Origin: Candidatus Nanohalarchaeota archaeon
Lineage (GTDB): Archaea > Nanohalarchaeota > Nanosalinia > Nanosalinales > JAFCCC01
Length of the DNA: 39,313 nt
Assembly: GCA_017610385.1 (NCBI GenBank)
Contig: JAFCCC010000005.1
Span: 1-39,313, forward strand
Direction: 5' to 3'
Shown here: one piece after another, positions 1 through 39,313 of the stretch
How the letters are laid out: each line of letters starts with the position of its first letter
Position numbering within the stretch: the stretch's first letter is position 1
Made by a program: the position numbers and the translations under genes
The notes under the pieces: generated by a model
Databases searched by the model: none
Told to the model about the DNA's origin: nothing
The model's input: only the letters and a program-made list of their open reading frames with translations

Positions 1-2
1 AA

Positions 3-212
3 CCCAAAAAATTTATTATAAGTAAGCTAGCTCCAAATGCTCGCGGTGAAATTAATAATCTTCTAAATGAACTATTTCGAGATGGATTTATAGAATATCA
101 TAAAAACAAAAATTGCATTTCTCTAAACCCAAAAAACAAAAAAGAAATTTGTAATTATACAAAAAATCATGTGTCAGAATACTCTTGGAAAAACTTTTGT
201 GCAGAAAAATAA
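3..212 (+). CDS. 3' part of a small hypothetical protein (possibly wHTH-like), truncated by window edge
   Basis: Open frame from base 3 to TAA at 210-212: PKKFIISKLAPNARGEINNLLNELFRDGFIEYHKNKNCISLNPKNKKEI...; start is outside the window. Confidence 0.5.
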   Translation, partial: PKKFIISKLAPNARGEINNLLNELFRDGFIEYHKNKNCISLNPKNKKEICNYTKNHVSEYSWKNFCAEK

Positions 213-274
213 GGAAATTTCAAAATTGGCAATTTTAGAAGTTTACATATCAAAATAGAACTCTTTGCTACCTG

Positions 275-355
275 TTAAAATCACCTTAAACCAATTCTAA
301 TGTCTAAGTTCTTCTTCATTTACCCTATAACTTATAATCCTGAGCCCCTAGAGAG
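275..355. repeat. att-arm repeat copy 1, ending in a degenerate copy of the tRNA-Thr 3' end
   Basis: 275..353 aligns without gaps to 3554..3632 at 67/79 nt; 341..355 TGAGCCCCTAGAGAG matches 24430..24444 TAAGCCCCGAGAGAG at 13/15. Confidence 0.85.
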
Positions 356-555
356 TGAATAACGAGGATTTCTGTTCAGGTACGTTTTACAGTTCATAGT
401 AATCATAGTTATCATAGCCAAACCATCTGGTTATGTTTTCAACCAAACAACCTTACATAACATTTCTTTTGGTGGTTTATAAGGTTTTGGGTGGATTTTA
501 TTTTATAAGTAAAATCGTACTAAACTAGAAATTTTAGAGTCATAAACTATAAAAA

Positions 556-2067
556 TTATATAGAATTACCAACAACTCGATCAAAATAACTATTTGAATC
601 TAGACTAGAAAACTCATTCAAATCAACATTATTTCCTGGGCGGAATAAAGATTCTCTTAAGAATCCACCTGCTTCGGGATTATTCCACCAATCCTCACCA
701 TATTCTTCTTTCATACCTGCAACAATATCTTCGGCCCTAATCTTTGCAAGTAAGTATGCGGGACTATAAACCGCCATATATCTTGGAATTATATGGTGAG
801 TCAAGATATATTGTCCAGGTAATTTAATTCCATATTGCTCAGTTAGTTGTTCAAATCTTTCACAAGCTTGATCTATCTCCAATCCCTCCTCATAAATTGC
901 GATTTTGGTTAAAGATAAAGCGGCATAGAATTGAAGATATAATAATTCATTAAACCTTTCTCTTTCACTAACTCGCCCAATCGTTTCTTCATCCATTCCA
1001 AGTTCACGCAAATAAACTGGATCTGTTGCAATTGTTTCAAAAATAGTAGACGGAATTTCAATATCTGAAAGAGGAAAAAGAACTCTTTGGGAAGTAGGTA
1101 AATTCGGATCAATCTCAGTTAAATGACACGCATGTCCGCCTTCATGATATCCGCTTGTTGCATTTTCAAAGGGTCTACCCTTTTTAAAGACAATAATGTT
1201 TCTATTTGGAATTTTAATAGGATGATCACTTGGAGAAGGAGTTTTATCTGGTCTTGGTACATCATCAATCTCCACGTATTTCGCGAAGCCGTTCATGCCT
1301 AGTTGTCTCATAATTTGTGCAAAATTTGTCATGGGTTCTTGGTTGGCGTAAGCTTCATCAAACTCTGTAAACACTACGGGTCTCCACACATACAAATCAT
1401 CAACAGGGTTTATCGGATGCCCCAAAACTTCTGGCCAAACTCTGCTAGCTAGATCTAAAAAGGGATCTCTAGCCACGGTTCCGGATTTATGTATGATTGC
1501 TTTAAGTCTTTCTACAGAAATGCCTGCATCTTGAGCAAAAACACTTACAGGATCTGTACCGTACTGACTATACGCAGTTCTTCCCGCTTCAAAAAGAGCT
1601 TGAACAGGCTTCCTTAAATGTTCATAAGCAAGCTCAATTATTCCATCAAACGCATGTCTTCTCAAATCTAAATTAGCAATATTTGCCGCGTTAAATCTTC
1701 TCCAACTTGCTAAGCTTACTGGAGCTCCATCAACTTCTAAATCTGCCAATATCACGCTTTCCTTACCGAGATTCCTAATTTCTGTTTGTAACGTTTGCGA
1801 AGTAGACATTAAACTTGAAGAAATAGCATCTGATCGTAAAACTTGTGGTATTTCATCTGTAGAAATAATGGTCCCGTTTAAAAGTGCTTGTGCAAGCCGC
1901 TCCCGTCTTCCAGACCAAGAAGTAATACCTTTTGTTATATCTGATACAGCTTCACGAACAACTTGACCAGATTCAAGTAAATACTGCAATTGAGATATAG
2001 CAACTTCTGTCTTTTCATATTCTTCTTCAAATACCTTTAAAGAACGAATCTTACTTGGAGAGATCAT
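556..2067 (-). CDS. Zinc metallopeptidase, M3/M32-like (gluzincin)
   Basis: HEGGH (HExxH) followed by EIPSTIFE third-ligand region; C-terminal YLLAKI...WWNNPEAG segment. Confidence 0.7.
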   Translation of the reverse strand: MISPSKIRSLKVFEEEYEKTEVAISQLQYLLESGQVVREAVSDITKGITSWSGRRERLAQALLNGTIISTDEIPQVLRSDAISSSLMSTSQTLQTEIRNLGKESVILADLEVDGAPVSLASWRRFNAANIANLDLRRHAFDGIIELAYEHLRKPVQALFEAGRTAYSQYGTDPVSVFAQDAGISVERLKAIIHKSGTVARDPFLDLASRVWPEVLGHPINPVDDLYVWRPVVFTEFDEAYANQEPMTNFAQIMRQLGMNGFAKYVEIDDVPRPDKTPSPSDHPIKIPNRNIIVFKKGRPFENATSGYHEGGHACHLTEIDPNLPTSQRVLFPLSDIEIPSTIFETIATDPVYLRELGMDEETIGRVSERERFNELLYLQFYAALSLTKIAIYEEGLEIDQACERFEQLTEQYGIKLPGQYILTHHIIPRYMAVYSPAYLLAKIRAEDIVAGMKEEYGEDWWNNPEAGGFLRESLFRPGNNVDLNEFSSLDSNSYFDRVVGNSI

Positions 2068-2140
2068 ATTTCTATAAAATATTGTTATTAATCTTTTTAA
2101 ATATTACCATCTCATAATAACTTTTAGAAGTTATATGCTC

Positions 2141-2167
2141 TTTTACCGGATAACTCTAAGAGCCGGT
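2141..2167. repeat. Intergenic hairpin motif copy 1 (TTTTACCG-n2-TAA-CTC...GAG)
   Basis: TTTTACCGGATAACTCTAAGAGCCGGT; ACCGG/CCGGT and CTC/GAG stems; similar to 3007 and 3437. Confidence 0.55.
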
Positions 2168-2230
2168 TTCATTCGGGAAGAATGCTCGAGTATTAGGAAG
2201 ATTATTATATTTTAAATCTAAAGAAATACT

Positions 2231-2968
2231 ATGTTTAAAAATAAAGTTGTTTTAGTAACTGGTTCATCACGAGGCATTGGTAAAGCCACGGCCCTGCTTT
2301 TTGCGAAAAAAGAAGCTAAACTCGTAGTTAATTATTCTTCATCTGAAAAAGAAGCTTGTGCTGTTGTTAATGAAATCAAAAATCTTGGATCAGAAGCTAT
2401 TACAATAAAATGTGATGTTTCTAACGAAAGCGAAGTTAAAAAAATGGTTCAAAAAACGATTGATAAATTTGGAAAAATTGACATTTTAGTTAATAATGCG
2501 GGAATCGTTTTTGACGTTCCTTTTTTCGAAAGAACTGTTGAGCAATGGAAGAAAACTTTGGATGTCAATTTACTTGGCACATTTCTTTGTAGCAAATATG
2601 TTTCTAAGCAAATGTTAAAAACCGGTGGCGGTAAGATAATTAACATTTCTTCAACAAATGGTATTGATTGTTTTAGTCCTGAAGCAATAGATTATGACAC
2701 TTCAAAAGCCGGTATTATCATAATGACTAGAGATTTAGCAAAGGAGCTTGCACCCACAATTCAAGTTAATTCCATTGCTCCAGGCTGGGTTGATACTAAA
2801 ATGAATAAAGATTTGCCTAAAGACTTTATTAAAAAAGAAACAGAAAACATATACCTGAAACGCTTTGCAAAACCAGAAGAAATCGCTAATGCCGTTTTAT
2901 TTTTAGCATCTGATGCCGCAAGTTACATTACAGGATCTATTCTAAAAGTGGATGGTGGTTATGGTTAA
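2231..2968 (+). CDS. Short-chain dehydrogenase/reductase (FabG-like SDR)
   Basis: TGSSRGIG Rossmann motif, NNAG, catalytic YDTSK (YxxxK), C-terminal ITGSILKVDGG. Confidence 0.92.
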   Translation: MFKNKVVLVTGSSRGIGKATALLFAKKEAKLVVNYSSSEKEACAVVNEIKNLGSEAITIKCDVSNESEVKKMVQKTIDKFGKIDILVNNAGIVFDVPFFERTVEQWKKTLDVNLLGTFLCSKYVSKQMLKTGGGKIINISSTNGIDCFSPEAIDYDTSKAGIIIMTRDLAKELAPTIQVNSIAPGWVDTKMNKDLPKDFIKKETENIYLKRFAKPEEIANAVLFLASDAASYITGSILKVDGGYG

Positions 2969-3001
2969 ATGCAACTTAGGCGAACTCCATTTAATCTCCT
3001 A

Positions 3002-3036
3002 CATATTTTTACCGCGTAACTCTCAGAGATGCGTAA
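3002..3036. repeat. Intergenic hairpin motif copy 2
   Basis: CATATTTTTACCGCGTAACTCTCAGAGATGCGTAA; CGCGT/ATGCG and CTC/GAG stems. Confidence 0.6.
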
Positions 3037-3057
3037 GGAGAACTGGGAAATAATGCA

Positions 3058-3381
3058 TTACTCATATCTTTTATTAACTTTTTCAATTTTCTTTTCAAGT
3101 GCCTTTATGATATCAACGTCCAGAGTTTTTGCTAAAATTAAGGCAGTTATTATCACATCAGCAAATTCTTCTGGCAAGTTTTCTTTATTATGGATTTCTA
3201 ATTTTTGTTTCCTTTGTAAAGAATTATGTGCTAGAATTTCATTGCACAGTTCCCCTAGTTCTTCAGTTAATTTGACAGTTTGACCAAGAATTTGTTTCTC
3301 AGTATCAGAATAACTATCAAAGTAATTTTTAATGCGATTCTCTTCTAGTTCTATAAATGTCAATAATTCATGGAACTCCAT
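3058..3381 (-). CDS. MazG-like nucleotide pyrophosphohydrolase
   Basis: KLTEELGELCNEI...EEFADVII: ExxE...ExxD all-alpha NTP-PPase motif, 107 aa. Confidence 0.85.
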   Translation of the reverse strand: MEFHELLTFIELEENRIKNYFDSYSDTEKQILGQTVKLTEELGELCNEILAHNSLQRKQKLEIHNKENLPEEFADVIITALILAKTLDVDIIKALEKKIEKVNKRYE

Positions 3382-3431
3382 AACTATTTTATTAGCGCTT
3401 AACGTTATTACGTTTGTGTTATGATTTCTTC

Positions 3432-3466
3432 CATACTTTTACCGTGTAAATCATGGAGTTCTTTAC
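3432..3466. repeat. Intergenic hairpin motif copy 3
   Basis: CATACTTTTACCGTGTAAATC is 18/21 identical to 3002..3022; GTAAA/TTTAC stem. Confidence 0.6.
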
Positions 3467-3553
3467 GATAAAAATACGTACCAGTTTTTATTGTGCTGCA
3501 ACAATTCAGATTATTAGAACTCATATAATAAAAATCTCAATTAAAACTATATC

Positions 3554-3632
3554 TTAAAATCACTTTAAACCAATTCTATCGTTTAAGTTCTACCCCATTT
3601 AAGCTATAACTTATAATCTTAAGCCCCGAGAG
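3554..3632. repeat. att-arm repeat copy 2, including the 14-bp att core TTAAGCCCCGAGAG (3619..3632)
   Basis: Core is identical to 24429..24442 (last 11 nt of tRNA-Thr plus 3 nt); 67/79 identical to 275..353. Confidence 0.88.
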
Positions 3633-3664
3633 CAATATTGCGGTGCATGGAAATAATAATTGAA

Positions 3665-3930
3665 TTAAATTTCATTGAAATTTTGTCTAAGTTTGTTTAT
3701 TTCTTGAAGTGTTAAAGTTTCACAGTAAGCTCTTAATTCCATAATAAATCTTTGGGCTGTTTTTATTCTTTCACTGCATTTTTCTTTATCAACTGGTTCT
3801 GTGTCAATTATTGGAATATAATATTGATTGTCTATTCGATCTTTTTTAAATTCAGAGAATTTTTCGCATTTTATTCCACATTTGAAAAATATTCAGCTTT
3901 TAATTTATTCAAAAAATTTGATTTTTTCAT
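3665..3930 (-). pseudogene. HEPN-domain toxin pseudogene (MNT-HEPN pair) with internal deletions and frameshift
   Basis: ATG at 3930 gives MKKSNFLNKLKAE then an early stop; another frame gives FKCGIKCE-KFSEFKKDRIDNQYY...INKLRQNFNEI*; overlaps MNT 3' end. Confidence 0.72.
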
Positions 3931-4498
3931 AATATTTTTCCCCTCCATGGATTATTGCATGATTCTTTATAATTTCTTTTACTAACAAATTATCTAAATT
4001 AAACTTTCCAATCTTCACATTTATTAAATCATAAATTTTTTGGATTTCTTGCTTTATTTTAGGGTTTGTTGTTTCAATGTATATGTCAATATCACTATCT
4101 TTTTTTTCTGTATTTTTAGCATAACTCCCAAACAAAAGTATTAGATCGCAATTACTTTTGGTAATTACATCTTGGAATAATGGTCCAAGTTCGGGGTGTT
4201 TGATTAATATTTTTGATAATTTATAGTTTTCAGCATTTAGAATAAATGATTTTGAGATTAAATTCTTTTTAATAAAATAAATATGATTTTTTCCTTCCAT
4301 ATTATAATCTAAAACACTTATGTTTCTAAGTTCTGTTAAATGGGATTGCACTCTTGTAAGTGATGTTTTGAGTTCTTTCGCAAGTCCTCTTCCGTGCATT
4401 TCTTTTTTTAGTAAGAGCAAAATTATTTCATAAGAATAATTGATTTTTATTTGATTCATATGCCTTTTTAATAAGTCAACACTATTTAAGTCTTTCAT
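3905..4498 (-). CDS. HTH + minimal nucleotidyltransferase (MNT antitoxin); start may be 4460
   Basis: N-terminal wHTH (MHGRGLAKELKTSLTRVQSHL); LLFGSYAKNTEKKDSDIDI = GSx10DxD. Confidence 0.88.
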   Translation of the reverse strand: MKDLNSVDLLKRHMNQIKINYSYEIILLLLKKEMHGRGLAKELKTSLTRVQSHLTELRNISVLDYNMEGKNHIYFIKKNLISKSFILNAENYKLSKILIKHPELGPLFQDVITKSNCDLILLFGSYAKNTEKKDSDIDIYIETTNPKIKQEIQKIYDLINVKIGKFNLDNLLVKEIIKNHAIIHGGEKYYEKIKFFE

Positions 4499-4733
4499 TT
4501 TCAGAGAACTAATTCTTCAAGTATTTGAAAGTAAAGAATTTTAAGTCTCTAACCCTGGATCATATATGCTTTAATTTAAATTAATGTAAAAAATAGTCCA
4601 ATTCAGGTACATTATAGCACATTTAAGATATAATGTCGAGAAAGGTTAAAAACAATGGTTCGATCATAAAACCTAATCTTAGATAGACTTTTAAAGAATG
4701 GACAAATTATAGAAAAATACGGTTTCAATAAAA

Positions 4734-7367
4734 ATGTCTGAAATAGCAATAAATCCAGAAAAAGAAGCAATCATTGAGTTAAAGAGTAATGTTTTGGTTA
4801 CAGCTAACCCGGGCACTGGTAAAACCCTTCTTTTAGCATATAAATACCTTGATTTAATTAACAAAGGTGTTGATCCTGAGCAAATTCTTTGCTTAACATT
4901 TACTGAAAAAGCTAAAAAAGAAATGGAATCTAGAATACTTGAGGTAATTAAAGAAAAAGAAATTAATATGGATATTTCAAAATTAAATGTTTTTACTTTT
5001 CACGCTTATGCGTTAGATAATATTGAAGAAAATGAAATTCTTTCCACAAATCTTTTAAGATATACCATATTTCACTTTCTTAAAGATAATGAAATTCTAA
5101 ATTATTCTGATGAATATCTTCTAAAGGTTATTGTTCCAAAAATGGAAAACCTTATGAGGTATCTAAAGACTTTTGGAATAACACCGGAGCAAATAGATAC
5201 GGCGGAAGTTAAAAAACATCTTGAATCTGGTAGAAACTACGATAAAAAAGAAATAGATAAGTTTGCTGATGATTTTCTGGAAATTTATAAGCATTATGAA
5301 ACTATTAAGAACAGGAGAGGCGTAGATTATGCAGATTTATTAATTAAATTTCTGCAACTAAAAGAAACCCCTAAATTTGATTATGTTCTAGTTGATGAAT
5401 TACAAGATGTTAATGTTATGGAAGCAGAAATAGCTCTGCATTCATGCAAGAATTTTTTCGCGGTAGGAGACAAAAAACAAGCTATATTCGGGTTTCAAGG
5501 GGGTTCTATACTCAATTTCAAGAAATTTTCAAACGCCACTCAAAGAATCTTATCAGAAAATTTTAGAAATACAAATGAAATTTTAACTTACGCTAGAGAA
5601 TATTTTGATTCAAAAACAAAAGAAGAATCTCATAAAAGAGATTTGAAAGATCTGAGAAATGCAAAAAACAAATCTGGGAGCAAACCAATAATTTATGATG
5701 TTAAGCGAGAAAATGTTTATGCGGTTGCTTGTGAGTTAGTAAAAAAATTCAAGGGAAAAACTGCAATTATTGCTAGAACTAATTACCAAATACAAGATAT
5801 TGCAAAAGAACTTTCAGCTCGCGGTATGGATTTTTCCTCAACTTTTTTTTCTGCTTCAAATGATGCCAGAAATCACATAATTACTTTTTTAAAGGGAATA
5901 TTGAGCTCTGATATGCAAGATATAAAAAATGCAATGTTTACTCCATTTTTTCCGTGTTCTTTGCAGGAAGCATTTCAAATAACTGAAAATAGATATATTA
6001 AATTATCAGAACTTTTTGAAAAATTGCCTCAGTTTAGACAAATGAGATATTCTGTAAGAACTGTTGAGGATGTCAACAAATTATTCAAAGAAAAAATAAT
6101 ACCGATTTGTATTAGTTATGGAAAAGAATATTTATCAGCAGCAATATCTCTTCAAGGAGCATATAAAGAAGCACTTGTAGTATTAAAAGAAAAAAATATG
6201 CATTCTTTAATGACTTATCTTCAAGCAACTGATCTTTTATCTCAGGAATCTGATGTAGAAAAAGATATTGTACTTACTACAGTTCATAAAGCAAAGGGAA
6301 AGGAATTTGAAAATGTTATTTATATTCCTTCAAAAACGAGTAATAGAACTAATTTCCAAGACAAAGTGGTTGAAGCTATTCTCTATTCTAAAAATATAAA
6401 TGTAAAAGAGGAACTTGAAGAAGAAACTTTGCGAGTTAATTTTGTTGCATTTACCAGAGCAGAAAAAAATCTTGTGATATTAACTGATAAAATTCAGGAC
6501 TATCTTAACAATTCGGCGCAACTTGGAGAGCTTGAAGCAGAAAATGTGGATGTTTTTGACTTGACAGAAAGTAAATATAGGGCTTTTGACTTATTTGTAA
6601 ATGGTCAATTTGACGAAGCTAAGATATTATTAGAAAACAAAGAAGAATGGATTAGAGATTTTGTAAGAAATCATTTTAAGTCATTGAAGCATATCTCGTT
6701 TAGCTCTTTACCGGATTCTGCCTATACTTATTTTATACAGAACATTCTAGGGATACGAGAAGTAAGTTTTGCTACAACGCTGGGTTCTGAAGTGCATGGA
6801 GCAGCAAAACAAATATTACTAAAAAAGGAGTTTTCAGTAAGTAAAAAAGCAGAACCATTCATTGAAAATGTAAAAAAGATTATTGAAAAAATAGAATATG
6901 ATGAAGTAAAACCTGAATTAAAACTAGAACCACTTCTTTCCTTACTTGGATTTAAATCAGATCTGAAATTTAAGTCATTTATAGATGCTGTTTTTAAAAA
7001 AGGAGAGGAATATTTAATTGTGGACTGGAAAACTGACAAAAAAATAGACTATGCTTCTAAACACAGACAGCAACTGGAGACATATAAAAGAGTATTGTCA
7101 GCTCATGAAGGAATTCCACTTAACAAAATCAAAGTGGCCATTGGTTTTGTGGGCCTTAGAAGCACAATAAATACAGGAAAAATTGGCTTTGAATTTGATG
7201 AAAGGCAACCTGCCAAATCGGCCTTTGACACCTTTTCTAAACGAGTTGAAAAACTATTATCATGGATCGAAGACCCTGAGAACTTCTTCCACGACTTCAT
7301 CGCAGAAGAAAAAGACGAGCTGTTATGGAGAAGTGTCGTAGAAGAATATAGAAAAGACGAGGAGTAA
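4734..7367 (+). CDS. UvrD/REP SF1 helicase fused to a C-terminal PD-(D/E)XK nuclease (AddA/AdnA-like)
   Basis: ANPGTGKT, LTFT, VDELQD, VGDKKQAIFGFQG, TVHKAKGKEF, VAFTRA; C-terminal FIDAVF...IVDWKT...QLETY. Confidence 0.9.
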   Translation: MSEIAINPEKEAIIELKSNVLVTANPGTGKTLLLAYKYLDLINKGVDPEQILCLTFTEKAKKEMESRILEVIKEKEINMDISKLNVFTFHAYALDNIEENEILSTNLLRYTIFHFLKDNEILNYSDEYLLKVIVPKMENLMRYLKTFGITPEQIDTAEVKKHLESGRNYDKKEIDKFADDFLEIYKHYETIKNRRGVDYADLLIKFLQLKETPKFDYVLVDELQDVNVMEAEIALHSCKNFFAVGDKKQAIFGFQGGSILNFKKFSNATQRILSENFRNTNEILTYAREYFDSKTKEESHKRDLKDLRNAKNKSGSKPIIYDVKRENVYAVACELVKKFKGKTAIIARTNYQIQDIAKELSARGMDFSSTFFSASNDARNHIITFLKGILSSDMQDIKNAMFTPFFPCSLQEAFQITENRYIKLSELFEKLPQFRQMRYSVRTVEDVNKLFKEKIIPICISYGKEYLSAAISLQGAYKEALVVLKEKNMHSLMTYLQATDLLSQESDVEKDIVLTTVHKAKGKEFENVIYIPSKTSNRTNFQDKVVEAILYSKNINVKEELEEETLRVNFVAFTRAEKNLVILTDKIQDYLNNSAQLGELEAENVDVFDLTESKYRAFDLFVNGQFDEAKILLENKEEWIRDFVRNHFKSLKHISFSSLPDSAYTYFIQNILGIREVSFATTLGSEVHGAAKQILLKKEFSVSKKAEPFIENVKKIIEKIEYDEVKPELKLEPLLSLLGFKSDLKFKSFIDAVFKKGEEYLIVDWKTDKKIDYASKHRQQLETYKRVLSAHEGIPLNKIKVAIGFVGLRSTINTGKIGFEFDERQPAKSAFDTFSKRVEKLLSWIEDPENFFHDFIAEEKDELLWRSVVEEYRKDEE

Positions 7368-7388
7368 GTTTGCTGGGATAAACTCATA

Positions 7389-7401
7389 AGGGGTTCAATT
7401 A
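7389..7401. repeat. 13-bp repeat AGGGGTTCAATTA copy 1
   Basis: Identical to 28854..28866. Confidence 0.5.
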
Positions 7402-7508
7402 CACAAGATAAGTTTTATCTTCTGCACTTTCCATAAAGTAAAGTTAGCTAGAAGAAGGTATCCTGTATCCAGATTAATTATTAAATACAGAACAATCAAT
7501 TAATCATA

Positions 7509-8180
7509 ATGAGGATAAAAGATATATCAAAGGAAAATAGGCCCAGAGAAAGGTTCCAGACGTTGGGTGCGTTTGCTTTAAGTGATGCTGAATTACTTGC
7601 AATAATTCTTCAGAAAGGTAGCAAAGAAGAGAATGTGATTGATATGTCTAACAAATTAATCTCAAAATATAAACTAGATAAATTATCCGATTTATCATTA
7701 AAAGAACTTCAAGAAATTAAAGGAATTGGACCTGCTAAAGCTATGCAGATTAAAGCATTATTTGAATTTAACAAAAGATATGATAAAGCTGTTAAAACAA
7801 AAGAAATTGTGACAATAGAAAAACCAGAAGATGTTTATAACTATTTTGTTGATGAATTAAAAGATAAGAAGAAGGAACATTTTTATGCACTTTTATTAGA
7901 CAGTAAAAATAAGATAATCAAGAAAGATTTAATATCTGTTGGGACCTTATATAATTCTTTAGTGCATCCAAGAGAGGTTTTTAAGGAAGCCATTAAGAAC
8001 TCAGCAGCAGGGGTGATATTAGTACATAATCATCCGTCAGGAGACCCAGAACCCAGTGAGAACGATGTTGAGATAACACAAAAAATTGCAAAAGCAGGAA
8101 ATTTATTAAATATAAAAGTTTTAGATCATGTGATAATAGCAGAAAAGGGATGGGATAATATAAAAATAAAATATTCCTAA
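7509..8180 (+). CDS. radC: RadC-family (JAB/MPN) protein
   Basis: RPRER...LSDAELLAIIL, HhH GIGPAKA, VHPREVF, HNHPSGDPEPSEND, LDHVII. Confidence 0.95.
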   Translation: MRIKDISKENRPRERFQTLGAFALSDAELLAIILQKGSKEENVIDMSNKLISKYKLDKLSDLSLKELQEIKGIGPAKAMQIKALFEFNKRYDKAVKTKEIVTIEKPEDVYNYFVDELKDKKKEHFYALLLDSKNKIIKKDLISVGTLYNSLVHPREVFKEAIKNSAAGVILVHNHPSGDPEPSENDVEITQKIAKAGNLLNIKVLDHVIIAEKGWDNIKIKYS

Positions 8181-11113
8181 ATTGTTTTACTATTATTTTT
8201 ATTGTGCTTCTTTTTGTATTTATTAAACTCAAAATATAACAAGTCAAACAATGCTGATTTAACTTTCTTCTTTAATTTTTCATTATCAACTATCCTTTTA
8301 TAAAAGTTCATATTGTTGTTTAACAACTTATTCATTTCCTGATTGAAATATTTATCAAATATTGCTTTAACATTCTCTTTTGAGTTATGTTTCATCTTGT
8401 TTATTAAGTCTTTATTTTCTAAAAGATTATTTTTAACCCGCCCTAAAAAAACCTTATCATCATCTGTAAAGTTTGCTCCAAATGCAGCATTAAGGTCTTT
8501 AATAATTCTTGATAGTTTAGTGTTAATATCTGGAGCATATTCACCAACACTAGAACTAATCGGTTTTAATTCTCCTTCGGAATGTAATTTTATTTCTTTC
8601 TCACCTTTTTTAACGATTTTGTAGGATCCCATATCAACATCTTCTAAGACATTGAAAGGTAGTGGGTTATTAATCGTTGGAAGTTTCTTTTGTAAGAATT
8701 TATTGAAAATATATAATTTTTCCAAATTCACATCTGTAAATGGAATTAATTGAGATAGGAAAGAGTATATGCTTTGATATCTTTTAAGAGTTTTCTTGAA
8801 TCCAACTTGTTCCTTTTTGTTTTTATTTTTGAATTCGTGAACAACAGAACTTAAAATATTATGTAACTTAGGTTGAGCCTCTCCTTTTTTGTATAATTTA
8901 ATGAAAGTGTTTACGTCTGATTGTTCAAATATTTGATAATCTATTAATTTTTCTTCTAAGTCATATAATTTATGTGGGTCTGTTCCCTCTTTCAAGAAAG
9001 TAGCGCCATAATATGGCTGAAAAGCTTTTTGAATTACTTCTGGTTGATTTGCGAAGTCTAAAATTAGAGTATCACTTTTATTTGGCGGATAAATTCTATT
9101 AGCTCTACTTAATGTCTGAACAGCAGTTATTCCATTAAGTATTTTATCAACATATATTTTATGCAATAGAGGTTGATCAAAACCTGTCTGATATTTATTC
9201 GTTACAATTAGAATTTTATAAGGCTCTTCTTGAAATGCTCGTTCTATTGTCTTCTTTGAGGAAAGATTGTTCATATTGTTTTCTGTATATTCTTTTTCAT
9301 CATGCTCTACTACCCCCGTAAACGCAACAAGAGTTTTTATTGGATAATTGTTTCCTTTTATTGCTTTGTCAAATGCTTTTTTGTATAAAACTGCATGAAG
9401 TCTTGACCGCGTTACAACCATTGCCCTTGCCCTTCCTTTAATTTTATACATTGAAGAACTCATAAAATGATCAAGCATAATCTCAGTTTTTTTTGTAATG
9501 GCGTGGGGGTGTTTTTCAACAAAATTCCGAAGTAATTTCTTTGCCTTTCTTTCATCGAATAATGGGTCCTCGGGAATTTTCTTGACCAATTTAAAATAGG
9601 TGTCATAGGTGAGATAATTTTTCAATACATCCAGAATAAAACCTTCTTCAATTGCTTGTTTCATAGAATAAAGGTGGAATGCGTGGTATTTTCCTCTTTC
9701 GTCTCTTGTGCCAAACATTTCGAGTGTTTTATTTTTTGGTGTGGCGGTAAATGCAAAAAAGCTGATATTTTTTAAGTTCCTATATGATTCCACTTCTTTC
9801 AAGAGTTCTTCTTCAATTTCATCTTCAACTTCTCTTTCCATTGCTTCTGCTTCTTCGAGACTATTTGTAGAAAGAATCTGTTTAAGCTTTCTTGCCATTG
9901 CTCCGGTCTGAGAAGAATGTGCCTCATCAATAATAACTGCATATTTTCGTTTTGGAAGATTTTTTGTCTCTTCTAAAATGTATGGGAATTTTTGGAGCGT
10001 GGTTACAACAATATTACTTCCTGTTTTCAAAGCTTCTTTTAAATCCTGAGAGGTTTTATTATCATCAATTAATTCAACAATTCCTTTAACTTTCTCGATA
10101 GATTGAACTTGCCTTTGAAGTTGTTTATCTATAACTTTTCTGTCAGAAATAACAATAACCATGTCATAAACTCTTTCATCTAATCTGTTGAATTTATTAA
10201 TTAAACCATGTGAAAGCCACGCAATTGTCTTAGTTTTTCCAGAACCCGCACTATGCTCTATAAGATATTTTTTGCCTGGTTTTGCATCTGCAAGAAGTTT
10301 ATTAACACAATCTAGCTGATGATATCTCGGAAAAATTGGAAATTCTGTGTTATTATCATCATCTTTTTCTATGTATACGAAATTATTGAGTAATTTTGAA
10401 AGCTTGTTGATTTGCAGAATATCATTGTACAAATAGGAGGTTTTGTAATCATTTTTTACTTCTGGATTTTCCAATCCTTTATTAAAAGGTAAAAATCTTG
10501 TTTTCCATCCTTCTAATTTTGTAGCCAGGAATATCTTTTCATCACTCATTGCAAAATGAACAAAACACCTCTGAAAAATCTTTTCTTTTGGGTCTCTATC
10601 ATCTTTATATTGCTTTATTGCTCTCTCAACACCCTGAGAAAAGGTATCTTTAAGCTCGATTGTTAATATTGGAAGGCCATTTATGAAAATCACAAGGTCT
10701 AATCTATTTCCATTTTCTCTAGATTCATATTCTAATTCATCAACTATTGAAAATATATTTTTTTCAAAATTCTCAAATAGATCGGGGTTTTTCTTATTGT
10801 TTGGTTTTGGATAGAATAAGTGAAATTGACATCCTGCTTCCTTAAAACCAGCTCTCAGAATATTTATTGTGCCTTTCTTTTCAATTTCTGAGACTATTCT
10901 AAAGAAGAATTTTTGTTCTGCCTTGTCTCCATACACTCTTTCAAACTTTTTCCAAGTCTTTTCTTGTGTATCTTTAATGAATTTTAATGTAAGTTCAGGA
11001 TCAAGACAAGTTGCTTTATTGTAATTTTGAGTTCCTCGTTTATGATAGCCAGTACTGACTAGGTGCGCAATAATATCATTCTGAAATGCTTTTTCGCTAG
11101 TGTCAGTTTCCAT
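8177..11113 (-). CDS. hsdR: Type I restriction enzyme R subunit
   Basis: DLVIFINGLPILTIELK nuclease motif, HSAGSGKT, IIDEAH, FTATPK, QTGFDQP, QTLSRANR. Confidence 0.95.
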   Translation of the reverse strand: METDTSEKAFQNDIIAHLVSTGYHKRGTQNYNKATCLDPELTLKFIKDTQEKTWKKFERVYGDKAEQKFFFRIVSEIEKKGTINILRAGFKEAGCQFHLFYPKPNNKKNPDLFENFEKNIFSIVDELEYESRENGNRLDLVIFINGLPILTIELKDTFSQGVERAIKQYKDDRDPKEKIFQRCFVHFAMSDEKIFLATKLEGWKTRFLPFNKGLENPEVKNDYKTSYLYNDILQINKLSKLLNNFVYIEKDDDNNTEFPIFPRYHQLDCVNKLLADAKPGKKYLIEHSAGSGKTKTIAWLSHGLINKFNRLDERVYDMVIVISDRKVIDKQLQRQVQSIEKVKGIVELIDDNKTSQDLKEALKTGSNIVVTTLQKFPYILEETKNLPKRKYAVIIDEAHSSQTGAMARKLKQILSTNSLEEAEAMEREVEDEIEEELLKEVESYRNLKNISFFAFTATPKNKTLEMFGTRDERGKYHAFHLYSMKQAIEEGFILDVLKNYLTYDTYFKLVKKIPEDPLFDERKAKKLLRNFVEKHPHAITKKTEIMLDHFMSSSMYKIKGRARAMVVTRSRLHAVLYKKAFDKAIKGNNYPIKTLVAFTGVVEHDEKEYTENNMNNLSSKKTIERAFQEEPYKILIVTNKYQTGFDQPLLHKIYVDKILNGITAVQTLSRANRIYPPNKSDTLILDFANQPEVIQKAFQPYYGATFLKEGTDPHKLYDLEEKLIDYQIFEQSDVNTFIKLYKKGEAQPKLHNILSSVVHEFKNKNKKEQVGFKKTLKRYQSIYSFLSQLIPFTDVNLEKLYIFNKFLQKKLPTINNPLPFNVLEDVDMGSYKIVKKGEKEIKLHSEGELKPISSSVGEYAPDINTKLSRIIKDLNAAFGANFTDDDKVFLGRVKNNLLENKDLINKMKHNSKENVKAIFDKYFNQEMNKLLNNNMNFYKRIVDNEKLKKKVKSALFDLLYFEFNKYKKKHNKNNSKTI

Positions 11114-13184
11114 TTTCTTCCTCTACATTATCAAATGCTTGTTTTATTAAATTTAACACAGAATCCAATTCTTCAAAATTGCTGATTTTTACTTCTGTGT
11201 CTCCATTTCCCCACTTTCCTTTGCCTGAAACATCTCTGCATTTTTCTTGTGGATCTTTTATTTTTTCAAATGGTATGTTTAATGAAAGACTTAGAGCTTT
11301 TTTCTGAGGAATAATATCAACAAAATTTGTTGATGATTTATAAGCTATATACAGTTTTTGCGGTTCTTCTTTAACAGACGAGTCAATATTCAATATTCTT
11401 TTTCTCAATTCATTAAAGAGAGGGTGCATTGGTTCCCCATCTCTTAAATATTCATGATCTTCGATTGTATATTTCTGTTTTGGTTCTTCTTCGGTTTTGT
11501 ATTTTTCTAACGTTTCTGCTTCAACAGAAGGATAACTCCATATTTCTTTTGCTATATTTATAATCTCTGATGCTCTTTTCTTTATTTCAGTTTCGCTCCA
11601 TTTCTCTAATTGGGCTAATCCTCTGTTTATTCTTATTGGGCTGTCCTTGAATCCTCCTTTCATATCTCTTTTTTCTTTGAAAGGTTTATCGCTTAATTCA
11701 GGATTATAACCGGTTAAAGTGAGATTTCCAATAGTATGAAGATATGTTTTCTGTATTTCTTTCCAATTTTCTCCTAAATCTTCTTTCCATTGTTCAGAAA
11801 GCTTTGGGTTTTGAGGCATAATATGTTCAATAGTATATGATTCTACATCAACAAATTCCTTTCTGTCATGATTCTCAAGCTTTCTTAAGATATAATTCCT
11901 ATTTCTAAAATGGTAAATCTCTTTTATTTGAAGCTCTTTTTGAAATTCTTCATCATCAGGTATTCTTCTGTATGAATCTTGCAGAACAATAATTGCCTTT
12001 ATGCTCTCAAGATAGTTCTCTTTATCTACTTTTTTGTATAATGTTGAAAAAGTTTTGTTTAAAGAATTTGTAGGCACTCCACAAATTGCTCTTCTAAATA
12101 CATAACTTTCAATCACTCTGAGAATTTCGATAAATTGCTCTTTTGTTATCTTTTTATTAGCATAATCATGATAAACACTAAGTATAAATGGATATGAAAC
12201 ATCCACTTTTAACTCGTTAATGTCCGCAAAAGCACTTCTTATATCTTTATCTGGTTCTTTTTCCAATGAGAAGTTTACATAATATTTGGAAAACTTATGC
12301 AGATCAACAACTAATTCTTTTATTGAGCTGAATTTTTTTGAGAATAGCTTGAATGCTTGATATACTTCTTTTATCTTTGGGATCTTATTTTCTTTCATGA
12401 TTAAATAAGACCTTACAAAGAAGTCAAATTCAGCTGTAAATGCTGATTGTCTGAAGTCCTTTTCCATTTCAAACCAGTACTTATTGTATAGTTCTTCCTG
12501 CTCGCTTTTTTCCAATCCCATCAAAATGTAATTTCTGATTAAATCTGCTTGCGTTAGTTCAAGTCCTGTGGAGTTTAAGCTCTCAAAGATTAACTGCGGA
12601 TTGTCTTTTTCTCTATCCAAAGAAACATCAATTATGATTAATTTTGATAGACCTTTGTAGATAGTGTTTAAATCAGCTTTTGCAATCTCGTCCTTAAAGA
12701 AATCATAATTCTCTTTTATCCTTAAAGAATCTTCATTAGTTAAATCAAGATTATCTAATATTTTGAATAATGCAGTTTTATCGCTTTTTGTAAGAATTAA
12801 TTTATATTTATCTTCTCCTTCTTCATTGTCATTCATAAGATAATAGTTTGATAATTTTTTGGGGTTTAATTCTGTTTGAGTACTATTTTCTGTTATGTGC
12901 TTGCATAATGCTGATATCAGTAAGGATAATGTAGTTAATCTTTGCTGACCGTCAATTACTAAGAGCTTTGGGAGTGTTGAAACTTGGTATAATCCTTTTT
13001 CAACATAAACAACAGAACCAATAAAATGTCCTGAAATAGAATCATCTTCTCCAGCTTTGATAATATCTTTCCATAACTGCTTGCATTCTTTTTCTTTCCA
13101 ACTATATGTTCTTTGATAGATTGGAATAACCAATTGTTTCGGTGAATTCAAAAACCGTAAAAAATTAACTTCTTTAGCTTCCAT
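11103..13184 (-). CDS. GmrSD-like DUF262 + DUF1524 (HNH) protein with C-terminal DUF5655-like domain
   Basis: IPIYQRTYSW, IDGQQRLTT, IFESLNSTG; TIEHIMPQ...IGNLTL...N; C-terminal KLYIAYK...GKWGNGD. Confidence 0.88.
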   Translation of the reverse strand: MEAKEVNFLRFLNSPKQLVIPIYQRTYSWKEKECKQLWKDIIKAGEDDSISGHFIGSVVYVEKGLYQVSTLPKLLVIDGQQRLTTLSLLISALCKHITENSTQTELNPKKLSNYYLMNDNEEGEDKYKLILTKSDKTALFKILDNLDLTNEDSLRIKENYDFFKDEIAKADLNTIYKGLSKLIIIDVSLDREKDNPQLIFESLNSTGLELTQADLIRNYILMGLEKSEQEELYNKYWFEMEKDFRQSAFTAEFDFFVRSYLIMKENKIPKIKEVYQAFKLFSKKFSSIKELVVDLHKFSKYYVNFSLEKEPDKDIRSAFADINELKVDVSYPFILSVYHDYANKKITKEQFIEILRVIESYVFRRAICGVPTNSLNKTFSTLYKKVDKENYLESIKAIIVLQDSYRRIPDDEEFQKELQIKEIYHFRNRNYILRKLENHDRKEFVDVESYTIEHIMPQNPKLSEQWKEDLGENWKEIQKTYLHTIGNLTLTGYNPELSDKPFKEKRDMKGGFKDSPIRINRGLAQLEKWSETEIKKRASEIINIAKEIWSYPSVEAETLEKYKTEEEPKQKYTIEDHEYLRDGEPMHPLFNELRKRILNIDSSVKEEPQKLYIAYKSSTNFVDIIPQKKALSLSLNIPFEKIKDPQEKCRDVSGKGKWGNGDTEVKISNFEELDSVLNLIKQAFDNVEEENGN

Positions 13185-14470
13185 TATGCAACAGCCTCCT
13201 TTACATCAACCTTTCCAGTCACAACATGATGGATTAATGATGTTTTATACTCTTCCCTGAGATTAAACTTTTCTTGGATTTTATTAATTGTTTGGTCAAT
13301 CTTTGAAGTTTCTTTGTCTAAATATTCAACTATTTGGAATTGTTCTTTTTTTGGTGGAACAGGCAACTTAATATTTGAAAGAGTAGTAGGATCTGCTCTT
13401 GGCATCTTCACTCCGTAAGTGAGTGAATTTACATAGTCTATATATCCTTTAGAAATTAGTCTATATTTTAGAAATAAAGGTAAGACTTCCTTAGCTTCAT
13501 AAACAATGATTTCTGTACTGCATACACCTCTATCTTGTGTTATTACAACTTTTACTAAATATGGTCTTAATTTTCCAAAGAGTACATTATTTTCAGTAAA
13601 TGTTAATGTGTCTCCATCAACATCATTAGAATTTCCATATTTTTTTAGTTTTCCAGTTTCAGACTCAATATGTTCAAGTCCAATATATTTCTTGTTTTCT
13701 GCATCTTTAACTTTATTTTTCTTTTCATTTGCAAAGAATTTTAACTTTTTAACTTCCCAACCATCAGGAATATCTCCAATCCAGTCAATCCCAGAATCTT
13801 TCATCTTTGCTTTAGGATCAAGCCCTTTTGTCACAACATGATTAATGAGAGCTGTTCTTTTTTCTTTCAAGAGTTCAATCAATTCCTTGTCTTTTTCGAT
13901 AGTTTGGTCTATTTTTGAGGTCTTTGAATCGAGGAAAGAGGTTATAGCTTCTTGTTCTATTTTTTGAGGAAATGCACAAAAAAGATTTACAATATCCTCT
14001 TTATTAATACCTGCTTGCGCACCACCAGTTTGATGTAGTAAAATTTGTTCTCTTTGAGATAAAAGATAGTAAAAAACATACTTTGAATTTGTTTTTCTAT
14101 TTGGTTGAATTCCAATTACTGACTGGTTTGCTGTAGCTCTAAAAGTTAAATATCCAATATTTGCACAAGTAGCTCCAGTTAAAGCTACTAAAACAGAGTC
14201 CTTTTTGATCCATTTAGCTGAACTTTTTGATAATCCTTCTAAAGTAATAAATGTGGTCACTTCATTTTCATGGATTGACTTATCATGCACCCTTCCAGAA
14301 GGAAGCCAAGGAATCTTTCCATCCCAAAAAGCAGTATTTGTAGTATCGGGAGTCCCTCCAGCAATCGAAATAGAAAAATGTTTAACTTTTTTTACTTCCC
14401 ACTCTTCTGGGATCTCTCCAATCCATTGGATTCCTGAATCTTTGTATTTTAGATAGGGTTTGAGTTTCAT
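13184..14470 (-). CDS. hsdS: Type I R-M specificity subunit (two TRDs)
   Basis: Repeated KDSGIxWIGxIPxxWEVKK conserved regions, PxxxEQxxI helices, C-terminal VVTGKVDV. Confidence 0.95.
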   Translation of the reverse strand: MKLKPYLKYKDSGIQWIGEIPEEWEVKKVKHFSISIAGGTPDTTNTAFWDGKIPWLPSGRVHDKSIHENEVTTFITLEGLSKSSAKWIKKDSVLVALTGATCANIGYLTFRATANQSVIGIQPNRKTNSKYVFYYLLSQREQILLHQTGGAQAGINKEDIVNLFCAFPQKIEQEAITSFLDSKTSKIDQTIEKDKELIELLKEKRTALINHVVTKGLDPKAKMKDSGIDWIGDIPDGWEVKKLKFFANEKKNKVKDAENKKYIGLEHIESETGKLKKYGNSNDVDGDTLTFTENNVLFGKLRPYLVKVVITQDRGVCSTEIIVYEAKEVLPLFLKYRLISKGYIDYVNSLTYGVKMPRADPTTLSNIKLPVPPKKEQFQIVEYLDKETSKIDQTINKIQEKFNLREEYKTSLIHHVVTGKVDVKEAVA

Positions 14471-16131
14471 TTTGAAATGCCTCCAAAATGAGTTTCAATA
14501 TATTCATACTGCTTTTTCCCAGAAAGCTTATCTGTTGCAGGATTTGTTCTCACATAAAATTCTTCATCTTTTCCTAGAAATACTGGTTTTTTACTTGGTT
14601 TACATTCAAAGTGTAATACTTTCTTATCTTCAACTGAAATTATTTTATAATTAATCAAGTCATAGAATTCAGGACCAAAATCTCTTTTAATTAAATTCTT
14701 CACATGTTTTAGAATATCATCATTAGATTCAAAATCATCATTGTTCAAGCCCAGTATTTCTCCTTCATCATTAACACCAACTAATAAAATTCCCCCTGCT
14801 GAATTCATAAAACCAGCAATATTTTTTAGTGTCGCCTTTTCAATTACTGAATCTGGAACGCCTTCTTTTTCAATTGATTTTCTTAAAGTTGATTTAAATT
14901 CTAAAGTTTTACTTTCTCCTTCTCTAATTAATGATAATATTTTATCTGAATCTTTTAACATATCTAAAGAATCAAGCATACTAGTTAAATCCTTTTCAAT
15001 AGATTCAACACTTTTTGGATTTAGAGCGATTTCCTCTTCAAACGAATCTATTTTTAATTTTAGTTGATTCAACTTTCTATCAGATTCAATTACCTTATTT
15101 TGTAGTTCTATAGAAGGTACAGAAACTAATAAGTTTTCAACATCGGCCTTGTTTATGTGAGGAATTACTGTACCAGAAAAAAGGCTCTTTAAATTTAATT
15201 TTCCTATTTTTGAATTAAAAAATAATGATAAATATTCTGATTTAACTAAATTCTTATCTAAAACAATTTGTATAAGATTCTGATGTTTAACTGAAACTTT
15301 TTTTAAATCAGAGGTAGTTTTTAAAGTCCCAACTTTTGGAATATAGATTGAATTATCTTTTTCATCTACTCTATTTCTTATATTAATTTCATTAGATAAT
15401 TCTTTCAATGAATATTTTTTAAAATCTTTGTATAATTTTGATAATTTATCTAATTGTTTAGAGATTTTGTATTTCTCAAAACCTCTAAAATTAGTATCCA
15501 GAAACATACCTTCCGCTAGACTAACCGAGTTTCCCTTATTTTTATTTTCTAAAACTCTATTTATATCACTATTCTCTTCAATTTCTGCTACAAAAATTTT
15601 ATTCTTTTTTTCTTTAGAGATAACAACAATTATTGGTCTCAAGCCGGTGGCAGGTTTTAATATATTTTCAGGAATGTTAAAAACACTTTCAATGTAAAAT
15701 CCTCTCTTATTAAGCAAATCAATAAAATTAGCTCCAGTTTGAGAATTTAATAGTAATGGCTCAACTAAATAAATACCCTTGCCATTTTCAGATAAGTTGT
15801 ATAAAGATCTTAAAATAACAATCCAATTTTTTCTTTCTTTTATATCAATATTTTTTTTAGGATTTTTGTACTCTTCCTTCATCCAGCCAAAGGGTAAGTC
15901 TCCTACGATTAAATCGAAATTTTGTTTTAATCCATCTAATAACAAAAGAGGATCACCATATTTTATTTTTTCGTTCTCTCCTTTTTCATGAATCTTAAAA
16001 ATTAAATCTGCTTCATTATCTAGCTTTGAAAATAAACTAAATTCAGATAGATCCATTAACAATGTTTTATGTAAACTCCATTTTTCTTTAATTGCCAGTA
16101 CAAATTTAGATAGTTCCATCTTATTCAACAT
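14467..16131 (-). CDS. Fusion of degenerate N6-MTase-like domain, TRD-like domain, coiled coil and Schlafen/AlbA_2 domain; start likely 16119
   Basis: FDLIVGDLPFG in place of NPPY/F; YLSLFFNSKIG...GTVIPHINKADVENLLVSVPSIELQ (HsdS-like); EGESKTLEFKSTLR...IAGFMNSAGGILLVGVNDEG...FYVR (AlbA_2). Confidence 0.75.
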   Translation of the reverse strand: MLNKMELSKFVLAIKEKWSLHKTLLMDLSEFSLFSKLDNEADLIFKIHEKGENEKIKYGDPLLLLDGLKQNFDLIVGDLPFGWMKEEYKNPKKNIDIKERKNWIVILRSLYNLSENGKGIYLVEPLLLNSQTGANFIDLLNKRGFYIESVFNIPENILKPATGLRPIIVVISKEKKNKIFVAEIEENSDINRVLENKNKGNSVSLAEGMFLDTNFRGFEKYKISKQLDKLSKLYKDFKKYSLKELSNEINIRNRVDEKDNSIYIPKVGTLKTTSDLKKVSVKHQNLIQIVLDKNLVKSEYLSLFFNSKIGKLNLKSLFSGTVIPHINKADVENLLVSVPSIELQNKVIESDRKLNQLKLKIDSFEEEIALNPKSVESIEKDLTSMLDSLDMLKDSDKILSLIREGESKTLEFKSTLRKSIEKEGVPDSVIEKATLKNIAGFMNSAGGILLVGVNDEGEILGLNNDDFESNDDILKHVKNLIKRDFGPEFYDLINYKIISVEDKKVLHFECKPSKKPVFLGKDEEFYVRTNPATDKLSGKKQYEYIETHFGGISK

Positions 16132-18196
16132 CTTCCTTTATCAACTCTTGAATCTCAGCAGTTACTTTCTTAATATCCGCTTCAATCTCTTCCAAAGGTC
16201 TTGGCGGGACATACTTGTAAAAATACTGGGTGAAGTTTATTTCATAGCCTATCTTGTCTTTTTTCCTGTCCATCCACGCATCAGAATAGTAAGGTTTTAC
16301 TTCTTTTTCAAAATATTCTTCGATGTCTTGCTTTAATGGGATCTTCTCTGAATCTCTTAGTGCAGAATCTGGTTTCTTCTTTCCTTTATTGTCTGTAACA
16401 TACTCAGCAGTTTCATCAGGCTCAGATAAAGCAAGAATAATATTCTTGATAAAAGCAGGAGTTAATTTTATGCCTTTCAAAGCTTCGGTAATCTTGTCTT
16501 CAAATTCGTCCCAATTCTTATATAATGATGAACCGATTGTTTTCAAAGCACGGATAATCTCATCTTGTTTCTTCCGTCCTTCTTCCTCTTCTTTTAGTTT
16601 TTCATCAGGATTTTCTTTTTTACTTTCAGCCAATTTTGAAAATCCCTTATAGGCATATAAATTCTCAAGTCTTTCTTCATTAACACAGAAATTTAGTTGT
16701 AACGGTCGTTCAACGGTTACTTTAGTATATCCAAAGTCTTCATTATCAAATATTTTTACATTTTTAGAATTGCTAAATTTCTTATAATATTCAAGAATTT
16801 CTTTAAGGTCATCCTCTGTTAAATATTGTCTTTTGTAACCCAGACTTCTACGCATTTTCTTGAATTTGGACGTTGCATCAATTAACTGGATTTTTCCAAT
16901 TCTTTCTGTTGGTTTATCGTTTGTTAAAACCCAAACATAGGTTCTAATGCCCGTATTATAGAATAATTGACCCGGTAATGCAATAATGGCTTCTACATAA
17001 TCACTTTCGATCATCCATTTTCTAATATTGCTTTCTCCTTGTCCTGCATCACCTGTGAATAATGGAGAGCCATTTGTAATAACTGCAATTCTTGACTTTT
17101 CTTTAGTTTTCATCTTAGAAAGCATATGTTGTAAAAATAATAATTGTCCATCATTTATGCGTGGTAAACCTGCCCCAAACCGGCCTTCAAAACCTCTTTC
17201 TGCCTCTTTTTTTACTTCGTTTTGATCTGCTTCCCATTTGGTCCCATAAGGTGGATTCGATATTATAAAATCAAATTTTTCATTTTTGAACTGATCATCA
17301 GACAAGGTACTTTTAGGACCCTTAATGTTATTGGATTCTTCTCCCTTTATCAACATATCTGCCTTGCAAATTGCGTAAATTTCCTCATTCAATTCTTGAC
17401 CAAATAATACCGTTTCAATAGAATCGTTCATCCGTCTAATGAATTCTTTACAACTAGTAAGCATCCCTCCCGTACCACACGCAGGATCATAAATTGTTTT
17501 AATAAGGTTTTTTTCAGATAAATGAACCCCATTTTCAATAAAAATCAATTTAGTCATCAAACCCACCACATCTCTAGGCGTAAAATGTTCTCCCGCCTCT
17601 TCATTAGATTGTTCTGCAAATCTCCGGATCAATTCCTCAAAGATGGTGCCCATTTCATGATTGGATACTACTTCAGGATGTAAATCTACTTTTGATTCAG
17701 AAAATTTCTTAACAAGCAAAAATAAAAGATTTGCTTTTGCCAATCTTGCAATGTGATTTTTTAAATAGAAATTTTCAAAAATATCTTGAACATTCTTACT
17801 AAATCTATCTAGATAATGCATTAAATTTTGTTCAATATGTTCTGGATCTTCAAGTAATGTTTTGAAATCGTACCTAGAATAATTATAAAATCCAAGGGGT
17901 CTTCCCTTTTTGTCTTTTGCAGCAGTTTGCAAAACGTGTTTTAAATTTTCAAATTGGTCTTTGTATTTGTTATATGCTTCCAAAACTTGAGATTTAGAAT
18001 CACTTAAAACCGAATCGAATCTTTTTAAAACAACAAAAGGAAGTATAACTTTCTGGTATTCATTGCGTTTATAGGTGCCCCGCAATAAATCTGCTAAGTC
18101 CCAAATGAATGTTATTTTTTCTTGAAAATTGTTTTTCATTGTACCGAACTGCCTCTGAGAGAATAAAAATATTCTTTTTAAAGGATTATGAAACAA
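16121..18196 (-). CDS. hsdM: Type I R-M methyltransferase subunit; start likely 18139 (MKNNFQEK)
   Basis: FIWDLADLLRG, GEHFTPRDVV, IYDPACGTGGML, ISNPPYG, GYEINF. Confidence 0.96.
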   Translation of the reverse strand: MFHNPLKRIFLFSQRQFGTMKNNFQEKITFIWDLADLLRGTYKRNEYQKVILPFVVLKRFDSVLSDSKSQVLEAYNKYKDQFENLKHVLQTAAKDKKGRPLGFYNYSRYDFKTLLEDPEHIEQNLMHYLDRFSKNVQDIFENFYLKNHIARLAKANLLFLLVKKFSESKVDLHPEVVSNHEMGTIFEELIRRFAEQSNEEAGEHFTPRDVVGLMTKLIFIENGVHLSEKNLIKTIYDPACGTGGMLTSCKEFIRRMNDSIETVLFGQELNEEIYAICKADMLIKGEESNNIKGPKSTLSDDQFKNEKFDFIISNPPYGTKWEADQNEVKKEAERGFEGRFGAGLPRINDGQLLFLQHMLSKMKTKEKSRIAVITNGSPLFTGDAGQGESNIRKWMIESDYVEAIIALPGQLFYNTGIRTYVWVLTNDKPTERIGKIQLIDATSKFKKMRRSLGYKRQYLTEDDLKEILEYYKKFSNSKNVKIFDNEDFGYTKVTVERPLQLNFCVNEERLENLYAYKGFSKLAESKKENPDEKLKEEEEGRKKQDEIIRALKTIGSSLYKNWDEFEDKITEALKGIKLTPAFIKNIILALSEPDETAEYVTDNKGKKKPDSALRDSEKIPLKQDIEEYFEKEVKPYYSDAWMDRKKDKIGYEINFTQYFYKYVPPRPLEEIEADIKKVTAEIQELIKEDVE

Positions 18197-18327
18197 ACTT
18201 AATATTTGTAACTCTTAATCACACCCATCGTTACCCCTTACCTTTTATCCACCCAAAAAGGTAATTTAACTACTTACTAACTTGCAGATAAGGAATTATT
18301 GCCTGAAAGTGTGCTGGTTTTTGCGGA

Positions 18328-18690
18328 TTAAGAAGTGGATGTGAGATTCTGCCTTATCTGATCCTTCAAATTTTCTTCAATCCTCGTCACAAGATTTTTA
18401 GAAATAACTTCATTCGCTTCGTACCAATCCAACCCGGACTTTAATAAATAAGCTAAAACAACGGCATTACTTCTAGACATACCACCACGACAAACAACTA
18501 TTACTTTTTTTCCTTTTTTCAGAGCCTTTTCAACTAATTGCACTTTACTCATGAATTGACCCCAATTATCCTGATACCCATCAATAAGATCCCAAACAAT
18601 AATAAATTCTATTTCAGGATTTTCTTTAACACGAAGGCTCTCGTAATTGTAATAATTGCAAGTTCCGAGGTTTTCATTGTACCAGAACAT
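18328..18690 (-). CDS. Dual-specificity/tyrosine protein phosphatase-like protein
   Basis: VIVVCRGGMSRS = Cx5R(S) P-loop; upstream DLIDG acid loop. Confidence 0.8.
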   Translation of the reverse strand: MFWYNENLGTCNYYNYESLRVKENPEIEFIIVWDLIDGYQDNWGQFMSKVQLVEKALKKGKKVIVVCRGGMSRSNAVVLAYLLKSGLDWYEANEVISKNLVTRIEENLKDQIRQNLTSTS

Positions 18691-18713
18691 AATAAATAAT
18701 TCGTTATGAAATT

Positions 18714-19013
18714 TTAAATGTTCTTCACAACTACGCTATTTTTTTCTCGGTTAAGTATGTTATCAATAACCCAATATTTGTAATTTCCTATGTTCAGATA
18801 GAGATACGAATTACTTCTAAATTTTCCAGAATATCCTTCTTGATCTATACGTGCCTTGAAATCATCAAATAATTTCTTATCAGACTTAGAAAGTACATTC
18901 CTAACAATATATTCGTGCGGGGTCTCCGGCATCGTTTTTGCAAAAGTCCAAGTATTTTTACTTATAAGTTCCTTGCATTTATCTAAAGAAAATTCTTGGA
19001 GAGTTTTATTCAT
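18714..19013 (-). CDS. Hypothetical protein
   Basis: 99-aa ORF with aromatic-rich motifs WTFAKTMPETPHEY...YKYW; co-oriented with neighbours. Confidence 0.65.
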   Translation of the reverse strand: MNKTLQEFSLDKCKELISKNTWTFAKTMPETPHEYIVRNVLSKSDKKLFDDFKARIDQEGYSGKFRSNSYLYLNIGNYKYWVIDNILNREKNSVVVKNI

Positions 19014-19019
19014 TTTAAC

Positions 19020-19601
19020 CTATTTGAACAACTTTTCAAAATTATTGCAATAAAACTGTATTCCTTCGTCTTCACACGCTTTTTTTGCTATTTCTTTTGC
19101 TTCTATTATTCGTTTTGTTATGTCTTTCCGCTTCGTTAACCATCTTACTATAAAAACAAAATGTGCACTTTTTATTTTCTCTGTATTTAACAACTCTGTA
19201 AGTCGCTCAATATCCTTTTTCAATCTAATTTCCAGATTTTTGTCGGCCCCGCCAATATTTATTTTTATTTCAATTGCATCTTGAAGTCTAACGGAGCTAT
19301 AACCTTTTTTTTCAGGAGATTTGAAAACAAGCCAATTTGTATCTATTTTTGAAATTTCATCTTTGTCAAAAACAACAATATCGATTCGTCCGCCTTCTCC
19401 GGCAAAATATTCTTGATGAACAAGATTTGTTAGATATTCCTTCCCGTTACAATCAAAGAGTCCTAATTTATGTTTAGTATCATATTCTTTCAAAAGTTCA
19501 GAATAAATAAGCCCTTGTATGTCTGATTCGCTATTAAAAATAAACGGGGTTTGATTAATTGTTTCAATTACACGAGTTATGGCTTCTTTTGTTTCTTCCA
19601 T
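19020..19601 (-). CDS. Putative PD-(D/E)XK nuclease
   Basis: SESDIQ helix, HQEY, GRIDIVVF, AIEIK, KKDIERL: restriction-fold pattern. Confidence 0.65.
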   Translation of the reverse strand: MEETKEAITRVIETINQTPFIFNSESDIQGLIYSELLKEYDTKHKLGLFDCNGKEYLTNLVHQEYFAGEGGRIDIVVFDKDEISKIDTNWLVFKSPEKKGYSSVRLQDAIEIKINIGGADKNLEIRLKKDIERLTELLNTEKIKSAHFVFIVRWLTKRKDITKRIIEAKEIAKKACEDEGIQFYCNNFEKLFK

Positions 19602-19625
19602 ATTTGCTGCCTCAGTACAAAAGCC

Positions 19626-19883
19626 TTACTGGGAATTTTTGTGCTTAGTTACTTGCACCCTCACGTTTCTAAGATATTTTTGATTATCTTCATTGAAATG
19701 AATCTTTACGGCATGAAATGCTGCTCTTGAAGTAGTTTTATTGATGCCTTGTTCTTCCATAATTTTGCAGAATGTGTTTTCCTCATCTAACTCTATCAAA
19801 ACCCCATTCCCTTTCTCTATCATATGTTTGTTTAAGAACTCTAAGATACTTTCCCAATACGCTAGTTGGTTTTCTTCATCCAT
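19626..19883 (-). CDS. Hypothetical protein
   Basis: 85-aa ORF with ATG start, first gene of the minus-strand run. Confidence 0.55.
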   Translation of the reverse strand: MDEENQLAYWESILEFLNKHMIEKGNGVLIELDEENTFCKIMEEQGINKTTSRAAFHAVKIHFNEDNQKYLRNVRVQVTKHKNSQ

Positions 19884-19975
19884 AAAATGAAATTACCTTT
19901 TAGTTCTAATAAATCTACTTTTTTCAGCCATTATGCATTTAAGATTTTGAGACTACACATATACTAGTGAGTGTA

Positions 19976-20146
19976 GTGGATAAAGAAGATAAACAGGCTT
20001 TATGGGTTCTTAGTGGTCTAGCTCTTCTAGCATGGCTTTTGAGTAGAAAGCACGGAAAATGTCCAAGATGTAGTTATCCTGTTACCTCTAGAAACCCTCA
20101 TTGTCCGAATTGTGGTCAAGAATTAGACTGGGGGAGATTTGAATGA
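19976..20146 (+). CDS. Small membrane-anchored zinc-ribbon protein (56 aa, not in ORF track)
   Basis: GTG start: MDKEDKQALWVLSGLALLAWLLSRKHGKCPRCSYPVTSRNPHCPNCGQELDWGRFE*; TGA overlaps next ATG (ATGA). Confidence 0.75.
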   Translation: MDKEDKQALWVLSGLALLAWLLSRKHGKCPRCSYPVTSRNPHCPNCGQELDWGRFE

Positions 20147-20400
20147 AAAAAGTACCAAAAAAGATTTCACCACGGGAAACAGCTTTGTCTTGGATATATA
20201 GCTTAATGTGTCTTTTATTGTCCTTAATTTTGGTATTTTGTGCACTTCATTTGTTGAATTATTATATTTACTGCATCAGATTTAATGGATTTTTTAGTAC
20301 AGAAACAATAAAGACGGCCGTTTATCTCATAATTGGATCTTTTTTTGTATTATTTATTAATAGGGATCAAACAAGAAAAATTTTTAAAAGAACCGTCTAA
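20143..20400 (+). CDS. Small two-TM membrane protein
   Basis: Two hydrophobic segments; translationally coupled to the upstream Zn-ribbon ORF. Confidence 0.6.
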   Translation: MKKVPKKISPRETALSWIYSLMCLLLSLILVFCALHLLNYYIYCIRFNGFFSTETIKTAVYLIIGSFFVLFINRDQTRKIFKRTV

Positions 20401-20443
20401 TTTCAATGGATTTTGCACCAAAATAACCAAACGTTTTTAAATT

Positions 20444-21637
20444 TTGGAGAGAGTAGTATTCATACTCAGTCTATTTTCTGGGGCATACACGATGATAAAA
20501 GGGTACTTTTTGATTACAGTAGAATCTTTGATTACTATATCTCTTTTAATTTTAAATTCCTTTTTCTTGCGGGTGGAAAAATATAAATTAATTATTGGTT
20601 GGGTTATGTTTGCCTTATTGGCTGTAGATGTAGCACTAAAGCTATTTAACAAAATTAAAAGTAAGCGTAGAGAAAAGAAGTTAAAAGAAGACAAGGAACA
20701 AAGATGGGAAAAACGGAACAAAGATTTTAAGATAATTAAACAACAGTTACGTGAACAAAAACAACATTATACCGTTTATAAAGATAAACAAGAGAAAGAT
20801 CTTAAAACACTAAATAAATTCTTTTCAAAAAGTTTATTAAATGAAAAGGATGTGTTAAAGTTAGCAAAGTCGGACCAATATTTTGCACTTTATGTGTATA
20901 GTTGGCCTTTCCCCACGATAAAAGATTATGCTTTCAAAACTAAAAGACAGTATCCAATACTACTGAAAAGTTTGGGATTTATTAGGATGGGTAAAGTAAG
21001 TTCATTCTTCATGATAAATAAGACTAAACTAAAACTAAAAAAATTGCAGAATATAGTTGAATTTAAAAGATTTTTAAATAAAACATTAGAAGATGTCAGA
21101 AAAGAGGAGTTTACACTTTATTTAAAAGAAGCTAAAGATCATGACGAAAAACTATATTCAGAGTGCCTTTCAAAGGGTTACAAAAATTATCTAAAAATAA
21201 ACTATCTATTATTTGAAAACATAATTCATCCAGGGAACATTGGTTTCGTTGATGGAGAATTTATTGGTTTAAACAGTAAAAAAATAAATCAAGATCTGGC
21301 GCAGGAGATTTTGGGGGGTATTGATCTAGCAAAAATTAATCTTGATAAAAATACCAAACTCAAAATTAAAGAATACTTTAAAGAACAAGATTTTGACATT
21401 TTACTTGAAGAGGTAGATCAAAAAACAGTTGAATTAATTTCCACTAACCGGGACAAAATAAAATCAAATTTGGGACTGGGCACCATTCTTGACATAGGGA
21501 CTAAAACGTTAGAAGATATTGAAAACATTTTATGCTCAATTGGTGTAAAAAAATACAAAAATGTTGCCTTAAACCTAAAAGATGATGCAAAAAATTATCA
21601 AGAAGCATTGGAGCGTTTGCGCATACAGTTTAACTAA
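20444..21637 (+). CDS. Hypothetical protein, N-terminal TM helices + coiled coil + soluble domain; start may be 20492
   Basis: 397-aa ORF with hydrophobic N-terminus and charged K/E/Q-rich helix. Confidence 0.7.
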   Translation: MERVVFILSLFSGAYTMIKGYFLITVESLITISLLILNSFFLRVEKYKLIIGWVMFALLAVDVALKLFNKIKSKRREKKLKEDKEQRWEKRNKDFKIIKQQLREQKQHYTVYKDKQEKDLKTLNKFFSKSLLNEKDVLKLAKSDQYFALYVYSWPFPTIKDYAFKTKRQYPILLKSLGFIRMGKVSSFFMINKTKLKLKKLQNIVEFKRFLNKTLEDVRKEEFTLYLKEAKDHDEKLYSECLSKGYKNYLKINYLLFENIIHPGNIGFVDGEFIGLNSKKINQDLAQEILGGIDLAKINLDKNTKLKIKEYFKEQDFDILLEEVDQKTVELISTNRDKIKSNLGLGTILDIGTKTLEDIENILCSIGVKKYKNVALNLKDDAKNYQEALERLRIQFN

Positions 21638-21710
21638 AAAAACTTGAATACGGACTTATTTCTAACTGAAACCAAACAATTGAAAATAGTATTCGGTTGT
21701 TATTTTGAAC

Positions 21711-22361
21711 TCATTTATCTTGTGGCTTTCTAGTTATCTTATATTCTTTTCTCCATCGCCCCATAGATGGATAAATTAAAATTTTAATTCTCTCTTTAAA
21801 CGCATGATCTTCGTCTGCAGTTAATCGTGCAGGGTACAATTTTATGATATATTTTTTAGAAAGACTCTGTAAAGCTCCTGATAGAGATTTAAATTCTATT
21901 TTTATAGATAATCTCAAAAGTAGCTCACGAGCACTAATACTCCACCGCATTCTGGGAATTGGTACAGACCATTCTTGACCAGTGTCTTTGTCGTTATAAT
22001 ATTGCTCAGGAGATATTTTTTCACTAAATGCTAATTTTCGTTTTTCTAAAATCTTAAATAATCTTTCTTTCAACTCAATAAATTCCATTTCTTTAGAGTT
22101 TAAATCTACACCAACATACCGCCCAAGCAAAAACCTTTCTTTATTCCAAGTCAAATAAAACTCAAAATTTAGATCTTTTGCAGGCAAATTGCCCACATTT
22201 TCTAAATTCAAATCTAATTCTGAATTAAGATCTAATTTTAAGAGCGGTACGTTTTGAATTCTAAGTTGGTCTACCATTCGTTTATTTTGAAAAGCATAAT
22301 ATCCTGTAACTAGAATCAGTACGAAAGCGAGACTCGCATTCACCCAAGAGGTGGCGTCCAT
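21711..22361 (-). CDS. Hypothetical protein with N-terminal TM anchor
   Basis: ASLAFVLILVTGYYAFQN then LENVGNLPAKDL, a pattern common in island membrane proteins. Confidence 0.7.
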   Translation of the reverse strand: MDATSWVNASLAFVLILVTGYYAFQNKRMVDQLRIQNVPLLKLDLNSELDLNLENVGNLPAKDLNFEFYLTWNKERFLLGRYVGVDLNSKEMEFIELKERLFKILEKRKLAFSEKISPEQYYNDKDTGQEWSVPIPRMRWSISARELLLRLSIKIEFKSLSGALQSLSKKYIIKLYPARLTADEDHAFKERIKILIYPSMGRWRKEYKITRKPQDK

Positions 22362-22456
22362 AATCCTTCTTTTGATTTAAAAGATTAAATATGCGCGCAG
22401 ATAAAACTAAATATCTCATACCCAGTATGCAAACTAAATTAAAATTAATGATAACT

Positions 22457-22726
22457 TCAGGATTTATCAAATGAGTGTCTTACATAAAGATTGATATATC
22501 TGTGTAACCCACTACCGGCAATTGCAAGTTCATGCATCTGATTAATTTTTGATTTTTCAATCTTTTTTGTAGAGTATGTAAACAGTTTCGAATCTTTTAA
22601 GAATTTAACACAGATAAAATCTTCACCCAGTTCATAACTCTCTATTCCAGAAGTTCCACTAAGATTTTTATATTTCTCCATAAGTACTTTTTGTTGAATA
22701 ATCTTTTTACGCATTTCGGCTTCCAA
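22457..22726 (-). CDS. KTSC-like small protein; start likely 22681 (MEKYKNLSG)
   Basis: YKNLSGTSGIESYELGEDFICVKF...FTY...LAIAGSGLHRYIN resembles the KTSC-related family. Confidence 0.6.
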   Translation of the reverse strand: MEAEMRKKIIQQKVLMEKYKNLSGTSGIESYELGEDFICVKFLKDSKLFTYSTKKIEKSKINQMHELAIAGSGLHRYINLYVRHSFDKS

Positions 22727-22921
22727 TTAAACTTCTCAGGGCTTTCTCTTAGTCGCTTTTTCGATACCCGGACTTTACTTCTAAACTGCAAATTTGATAA
22801 CTTAAATTACACACAAAATCATGTACTTTTATTCAATAAACAAGTTATCCCACAACAAAAATAGTTTAGTCATAAAAACATGTATTTTTACTCAAGAAAC
22901 AACTCAATATTTTTCATACAT

Positions 22922-24376
22922 CTATTGCTCTTGTTGACCTTCCCAAATACGCTTGGAGATCTTCTGTAACTCTTGCGGATCGATTTCTCCGTTAATAATT
23001 CCCGTCATAATCTCTTGGAACATTTCTCCGTATTTCTTGCTTTTCTTCTGGAATTCCATCGCCGTCTTTTGGGATAATGGCCTTCGGCAATTCCAGCATA
23101 AACTTCTGTCTCCTGAATTAGTACTGCCACATACACCACAAACAATGCTCTCTTTTTTGTTATCTTTGATCTCGTATCCGTACAATTCACTTAGTACGGT
23201 TTTATCGGTTCTGCTATCATTCATATGAATATAAGTTCCGGGAGTTCTCGAGCCTTGGGCCCAACCAAACATAGAACACATTGTTGCTTCCCCTAATCCA
23301 CTTTCCGCAACAATAGAGGCTCTACGATGTCTGAAATTATGACAATATATTTTACTTGAATCTATTCCTGCTTGTTTGGCCTTAGTTTTAAGAAGCATTC
23401 TTAACGCAGAATAATTCAACGGCTCCCAATCTTTTGCTTTAAAATTACCGCAAGTTGCTTCAAAGGGATATTCACTATTTTTTAATTGATATCTTCCGTC
23501 CTTCACCTTTTCAAATACGCCTTGTTTGATCAAACTATTCTTCTTGTCATATAACAAGTATTTAACGACCCTTTGCGAAAGGCCGGAAATCTTTGCCAAA
23601 TGTTCCACACTCCAAAGCACGTCTCTTCGATTTGCCACAAAGGAAAGTAGAAGGTCTCTGGAATGCTCTCTCTGAGTTTTGCCACAATGTACGCAAGTAG
23701 TCCGTTGTACTTTGATGAATAATGGTGCATCAGGATCTTTTGGACTTAGTGGATCTCCTCCAGCAGGATGTTCTGCGATCCAATTTAGTAAATCTCTAAC
23801 ACACTTAACAACTCTAACAGATCTGATTTTTGTTTTACTTTTGGAAATTGTAATCTTTGCTCCATACTCGTCAAAAATAATATCTCCTAGTTTGATAGAT
23901 AATAATTCAGCTGCCCTGAATCCAGATTCTTCCAATAAAGAAATAATTAATCTTGAACGACTATCGTAACAAACAGAAAGTAATTTTTGAATATCTTCTT
24001 CTGTAGGCATGTCAGATGGAATTTTAGAATTCTTAGCTTTCTTCATTGATTTAAAAACACGTGTTTTACGTGGGAAATCTTCTCCGTCTCCTTCCATCAC
24101 TTTGTAGAATTTTCTGATGGCCACTCTGTAATCATATTTAGTATTTTGAGCATATTTTGACTGATTAATATTATACGCCAAGCGTTCTAATTCTTCTTGA
24201 GTAGAATCAATTAATTTAAATTCAGGATTCATTAATTTGCGAATTGCATTAAAAGAAACTTTGTATTTTTTTATTCTTATTTCACTTAAACCTTCAACAC
24301 TACATTTGTGTAAAAATCTATTTACAGCTCTATCATTTTCCCATATAACGTCTACGACCATTATATTCGACCCCAT
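22922..24376 (-). CDS. Tyrosine recombinase/integrase with C-terminal zinc ribbon and internal Zn-finger/wHTH insertion
   Basis: Catalytic R154 (SGFRAAE), K181, H346-x-x-R349, W372, Y382; CGVC...CWNC ribbon; adjacent to tRNA 3' end. Confidence 0.93.
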   Translation of the reverse strand: MGSNIMVVDVIWENDRAVNRFLHKCSVEGLSEIRIKKYKVSFNAIRKLMNPEFKLIDSTQEELERLAYNINQSKYAQNTKYDYRVAIRKFYKVMEGDGEDFPRKTRVFKSMKKAKNSKIPSDMPTEEDIQKLLSVCYDSRSRLIISLLEESGFRAAELLSIKLGDIIFDEYGAKITISKSKTKIRSVRVVKCVRDLLNWIAEHPAGGDPLSPKDPDAPLFIKVQRTTCVHCGKTQREHSRDLLLSFVANRRDVLWSVEHLAKISGLSQRVVKYLLYDKKNSLIKQGVFEKVKDGRYQLKNSEYPFEATCGNFKAKDWEPLNYSALRMLLKTKAKQAGIDSSKIYCHNFRHRRASIVAESGLGEATMCSMFGWAQGSRTPGTYIHMNDSRTDKTVLSELYGYEIKDNKKESIVCGVCGSTNSGDRSLCWNCRRPLSQKTAMEFQKKSKKYGEMFQEIMTGIINGEIDPQELQKISKRIWEGQQEQ

Positions 24377-24431
24377 ATATCGTAAGAATTCTCACGCTTA
24401 AATATGTGGGGGCTACGAAAACGTACAGTTA

Positions 24432-24524
24432 AGCCCCGAGAGAGATTCGAACTCCCGACCTGCTGCTTACAAGGATCGACCAGTATAAACTGTCAGCCGC
24501 TCTGGCCAGCTGAGCTATCGGAGC
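24432..24524 (-). tRNA. tRNA-Thr(UGU) with 19-nt intron at non-canonical position 30/31 (intron 24475..24493); CCA not encoded
   Basis: GCTCCGA/TCGGGGC acceptor, GCTC/GAGC D-stem, GCTG^C-CTTGTAA-GCAGC after splicing, GTTCGAAT T-loop; BHB: CGGC/GTCG helix with TGA and ATC bulges. Confidence 0.92.
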
Positions 24525-24553
24525 AATTATAGTTTTAATCGTAAAGGTACGCC

Positions 24554-24562
24554 TTTATTAAA
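24554..24562 (-). promoter_or_regulatory. Putative TATA box for tRNA-Thr
   Basis: TTTAATAAA on minus strand ~30 nt upstream of the mature 5' end. Confidence 0.4.
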
Positions 24563-24584
24563 TCTAATATGAAAGTCAAACAAA

Positions 24585-24839
24585 CTATTTTTTATTCAAT
24601 TTTTCTATTCTTGATTTCTTTCCACAATTTTTACACAAAACATAATAAGGTTTTCGGGTAAAATGCTCCTCTCCTTCTTGATTTGAACCGCAGAAAGGAC
24701 ATTTCATTTTAAAGTAAAATGTTTCTCTGTCATAGGAAAACATCATAATTGATCCGGTTTCTTCTTTTTCCTTATTCTTCAACTTTCTATTTGTAACGTA
24801 TTGAACTCTATTATAATCTATATTTGAAAAATCTACCAT
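24585..24839 (-). CDS. Small zinc-ribbon protein
   Basis: CPFC...CKNC, 84 aa. Confidence 0.75.
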   Translation of the reverse strand: MVDFSNIDYNRVQYVTNRKLKNKEKEETGSIMMFSYDRETFYFKMKCPFCGSNQEGEEHFTRKPYYVLCKNCGKKSRIEKLNKK

Positions 24840-24881
24840 AAACTGTCTTTTACAGACAAGAATATAAACCTTTTTTATGTT

Positions 24882-25739
24882 TCATAATAATGCTTGGAAT
24901 TCCTCTAAAACTTCTTTTTTAGTTAAGGAACAATTTGGATATAAATAAGGTAATGGAGAAAATTCCTCAGACTCTACGGTTTCAAGATCTTCTATTGTTT
25001 TCCCAGAAACAAGAGCTTTAATCTCCAATAAATTAATCAAATTTCCAAGATCCTTCCTTTTAGATTCTACGACTTTTATATCCGGATCAAACTCTTTTAA
25101 AATTTCTACAAATTTCTTTTGTCTTCTAGAAATATATTTGAAAGATATTGGATAAATCCTACATCCTCGCTTCATCATTAAAATTGAGGAATAAATATCA
25201 AACTTAGTTTCAAGCAAAGAGAAGATATTACCTTCAATTCCGACGGGAAGTCCGCCGATACAACTTATTTTTTCTGTAAAAATAAAAGATTCTTTATTTC
25301 GAATTTCAATATTAATCCATAAATCTGGATTTGTTAAATCAACTTTCAAATTTAACTTTGTTCTAATCAAATCACCAAGTTTAATTGCAATATCTCTACT
25401 AGAGAATTCATGTGTTCCTGCACGAGTGACTTTTAATCCAAATGTTTTTGGTTTCTTTTCTATTACAAATTTATAACAAACTTTGAATAAATCTTCTAAG
25501 TCTATTGTTGTTTTTTTACAAACAGAAAAAGAAACAATTCCAGGGGTTTTCTTTATTTTTTCAATTATCTTTTCAGTATTGATTTTATAATCAATGTAAA
25601 TTCTACTAAATTCGCATTTAACAGAACAGTTTAATTCATTTAACTGCCTTTTTAAATTCTCAACTAATTTTTTTTCGAACTTTTTCTTAACTTTTGGGCT
25701 CTTTAAACCTAATTCTCCATATCTTGCTAAAATCAACAT
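24882..25739 (-). CDS. thiI: THUMP-domain ThiI-like protein with degenerate PP-loop
   Basis: ILARYGELGLKS, THUMP (FGLKVTRAG...KVDLTNPD), GGLPVG, LMMKRG; SGGxDS replaced by ETKFDI. Confidence 0.8.
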   Translation of the reverse strand: MLILARYGELGLKSPKVKKKFEKKLVENLKRQLNELNCSVKCEFSRIYIDYKINTEKIIEKIKKTPGIVSFSVCKKTTIDLEDLFKVCYKFVIEKKPKTFGLKVTRAGTHEFSSRDIAIKLGDLIRTKLNLKVDLTNPDLWINIEIRNKESFIFTEKISCIGGLPVGIEGNIFSLLETKFDIYSSILMMKRGCRIYPISFKYISRRQKKFVEILKEFDPDIKVVESKRKDLGNLINLLEIKALVSGKTIEDLETVESEEFSPLPYLYPNCSLTKKEVLEEFQALL

Positions 25740-25773
25740 ATTTTTACTTTTTTTATTAAGAATAAATATATAG

Positions 25774-25793
25774 AACTCCGAGCGCTCGGAGTT
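25774..25793. repeat. Perfect 20-bp palindrome AACTCCGAGCGCTCGGAGTT
   Basis: Self-complementary; 14-bp core recurs at 26704..26717. Confidence 0.85.
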
Positions 25794-25834
25794 ATTAAGA
25801 ATTTTATTCTAAATTAATAAGAACTTAATTGACA

Positions 25835-26608
25835 TCAAATCAGGTTTTCTTCTTGTAAGAATTCCTTATATGCCTTTGTTAATGTAGAATTAGTTTTTTC
25901 TGGATTTGTTTGAACTAAATCTACTGCAGAATCTAAAGCGATCTTTACTTTCTGTATTGTTTCAGTCGCCTTAGGAACGTTTAAATACGCATACGAATCT
26001 GAATCAGAAGCAATATCTCTTGCAAGTCCCCAATTCCCTTGTAACCTTATTAATTCATCAGAAACATATGAACCCAATGGATCTGAATATTTGGAAAAGG
26101 GATGGATCATTTTCATCCATTTCCTTACATTCTTTAAAATATCATCTAAATCCTCTGGACGAAGCTTCATGTCTTCTTTTTTTAATAAACTGTCAATAGA
26201 AATCACAGTATCTCTTTCTTTATCTAGTGCACCAATATTCATACGAGTCAAAGAATCTATAATCCGCGGTAAGTTAATTTGATTTGAGAATAATCGGTCT
26301 ATCTCTTCAAAAACCTGTTCTGAGGTTCTTGTTAGTATCTCTTCTTCTAAAAGTTGATCATAACCTAATACCTGAATCTTCCCGTAAGTAGGTTTTTTAA
26401 CAAATAAAGAGGAGAAAGGATCTCTTGTAAAAACACTGACATCAGATACTTTAACTAAGGTGGGCTGGTCAACACCGCTGGTAGGGAATACTCCATAAAT
26501 TACATTAATAGGCAAACAAGAACCATAAGATGATTTTAAATCTGTTTGCTGCCTTTTTTCTGATTCATCTATTCTATCACCATTTTTTCCTAAATCTGTA
26601 GAATTCAT
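25835..26608 (-). CDS. Hypothetical protein
   Basis: 257-aa ORF with no recognised motif. Confidence 0.65.
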   Translation of the reverse strand: MNSTDLGKNGDRIDESEKRQQTDLKSSYGSCLPINVIYGVFPTSGVDQPTLVKVSDVSVFTRDPFSSLFVKKPTYGKIQVLGYDQLLEEEILTRTSEQVFEEIDRLFSNQINLPRIIDSLTRMNIGALDKERDTVISIDSLLKKEDMKLRPEDLDDILKNVRKWMKMIHPFSKYSDPLGSYVSDELIRLQGNWGLARDIASDSDSYAYLNVPKATETIQKVKIALDSAVDLVQTNPEKTNSTLTKAYKEFLQEENLI

Positions 26609-26703
26609 GGTAAGTTATTTCTTTAGAAACTATAAATTCTTTGGTAATGCGAAAGTAACACGGAAAGAAATTATAAAGCAATAAAAATAAATGCATAGGT
26701 AAT

Positions 26704-26717
26704 TCCGAGCGCTCGGA
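26704..26717. repeat. Palindrome TCCGAGCGCTCGGA copy 2
   Basis: Identical to the core of 25774..25793; both are followed by a TTATTA-containing tail. Confidence 0.85.
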
Positions 26718-26780
26718 CATTATTAGTATTTTAAGACGGTAACTATGCAATTAGAACCATCGAGCTTATATTTATAGTGT

Positions 26781-27749
26781 TTGCACCAAATTGTAAAGGT
26801 GTTTCCTCTAGAAAATTATCTTGAAAATCTTGATCAAGAAATAAGAATATTTGGTGTAAATAAAATTCTAATGCAATTCCATAAAAAACATGGACAAGAA
26901 GTTATTGATAAATTACAAGAAACAATTCATATCTCGACATATTACAACTGGCTTTCTGGAAAAAGTCCAATACCTATAAAATTTATTAGAGCTTTCGCAA
27001 AATATGATCCAAACATATTAGCTAAATGTTATAACGAAATGACATATCTATCTGTATCAAGAAAAAAATGTATTTTACCAAAAAGTATGACTAGGAAACT
27101 TGCATATCTTATAGGCGTATTAAATGGAGACGGGCATATGCACAAAAATAGAAAATATTTTACAATAACAGTAGATTCTTTAGATTATATTCACAAAATA
27201 TTATTGCCTCATATTCGAAATCTTTTTGAATGTGATGGATACATTAATCACTTTGAAAATTACTATCGATTAGATATAGGTAGCAAAGTAATCCATTCTT
27301 TTTTGTCACTATTCTGTCCAGTAGGTAAAAAAACAGGGAAGTTATATGTACCAACCCTAATCAAAGAAAATAAAGAATTTTTGAAGGAATATTTGTGTGG
27401 TTTATTTGATACAGATGGATGTATTGGGTATGGTAAGAAAAAGAAAAATTTGTATTTCGTATTTGTCCAATCAGATAAAAAATTTGTCTTTGAGATCCAT
27501 CAGTGTTTGATTTCTTTAGGAGTTCATGTAAATCTTCCTAGAAAATTTATGTCTCCAGCAAAGCCCTATGCAAAAAGTAGACAATTAGAAGAATGGAGAA
27601 TTTATGTTGGATCTAAAAAAGATCTAAAAGATTTATTGAATATAATTCACTTTAAGCATCCGAACAAAATTAAAAAATCAAGAGAAGTTAAAGGAGAGTT
27701 AGATGGGTTCGGAGAGATTCGAACTCCCGACCTCTTGACCCAAAAGTAA
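26781..27749 (+). CDS. Free-standing two-motif LAGLIDADG homing endonuclease with N-terminal HTH-like region
   Basis: LAYLIGVLNGDG and EYLCGLFDTDG motifs; STYYNWLSGKSPIP HTH-like; no intein splicing motifs; start uncertain. Confidence 0.88.
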   Translation: MHQIVKVFPLENYLENLDQEIRIFGVNKILMQFHKKHGQEVIDKLQETIHISTYYNWLSGKSPIPIKFIRAFAKYDPNILAKCYNEMTYLSVSRKKCILPKSMTRKLAYLIGVLNGDGHMHKNRKYFTITVDSLDYIHKILLPHIRNLFECDGYINHFENYYRLDIGSKVIHSFLSLFCPVGKKTGKLYVPTLIKENKEFLKEYLCGLFDTDGCIGYGKKKKNLYFVFVQSDKKFVFEIHQCLISLGVHVNLPRKFMSPAKPYAKSRQLEEWRIYVGSKKDLKDLLNIIHFKHPNKIKKSREVKGELDGFGEIRTPDLLTQK

Positions 27750-27808
27750 CAGATCACTTTTGGTTCGCCACGTCAAGGCGACGTCATAACCGACTAGACC
27801 ACGAACCC
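27704..27808 (-). tRNA. tRNA-Val(GAC) with 31-nt intron at non-canonical position 43/44 (intron 27734..27764); CCA not encoded
   Basis: GGGTTCG/CGAACCC acceptor, TCGCC-TTGACGT-GGCGA anticodon arm, GTTCGAAT; BHB-like TGGC/GTCA helix with GAA and AGA bulges and a 10-bp intron hairpin. Confidence 0.92.
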
Positions 27809-27901
27809 AAATTGGCTCTCACTGTATTTCATTTTCTAATTAGGTTTTTATATTTAAGTGAGCTATTATTAGATCCCAGACACATACCGCATATGTTAGA
27901 A

Positions 27902-27950
27902 AAAATTTGAAGGATCAGATAAAGCAGAATCTCTCACCCTCTTCTTAATC
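27902..27950 (+). repeat. Inverted copy of the phosphatase gene 3' end (gene remnant)
   Basis: 45/49 identical to the reverse complement of 18326..18374; reads NLKDQIKQNLSPSS* versus NLKDQIRQNLTSTS*. Confidence 0.8.
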
Positions 27951-28146
27951 TGTCCAGTTCACCACACCTCCAGCTAGAAATCTTGTTTTCAGAGGGTTTT
28001 AGGTTATTGTATTGCGTTTTTGGGGTGTAAGAAATAAAGACGACATAGAGATTAACCTTTACCGCCTATTTTAACGCAAAAGTTTAAACAAGTAACGTAA
28101 TAGGAATATAAAAACATTTTTAATAATTCATCTCAAATTTAAAGTG

Positions 28147-28837
28147 ATGACAATAAAACTTTCTCCTTCTGACTTACATTTATTTCTTGAGTGTCCCGAT
28201 GCTTTTAATTGGCAAAGGTCAAAGGGATTAAAAGACCTTCTGAAACATCTCCGTCTTCTGGACTTGACAAAATGATAAAAGAACATTTTGAGGGATTTCT
28301 AGCATTAAATACGTTGCCACCAGAATTGAAAGAAGAAAAGGAAATCAAAAAATGTCATTTATTTTCTAATGAGTTTATTGATAAAAGCGAATCAAACACC
28401 CGTAGTAATGATTTCAATCTATTCAAGATGTTAACTTCAGAATGATTCAAACTCGTGATAAAAAATCTGGAGTCATTTTGGCAAACACAGTTGATGCTCT
28501 TTTAGTTGACGACAAGCACTTAGTAGCATTAAACCACAAAACAAGAGGATATCCCTTAAACAAAGATAAATATGCGCCTTACAGTTTAGAGATGGATTTA
28601 TGTAATTTCATTTTAAAAGAAAATGGGTATAATACCTCGGAATATGCCTTTCTTTTCTTTTATTATCCTGAAAAAGTCGATGAGAAAGGATATATTGTTT
28701 TTAATACAAAATTAATCGAAACCGATCCTGCACGAGGAGAAAAGGTTTTCAAGGATGCGATTAAGGTTTTGCAGATTGAAACTGCGCCAGAACCTTCGAA
28801 AGATTGTGAATTTTGTAAGTGGAGGAATAGTATCTAA
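28147..28837 (+). pseudogene. Degraded Cas4-like/PD-(D/E)XK nuclease (non-CRISPR)
   Basis: MTIKLSPSDLHLFLECP(frameshift)CF*LAKVKGIKRP; further break near 28445; C-terminal PEPSKDCEFC; catalytic D-x-K region degenerate (NHKT). Confidence 0.75.
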
Positions 28838-28853
28838 TCATCTAATTTTGTAT

Positions 28854-28866
28854 AGGGGTTCAATTA
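28854..28866. repeat. 13-bp repeat AGGGGTTCAATTA copy 2
   Basis: Identical to 7389..7401. Confidence 0.5.
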
Positions 28867-28913
28867 AAGCACGCAGGTTTGAATAGGTTCTCCATAAGAT
28901 ATTCCAAACTTTC

Positions 28914-29684
28914 CTAAATACTGAACCCCTTTATGAATTTCATCATATCCCCAAACTCTCGTTTAGGAATCTCCTCTAATTTTAAAACTTGTGATATAAT
29001 GCATCTAGTAGAGAACATAAAGGCTGTTTGAAGTTCACAAATCTGTTTTTGAGGCTCTAAAATTCCGTCTACCCCTTCTTTCCCCCAAAAAATATTTTTA
29101 GCAAATATTTCTTGATCATATTCTATGCCTGGTCCAAACTCAAATTCTTCTAGATTTATTGAATGTATGGGTGGTTTTCGTTCTTTTTCCCAGTCTTTTA
29201 CATCTTTAATCCATTGAACTACTTTTTCAATGTCTTTGCCTTTTTGATAATGAAATATCAAATTTCTTACAGGAATTAAGGTATTCTTTAATATCCCTGA
29301 ATTATTATCATAATCTTGAGCGGCAACAATTAAAGGATTAATGCTTTCTATTTCTAATGTTGTTAACCTTTTTTCAATTTTTTTGAAAAACTCAGTTTTA
29401 ATGAAGTTTCCAAAAAGAAATAATGCTTCTCTTAGCTGCGACGCCGCAAGATTAAAAATCCAAGTAATTGTGGGATCATTGTCCGCCCAAAAAATTATTT
29501 CTGAGTCTTCCTTCAGATTTTTCGGACGCATTTTCAAAAGAAGATTACAAATTAGTTTAATATGATTTGCGGCACGCATTAATTCTATAAGATATGCTAA
29601 ATCCGCGTTTTTAGTTTTTTTGAACTCTGAAAATAAAAAATGATACTGTTTTTTGTATTTGCTTTGGAAATCTTCGTAATCCAT
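28914..29684 (-). CDS. Hypothetical all-helical protein, possible HEPN (AbiU2-like) RNase
   Basis: VRNLIFHY = Rx4H motif in helical context. Confidence 0.5.
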   Translation of the reverse strand: MDYEDFQSKYKKQYHFLFSEFKKTKNADLAYLIELMRAANHIKLICNLLLKMRPKNLKEDSEIIFWADNDPTITWIFNLAASQLREALFLFGNFIKTEFFKKIEKRLTTLEIESINPLIVAAQDYDNNSGILKNTLIPVRNLIFHYQKGKDIEKVVQWIKDVKDWEKERKPPIHSINLEEFEFGPGIEYDQEIFAKNIFWGKEGVDGILEPQKQICELQTAFMFSTRCIISQVLKLEEIPKREFGDMMKFIKGFSI

Positions 29685-29717
29685 ATTTTTAAATTATTTT
29701 AAAATATTATTAACTTA

Positions 29718-30161
29718 ATGAGTGAAGCGTCATTGGGGACCCATGAACTAGCATTTGCTTTTTCTGGGATATATTTGGGATTGCTACTGAGATTTCTATT
29801 GATAGATCTTTTAACTTCCTTTTCAACAATTCCTTTTTTACTTCTAATCATGATATTTGTCTTGATTTCGACCATAGTCTTAAAAAAAGGTTCACTAGGC
29901 ACCTATCGAATTATTTATTTCGTTTTTCGGTCAATTTGTTTTGGAGATAGAAAAAGAATACGCAAATATCCTTTAACAGAATACGACTTTAATATCCTTG
30001 TACCTAGCGTTACCACATCTTTAATTGTAGCAGATTTATTTTCTTATTTTAGATCACTTGTTAAAGACAATTTATTGGTTCTTTTGTTGACTCTGATAAC
30101 TTCTTTTGTTGTATTTTGGGCTTCTTATAAAATTTCACACAAAGGATTGCCTTTAATTTGA
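29718..30161 (+). CDS. Four-TM membrane protein
   Basis: Four hydrophobic segments in 147 aa. Confidence 0.6.
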   Translation: MSEASLGTHELAFAFSGIYLGLLLRFLLIDLLTSFSTIPFLLLIMIFVLISTIVLKKGSLGTYRIIYFVFRSICFGDRKRIRKYPLTEYDFNILVPSVTTSLIVADLFSYFRSLVKDNLLVLLLTLITSFVVFWASYKISHKGLPLI

Positions 30162-30280
30162 TCATTTCTCGGACCCAAATACAAATGCATACGAATCTCT
30201 CCAGATCCATTTATTTTTTGTAAAATCAAAAAGAGAACATAAATTTAAAAAGTATTGTGTGAATGTTAATTTGAGACAAA

Positions 30281-30757
30281 ATGTATACACAAGCGCCGAT
30301 TATACTTCCAGAACCATATGAAATTTTAAATTGGATACTAGGCTATACTAGAACAGCCGCCGGTGTAACCTATGACGCAATTGAATCTTATTTTGTGGGT
30401 TCAAATCCTACTGACAAAGACACAGAGGTATTAAAATCACTTATTGAACCATTGCGTAATCGTTCTAGAGTGGTTATAGCAATGAAACCAGTTTATAGGT
30501 CAGTAACGGACTGGGATTATCCTGAAAATCTTACTACCAACCAAAAACAAGTCTTGGATTATGTTAGACATTTAACAGAAGAGGTTGGAGGATCTTGTGT
30601 AGGTCAAGAAATTATACCTTTTTACGTCAAAGGAAGAGAAGAATCTCAAAGAGCATTGGACGAACTTGTAGAATTGGGCGCCCTTTCAAGAACTAAAGAA
30701 GAAACTTGGAAAATATTTGATCCGCTCGTAGATAAACGCGGAGAGATTTCAGGATAG
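30281..30757 (+). CDS. Hypothetical protein (possible C-terminal wHTH)
   Basis: 158-aa ORF; LTTNQKQVLDYV...RALDELVELGAL pattern. Confidence 0.6.
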   Translation: MYTQAPIILPEPYEILNWILGYTRTAAGVTYDAIESYFVGSNPTDKDTEVLKSLIEPLRNRSRVVIAMKPVYRSVTDWDYPENLTTNQKQVLDYVRHLTEEVGGSCVGQEIIPFYVKGREESQRALDELVELGALSRTKEETWKIFDPLVDKRGEISG

Positions 30758-30869
30758 ACGCGTTACGTGGGGGGTTTTTGCATGTTTAAATATATAAAAT
30801 ATACTATAAACTTGCATGAAAATATACAACAGATATAAAATTTAAATATTTCCTACGTTCTAATAATTT

Positions 30870-31064
30870 CATACTTTTTGAAGTGAGTTATAAAGTAACT
30901 CGCTCCGGTGCTAACTGACGTCAGCTAACCAATAGATTTAAATATAACCTAAATCTTTAGCTTCTAATAACAATTATAGTACTAAATAAGAAAGGGCACT
31001 TTTACACCGTAAAGGAATAATTCGCTTTTTCTACGAAAGTGCTTATTAGTTAAAGGTAAATAAA
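30870..31064 (+). promoter_or_regulatory. Putative long structured 5' leader of the DEAD-box helicase gene
   Basis: TTTAAATA at 30841; stems 30882-90/30896-904, 30934-40/30950-56, 30964-70/31043-49, 30996-31002/31036-42. Confidence 0.45.
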
Positions 31065-32506
31065 ATGAATGAATTTGAAAAATTAGGGCTTAAGCCAGTC
31101 ATATTGCGAGCAATAACTCAGTTGGGTTTTACAGAACCAACAGAAATACAACAAAAAACTATTCCGTATATCTTAAAAGGAAAAGACGTAATAGGTCAAT
31201 CAGCAACAGGGTCTGGAAAAACATTAGCTTTTGGTTGCGGAATTTTAGAACAAGTTATCCCGGGAAAGGATTACAAGCATTAGTTCTTACTCCAACAAGA
31301 GAATTAGCTCAACAAGTCAAACGTAATTTAGATGAGATGGCACAACTGCATCCATTAAGAATTACATTAGTGTATGGTGGTGTTTCATTAAATCCACAAA
31401 CAAGAGAATTGCAAAAATCAGAAGTAGTTGTCGCTACTCCTGGAAGATTATTAGATCATCTAAATAGAGGAAATGTTAAACTAGATAAAATAGATTTTTT
31501 AGTTTTAGATGAAGCTGACCGAATGTTAGATATGGGATTTATAATTGATGTTGAAAAAATTATTCGAAGATGTGTACAAAAAAGACAAACTTTATTCTTT
31601 TCAGCAACAATGCCTACCAGAATCAAGGAATTAGCTAAAAAATACATGAAAAATCCATTAAATATTTCAGCAAAGAAATTTGTAGATCACAGCAAATTAA
31701 AACAAGTTTATTATAATGTTCAAAGAGATATCAAATCTTCTTTATTATCATATTTGCTTGAAAAAGAAGAATCAGAATTAGCAATGGTCTTCTGCAACAC
31801 CAGAAGAACTGTTGATTACGTTGTAAGAAGATTAAGATCTGCTGATGTAAATGCGATTGGTATCCATGGAGGTCTTTCTCAATACGCCAGAGATAAAACA
31901 TTAACAAGCTTTAAAAAATCAAAAAGGGGTGTTTTAATCTGCACAGATGTTGCTGCACGAGGATTAGACATAAATTACGTATCTCACATTTATAATTATG
32001 ACTTACCACAAGATCCAACAGATTATGTACATAGAATTGGAAGAACTGCGCGAGCAGGAGAAAAAGGTAAAGTAATTAATTTGCTTTGTGAAAGAGATCA
32101 TGAGAATTTTAGGAAAATTCTAAAAGATTACTCTCAATTCAAAATTCAAAAGGAAGATACACCATATGTTAAGAAAATTAAAGTGGAACATAGATCAGAA
32201 GGAGATGGAGGCAACACACGGAGAAAAGCCTATTCTAAATCAAGAAGAAATTCAGATTCTAAATATTCATCAAAGAGAAGTACGGGGTCTAAATATTCAT
32301 CAAGGAGCAGTTCCAGCTCTACATCTTACTCGAGAAATAGTTCTGACTCAAAATATCCTCATAAAAAAAGTTCAAGCGCTAAATATTCCTCAAGAAATAG
32401 TTCAGGTGATACATCTTCTTCGAAAAACAGTGCTGACTCAAAATATCCACATAAAAAAAGTTCAAGTTCTAACTACCAAAAAAGAAGGTTTGAACATAAA
32501 AAGTAA
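31065..32506 (+). CDS. DEAD-box RNA helicase split by a -1 frameshift at ~31262-31268
   Basis: Q motif and SATGSGKT in ORF 31065..31283; PTRELA, TPGRLLD, DEAD, SAT, ARGLD, HRIGRTAR in ORF 31235..32506. Confidence 0.92.
32255..32470 (+). repeat. Coding degenerate tandem repeats (30-bp sub-period, 90-bp duplication) in the Ser/Lys-rich helicase tail
   Basis: SKYSS and SKYPHKKSSS recur; GACTCAAAATATCCWCATAAAAAAAGTTCAAG at ~32345 and ~32435. Confidence 0.75.
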
Positions 32507-32518
32507 ATTTTTATAAAA

Positions 32519-33127
32519 ATGTCAGTTAAATTATATAAAATGAAATTCGACAAAAGATTAATCGGATTTGGAGCAATTGCAATTGTTGTGATTATGGTAG
32601 TAGTGATTTTTATGACAGATTCAAATATTAATTCAAATTCAGGCCCAACAAAGGTCAAATTAGAAACAACAAAGGGAGATATAATAATCGAACTTTCTGA
32701 GAATATGCCCATCACCACAGGGAATTTTGAAAAATTAGTTAAACAAGGGTTCTATAACGGAATCATTTTCCATAGAGTCATTCCAAACTTTATGATTCAG
32801 GGTGGAGATCCAACAGGAACCGGAACAGGTGGTCCAGGATACACAATAAAGGATGAATTTGTAGAAGGAAGTTCAAATTTAAGAGGAACTATTTCAATGG
32901 CAAATACAGGTCAACCAAACTCAGGAGGAAGCCAGTTCTTTATTAATTTAGTTAACAATACCAATTTAGATTGGGATAAACCGCCAGTACAGAGCAAACA
33001 CCCAGCTTTCGGAAAAGTAACTGAAGGAATGGATGTGGTTGATGCAATTGGTAAAAGTAAAACCAACGCAATGGATAGACCTGTTGAAGAAGTCAAAATT
33101 ATTAAAGCCAAAGTAATTCAACAGTAG
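32519..33127 (+). CDS. Cyclophilin-type peptidyl-prolyl isomerase with N-terminal membrane anchor
   Basis: FHRVIPNFMIQGGDPTGTGTGGPGY, SMAN, GSQFFI, HPAFGKV. Confidence 0.95.
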   Translation: MSVKLYKMKFDKRLIGFGAIAIVVIMVVVIFMTDSNINSNSGPTKVKLETTKGDIIIELSENMPITTGNFEKLVKQGFYNGIIFHRVIPNFMIQGGDPTGTGTGGPGYTIKDEFVEGSSNLRGTISMANTGQPNSGGSQFFINLVNNTNLDWDKPPVQSKHPAFGKVTEGMDVVDAIGKSKTNAMDRPVEEVKIIKAKVIQQ

Positions 33128-33200
33128 AACTAATTTAACTTAAACAGAACTAATTTAACTTAAACAGAAGTAACCTAAACAGAACTAATTTAATTTAATT
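33126..33200. repeat. 20-bp tandem repeat AGAACTAATTTAACTTAAAC (2 perfect + 2 degenerate units)
   Basis: Units at 33126, 33146, 33166 (15 nt) and 33181, between convergent genes. Confidence 0.85.
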
Positions 33201-33210
33201 AAGCCTTTGT

Positions 33211-33537
33211 TTATTGTTTTGGTTCAATAACTGATTTTTTAGTTCCAATATGAACTCCTTTTTCCGTACGTGCAATTAATCTTGCACCAATTAATCCAAT
33301 GGATGCAAAGACTACTGCAACTCCAAACAAAACATAAAAGGAAGTAAATAACCTAGAAAGATTGGTTGTAGGAGCTAAGTCGCCTAATCCAACAGTAGTT
33401 AGTGTTGTAACAGAAAAGTAAAACGCTTGAATCCAATCCCAATTCTCAATTCGTTGATAAACAATGGTTCCCATACTAATCCAAATGAACAAACTTAAAA
33501 TTGCTGCGCTAATATGAGATTTTAATTTAAAATCCAT
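33211..33537 (-). CDS. Minimal two-TM potassium channel pore protein
   Basis: AFYFSVTTLTTVGLGDLAP pore helix and filter. Confidence 0.9.
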   Translation of the reverse strand: MDFKLKSHISAAILSLFIWISMGTIVYQRIENWDWIQAFYFSVTTLTTVGLGDLAPTTNLSRLFTSFYVLFGVAVVFASIGLIGARLIARTEKGVHIGTKKSVIEPKQ

Positions 33538-33578
33538 AATAAAGTATTGATTAGGTTACAATATAAAATAAACTAAAA

Positions 33579-33836
33579 CTAAGCTCGACTTTCTGTATAA
33601 TATCCAATTCCACAAGCATAAAAGTTCAAAATAGAATGACTAATTGTAATTAAAATCAAATTTGGAAATAAAAAGTAAATTGAAGCAAAGCCTGTTCCTG
33701 CCAGGAAAATCATTAAAAACCCTAAAAAATCAATTTTATAGAGAATTAGGTTATGCAAGTAAATCTTATTTAATACTCCAAAATTTCCATTCATGTGGTT
33801 TATCAGGACCCCAAATTCGCATATGCAAAAAATCAT
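33579..33836 (-). pseudogene. Possible 3' remnant of a CPBP/CAAX intramembrane protease
   Basis: IFLAGTGFASIYF...LILITISHSILNF (HxxxN); no credible N-terminal half, and it overlaps the upstream gene. Confidence 0.4.
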
Positions 33837-34050
33837 CTAAATCACTAATAAAATGACCAAATCCAATTGAAAAAAGAATTACACATACGGACAAATTCGT
33901 CCAAAAAACTCCAAGAACCATTAAAATCAGTCCATAAATCCAATGATGAGGAGCATTCAAATGACCTCCGTATTTATCACCAATTCTACCCATCGCGAAG
34001 GCAATAAACCCAGAAAAGATACTAATTAAACCCAAAATCCAAAAATTCAT
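33766..34050 (-). CDS. Small membrane protein
   Basis: Three hydrophobic segments, PHHWIYG and GHFISDLDD motifs. Confidence 0.7.
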   Translation of the reverse strand: MNFWILGLISIFSGFIAFAMGRIGDKYGGHLNAPHHWIYGLILMVLGVFWTNLSVCVILFSIGFGHFISDLDDFLHMRIWGPDKPHEWKFWSIK

Positions 34051-34115
34051 AATAAAAAGATATTCGTTTGAAATGTCTTATATATTTTTTAGTTCTTATA
34101 TCTCATTTAATAGAA

Positions 34116-34877
34116 ATGAAAAATTTAATTGATACTCATGCGCATCTTAGTTTTGAACAATATGACGAAGATAGAGAAAAAGTTATTGAGGAGTGTAAAA
34201 AGAAATTAAAGGCAGTAATAACTTCTGGAACAAAATTCGACACAAATGAAGATTCAATAAAATTAGCGAAAAAATACAAGAATTTTATTTACTCAACAAT
34301 GGGTTTACATCCATCTTATGTAAAAGAAATGTCTCAGGCAGATGTTGATAAAATAAAAAATCAAATCAGAAAAAATAAAGATAAAATCGTAGGAATTGGA
34401 GAAATAGGATTAGATTATTTTCATACAAAAGATGTTGAAACAAGATTAAAACAAAAAGATATTTTCAAACAACTTCTTGATTTAGCTGAAGAGTTAGATC
34501 TGCCTGTTGTTTTGCATACGCGAGATGCAGACAAACACGCCCTTCGAATATTAGAATCAAGAAATGTTCGAGGCACAATGCACTGTTTTAATGGAAATAT
34601 AGAATTATTAAACAAAGCTCAAAGAATAGGATTTTTTATATCAGTTTCAACTCAAGTTGCTTATTCTAAACGAGTTCAAGAAATTGCAAAGTATGTTGAT
34701 GTAAATAGAATTCTTTTGGAAACAGATTCTCCATATTTGGGTGGTGGAGAAAAAAACTATCCGTGGAATATTCATAATTCATTATATAAAATTGCAGAAA
34801 TAAAAGAAATACAACCAGAAAAATTAGCTGATATTATTTTTAATAACACTAAAAAAATATTTCCGGTAATAAGGTGA
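34116..34877 (+). CDS. tatD: TatD-family nuclease/hydrolase
   Basis: IDTHAH, GLHP, GEIGLDY, LHTR, HCF, LETDSPY; ATG at 34116 preferred over TTG at 34068. Confidence 0.95.
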   Translation: MKNLIDTHAHLSFEQYDEDREKVIEECKKKLKAVITSGTKFDTNEDSIKLAKKYKNFIYSTMGLHPSYVKEMSQADVDKIKNQIRKNKDKIVGIGEIGLDYFHTKDVETRLKQKDIFKQLLDLAEELDLPVVLHTRDADKHALRILESRNVRGTMHCFNGNIELLNKAQRIGFFISVSTQVAYSKRVQEIAKYVDVNRILLETDSPYLGGGEKNYPWNIHNSLYKIAEIKEIQPEKLADIIFNNTKKIFPVIR

Positions 34878-35338
34878 TCACGATTTTTAAGAAAAAACCT
34901 AAAACTTCTGAAAAAAATTTGGCTGTTTTTATTGATGGACCAAATATTATCAGAAAAGAATTTGAAGTGAATCTAGACAAATTAAGAGAAGACATTAAAA
35001 AAAGAGGAAAGATTAAAGTTGGAAAAGTCTTTTTGAATCAATACGCATCTAACAAATTAATAGAGGCAGTAATTAGTCAGGGTTTTGAACCGTCTTTTGG
35101 TTTAGGGGAAAAAGACGCAGAAAGTGATGTAGACGTATATATGGCAGTTAATGTCATGGACGCAATTCAAAATCCACACATCAACACAATCGTTTTAGTT
35201 ACACGAGATGCAGATTTTTTACCAGTTGTTCAAAGAGCTAAAAAAGTCGGCAAAGAAGTCATAATTTATGGAACAGAACCTGGATTCGCAACCGCACTAA
35301 AAAACGCGGCAGATGAGGCCGTAGTTATTAATGGTTAG
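34874..35338 (+). CDS. NYN-domain (LabA/DUF88, TIGR00288-like) protein
   Basis: FIDGPN, DVDVYMA, VTRDADF, LKNAADE; GTGA overlap with tatD. Confidence 0.9.
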   Translation: MITIFKKKPKTSEKNLAVFIDGPNIIRKEFEVNLDKLREDIKKRGKIKVGKVFLNQYASNKLIEAVISQGFEPSFGLGEKDAESDVDVYMAVNVMDAIQNPHINTIVLVTRDADFLPVVQRAKKVGKEVIIYGTEPGFATALKNAADEAVVING

Positions 35339-36591
35339 AGTTTATATCTCAAAATTGCGGCGATTCCGCCCAATTGCTCTAATCTTTTTCCTTCTTGAGT
35401 TTCAGTAGAAATTATATGTAAAGAAGATCCCATTTCTTCTGTTTTTTCTTCTAAGTATTCCAGTAAATCATCTATCTCTATAGTAACAGTATCAGAACCA
35501 CATTTAGAACAAGGTTTTTTATTAATTTTAGATAACTTATCTTTTCTAATATATTCTATGAAAACATGACCACAATTCCCGCATTTAAATTGCATTCTTT
35601 TTATTTCTAAAGTTTCAGAAACCAATAGTTTTTTAACTGCACCCATTTCCAATGCACGAATTGTTTGAATTAGACCGTAGGTATTTTTGCCGTCACCTTT
35701 TTTTAAGCTTTCAAAAAATTCTGAAACTAAACTTTTTTCATGAGCTATTTCAGAATCAACTAAAACCTCTTTTAATTTATCCATCATTTCGTTTATGCCA
35801 TCTTCTCCAGCATAATTTGTTGAAATTCTTGCAATAACTTTATCTTTTAATTCTCCATGAAAATGATCATCAACAACATCGTCTTTAGCAAACCCTGGAC
35901 CAGCAACAATAATTCCCATCATTTTTCCGGTCCTTAGCAATTCCAAAAATGCAGTCTGACAAGTTTCAGCGATTTGAGATAAAAAAGTCAAATAAAGTCC
36001 TTCTCTATTTCTTGCAAATCGTTGCTGTGACTGCCCTCCCGCCTTAATCTTTCCTGGAACATTTGAATCTAAAGTTTTAATAATTTCTATGGATTTTCCT
36101 TTCAAAAAAGCTACGGTTCCTTCTTGTCTATCAATAGAAATTAAACCATAGACCTTTTTTTCTTCCACCATATCTTTCAAAGGCTCTAAAACAAAGGTTT
36201 TATCACATCGATAAATCCTGGAAGTAACTGGCACAGGAGGAACAATTTCCCACATTTTCATGTTTGTTTTTCCCTCTAATTCAGAAACATTTCCACAAAA
36301 TAGAACCACTCCATTTTCAGGATTTTTATTAACTTCTCGTAACCTTCTTTGAATCTTTTCTAAAGCTCCCTGAACATTTTTTCTAGTAGTTTTGGACTTG
36401 ATATTTTCAGCCTCACTTCTTTCTGTGGTCAAAAAACTCACAATTTCATTTAAATTATAATCTCCAGGAACATAAACTGAAACTAATTCTGTATGGCGCC
36501 CTCTGAGTGGTTTCAATTCTTTTATTACTCGTTTAAGTTCAAATTTGGTTAGCTGGTGTGACATTTTAACCCTAAAAGAAATTTTGTGCAA
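35335..36591 (-). CDS. prf1: Archaeal peptide chain release factor aRF1; start likely 36564
   Basis: NIKS, YRCDKTF, GGQS, Zn-finger CGNC...CSKC, GGIAAILRY. Confidence 0.97.
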   Translation of the reverse strand: MHKISFRVKMSHQLTKFELKRVIKELKPLRGRHTELVSVYVPGDYNLNEIVSFLTTERSEAENIKSKTTRKNVQGALEKIQRRLREVNKNPENGVVLFCGNVSELEGKTNMKMWEIVPPVPVTSRIYRCDKTFVLEPLKDMVEEKKVYGLISIDRQEGTVAFLKGKSIEIIKTLDSNVPGKIKAGGQSQQRFARNREGLYLTFLSQIAETCQTAFLELLRTGKMMGIIVAGPGFAKDDVVDDHFHGELKDKVIARISTNYAGEDGINEMMDKLKEVLVDSEIAHEKSLVSEFFESLKKGDGKNTYGLIQTIRALEMGAVKKLLVSETLEIKRMQFKCGNCGHVFIEYIRKDKLSKINKKPCSKCGSDTVTIEIDDLLEYLEEKTEEMGSSLHIISTETQEGKRLEQLGGIAAILRYKL

Positions 36592-36608
36592 ATGATTATA
36601 AAAGAAAG

Positions 36609-39230
36609 CTATATTTCAATTAATAATAATTCATTATCAGTTTTTAGTAATTTTCCAGGCAAATTGAATCGCATCTTTTTCTTGATATAAATCTCGTTTC
36701 CGCGCAAGGTAATTTTCTCTCCACATAGTTCCAATATTATTTTTTCTCCATCCAATGTTAGATTTTTAACCTGACTAAGTTTTTTGACAATATCCTTTAC
36801 TTTTGATCCGTATCTCGGGCCCAATTCTGCAAAATTAGCTTTAACTTCAATAAGTTCCTCTTTTATTTCTGGGGTATTCTTATTAAAAATTAATTCTTTG
36901 ATTTGCATTGCTTCCTTTAAAGTCCCCCGAATTGGTTTTAAATCTTCTTTTGTGAATAGGGTAATTTTTTTCAATTCTTGATTTAGAGAAAGATTGTTCT
37001 TTGCTTTGAATTTTCTTAATGAACCAATAATCTCAATGGCTCGATCTCCTAACTTTTCGATTTCCTCCTCTTTTTCTTTTGAAATTAAATTTAAAGGTTT
37101 TGGCCACACTGAAACTGTAATACTTTTATCATTTTCAAATTTCTTAAAAATTTCATGATAAAGTTCTTCGGTGATGAAAGGCAATAGAGGACTCAATAAT
37201 TTTAGATTTGTTAAGAGAACATGATATAAAGTAAATAAAGAAGATTGATCTGTTTTAGAATATAATCTACTTTTTGCTAGTTCAACATAATTATCACAAA
37301 ATAAATGCCAAAAAACTTCTCGAATATTCGCTCTAATTTTGGAATATTCGTATTTGTTAAAAGTTCGTGTAACTTCTTTGAGTAATTTATCAGTTTTAAT
37401 AAACATCCATTGATCAATCAAAGCCAATTGGACTGGTTTCTTGGGTTTTTCTGTTATAAAATTAGAAGAGAATCGCGAAGCATTCCAGATTTTATTTAAA
37501 AATCGCTCACCAGTTACCAAATCTTTATCTCTGAATGGTAAATCTTCTCCTAGTTTTGCCCCAGCGCACCAAAAGCGTATTGCATCACAAGAATATTTTT
37601 TCATTATATCTAAAGGATGAATAATATTCTCTCTGGATTTTGACATTTTTTTACCTTTCTCGTCTAAAATCCAGCCATTAATGGTAATATCTGTAAAAGG
37701 AATTTTATTATAGTGCATTAAACTTTTGGCAACGGTATTAAACAACCAAAAAGTAACAATATCATGTCCTTGTGGTCGTAATGTGGTTGGAAACAATTTT
37801 TTGTCGTATTTTTCACCATCCCATCCCGCATTAATTAGTGGAGTCAATGAAGAAGTAGCCCAAGTATCTAAAACATCTTCTTCTGGAATAAATTTAGTTG
37901 AGCCACATTTTGGACAGGGCTTTTTAGGTTTATCTACGAGAGGATCAACAGGTAAGTTTTTTTTGTCTGCTAAAATAATTTCGCCGCAGTCTTTGCAATA
38001 CCAAACTGGAAAAGGAATTCCATTGTATCTTTGTCTAGAAATACACCAATCCCATTGCAATCCTTTAATCCAATTGTCGTATCGATTTTTCATATATTTT
38101 GGATACCAATTCATTGCATTTCCTGCTTTCAAAAACTCGTCTTTTAAATCAAGATATTTAATAAACCATTGCTTTGAAACAAGGAACTCTATTTCCGTTC
38201 CACATCTTTCATGAGTATTAACCATATGTTTGATTTTCTTTTGGGATGAAAGCAAATTAGATTTCTTTAAATCATGAATAATCTGTTTTCTGGCTTCTTT
38301 TATGTGCAATCCATCATATTTACCAGCCAATGCGGTCATATGACCTGTTTCATTAATCGCTACCCTTAAAGGTAAATTATATGCATAAAACCAATCAACA
38401 TCTGTCTGATCTCCAAAAGTACAACACATAACAACTCCTGTTCCTTTATCTAATTCAACTCTTTCGTCAGATTTTATAGGAACCTCGAAATTAAATAATG
38501 GGACTTTGGCTTTTTTACCTACTAAATGAGCGTATTTTTTATCATTAGGGTGAACAAAAATACAAACACATGCTGGAAGCAATTCTGGTCTAGTTGTAGA
38601 AATAATCAGGTCTTTTCCGTCTTCTAATTTAAAAATTATATCATTAAACTGAGATTCAATTTCTTTATCTTCTAACTCAACTTGAGACACTGCTGTTGAA
38701 CACGTAGGACACCAAAAGGTTGGACCCTCTTTTTGATATTCCCTTCCCATTTTATACAAATCAATAAAAGATATTTGAGAAATCTTCCATATTTCCGGAT
38801 CAATTGTTCTATAAAGCCGACTCCAGTCTGGACTTAGTCCCAACTGAATCCACATCTTTTTCATTTCATTTTCCATTTTTTTGGTAACTGTACTACACAA
38901 TTCACAGAATTTTTTTCGCCCTAGTTCTTGTGGACTCTTTTTAGTTTTTTTCTCAACCAAACGTTCTGTTGCAATACCATTATCATCAAAACCAAAAGGA
39001 TAGAATACATTAAACCCATTCATTCGTCTATATCGTGCTGTATAATCCTGCTGTACGTATCCATAAACATGACCCATATGTAAGTTTCCAGAAACAGTCG
39101 GTGGCGGGGTGTCAATAGAATAAATAGGTTTTTTTAAAGTTGAGTTAAATTTGTAAAGCCCGGAATCTAACCATATTTTACTCCACTTTGATTCTATTTT
39201 TCGTGGGTTGTATTTTTTTTCTAATACCAT
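36609..39230 (-). CDS. valS: Valine--tRNA ligase (archaeal type)
   Basis: DTPPPTVSGNLHMGH, WCISRQR, DVLDTWATS, KMSKS. Confidence 0.98.
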   Translation of the reverse strand: MVLEKKYNPRKIESKWSKIWLDSGLYKFNSTLKKPIYSIDTPPPTVSGNLHMGHVYGYVQQDYTARYRRMNGFNVFYPFGFDDNGIATERLVEKKTKKSPQELGRKKFCELCSTVTKKMENEMKKMWIQLGLSPDWSRLYRTIDPEIWKISQISFIDLYKMGREYQKEGPTFWCPTCSTAVSQVELEDKEIESQFNDIIFKLEDGKDLIISTTRPELLPACVCIFVHPNDKKYAHLVGKKAKVPLFNFEVPIKSDERVELDKGTGVVMCCTFGDQTDVDWFYAYNLPLRVAINETGHMTALAGKYDGLHIKEARKQIIHDLKKSNLLSSQKKIKHMVNTHERCGTEIEFLVSKQWFIKYLDLKDEFLKAGNAMNWYPKYMKNRYDNWIKGLQWDWCISRQRYNGIPFPVWYCKDCGEIILADKKNLPVDPLVDKPKKPCPKCGSTKFIPEEDVLDTWATSSLTPLINAGWDGEKYDKKLFPTTLRPQGHDIVTFWLFNTVAKSLMHYNKIPFTDITINGWILDEKGKKMSKSRENIIHPLDIMKKYSCDAIRFWCAGAKLGEDLPFRDKDLVTGERFLNKIWNASRFSSNFITEKPKKPVQLALIDQWMFIKTDKLLKEVTRTFNKYEYSKIRANIREVFWHLFCDNYVELAKSRLYSKTDQSSLFTLYHVLLTNLKLLSPLLPFITEELYHEIFKKFENDKSITVSVWPKPLNLISKEKEEEIEKLGDRAIEIIGSLRKFKAKNNLSLNQELKKITLFTKEDLKPIRGTLKEAMQIKELIFNKNTPEIKEELIEVKANFAELGPRYGSKVKDIVKKLSQVKNLTLDGEKIILELCGEKITLRGNEIYIKKKMRFNLPGKLLKTDNELLLIEI

Positions 39231-39313
39231 CTAAATCACAATCTGAGTTACACACCTTATTGAATATTAATTTACAATAGTCAATTGATATTTTATAAAG
39301 AATGGGGTGCTAT

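Follow-up and report, generated by a model that had tools for sequence, protein, structure and literature searches.

What is a protein for that begins like a DNA methyltransferase, ends in a Schlafen nuclease domain and is encoded in the middle of a type I restriction-modification (R-M) operon? The question is raised by gene X on contig JAFCCC010000005.1 of a Candidatus Nanohalarchaeota archaeon (GCA_017610385.1), positions 1 to 39,313 of which are the window analyzed here. Five genes run on the same strand in the order hsdM, X, hsdS, a GmrSD-like nuclease gene and hsdR (Table 1). The start of X overlaps the stop of hsdM by 11 nt, and its TGA stop shares an ATGA with the ATG of hsdS, leaving X translationally nested within the operon; this is the arrangement that the earlier note on this DNA had described, and every element of it was found in place. 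The hsdM product matches the PADLOC model MTase_I (E 9.4e-270), its intact motifs visible in the alignment, and the hsdS product matches Specificity_I (E 6.3e-105). For the GmrSD-like protein, matches were to Pfam GmrSD_N (E 2.5e-38), GmrSD_C (E 1.6e-26) and DUF5655 (E 1.1e-15) and to the PADLOC models Orf5 (E 1.3e-186) and HEC-06 (E 7.6e-73). An integrase gene lies in the same region.

Table 1 Features of gene X and its operon, in coordinates of the window.
Feature	Coordinates	Strand	Basis or remark
hsdM, 691 aa, motif I and NPPY intact	16121..18196	(-)	Pfam N6_Mtase E 1.8e-66, HsdM_N E 6.5e-21
Gene X, 554 aa, pseudo-HsdM + TRD + predicted helical hairpin + Schlafen/AlbA_2	14467..16131	(-)	ORF list, translation, AF2 model
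HsdM-like Rossmann (N6-MTase) fold, residues 4-228, without SAM-binding motif I	15448..16122	(-)	
DLPFG, motif IV remnant (NPPF/Y in active relatives)	15886..15900	(-)	Translation
Single HsdS-like target recognition domain (TRD), residues 236-340	15112..15426	(-)	PADLOC, NCBIfam and EcoKI HsdS profile match
Two long helices (341-370, 372-404), residues 341-404, predicted dimer interface	14920..15111	(-)	DSSP of model
Schlafen/AlbA_2 nuclease domain, residues 405-554	14470..14919	(-)	
ESKTLEFK, catalytic E-x4-E-x-K motif (E406, E411, K413)	14893..14916	(-)	Translation
GVND (G452-D455), conserved acidic loop of the Schlafen domain	14767..14778	(-)	Translation
hsdS, 428 aa, two TRDs	13184..14470	(-)	Pfam Methylase_S E 4e-31, two stretches
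GmrSD-like type IV nuclease gene, DUF262 + DUF1524 + DUF5655	11103..13184	(-)	Embedded in the same operon
hsdR, 978 aa	8177..11113	(-)	NCBIfam hsdR E 3e-63; Pfam HSDR_N, ResIII, SWI2_SNF2, T1R_D3-like

The N-terminal domain of X has the Rossmann fold of HsdM and the gamma-class N6-adenine DNA methyltransferases. An AF2 model of the protein (pLDDT 87.1) superposes on HsdM, M.TaqI, CamA and AlbA_2 structures, aligning to HsdM only from about residue 150-200 of the HsdM chain onward; the N-terminal helical domain of HsdM is missing, with no PF12161 match in X. In place of the glycine-rich loop of SAM-binding motif I (DPxCGxGG), the aligned loop of X reads MDLSEFSLF and has no glycine, and the consensus of 40 aligned family members (LxLxxSxFxxF) contains no conserved glycine. 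The catalytic motif IV, (N/D)PP(Y/F/W), is missing as well. X has DLPFG at this position, and the family as a whole reads [DN]LP[LF], with D in 32 and N in 6 of the 40 members at the first position, L where the first proline should stand in 37 and P next to it in 36. No Pfam model matches the N-terminal domain of X itself, and 4 of the 40 family members reach Pfam N6_Mtase. Judged by its fold and motifs, X is a type I methyltransferase core copied into one chain and catalytically dead, and the loss of motifs is family-wide. The earlier note had read the N terminus in just this way, as similar to a methyltransferase and TRD without catalytic motifs, and had been prepared to give that reading up for an unrelated fold or an active enzyme; the fold, the absent motif I and the DLPF sequence bear it out.

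Next in the chain come a TRD fold and, after it, a conserved helical region, the succession typical of HsdS. PADLOC Specificity_I models match residues ~237-367 (best E 5.7e-11), the NCBIfam model MAD5 (S subunit) matches residues 272-348 (E 2.2e-9), the family profile of X matches EcoKI HsdS (E 3.9e-12), Pfam Methylase_S matches 18 of the 40 family members, and M.TaqI and CamA superpose on the X model through residues 342/363. Instead of the two TRDs and two conserved regions that an HsdS chain carries, X has one TRD and one hairpin, in which the turn at P372 is invariant; this is a half-S arrangement, for which modeling predicts a twofold dimer. TRDs of working specificity subunits normally vary between relatives. 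Such variability was not seen in the X family, whose TRD is not diversifying, since mean pairwise identity among the 40 aligned members is 0.41 for the TRD versus 0.36 for the methyltransferase core. The HsdS genes adjoining X share 19-43% identity over short stretches.

The symmetric homodimer predicted through the hairpin scored ipSAE values of 0.60, 0.60 and 0.56, compared to 0.00 for the best of three controls, a result that may be due only to the likeness of X to solved HsdS coiled coils and that should be read against the calibration of the tool, in which 20 of 30 solved one-chain pairs and 1 of 23 solved single chains attained this ipSAE mark. Contacts agreed between runs to at least 89%, with a partner pLDDT of at least 79, and the predicted interface comprises residues 339-391 plus 230-237 and 303-310, with the Schlafen domains lying outside it, which counts against the sensor-effector account proposed below. 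Two X chains are thus predicted to pair via their HsdS-like helices into a pseudo-methyltransferase of M2S1 shape. The best Foldseek match of the X model was 7eew_A (E 2.4e-14), an "intact MTase" with M and S in one fusion, the structure of which was determined with Ocr.

The C-terminal domain matches Pfam SLFN_AlbA_2 (PF04326; residues 406-536, E 1.1e-19). E406, E411 and K413 are invariant in all 40 family members, and G452 and D455 are each kept in 39. That prokaryotic Schlafen (pSlfn) proteins act as tRNases against phage was demonstrated in 2026 (Taboada et al., Nat Microbiol, PMC13056530; Weickert et al., Nat Commun 2026, PMC13462974). E-x4-(E/D)-x-K is described as the Schlafen catalytic motif (PMC13056530), tRNA cleavage by characterized prokaryotic and human Schlafens is reported to depend on E-x4-E-x-K, and pSlfn proteins carrying this motif are presented as trigger-activated tRNases that defend against phage (PMC13056530, PMC13462974). 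By analogy with these other Schlafen proteins, we assume that the substrate of the X domain is RNA. Profile matches and the AF2 model together confirm the domain order given in the earlier note: pseudo-methyltransferase, half-HsdS TRD, coiled coil, Schlafen.

We propose that X is probably an autonomous sensor-effector protein of the antiphage pSlfn class, in which the pseudo-methyltransferase clamp would be the sensor and the Schlafen domain the effector, cutting tRNA or other RNA and so halting translation in an abortive infection. These last steps, the RNase activity and the abortive infection, and likewise the trigger, are what we infer for X. The trigger we favor would be a sequence-independent occupant of a type I DNA clamp, namely an anti-restriction protein that mimics DNA, such as those of the Ocr/ArdA type, which would make X a decoy in the manner of the Ronin system discussed below; given the Ronin precedent, a trigger of this type is plausible, and we hold it tentatively. 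It gains indirect support from the absence of hypervariability in the TRD, from the dead motifs shared by the family and from a sister family, described below, that is embedded in type I operons and combines this module with another C-terminal domain. The account as a whole, a dead M2S1-like sensor joined to a Schlafen effector in an autonomous pSlfn protein with a decoy-type trigger, has in our judgment a substantial chance of being right, if not an even one. Should the trigger prove to be a DNA-mimic anti-restriction protein, decoy immunity would extend from one E. coli system to a family found in many phyla, and the lodging of such genes inside type I operons would also be accounted for. 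Two considerations count against a decoy. A clamp that accepts Ocr should accept DNA too. Furthermore, six long relatives of X have an HsdM_N + N6_Mtase architecture with motif I intact (YDPxCGTGG, as in the HsdM of the window), and five of them keep NPP[FYW] (as NPPF, NPPY or NPPW; the remaining one, L029, reads YPPF), neither of which a pure decoy would need.

Invading DNA itself would be our second choice of trigger. The dead methyltransferase-TRD clamp would then bind some feature of that DNA, such as a fixed sequence not methylated by the host, base modification, or an end or structural element, and activate the Schlafen RNase, amounting to a restriction-like test of self and non-self wired to abortive infection and not to DNA cleavage. 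This fits with the closest folds, which are all DNA-bound methyltransferase-TRD enzymes (M.TaqI, CamA, BseCI and the type IIG/IIB enzymes BpuSI, DrdV and BsaXI), with the long HsdM_N + N6_Mtase relatives (five of them with NPP[FYW] intact), which could mark self DNA, and with the speculation of Weickert et al. that R-M-linked Schlafens sense DNA-cleavage structures (PMC13462974). We nevertheless consider it unlikely. Since the short forms are unable to methylate, host DNA would carry any fixed recognition site as well; the TRD is conserved across phyla and not diversified as in working specificity subunits; conservation is lacking at the aromatic position of motif IV (L in 19 and F in 15 of the 40 members); and the replacement of "LF" by "IL" in motif VIII of the alignment argues against a preserved pocket for a flipped base.

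Alternatively, X might join the type I enzyme encoded alongside it, either replacing or standing beside HsdS/HsdM or acting via HsdR, so that its RNase is tethered to the restriction complex and released or activated upon blockage, as a PrrC-like guard in cis. The nesting of X between hsdM and hsdS would suit such a role, as would the description of PrrC as activated on blockage of its restriction complex, and the distribution of the family provides partial support. The X family is spread over many phyla, and a BLAST search based on 26 type I proteins, which could miss distant families, detected a type I gene at 11 of 31 X loci. Type I genes were also present at 51 of the 80 loci of a sister family, often in the same operon. 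Because an HsdR above the cut-off was found elsewhere in the genome in four of five "orphan" X genomes, compared to 4 of 14 control genomes, cooperation of X with R-M in trans is possible. The linkage of homologues to type I R-M, on which the earlier note had staked its proposal, is real but facultative: of the 18 loci flanked by 4 kb or more on each side, 9 had a type I gene and the other nine had none. Around X at the 22 loci without adjacent R-M genes, where 102 ORFs were compared, the common families were only housekeeping ones among the first 25 of 71 matched families.

The comparison of X with its neighbors makes a role as subunit of the local enzyme improbable. X does not co-diverge with the genes next to it: identity between X proteins (29-44%) was higher than that between the corresponding HsdM proteins (25-38%) in 32 of 36 locus pairs, and the R-M systems beside different X genes belong to unrelated families. 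The position of X also varies among loci, where it stands ahead of hsdM, between M and S, or behind hsdR. Comparison of X with the HsdS and HsdM of its own operon gave no significant similarity (E 0.18 for both), and its potential partner-binding helices pair with themselves in the prediction. The co-assembly with HsdM/S that the earlier note had entertained is accordingly disfavored. That the AlbA_2 domain cuts or binds DNA, X being a degenerate type IIG- or IV-like restriction protein or an operon regulator, is very improbable even though database names of relatives include "putative DNA binding domain-containing protein", because the invariant E-x4-E-x-K is the motif reported as needed for tRNA cleavage in characterized Schlafens, domain searches of X found no PD-(D/E)xK or HNH motif, and a regulator would not need nuclease residues strictly kept in 40 of 40 members.

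Our preferred reading of X as a self-contained sensor and effector can be set beside the sister family (P0200-type, 714-785 aa), in which the dead M-TRD module recurs with a different C-terminal domain. This family keeps the N-terminal helical domain of HsdM and lacks a Schlafen domain; its own C-terminal domain, of ~290 aa, gave no family matches in our searches. The domain bears Rx5H. Linkage to R-M is much tighter than for X, with 19 of 23 well-flanked loci lying in or beside type I operons as against 9 of 18, and at 15 of 80 loci the gene stands between R-M genes of the same strand. Recurrence of one sensor with a second type of C-terminal domain is the hallmark of modularity, and the sister family points to a second, uncharacterized candidate effector. 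Both families could conceivably form a widespread, so far unrecognized superfamily of dead, single-chain M2S1 decoys with swappable toxic effectors, serving as sensors of anti-restriction, although we regard this extension as doubtful. A phage or plasmid DNA-mimic protein directed against restriction enzymes would close the pseudo-clamp and so unleash the effector, which would be the Schlafen RNase in X and the Rx5H-bearing domain in the sister family. If true, Ronin-type decoy immunity would be common across bacterial phyla, down to a genome of 0.79 Mb.

Among known proteins, X resembles in layout the single-chain M-S and type IIG/IIB/ISP enzymes, in which a gamma-class N6-methyltransferase fold is followed by a TRD in one chain; those compared were V. 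vulnificus 7eew, M.TaqI, CamA, BpuSI, BsaXI, DrdV, MmeI and LlaBIII. These enzymes are active, have SAM-binding and NPPY/F motifs and carry a non-Schlafen nuclease if any, whereas X has neither motif and does not combine an active methyltransferase with a DNA endonuclease domain in one chain as type IIG/IIB enzymes do. PrrC and RloC are RNase effectors encoded inside type I operons that back up inhibited restriction, a description that X would share. PrrC has an ABC-ATPase-like N-domain and a nuclease fold differing from that of X, and is silenced by the EcoprrI enzyme itself. X, in contrast, brings along an M/S-like module of its own, and R-M genes are not adjacent in half of its relatives.

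Ronin provides the precedent for a decoy. It consists of HsdM, HsdS and RonA and is reported to cause cell death triggered by Ocr or ArdA, using a type I core without restriction function as the decoy, with methyltransferase activity dispensable, and its occurrence is often in genomes that lack a complete type I system (Silas et al., bioRxiv 10.1101/2023.04.06.535777). Ronin as described there has separate, intact HsdM and HsdS and a 61-aa membrane toxin, while X is one chain with a degenerate methyltransferase and a Schlafen domain; no gene for a RonA-like small membrane toxin was found in the X operon, where genes abut or overlap.

The closest relationship is to the pSlfn proteins. Like them, X has an AlbA_2 nuclease domain with E-x4-E-x-K fused to a separate non-nuclease module, probably a sensing one, that takes up the N-terminal 400 residues, and it lies in a defense island (R-M and the GmrSD-like gene, with an integrase nearby). 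Over half of the defense-associated pSlfn reportedly neighbor restriction systems and other nucleases, and the means of their activation is described as not known (PMC13462974). The sensors described for characterized members are Ig-like (triggered by the T5 tail assembly chaperone), Csx15 (triggered by cA4) or DUF262; X differs from them, and also in the C-terminal position of its Schlafen domain. The earlier note's view of an undescribed system needs qualifying here, as "direct fusions with methyltransferases" are already flagged as Cluster 3 of Schlafens, with no mechanism given (PMC13462974). An inactive methyltransferase, a TRD or a dimeric mimicry of M2S is not mentioned in the available text of the two papers, the supplements of which (pSlfn1-55, Supplementary Data 3) may list the architecture, and by the same text no methyltransferase-fused member has been studied (PMC13056530, PMC13462974). 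What stands is that such fusions have never been characterized, and X offers a concrete and testable model for them: a pseudoenzyme that would copy the shape of the DNA-recognition core of a restriction system.

Gene X, the predicted pseudo-methyltransferase–TRD–Schlafen gene, belongs to a run of five same-strand genes, hsdM, X, hsdS, a GmrSD-like gene and hsdR, in which neighbours abut or overlap. The end of hsdM runs 11 nt into X, and X stops in the same ATGA in which hsdS begins; the ORF coordinates and sequence thus uphold the earlier note's placement of X between hsdM and hsdS, with an ATGA overlap to the latter. The surroundings of the operon are a mobile defence island. Between hsdM and the integrase lie five ORFs for which no Pfam family was found. 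X is not a recent duplicate of its neighbours, as BLASTP against the HsdS and HsdM of the window gave E 0.18 each.

Coordinates of the X operon and its flanking genes in the window, and of the domains within X
Feature	Position	Strand	Content
Nucleotidyltransferase	3905..4498	(-)	flank of operon
UvrD helicase fused to PD-(D/E)xK nuclease	4734..7367	(+)	flank of operon
RadC-like JAB protein	7509..8180	(+)	flank of operon
hsdR	8177..11113	(-)	operon member
GmrSD-like type IV nuclease	11103..13184	(-)	between hsdS and hsdR; GmrSD_N (DUF262), GmrSD_C (DUF1524), C-terminal DUF5655
hsdS	13184..14470	(-)	Methylase_S, two stretches, E 4e-31
X	14467..16131	(-)	one ORF, 554 aa, filling the reported interval exactly
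hsdM	16121..18196	(-)	N6_Mtase E 1.8e-66, HsdM_N E 6.5e-21
Small DSPc phosphatase	18328..18690	(-)	flank of operon, just upstream of hsdM
Phage-type integrase	22922..24376	(-)	flank of operon
MTase fold	X residues 4-228
TRD	X residues 236-340
Two long helices	X residues 341-370 and 372-404
Schlafen domain	X residues 405-554

The GmrSD-like gene is a second defence gene embedded in the type I operon of X, and it matches PADLOC Orf5 (E 1.3e-186), HEC-06 (E 7.6e-73) and, over residues 540-684, PDC-S18. At 788,277 bases (18 contigs, 93.5% complete), the genome of the host is very small, yet it carries this five-gene defence operon of ~10 kb; genomes of relatives in its order span 0.6-1.7 Mb. The nearest type I genes found are those of a Gracilibacteria MAG (HsdM 53%, HsdR 46%), where X lies upstream of hsdM and not between M and S as in the window.

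Profiles and structure prediction recovered every element of the architecture proposed earlier: a pseudo-methyltransferase, a TRD half, a coiled coil and a C-terminal Schlafen domain with E-x4-E-x-K and GVxD. Residues 406-536 match Pfam SLFN_AlbA_2 (E 1.1e-19), and the protein carries ESKTLEFK and GVND. Residues 237-367 match PADLOC type I specificity-subunit models (best E 5.7e-11), and the NCBIfam S-subunit model MAD5 matches the middle of X (E 2.2e-9). Against Pfam, the N-terminal 394 residues yielded no family, only DUF16 and PhoU at chance level (E > 0.1). An AlphaFold2 model built from an alignment of 40 relatives had a mean pLDDT of 87.1 and a pTM of 0.61, and its best Foldseek match in the PDB was 7eew_A (E 2.4e-14), an "intact" single-chain M-S methyltransferase whose structure was determined with Ocr, followed by CamA, M.TaqI, EcoR124I HsdM and PacII. 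Because the single sequence found nothing significant among PDB sequences (best E 0.12), a family profile was needed; it matched EcoKI HsdS (E 3.9e-12), 7eew (E 2.4e-11), SLFN14 (E 4e-4), Slfn8 (E 4.9e-4), SLFN12 (E 1.3e-3) and EcoR124I HsdM (E 2.3e-3).

We searched 5.8 billion clustered proteins with X and obtained 78 matches, the first 42 of which (query included) have the full architecture. Forty of these best matches were aligned, leaving out P0009 and P0021, the latter a 304-aa fragment. At the motif-IV position the 40 short forms read G-[D 32, N 6]-[L 37]-[P 36]-[L 19, F 15]-G, so that NPPY/F has lost its first proline and its aromatic residue varies, and the motif-I site in the loop after the first strand has no conserved glycine. 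Conservation is lowest over the first 70 residues (mean pairwise identity 0.21). The loss of NPPY/F (DLPF in X) and of SAM motif I, which the earlier note had pointed out in X, therefore holds family-wide, and to judge from these 40 short forms a dead methyltransferase domain is a trait of the whole family.

Seven genomic relatives are longer, at 602-961 aa (L023, L024, L025, L027, L029, L031 and L030), and all of them except L030 carry a full HsdM_N and N6_Mtase region (N6_Mtase E 1e-57 to 1e-106) before the TRD, helices and Schlafen module. These six contain YDPxCGTGG where X aligns as MDLSEFS, and five of them have NPPF, NPPY or NPPW where X has DLPF. L029 reads YPPF and L030 reads HPPL with a degraded motif I, and by sequence both look like intermediate stages of decay. 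Since motifs I and IV are lost in X and kept in long relatives, X is the pseudoenzyme form of a fusion of HsdM, TRD and Schlafen domain, and from the same motifs we strongly infer that it is unable to bind SAM. The long form is directly followed, in both L025 and L031, by another hsdM-hsdS-hsdR set distinct from it.

The Schlafen domain is the most conserved domain of the family (mean pairwise identity 0.53). E406, E411 and K413 are invariant in 40/40 aligned members and D455 is present in 39/40, and on these residues the domain looks active. Mean pairwise identity was 0.41 for the TRD, 0.36 for the methyltransferase core and 0.40 for the helices. TRDs of working specificity subunits diversify; the TRD of the X family is not hypervariable across the alignment, and its conservation suggests one conserved ligand or a structural role.

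We predicted the structure of a pair of X chains (residues 205-554, two copies) in three runs with three controls. The ipSAE values were 0.60, 0.60 and 0.56, against 0.00 for the best control, a good score that may stem from resemblance to HsdS coiled coils of known structure; in a calibration, the mark was reached by 20/30 proteins solved as same-chain pairs and by 1/23 solved as single chains. At least 89% of contacts were shared between runs, and partner pLDDT was at least 79. The predicted interface is twofold (residue 357 with 357), comprising both helices (339-391) and residues 230-237 and 303-310 without the Schlafen domains. Such self-pairing is the behaviour of a half-HsdS, and together with the fused HsdM-like domain a dimer of X would form an M2S1-shaped particle.

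Relatives of X were found at 80 loci on genome contigs. In 31 of them (L001-L031) the N-terminal module is covered as well, while in L032-L080 the match begins at query residue 311 and comprises chiefly the Schlafen domain. The 31 X loci are labelled Ignavibacteria, Flavobacteriia, Chloroflexota, Calditrichota, Alpha-, Beta- and Gammaproteobacteria, Desulfobacterota, Cyanobacteria, Planctomycetes, Spirochaetes and a Gracilibacteria MAG. In the order of the host, 41 genomes were searched: only the window's own contains a full-length X, and three others gave partial domain matches only. This patchy spread is as expected of a mobile defence gene. None of six confirmed matches on viral contigs was full length; all six were to the Schlafen domain only. 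A Schlafen domain in a relative of the host (G009:C1:821858-822304), 31% identical to X residues 400-549, sits inside a 1148-aa open frame of different architecture. Two X loci seem truncated or split, L019:10061-11257 with a 398-aa ORF matching only from query residue 116 and L026:9824-11458 with ORFs of 433 and 93 aa; decay of the gene or misassembly may account for them.

A tblastn search with 26 type I proteins as queries found at least one type I gene near X at 11/31 loci, with all three at 8. Where at least 4 kb flanked X on both sides, the count was 9/18 (5/13 for short forms and 4/5 for long forms). The placement of X differs by locus: before hsdM, between M and S as in the window, or after hsdR. 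At 22 loci without adjacent R-M genes, 102 neighbouring ORFs share only housekeeping families among the first 25 of 71 matched families listed, where Shedu SduA_C and an integrase gave single matches and AAA_21/AAA_15 two proteins. Four of five genomes with such an "orphan" X encode elsewhere an HsdR that passes the curated cut-off, versus 4/14 control genomes. Given type I genes at half of the well-flanked loci together with orphan copies, linkage to type I R-M far exceeds chance, yet it is facultative. The linkage that the earlier note expected of homologues is thus present, though only in part, and X cannot as a general rule be an obligate R-M component, as 9/18 well-flanked loci have no type I gene.

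A search of 1.84 billion representatives with X residues 1-404 gave 1473 matches at E <= 1e-3, 669 at <= 1e-10 and 163 at <= 1e-30, most top matches being Schlafen forms of 530-590 aa. The search also revealed a sister family (P0200-type) of 714-785 aa proteins, which match these residues at E ~1e-33, share the HsdM-like fold, TRD and helices with a mostly degenerate motif IV, and differ at the C-terminus, where Pfam detects no AlbA_2 domain. Their C-terminal ~290 residues comprise a helical part with invariant R617, N618 and H623 (YRNxWKGHGG), then a beta part; a QNACYFYNR stretch is also present. This domain matched no Pfam family even at E up to 5 in 11 members, no PADLOC family beyond weak methyltransferase and S matches, no PDB sequence and only unnamed Atlas clusters (score 0.92), and the matches of a fold search with the whole model were all taken up by methyltransferases. 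As a guess, the YRNxWKGH motif could be HEPN-like. At least 321 confirmed sister relatives occur in metagenome contigs. Among the 80 loci kept (L085-L164), 51 have type I genes, as do 19/23 of those flanked by 4 kb or more on each side; in 15/80 the sister gene lies between same-strand R-M genes, typically in the order hsdM-hsdS, sister gene, hsdR. In this broader family the dead M-TRD module shows a tight association with type I operons, and because the C-terminal domain that follows it is of at least two kinds, it is a reusable unit.

We propose, as the best-supported and in our judgement probable reading, that X is an autonomous sensor-effector of the type of the prokaryotic Schlafen defence proteins (pSlfn). 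The sensor would be a dimer that mimics the type I methyltransferase core but is catalytically dead, and on sensing the Schlafen nuclease would execute the response, presumably via tRNA cleavage. The trigger might, tentatively and by analogy, be a DNA-mimic anti-restriction protein, with X as its decoy. We favour a decoy because such a mimic needs a clamp shape and not a recognition sequence, which fits the conserved TRD; because no catalysis is needed, which fits the dead motifs; and because the Ronin system (HsdM, HsdS and RonA) sets a precedent for an HsdMS core as decoy. A second line of defence once restriction is blocked would also make sense in or beside type I operons. Against the decoy, some relatives possess HsdM_N and N6_Mtase, and in five of these NPP[FYW] is intact; nor does the predicted dimer account for activation of the nuclease. 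A clamp accepting Ocr should also accept DNA, and DNA itself as the trigger is a rather unlikely alternative. Co-assembly of X with the type I enzyme, which the earlier note had entertained, is disfavoured by a lack of co-divergence. Over 36 pairs of R-M-linked loci X-X identity was 29-44%; the adjacent HsdM proteins were mostly 25-38% identical, with X more alike in 32/36 pairs, and the adjacent HsdS proteins 19-43% over short stretches, with X more alike in 35/36. X does not co-diverge with its neighbours and therefore forms one tight family beside unrelated type I families, a pattern that, at the level of sequence, argues against a specific protein-protein partnership, which we consider improbable, and for an autonomous module. 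A DNA-targeting or regulatory role of X is the least probable, and we give it very little credence.

The earlier note's suggestion of an undescribed system stands only in part, as fusions of Schlafen domains with methyltransferases already form Cluster 3 of Weickert et al. 2026 (PMC13462974). In the available full-text literature, nothing nearer to a pseudo-methyltransferase-Schlafen protein was found than a sentence on that cluster, and the supplementary tables of PMC13056530 and PMC13462974 may list the architecture; the pseudoenzyme nature, single conserved TRD, M2S-like dimer and sister family were not found described in that text. In Poribacteria, a type I specificity subunit is fused to a Schlafen-ATPase module (SLFN-pAgo preprint). 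According to the available part of its preprint, the HsdMS core of Ronin is a decoy triggered by Ocr/ArdA with no requirement for methyltransferase activity, and the system is often found in genomes without a type I system (bioRxiv 10.1101/2023.04.06.535777). X is not a Ronin system because RonA is absent, but its mode of action may be Ronin-like. It is likewise neither an active HsdM nor a full HsdS. In the available text on pSlfn proteins, domains with the E-x4-E-x-K motif are trigger-activated tRNases protecting against phage (PMC13056530, PMC13462974); an Ig-like-Schlafen fusion senses the T5 tail assembly chaperone and, in the same screen, the DUF262 fusion EcoSlfn7 gave phage protection (PMC13056530), while Cash is a Schlafen protein activated by cA4 and the activation mechanisms of R-M-linked Schlafens are still to be defined (PMC13462974). 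It is in this pSlfn class that X belongs by its sequence features.

What the first reader, a model, noticed from the sequence alone, without database searches (positions are those of the whole stretch)
26781..27808. Free-standing LAGLIDADG endonuclease reads antisense into tRNA-Val and stops inside its intron
Seen: the ORF overlaps the tRNA 3' half by 46 nt (...DGFGEIRTPDLLTQK*), and its TAA (27747-49) lies within the 31-nt 43/44 intron. It has no intein or intron host of its own. Established: free-standing homing endonucleases can partner with a nearby intron that disrupts their cut site (collaborative homing in phages). Inference: a tRNA-targeted homing unit in which the nuclease cuts intron-less tRNA-Val alleles and co-converts the intron, a possible route for spreading non-canonical tRNA introns. 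Caveat: an intron-less allele would also give a stop a few codons later (DLRHVKATS*), so the overlap does not depend on the intron.
Basis: partly seen in the sequence, partly recalled or inferred. Interest (0 to 1): 0.75.

Follow-up and report, generated by a model that had tools for sequence, protein, structure and literature searches.

The report
Homing nuclease gene docked on tRNA-Val
A selfish DNA-cutting enzyme gene sits end-to-end against an intron-bearing valine tRNA gene, and the same docking recurs in many tiny archaea, which may help explain how oddly placed tRNA introns spread.

Summary
A 322-codon two-motif LAGLIDADG ORF (26781-27749, +) runs 46 nt antisense into tRNA-Val(GAC) (27808-27704, -). 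It stops inside a 31-nt bulge-helix-bulge intron at position 43/44 (27734-27764).

The docking is not chance.
- All 10 readable loci of the orthologue family (44-56% identity, several DPANN phyla) end against a tRNA: 9 Val(GAC), 1 Ser(CGA).
- More distant free-standing LAGLIDADG genes do the same: 38 of 70 and 43 of 66 loci, against 6% of control ORFs.
- A filled/empty pair exists. G061 has the gene plus an intron; G066 has neither, with identical exons.

The overlapping tail is incidental: unconserved and predicted disordered.

The intron link is suggestive, not proven.
- Val(GAC): 8 of 9 docked genes carry an intron, against 12 of 53 undocked.
- A sister family on initiator tRNA-Met: 7 of 8 against 2 of 45 for a T-arm intron.
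- Against: intron positions differ within one nuclease clade, one intact nuclease abuts an intron-less tRNA, 12 of 13 tRNA-Arg(GCG)-docked genes have no intron, and orphan non-canonical introns are common.

No cleavage data exist. Verdict: a tRNA-docked homing endonuclease, possibly homing together with the intron.

The parts
26781..27749 (+). Free-standing two-motif LAGLIDADG endonuclease ORF, 322 aa from TTG 26781. The likely real start is GTG 26799, judged by alignment with homologue N-termini. The database version starts at ATG 26871.
   Evidence: ORF list. Pfam LAGLIDADG_3 E 7.4e-13. PDB profile hits to TliVMA intein endonuclease domain, I-DmoI, PI-PfuI and I-Tsp061I. AlphaFold2 model pLDDT 89.7. 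Foldseek I-DmoI/I-Tsp061I TM about 0.65-0.71 normalised to the target. N-terminal alignment.
27099..27134 (+). LAGLIDADG motif 1 (LAYLIGVLNGDG, residues 107-118) with the acidic residue D117
   Evidence: G116, D117 and G118 are invariant in 17 of 17 aligned family proteins. The motif is intact in 10 of 10 loci.
27390..27419 (+). LAGLIDADG motif 2 (YLCGLFDTDG, residues 204-213) with the acidic residue D212
   Evidence: D210, T211, D212 and G213 are invariant in 17 of 17. Intact in 10 of 10 loci.
27704..27808 (-). tRNA-Val(GAC) gene, 105 nt including the intron. It is the only Val(GAC) gene found in the genome.
   Evidence: Rfam RF00005, 54.5 bits. Anticodon read from the sequence. The other Val genes in the genome are TAC and CAC.
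27734..27764 (-). 31-nt non-canonical intron between positions 43 and 44, with a relaxed bulge-helix-bulge motif
   Evidence: Script enumeration: cuts after gene nt 44 and 75, H UGGC/GUCA, bulges GAA and AGA, inner helix 10 bp, no contiguous outer helix.
27704..27749 (.). 46-nt convergent overlap. The last 15 codons of the ORF plus the stop are antisense tRNA and intron.
   Evidence: Coordinates. The tail is not conserved in the family alignment. Residues 311-322 have pLDDT below 50.
26609..26780 (.). Intergenic spacer upstream of the ORF, with an A/T-rich TATA-like stretch at about 26765-26776. The promoter assignment is an inference.
   Evidence: Sequence. No experimental support.

Best explanation
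The ORF is a selfish, free-standing, single-chain LAGLIDADG homing endonuclease gene that lives docked against the 3' end of the tRNA-Val(GAC) gene. The conserved protein ends exactly where the tRNA begins. Most family members have no stop codon of their own and read on into antisense tRNA until a chance stop. In this window that stop happens to lie in the intron, and the tail is functionally irrelevant. These points are shown by comparison. The next steps are inferred. The enzyme recognises a site inside the conserved tRNA-Val(GAC) gene of genomes that lack it. Repair of the break copies the nuclease gene from the donor, and tight docking maximises co-conversion. The intron in the neighbouring arm of the tRNA interrupts that site, so the carrier is immune, and it travels with the nuclease gene. 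This is collaborative homing, here with a protein-spliced archaeal intron instead of a group I intron. After fixation the nuclease gene decays or is lost, leaving an orphan intron. I put about 0.75 on the docked, tRNA-targeted selfish nuclease. I put about 0.45 on the intron being its immunity or cargo partner in this window.
For: Family and fold. Catalytic Asp of both motifs is invariant in 17 of 17 proteins and 10 of 10 loci.

Docking conserved: of 10 readable orthologue loci, 9 abut tRNA-Val(GAC) and 1 abuts tRNA-Ser(CGA). The loci are the window, L022, L023, L024, L025, L026, L102, L105, L110 and L111. In 11 of 14 homologues with a complete C-terminus the protein tail reads as antisense tRNA.

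Sporadic, cross-phylum spread: only 5 close orthologues turned up in a scan of one genome per species of 185,579 species. Their record titles name Woesearchaeota, Iainarchaeum, Nanoarchaeota, Aenigmarchaeota and an uncultured archaeon. None was found in 60 order-level relatives.

Filled/empty pair: G061 has Val(GAC) with a 31-nt intron and a cassette of about 935 nt starting right after the tRNA 3' end. G066 has the same 74 of 74 exon bases, no intron, and only a spacer of about 97 nt. Their flanks are 74-82% identical.

Same family at either end of the same tRNA: the clade P0011+L105+L110 (support 100/99) overlaps the 5' end in sense orientation, while the rest overlap the 3' end in antisense. 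This fits a target inside the tRNA.

General rule: 38 of 70 and 43 of 66 more distant free-standing LAGLIDADG ORFs have a tRNA within 60 nt of their 3' end. Control ORFs give 24 of 370 and 14 of 230.

Intron link:
- Val(GAC): 8 of 9 docked against 12 of 53 undocked, Fisher p 2.7e-4, not corrected for kinship.
- Initiator tRNA-Met family: 53/54 intron in 7 of 8 docked against 2 of 45 undocked, p 1.8e-6. Within one group of relatives it is 3 of 4 against 1 of 18, p 0.01.
- Val(TAC) family: nuclease gene or its pseudogene beside 3 of 9 D-arm-intron alleles and 0 of 12 others.
- Non-canonical introns lie in the tRNA arm nearest the nuclease gene in 8 of 11 family-level cases, p 0.11.
- None of the 27 Val(GAC) genes read in order-level relatives has a 43/44 intron.
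Against: - No cleavage or mobility experiment exists. The target site is not known.
- L111 has intact motifs beside an intron-less Val(GAC). The tail of P0014 also reads as an intron-less tRNA.
- 12 of 13 tRNA-Arg(GCG)-docked LAGLIDADG genes abut intron-less tRNAs.
- Intron position varies (43/44, 37/38, T-loop) within the window's own well-supported nuclease clade. The intron is therefore not stably co-inherited with the gene.
- For Val(TAC), G041 (gene present) and G059 (gene absent), of the same genus, carry an identical 31-nt intron. The gene comes and goes on an intron-bearing background.
- Orphan non-canonical introns are common. About 5 of 6 such introns in this genome have no LAGLIDADG neighbour. 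5 of 12 Val(GAC) genes in relatives of G061 have introns without the gene.
- Counts are not phylogenetically independent. My sampling of undocked Val(GAC) genes leaned towards intron-less ones, because the covariance model scores them higher.
Confidence: 0.45

Rival explanations
1. A tRNA-docked homing endonuclease whose introns are bystanders. The enzyme recognises the end of the tRNA gene plus the adjoining spacer, or tolerates its own allele through point differences. Insertion of the gene itself destroys the site. Introns in these tRNAs arise and spread by an unrelated process that is common in DPANN archaea.
For: - The cassette boundary lies exactly at the tRNA end in both filled/empty pairs.
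- The distance from the conserved HPxKK motif to the tRNA is 15-18 residues throughout the family, at either tRNA end.
- Docked but intron-less cases: L111 and 12 of 13 Arg(GCG) loci.
- The Val(TAC) gene is present or absent on an identical intron background.
- Intron position varies within one nuclease clade.
- Orphan introns are frequent.
- A shared T-loop intron sequence family occurs in several tRNAs of the G061 group without any nuclease gene.
Against: - There is an excess of introns in docked tRNAs: Val(GAC) 8 of 9 against 12 of 53, and the initiator Met 53/54 intron 7 of 8 against 2 of 45.
- In the G061/G066 pair gene and intron are both present or both absent, on identical exons.
- One family sits at either end of the same tRNA. 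That is awkward for a site at one junction.
Confidence: 0.35
2. A domesticated LAGLIDADG protein that no longer homes. It could be a maturase-like helper for folding or splicing of the intron-bearing pre-tRNA, or a DNA-binding regulator of the tRNA gene. It would be encoded next to its client.
For: LAGLIDADG maturases exist; bI3 maturase appears among the structural matches. The gene is intact and specific to one tRNA. A conserved N-terminal helical domain of about 95 residues could bind nucleic acid.
Against: - Both catalytic Asp residues are invariant in 17 of 17 proteins.
- The distribution is sporadic rather than clade-wide: 5 close orthologues among 185,579 species representatives, and 0 of 60 order-level relatives.
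- There are presence/absence pairs and a decayed copy in a sister family: G047 with in-frame stops.
- Archaeal tRNA introns are spliced by EndA, and one gene is present in this genome.
- L111 has no intron to assist.
Confidence: 0.08
3. Chance adjacency. A mobile nuclease gene happened to land beside a tRNA, and the overlap is an accident of a missing stop codon.
For: The overlapping tail itself is unconserved and predicted disordered.
Against: 10 of 10 orthologue loci are docked to a tRNA, 9 of them to the same tRNA species. There is a roughly 9- to 10-fold excess over control ORFs in two independent locus sets.
Confidence: 0.02

Closest known systems
Phage T4 SegB (free-standing GIY-YIG homing endonuclease in the tRNA gene cluster)
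   Same: It is a free-standing nuclease gene lying among tRNA genes. [quoted passage not shown] This is the same logic as a tRNA-targeted, tRNA-linked selfish nuclease.
   Different: SegB belongs to another nuclease family (GIY-YIG) and sits in a phage genome. No intron is involved and its gene does not overlap a tRNA. The gene here is a LAGLIDADG enzyme in cellular DPANN genomes, fused end-to-end with one specific tRNA gene.
F-CphI and the psbA group I intron of cyanophage S-PM2 (collaborative homing)
   Same: A free-standing nuclease gene lies next to a gene whose intron interrupts the nuclease's site. The intron protects the carrier and the nuclease gives the intron mobility (passage in the Background of PMC6083498, which cites Zeng, Bonocora and Shub 2009; I did not read the 2009 paper).
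   Different: F-CphI has an Endo VII-type nuclease and a self-splicing group I intron in a phage protein gene. Here the intron is a short bulge-helix-bulge intron spliced by a host enzyme, in a tRNA gene. The protective role is untested, and it is contradicted by some docked, intron-less cases.
Archaeal intron-encoded LAGLIDADG enzymes (I-DmoI, I-Tsp061I) and intein endonucleases (PI-PfuI, TliVMA)
   Same: They share the protein family and the single-chain two-motif fold by sequence profile and by predicted structure.
   Different: Those enzymes are encoded inside rRNA introns or inteins. This one is free-standing, outside the intron, on the opposite strand, and carries an extra N-terminal helical domain of about 95 residues.
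Phage T4 mobE / I-TevIII trans homing
   Same: A free-standing nuclease mobilises a neighbouring intron that cannot move by itself (title and abstract of PMC2790892, seen in the listings).
   Different: mobE is an HNH enzyme in phage, acting on a group I intron in nrdB.

Membership tests
LAGLIDADG endonuclease (single-chain, two-motif) | Two LAGLIDADG motifs, each ending in an acidic residue | tested here: met
   LAYLIGVLNGDG (D117) and YLCGLFDTDG (D212). Both are invariant in 17 of 17 family proteins. Pfam LAGLIDADG_3 E 7.4e-13.
LAGLIDADG endonuclease (single-chain, two-motif) | Pseudo-dimeric alpha-beta-beta-alpha-beta-beta-alpha fold | tested here: met
   Predicted model pLDDT 89.7. Foldseek matches to I-DmoI and I-Tsp061I with TM 0.65-0.71 normalised to the target, and 144 PDB matches at E <= 0.001. 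This is a prediction, not a solved structure.
LAGLIDADG endonuclease (single-chain, two-motif) | Site-specific double-strand DNA cleavage | not testable with these tools
   Needs purified protein and substrates.
Free-standing homing endonuclease gene | Not inside an intron or intein; has its own intergenic flank | tested here: met
   172-nt spacer upstream. The ORF lies outside the tRNA intron and on the other strand. Homologues are 193-331 aa, none fused (near-length search only).
Free-standing homing endonuclease gene | Sporadic distribution with presence/absence at one locus in related genomes | tested here: met
   Shown for an orthologue, not for the window itself: G061 filled against G066 empty. 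0 of 60 order-level relatives carry the family. No same-family relative of the window's genome was available.
Free-standing homing endonuclease gene | Cuts the allele that lacks it and is copied in by repair | not testable with these tools
   No experiment. The read-laying gave no same-species empty allele.
Collaborative homing (F-CphI type) | Intron in the neighbouring target gene whenever the nuclease gene is present | tested here: inconclusive
   Val(GAC): 8 of 9 docked loci have an intron, but at 4 or more different positions. L111 has none.
Collaborative homing (F-CphI type) | Nuclease cuts at the intron insertion site of intron-less alleles; the intron blocks cutting | not testable with these tools
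   Needs a cleavage assay.
Collaborative homing (F-CphI type) | Partner is a self-splicing group I intron | tested here: not met
   The partner would be a 31-nt bulge-helix-bulge intron. Rfam finds no group I intron in the window.
Archaeal bulge-helix-bulge tRNA intron | Two 3-nt bulges separated by a 4-bp helix at the splice sites, leaving a normal mature tRNA | tested here: met
   One search gives one 31-nt solution, leaving a 74-nt tRNA with variable loop AGGTC. The outer helix is not contiguous, so the form is relaxed.
Archaeal bulge-helix-bulge tRNA intron | Splicing endonuclease present in the genome | tested here: met
   One PF01974 match, 97.7 bits, in a 184-aa frame at G000:C13:61589-61870. 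Subunit type, and hence tolerance for relaxed motifs, was not determined.

The most novel reading that the evidence does not exclude
Free-standing LAGLIDADG nuclease genes docked at the ends of tRNA genes drive the gain and spread of non-canonical, protein-spliced tRNA introns in DPANN archaea. Each nuclease family cuts the intron-less form of its own tRNA gene in the arm nearest to it. The short intron serves as both immunity and cargo. After fixation the nuclease gene decays, leaving the many orphan introns in D-arms, T-arms and variable regions. This would give the long-missing DNA-level mechanism for archaeal tRNA intron 'transposition'.
Probability: 0.33. Interest if true: 0.88.

Novelty: new variant of a known kind. 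Interest (0 to 1): 0.72.

Why it matters
How archaeal tRNA genes acquire introns at non-canonical positions is an open question. [quoted passage not shown] The review also mentions only a protective idea: that introns shield tRNA genes from integrating elements.

This window is one instance of a regular arrangement that I did not find described.
- Free-standing LAGLIDADG genes are fused end-to-end to specific tRNA genes across DPANN archaea.
- In three families the neighbouring tRNA carries an excess of introns, often in the arm nearest the nuclease gene.

This turns the question into simple bench tests. Does the enzyme cut the intron-less tRNA gene, and does the intron block it?

It also matters for annotation. 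Gene callers truncate or extend these ORFs, and tRNA finders miss or misname the neighbouring tRNA, as happened here. If active, these enzymes would also be a set of natural meganucleases aimed at conserved tRNA sequences.

Tried and rejected
- Integrase-type insertion at the tRNA: no tRNA-derived direct repeat flanks the gene. Rejected.
- Significance of the stop codon lying in the intron: rejected. Family tails stop at different places, are unconserved, and are predicted disordered.
- BLAST of a 74-nt intron-less Val(GAC) gene against 60 relatives was too insensitive and did not even recover the window's own gene. I replaced it with a covariance model, R1.
- R1 used as a general tRNA finder on 75 loci found only 45 tRNAs and was not used for counts.
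- A deletion-scan with ARAGORN was noisy. I used it only to point to stretches that I then read by eye.
- Decayed nuclease gene beside the genome's own initiator tRNA-Met, which has the 53/54 intron: none found in C13:47000-50500 with two HMMs.
- Rfam at a permissive threshold on the ORF-free stretch 27780-28460: nothing.
- Sequencing runs: one DNA run with a small share was listed, and no RNA holder. Laying it gave six short contig pieces. One was 99% identical over 27460-27610. Two came from other organisms' intron-less Val(GAC) genes and match only exon 1. No same-species empty allele was seen, no joint, and nothing on expression.
Their tRNA neighbours are inferred from protein tails only.
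- Supplementary files of papers were not consulted. None bears on a claim made here.
- Complex prediction was not used, because there is no protein partner in question.
- Paper coverage: PMC4090602, PMC7143001 and PMC6083498, passages only. PMC2330249, abstract and outline only. All others, search listings only.
Full report
WHAT IS THERE

The window is contig C14 of a 788-kb, 18-contig genome, 93.5% complete. GC is about 31%. It is the only member of its family and genus among the held genomes.

The ORF runs from 26781 to 27749 on the + strand and encodes 322 aa.
- It matches Pfam LAGLIDADG_3 at E 7.4e-13.
- A profile of the family hits the endonuclease domains of the TliVMA intein, I-DmoI, PI-PfuI and I-Tsp061I among solved structures.
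- An AlphaFold2 model built on 17 sequences has mean pLDDT 89.7 and pTM 0.88.
- Foldseek places the model among single-chain LAGLIDADG enzymes. TM normalised to the target is about 0.65-0.71 for I-DmoI and I-Tsp061I.
- Both motifs keep their acidic residue (D117, D212). Both are invariant in 17 of 17 aligned proteins.
- A conserved helical N-terminal domain of about 95 residues precedes the nuclease core.

On the - strand, Rfam finds a tRNA at 27808..27704 with 54.5 bits. I read the anticodon loop as TTGACGT, which gives Val(GAC). ARAGORN missed it in default mode. With introns allowed it miscalled it Leu.

A script listing all bulge-helix-bulge geometries gives a single 31-nt solution.
- The cuts fall after gene nt 44 (Sprinzl 43) and after nt 75.
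- The central helix is UGGC/GUCA and the bulges are GAA and AGA.
- The inner helix has 10 bp. There is no contiguous outer helix.
- The intron is therefore 27734-27764, and the TAA at 27747-27749 lies inside it.
- ORF and tRNA overlap by 46 nt.

The genome holds one EndA-type gene. It has single Val(TAC), Val(CAC) and Val(GAC) genes, so this tRNA must be functional.

THE DOCKING IS CONSERVED

A search of 5.8 billion proteins returns 16 homologues at 44-56% identity, 193-331 aa long, all unfused (near-length search only).

In the alignment the conserved protein ends at an HPxKK...K/I helix. In 11 of the 14 proteins with a complete C-terminus, the residues after that helix read as antisense tRNA, for example GFEP..., GRIRT... 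and ...HVKATS.

DNA for close orthologues came from genome contigs and metagenome contigs.
- Genome contigs gave 5 loci, L022-L026. The next best match drops to E 7e-19.
- Metagenome contigs gave 10 loci, L102-L111.
- L103, L104 and L106-L108 repeat L022, L023 and L026. L109 is cut off.
- That leaves 10 readable loci including the window.

Rfam plus reading the sequences gives these neighbours:
- Window: Val(GAC), antisense, intron at 43/44.
- L022, L023, L024: Val(GAC), antisense, introns of 31, 14 and about 33 nt readable at 37/38.
- L026: Val(GAC), antisense, two introns (29/30 and 37/38). The ORF stop directly abuts the tRNA end.
- L102: Val(GAC), antisense, intron of about 23 nt in the T-loop. 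Rfam missed this one.
- L111: Val(GAC), antisense, no intron. The stop lies one base from the tRNA end.
- L105, L110: Val(GAC) on the same strand as the ORF. The ORF 3' end overlaps the tRNA 5' end. Introns are 12-15 nt at 37/38. L105's tRNA is cut by the contig end.
- L025: tRNA-Ser(CGA), antisense, T-loop intron.

So 10 of 10 loci are docked to a tRNA by the 3' end of the ORF, and 9 of 10 to Val(GAC).

By record title the hosts are Woesearchaeota, Iainarchaeum, Nanoarchaeota, Aenigmarchaeota and an uncultured archaeon. None of 60 order-level relatives of the window's genome has the family; their best match is E 1e-12.

A tree supports the family at 99/96.
- The sense-oriented clade P0011+L105+L110 has support 100/99.
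- The window falls in a clade of eight (98/96) that contains introns at 43/44, 37/38 and in the T-loop.

THE TAIL

The overlapping residues are unconserved. Residues 311-322 have pLDDT below 50. Stops fall at different points of the antisense tRNA in different members, or just before it. The stop in the intron is therefore incidental.

What is conserved is the junction. There are 15-18 residues from the HP motif to the tRNA edge, at whichever end of the tRNA the gene sits.

FILLED AND EMPTY SITES

I built a covariance model of tRNA-Val, R1, and ran it on relatives of the orthologue-bearing genomes.

G066 carries a Val(GAC) gene whose 74 bases equal the 74 exon bases of G061 (= L022).
- G066 has no intron. 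Only a spacer of about 97 nt separates it from the next tRNA.
- G061 has the 31-nt intron and a cassette of about 935 nt that begins right after the tRNA 3' end.
- The flanks are 74-82% identical. The neighbouring Val(CAC) genes are 79% identical.
- No LAGLIDADG ORF is found in the G066 locus.

In the relatives of the window's own genome a second system appeared.
- tRNA-Val(TAC) carries a 31-40-nt intron in the D-arm.
- In G041 and G042 a different LAGLIDADG gene (326 and 334 aa) overlaps its 5' end.
- G047 holds decayed pieces of that gene, with in-frame stops.
- G054, G059, G015, G031, G030 and G050 have the intron and a clean spacer of about 50 nt.
- 12 further genomes have no D-arm intron and no such gene.
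- G041 and G059 are in the same genus and have identical introns. The cassette of about 1040 nt replaces the spacer up to the tRNA 5' end.

A GENERAL RULE

I examined 75 more distant LAGLIDADG loci from genome contigs.
- 71 are free-standing.
- ARAGORN finds a tRNA near the ORF 3' end in 40, and near the 5' end in 3.

With a stricter window and a control:
- 38 of 70 (genome set) and 43 of 66 (metagenome set) have a tRNA within 60 nt of the 3' end.
- Other ORFs of 150 aa or more in the same loci give 24 of 370 and 14 of 230. Fisher p is 1e-19 and 6e-23.

Each subfamily has its own tRNA.
- Arg(GCG): 13 loci, sense orientation, 12 without an intron.
- Initiator Met(CAT): antisense, with an intron of about 28 nt at the T-stem/T-loop junction 53/54 in 6 of 6.
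- Gln: sense, with an intron right after about position 10 in 6 of 6 read by eye.
- Trp, Ser, Gly, Leu and others also occur.

IS THE INTRON PART OF THE UNIT?

For:

(a) Val(GAC). 8 of 9 docked genes have an intron.
- Undocked genes I could read: 23 intron-less and 4 with long canonical introns, among 27 of 60 order-level relatives.
- 7 intron-less and 5 intron-bearing among 12 of 20 relatives of G061.
- 11 intron-less and 3 intron-bearing among 14 of 20 relatives of G062. G095 was dropped because its anticodon loop is odd.
- In total 12 of 53 carry an intron (p 2.7e-4).
- None of these has a 43/44 intron.

(b) Initiator Met.
- The 53/54 intron is present in 7 of 8 docked genes. These are L035, L053, L059, L067, G107, G109 and G127. 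The exception is G112, with a more distant nuclease.
- It is present in 2 of 45 undocked genes.
- Order-level relatives of the window: 0 of 26 readable. Three loci were cut or unreadable and were dropped.
- Relatives of G107 and G109: 1 of 18.
- The window's own genome has the intron but no nuclease remnant.
- Fisher p is 1.8e-6 overall. Inside one group of relatives it is 3 of 4 against 1 of 18, p 0.01.
- The introns share an AAG-hairpin-CTGYCGAA form across hosts.

(c) Val(TAC). The gene or its remnant lies beside 3 of 9 D-arm-intron alleles and 0 of 12 others (p 0.06).

(d) Position. Non-canonical introns lie in the arm nearest the nuclease gene in 8 of 11 family-level cases (p 0.11). This is a trend only.

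(e) One family occupies either end of the same tRNA. That fits a target inside the tRNA, which would then need to be interrupted in the carrier.

Against:
- L111 is intact but has no intron.
- The Arg(GCG) family has no introns.
- Intron positions vary within one clade.
- The Val(TAC) gene varies on an identical intron background.
- Orphan non-canonical introns are frequent.
- A T-loop intron sequence family is shared by several tRNAs of the G061 group without any nuclease gene.

Caveats:
- All tests ignore kinship.
- The model-based sampling favours intron-less genes.
- Intron positions were read by eye.
- MAGs are incomplete.

MECHANISM AND COMPARISON

The best reading is a selfish homing endonuclease docked on its target tRNA gene.

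The closest characterised analogue is T4 SegB. It is a free-standing nuclease in a tRNA cluster whose site includes the T-psi-C stem-loop motif (abstract of PMC2330249).

There the intron prevents self-cleavage and gains mobility from the neighbouring nuclease gene (Background passage of PMC6083498).

The case here differs in four ways:
- nuclease family;
- host, which is a cellular DPANN genome;
- physical fusion with the tRNA gene;
- intron type, which is a short intron spliced by a host enzyme.

Two variants remain open:
- a target inside the tRNA, with the intron as immunity and cargo (about 0.45 for this window);
- a target at the tRNA-end junction, destroyed by the insertion itself, with introns as bystanders (about 0.35).

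Domestication is unlikely (0.08) and chance is excluded (0.02).

NOVELTY

Four full-text searches found no description of LAGLIDADG genes docked on tRNA genes in DPANN archaea, or of a nuclease linked to archaeal tRNA introns. The library lacks most subscription journals, so this is not proof of absence.

A 2014 review states that the mechanism of archaeal tRNA intron transposition is unknown.

I rate this a new variant of a known kind, namely a free-standing homing endonuclease possibly in collaborative homing. The window is one clean instance of a wider regularity.

Noticed in passing
window 22922-24376 (-) and 24432-24524 (-): A 483-aa Phage_integrase-family ORF (Pfam E 2.5e-16) lies 56 nt downstream of a second tRNA. 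That tRNA is 93 nt (Rfam 45.3 bits) and has a 28-nt insert in the anticodon-arm region. ARAGORN's call for it (Ile-tat with a 4-nt intron) is not credible. It may be the edge of an integrated element.
   Followed up: partly
G000:C13:49113-49218 (own genome, outside the window): The initiator tRNA-Met of this genome has a 31-nt intron at the T-stem/T-loop junction (53/54). It is of the same AAG-hairpin-CTGYCGAA form as in nuclease-docked tRNA-Met genes of other archaea. There is no LAGLIDADG remnant nearby, and 26 of 26 readable order-level relatives lack the intron.
   Followed up: yes
L004 (G041:C9), L237 (G042:C10), L238 (G047:C13), L233-L236, L240, L241: tRNA-Val(TAC) in one family of relatives has a 31-40-nt intron in the D-arm. 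A different LAGLIDADG gene overlaps its 5' end in two genomes and is decayed in a third. The gene is absent, with a clean spacer of about 50 nt, in six others.
   Followed up: yes
L027-L101 and L112-L181: Free-standing LAGLIDADG genes of DPANN and some other archaeal MAGs are docked by their 3' end on specific tRNA genes (Arg-GCG, Gln, Met, Trp, Ser, Gly, Leu and others). The 5' end of the ORF almost never faces a tRNA: 3 of 70 and 2 of 66.
   Followed up: partly
L256 about 1672-1860, L262 about 2700-2860, L304, L305, L308: In the G061 group several different tRNAs (Val-GAC, Val-TAC and a neighbouring tRNA with multiple introns) carry T-loop introns with a shared ...TGAAGCAG(6-8 nt)CTGCTTCT... 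hairpin. This looks like intron transposition between tRNA genes, without any nuclease gene nearby.
   Followed up: no
L291 (G086:C20) 1501-2611: A second, unrelated LAGLIDADG family (350 aa, E 1e-18 to the A1 profile) overlaps the 5' end of tRNA-Val(GAC) by 28 nt. That tRNA has a 16-nt intron in the D-arm.
   Followed up: partly
window 27750-27700 (- strand, just 3' of the tRNA): The lysine-rich, A-rich codons of the conserved C-terminal HPxKKxK motif read as runs of T on the tRNA strand, about 25 nt after the tRNA 3' end. They could double as the tRNA's terminator. This is inference from the sequence.
   Followed up: no
window 27809-28441: About 630 nt upstream of the tRNA hold no ORF of 90 aa or more and no Rfam match at E up to 1.
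   Followed up: partly
G000:C11:148624-148787 and C11:143043-143177, C3:10283-10394: Other tRNAs of this genome carry two or more introns, or introns in the D-loop or T-arm, for example tRNA-Lys(TTT) with a canonical intron plus a 53/54 intron. About 6 of 31 tRNAs have non-canonical introns, and only the window's tRNA has a nuclease neighbour.
   Followed up: partly
G000:C8:4417-10455 and C8 (-) 27620-31132: Two very long open frames contain LAGLIDADG domains. They are probably intein-bearing genes, for example a 2013-aa frame.
   Followed up: no
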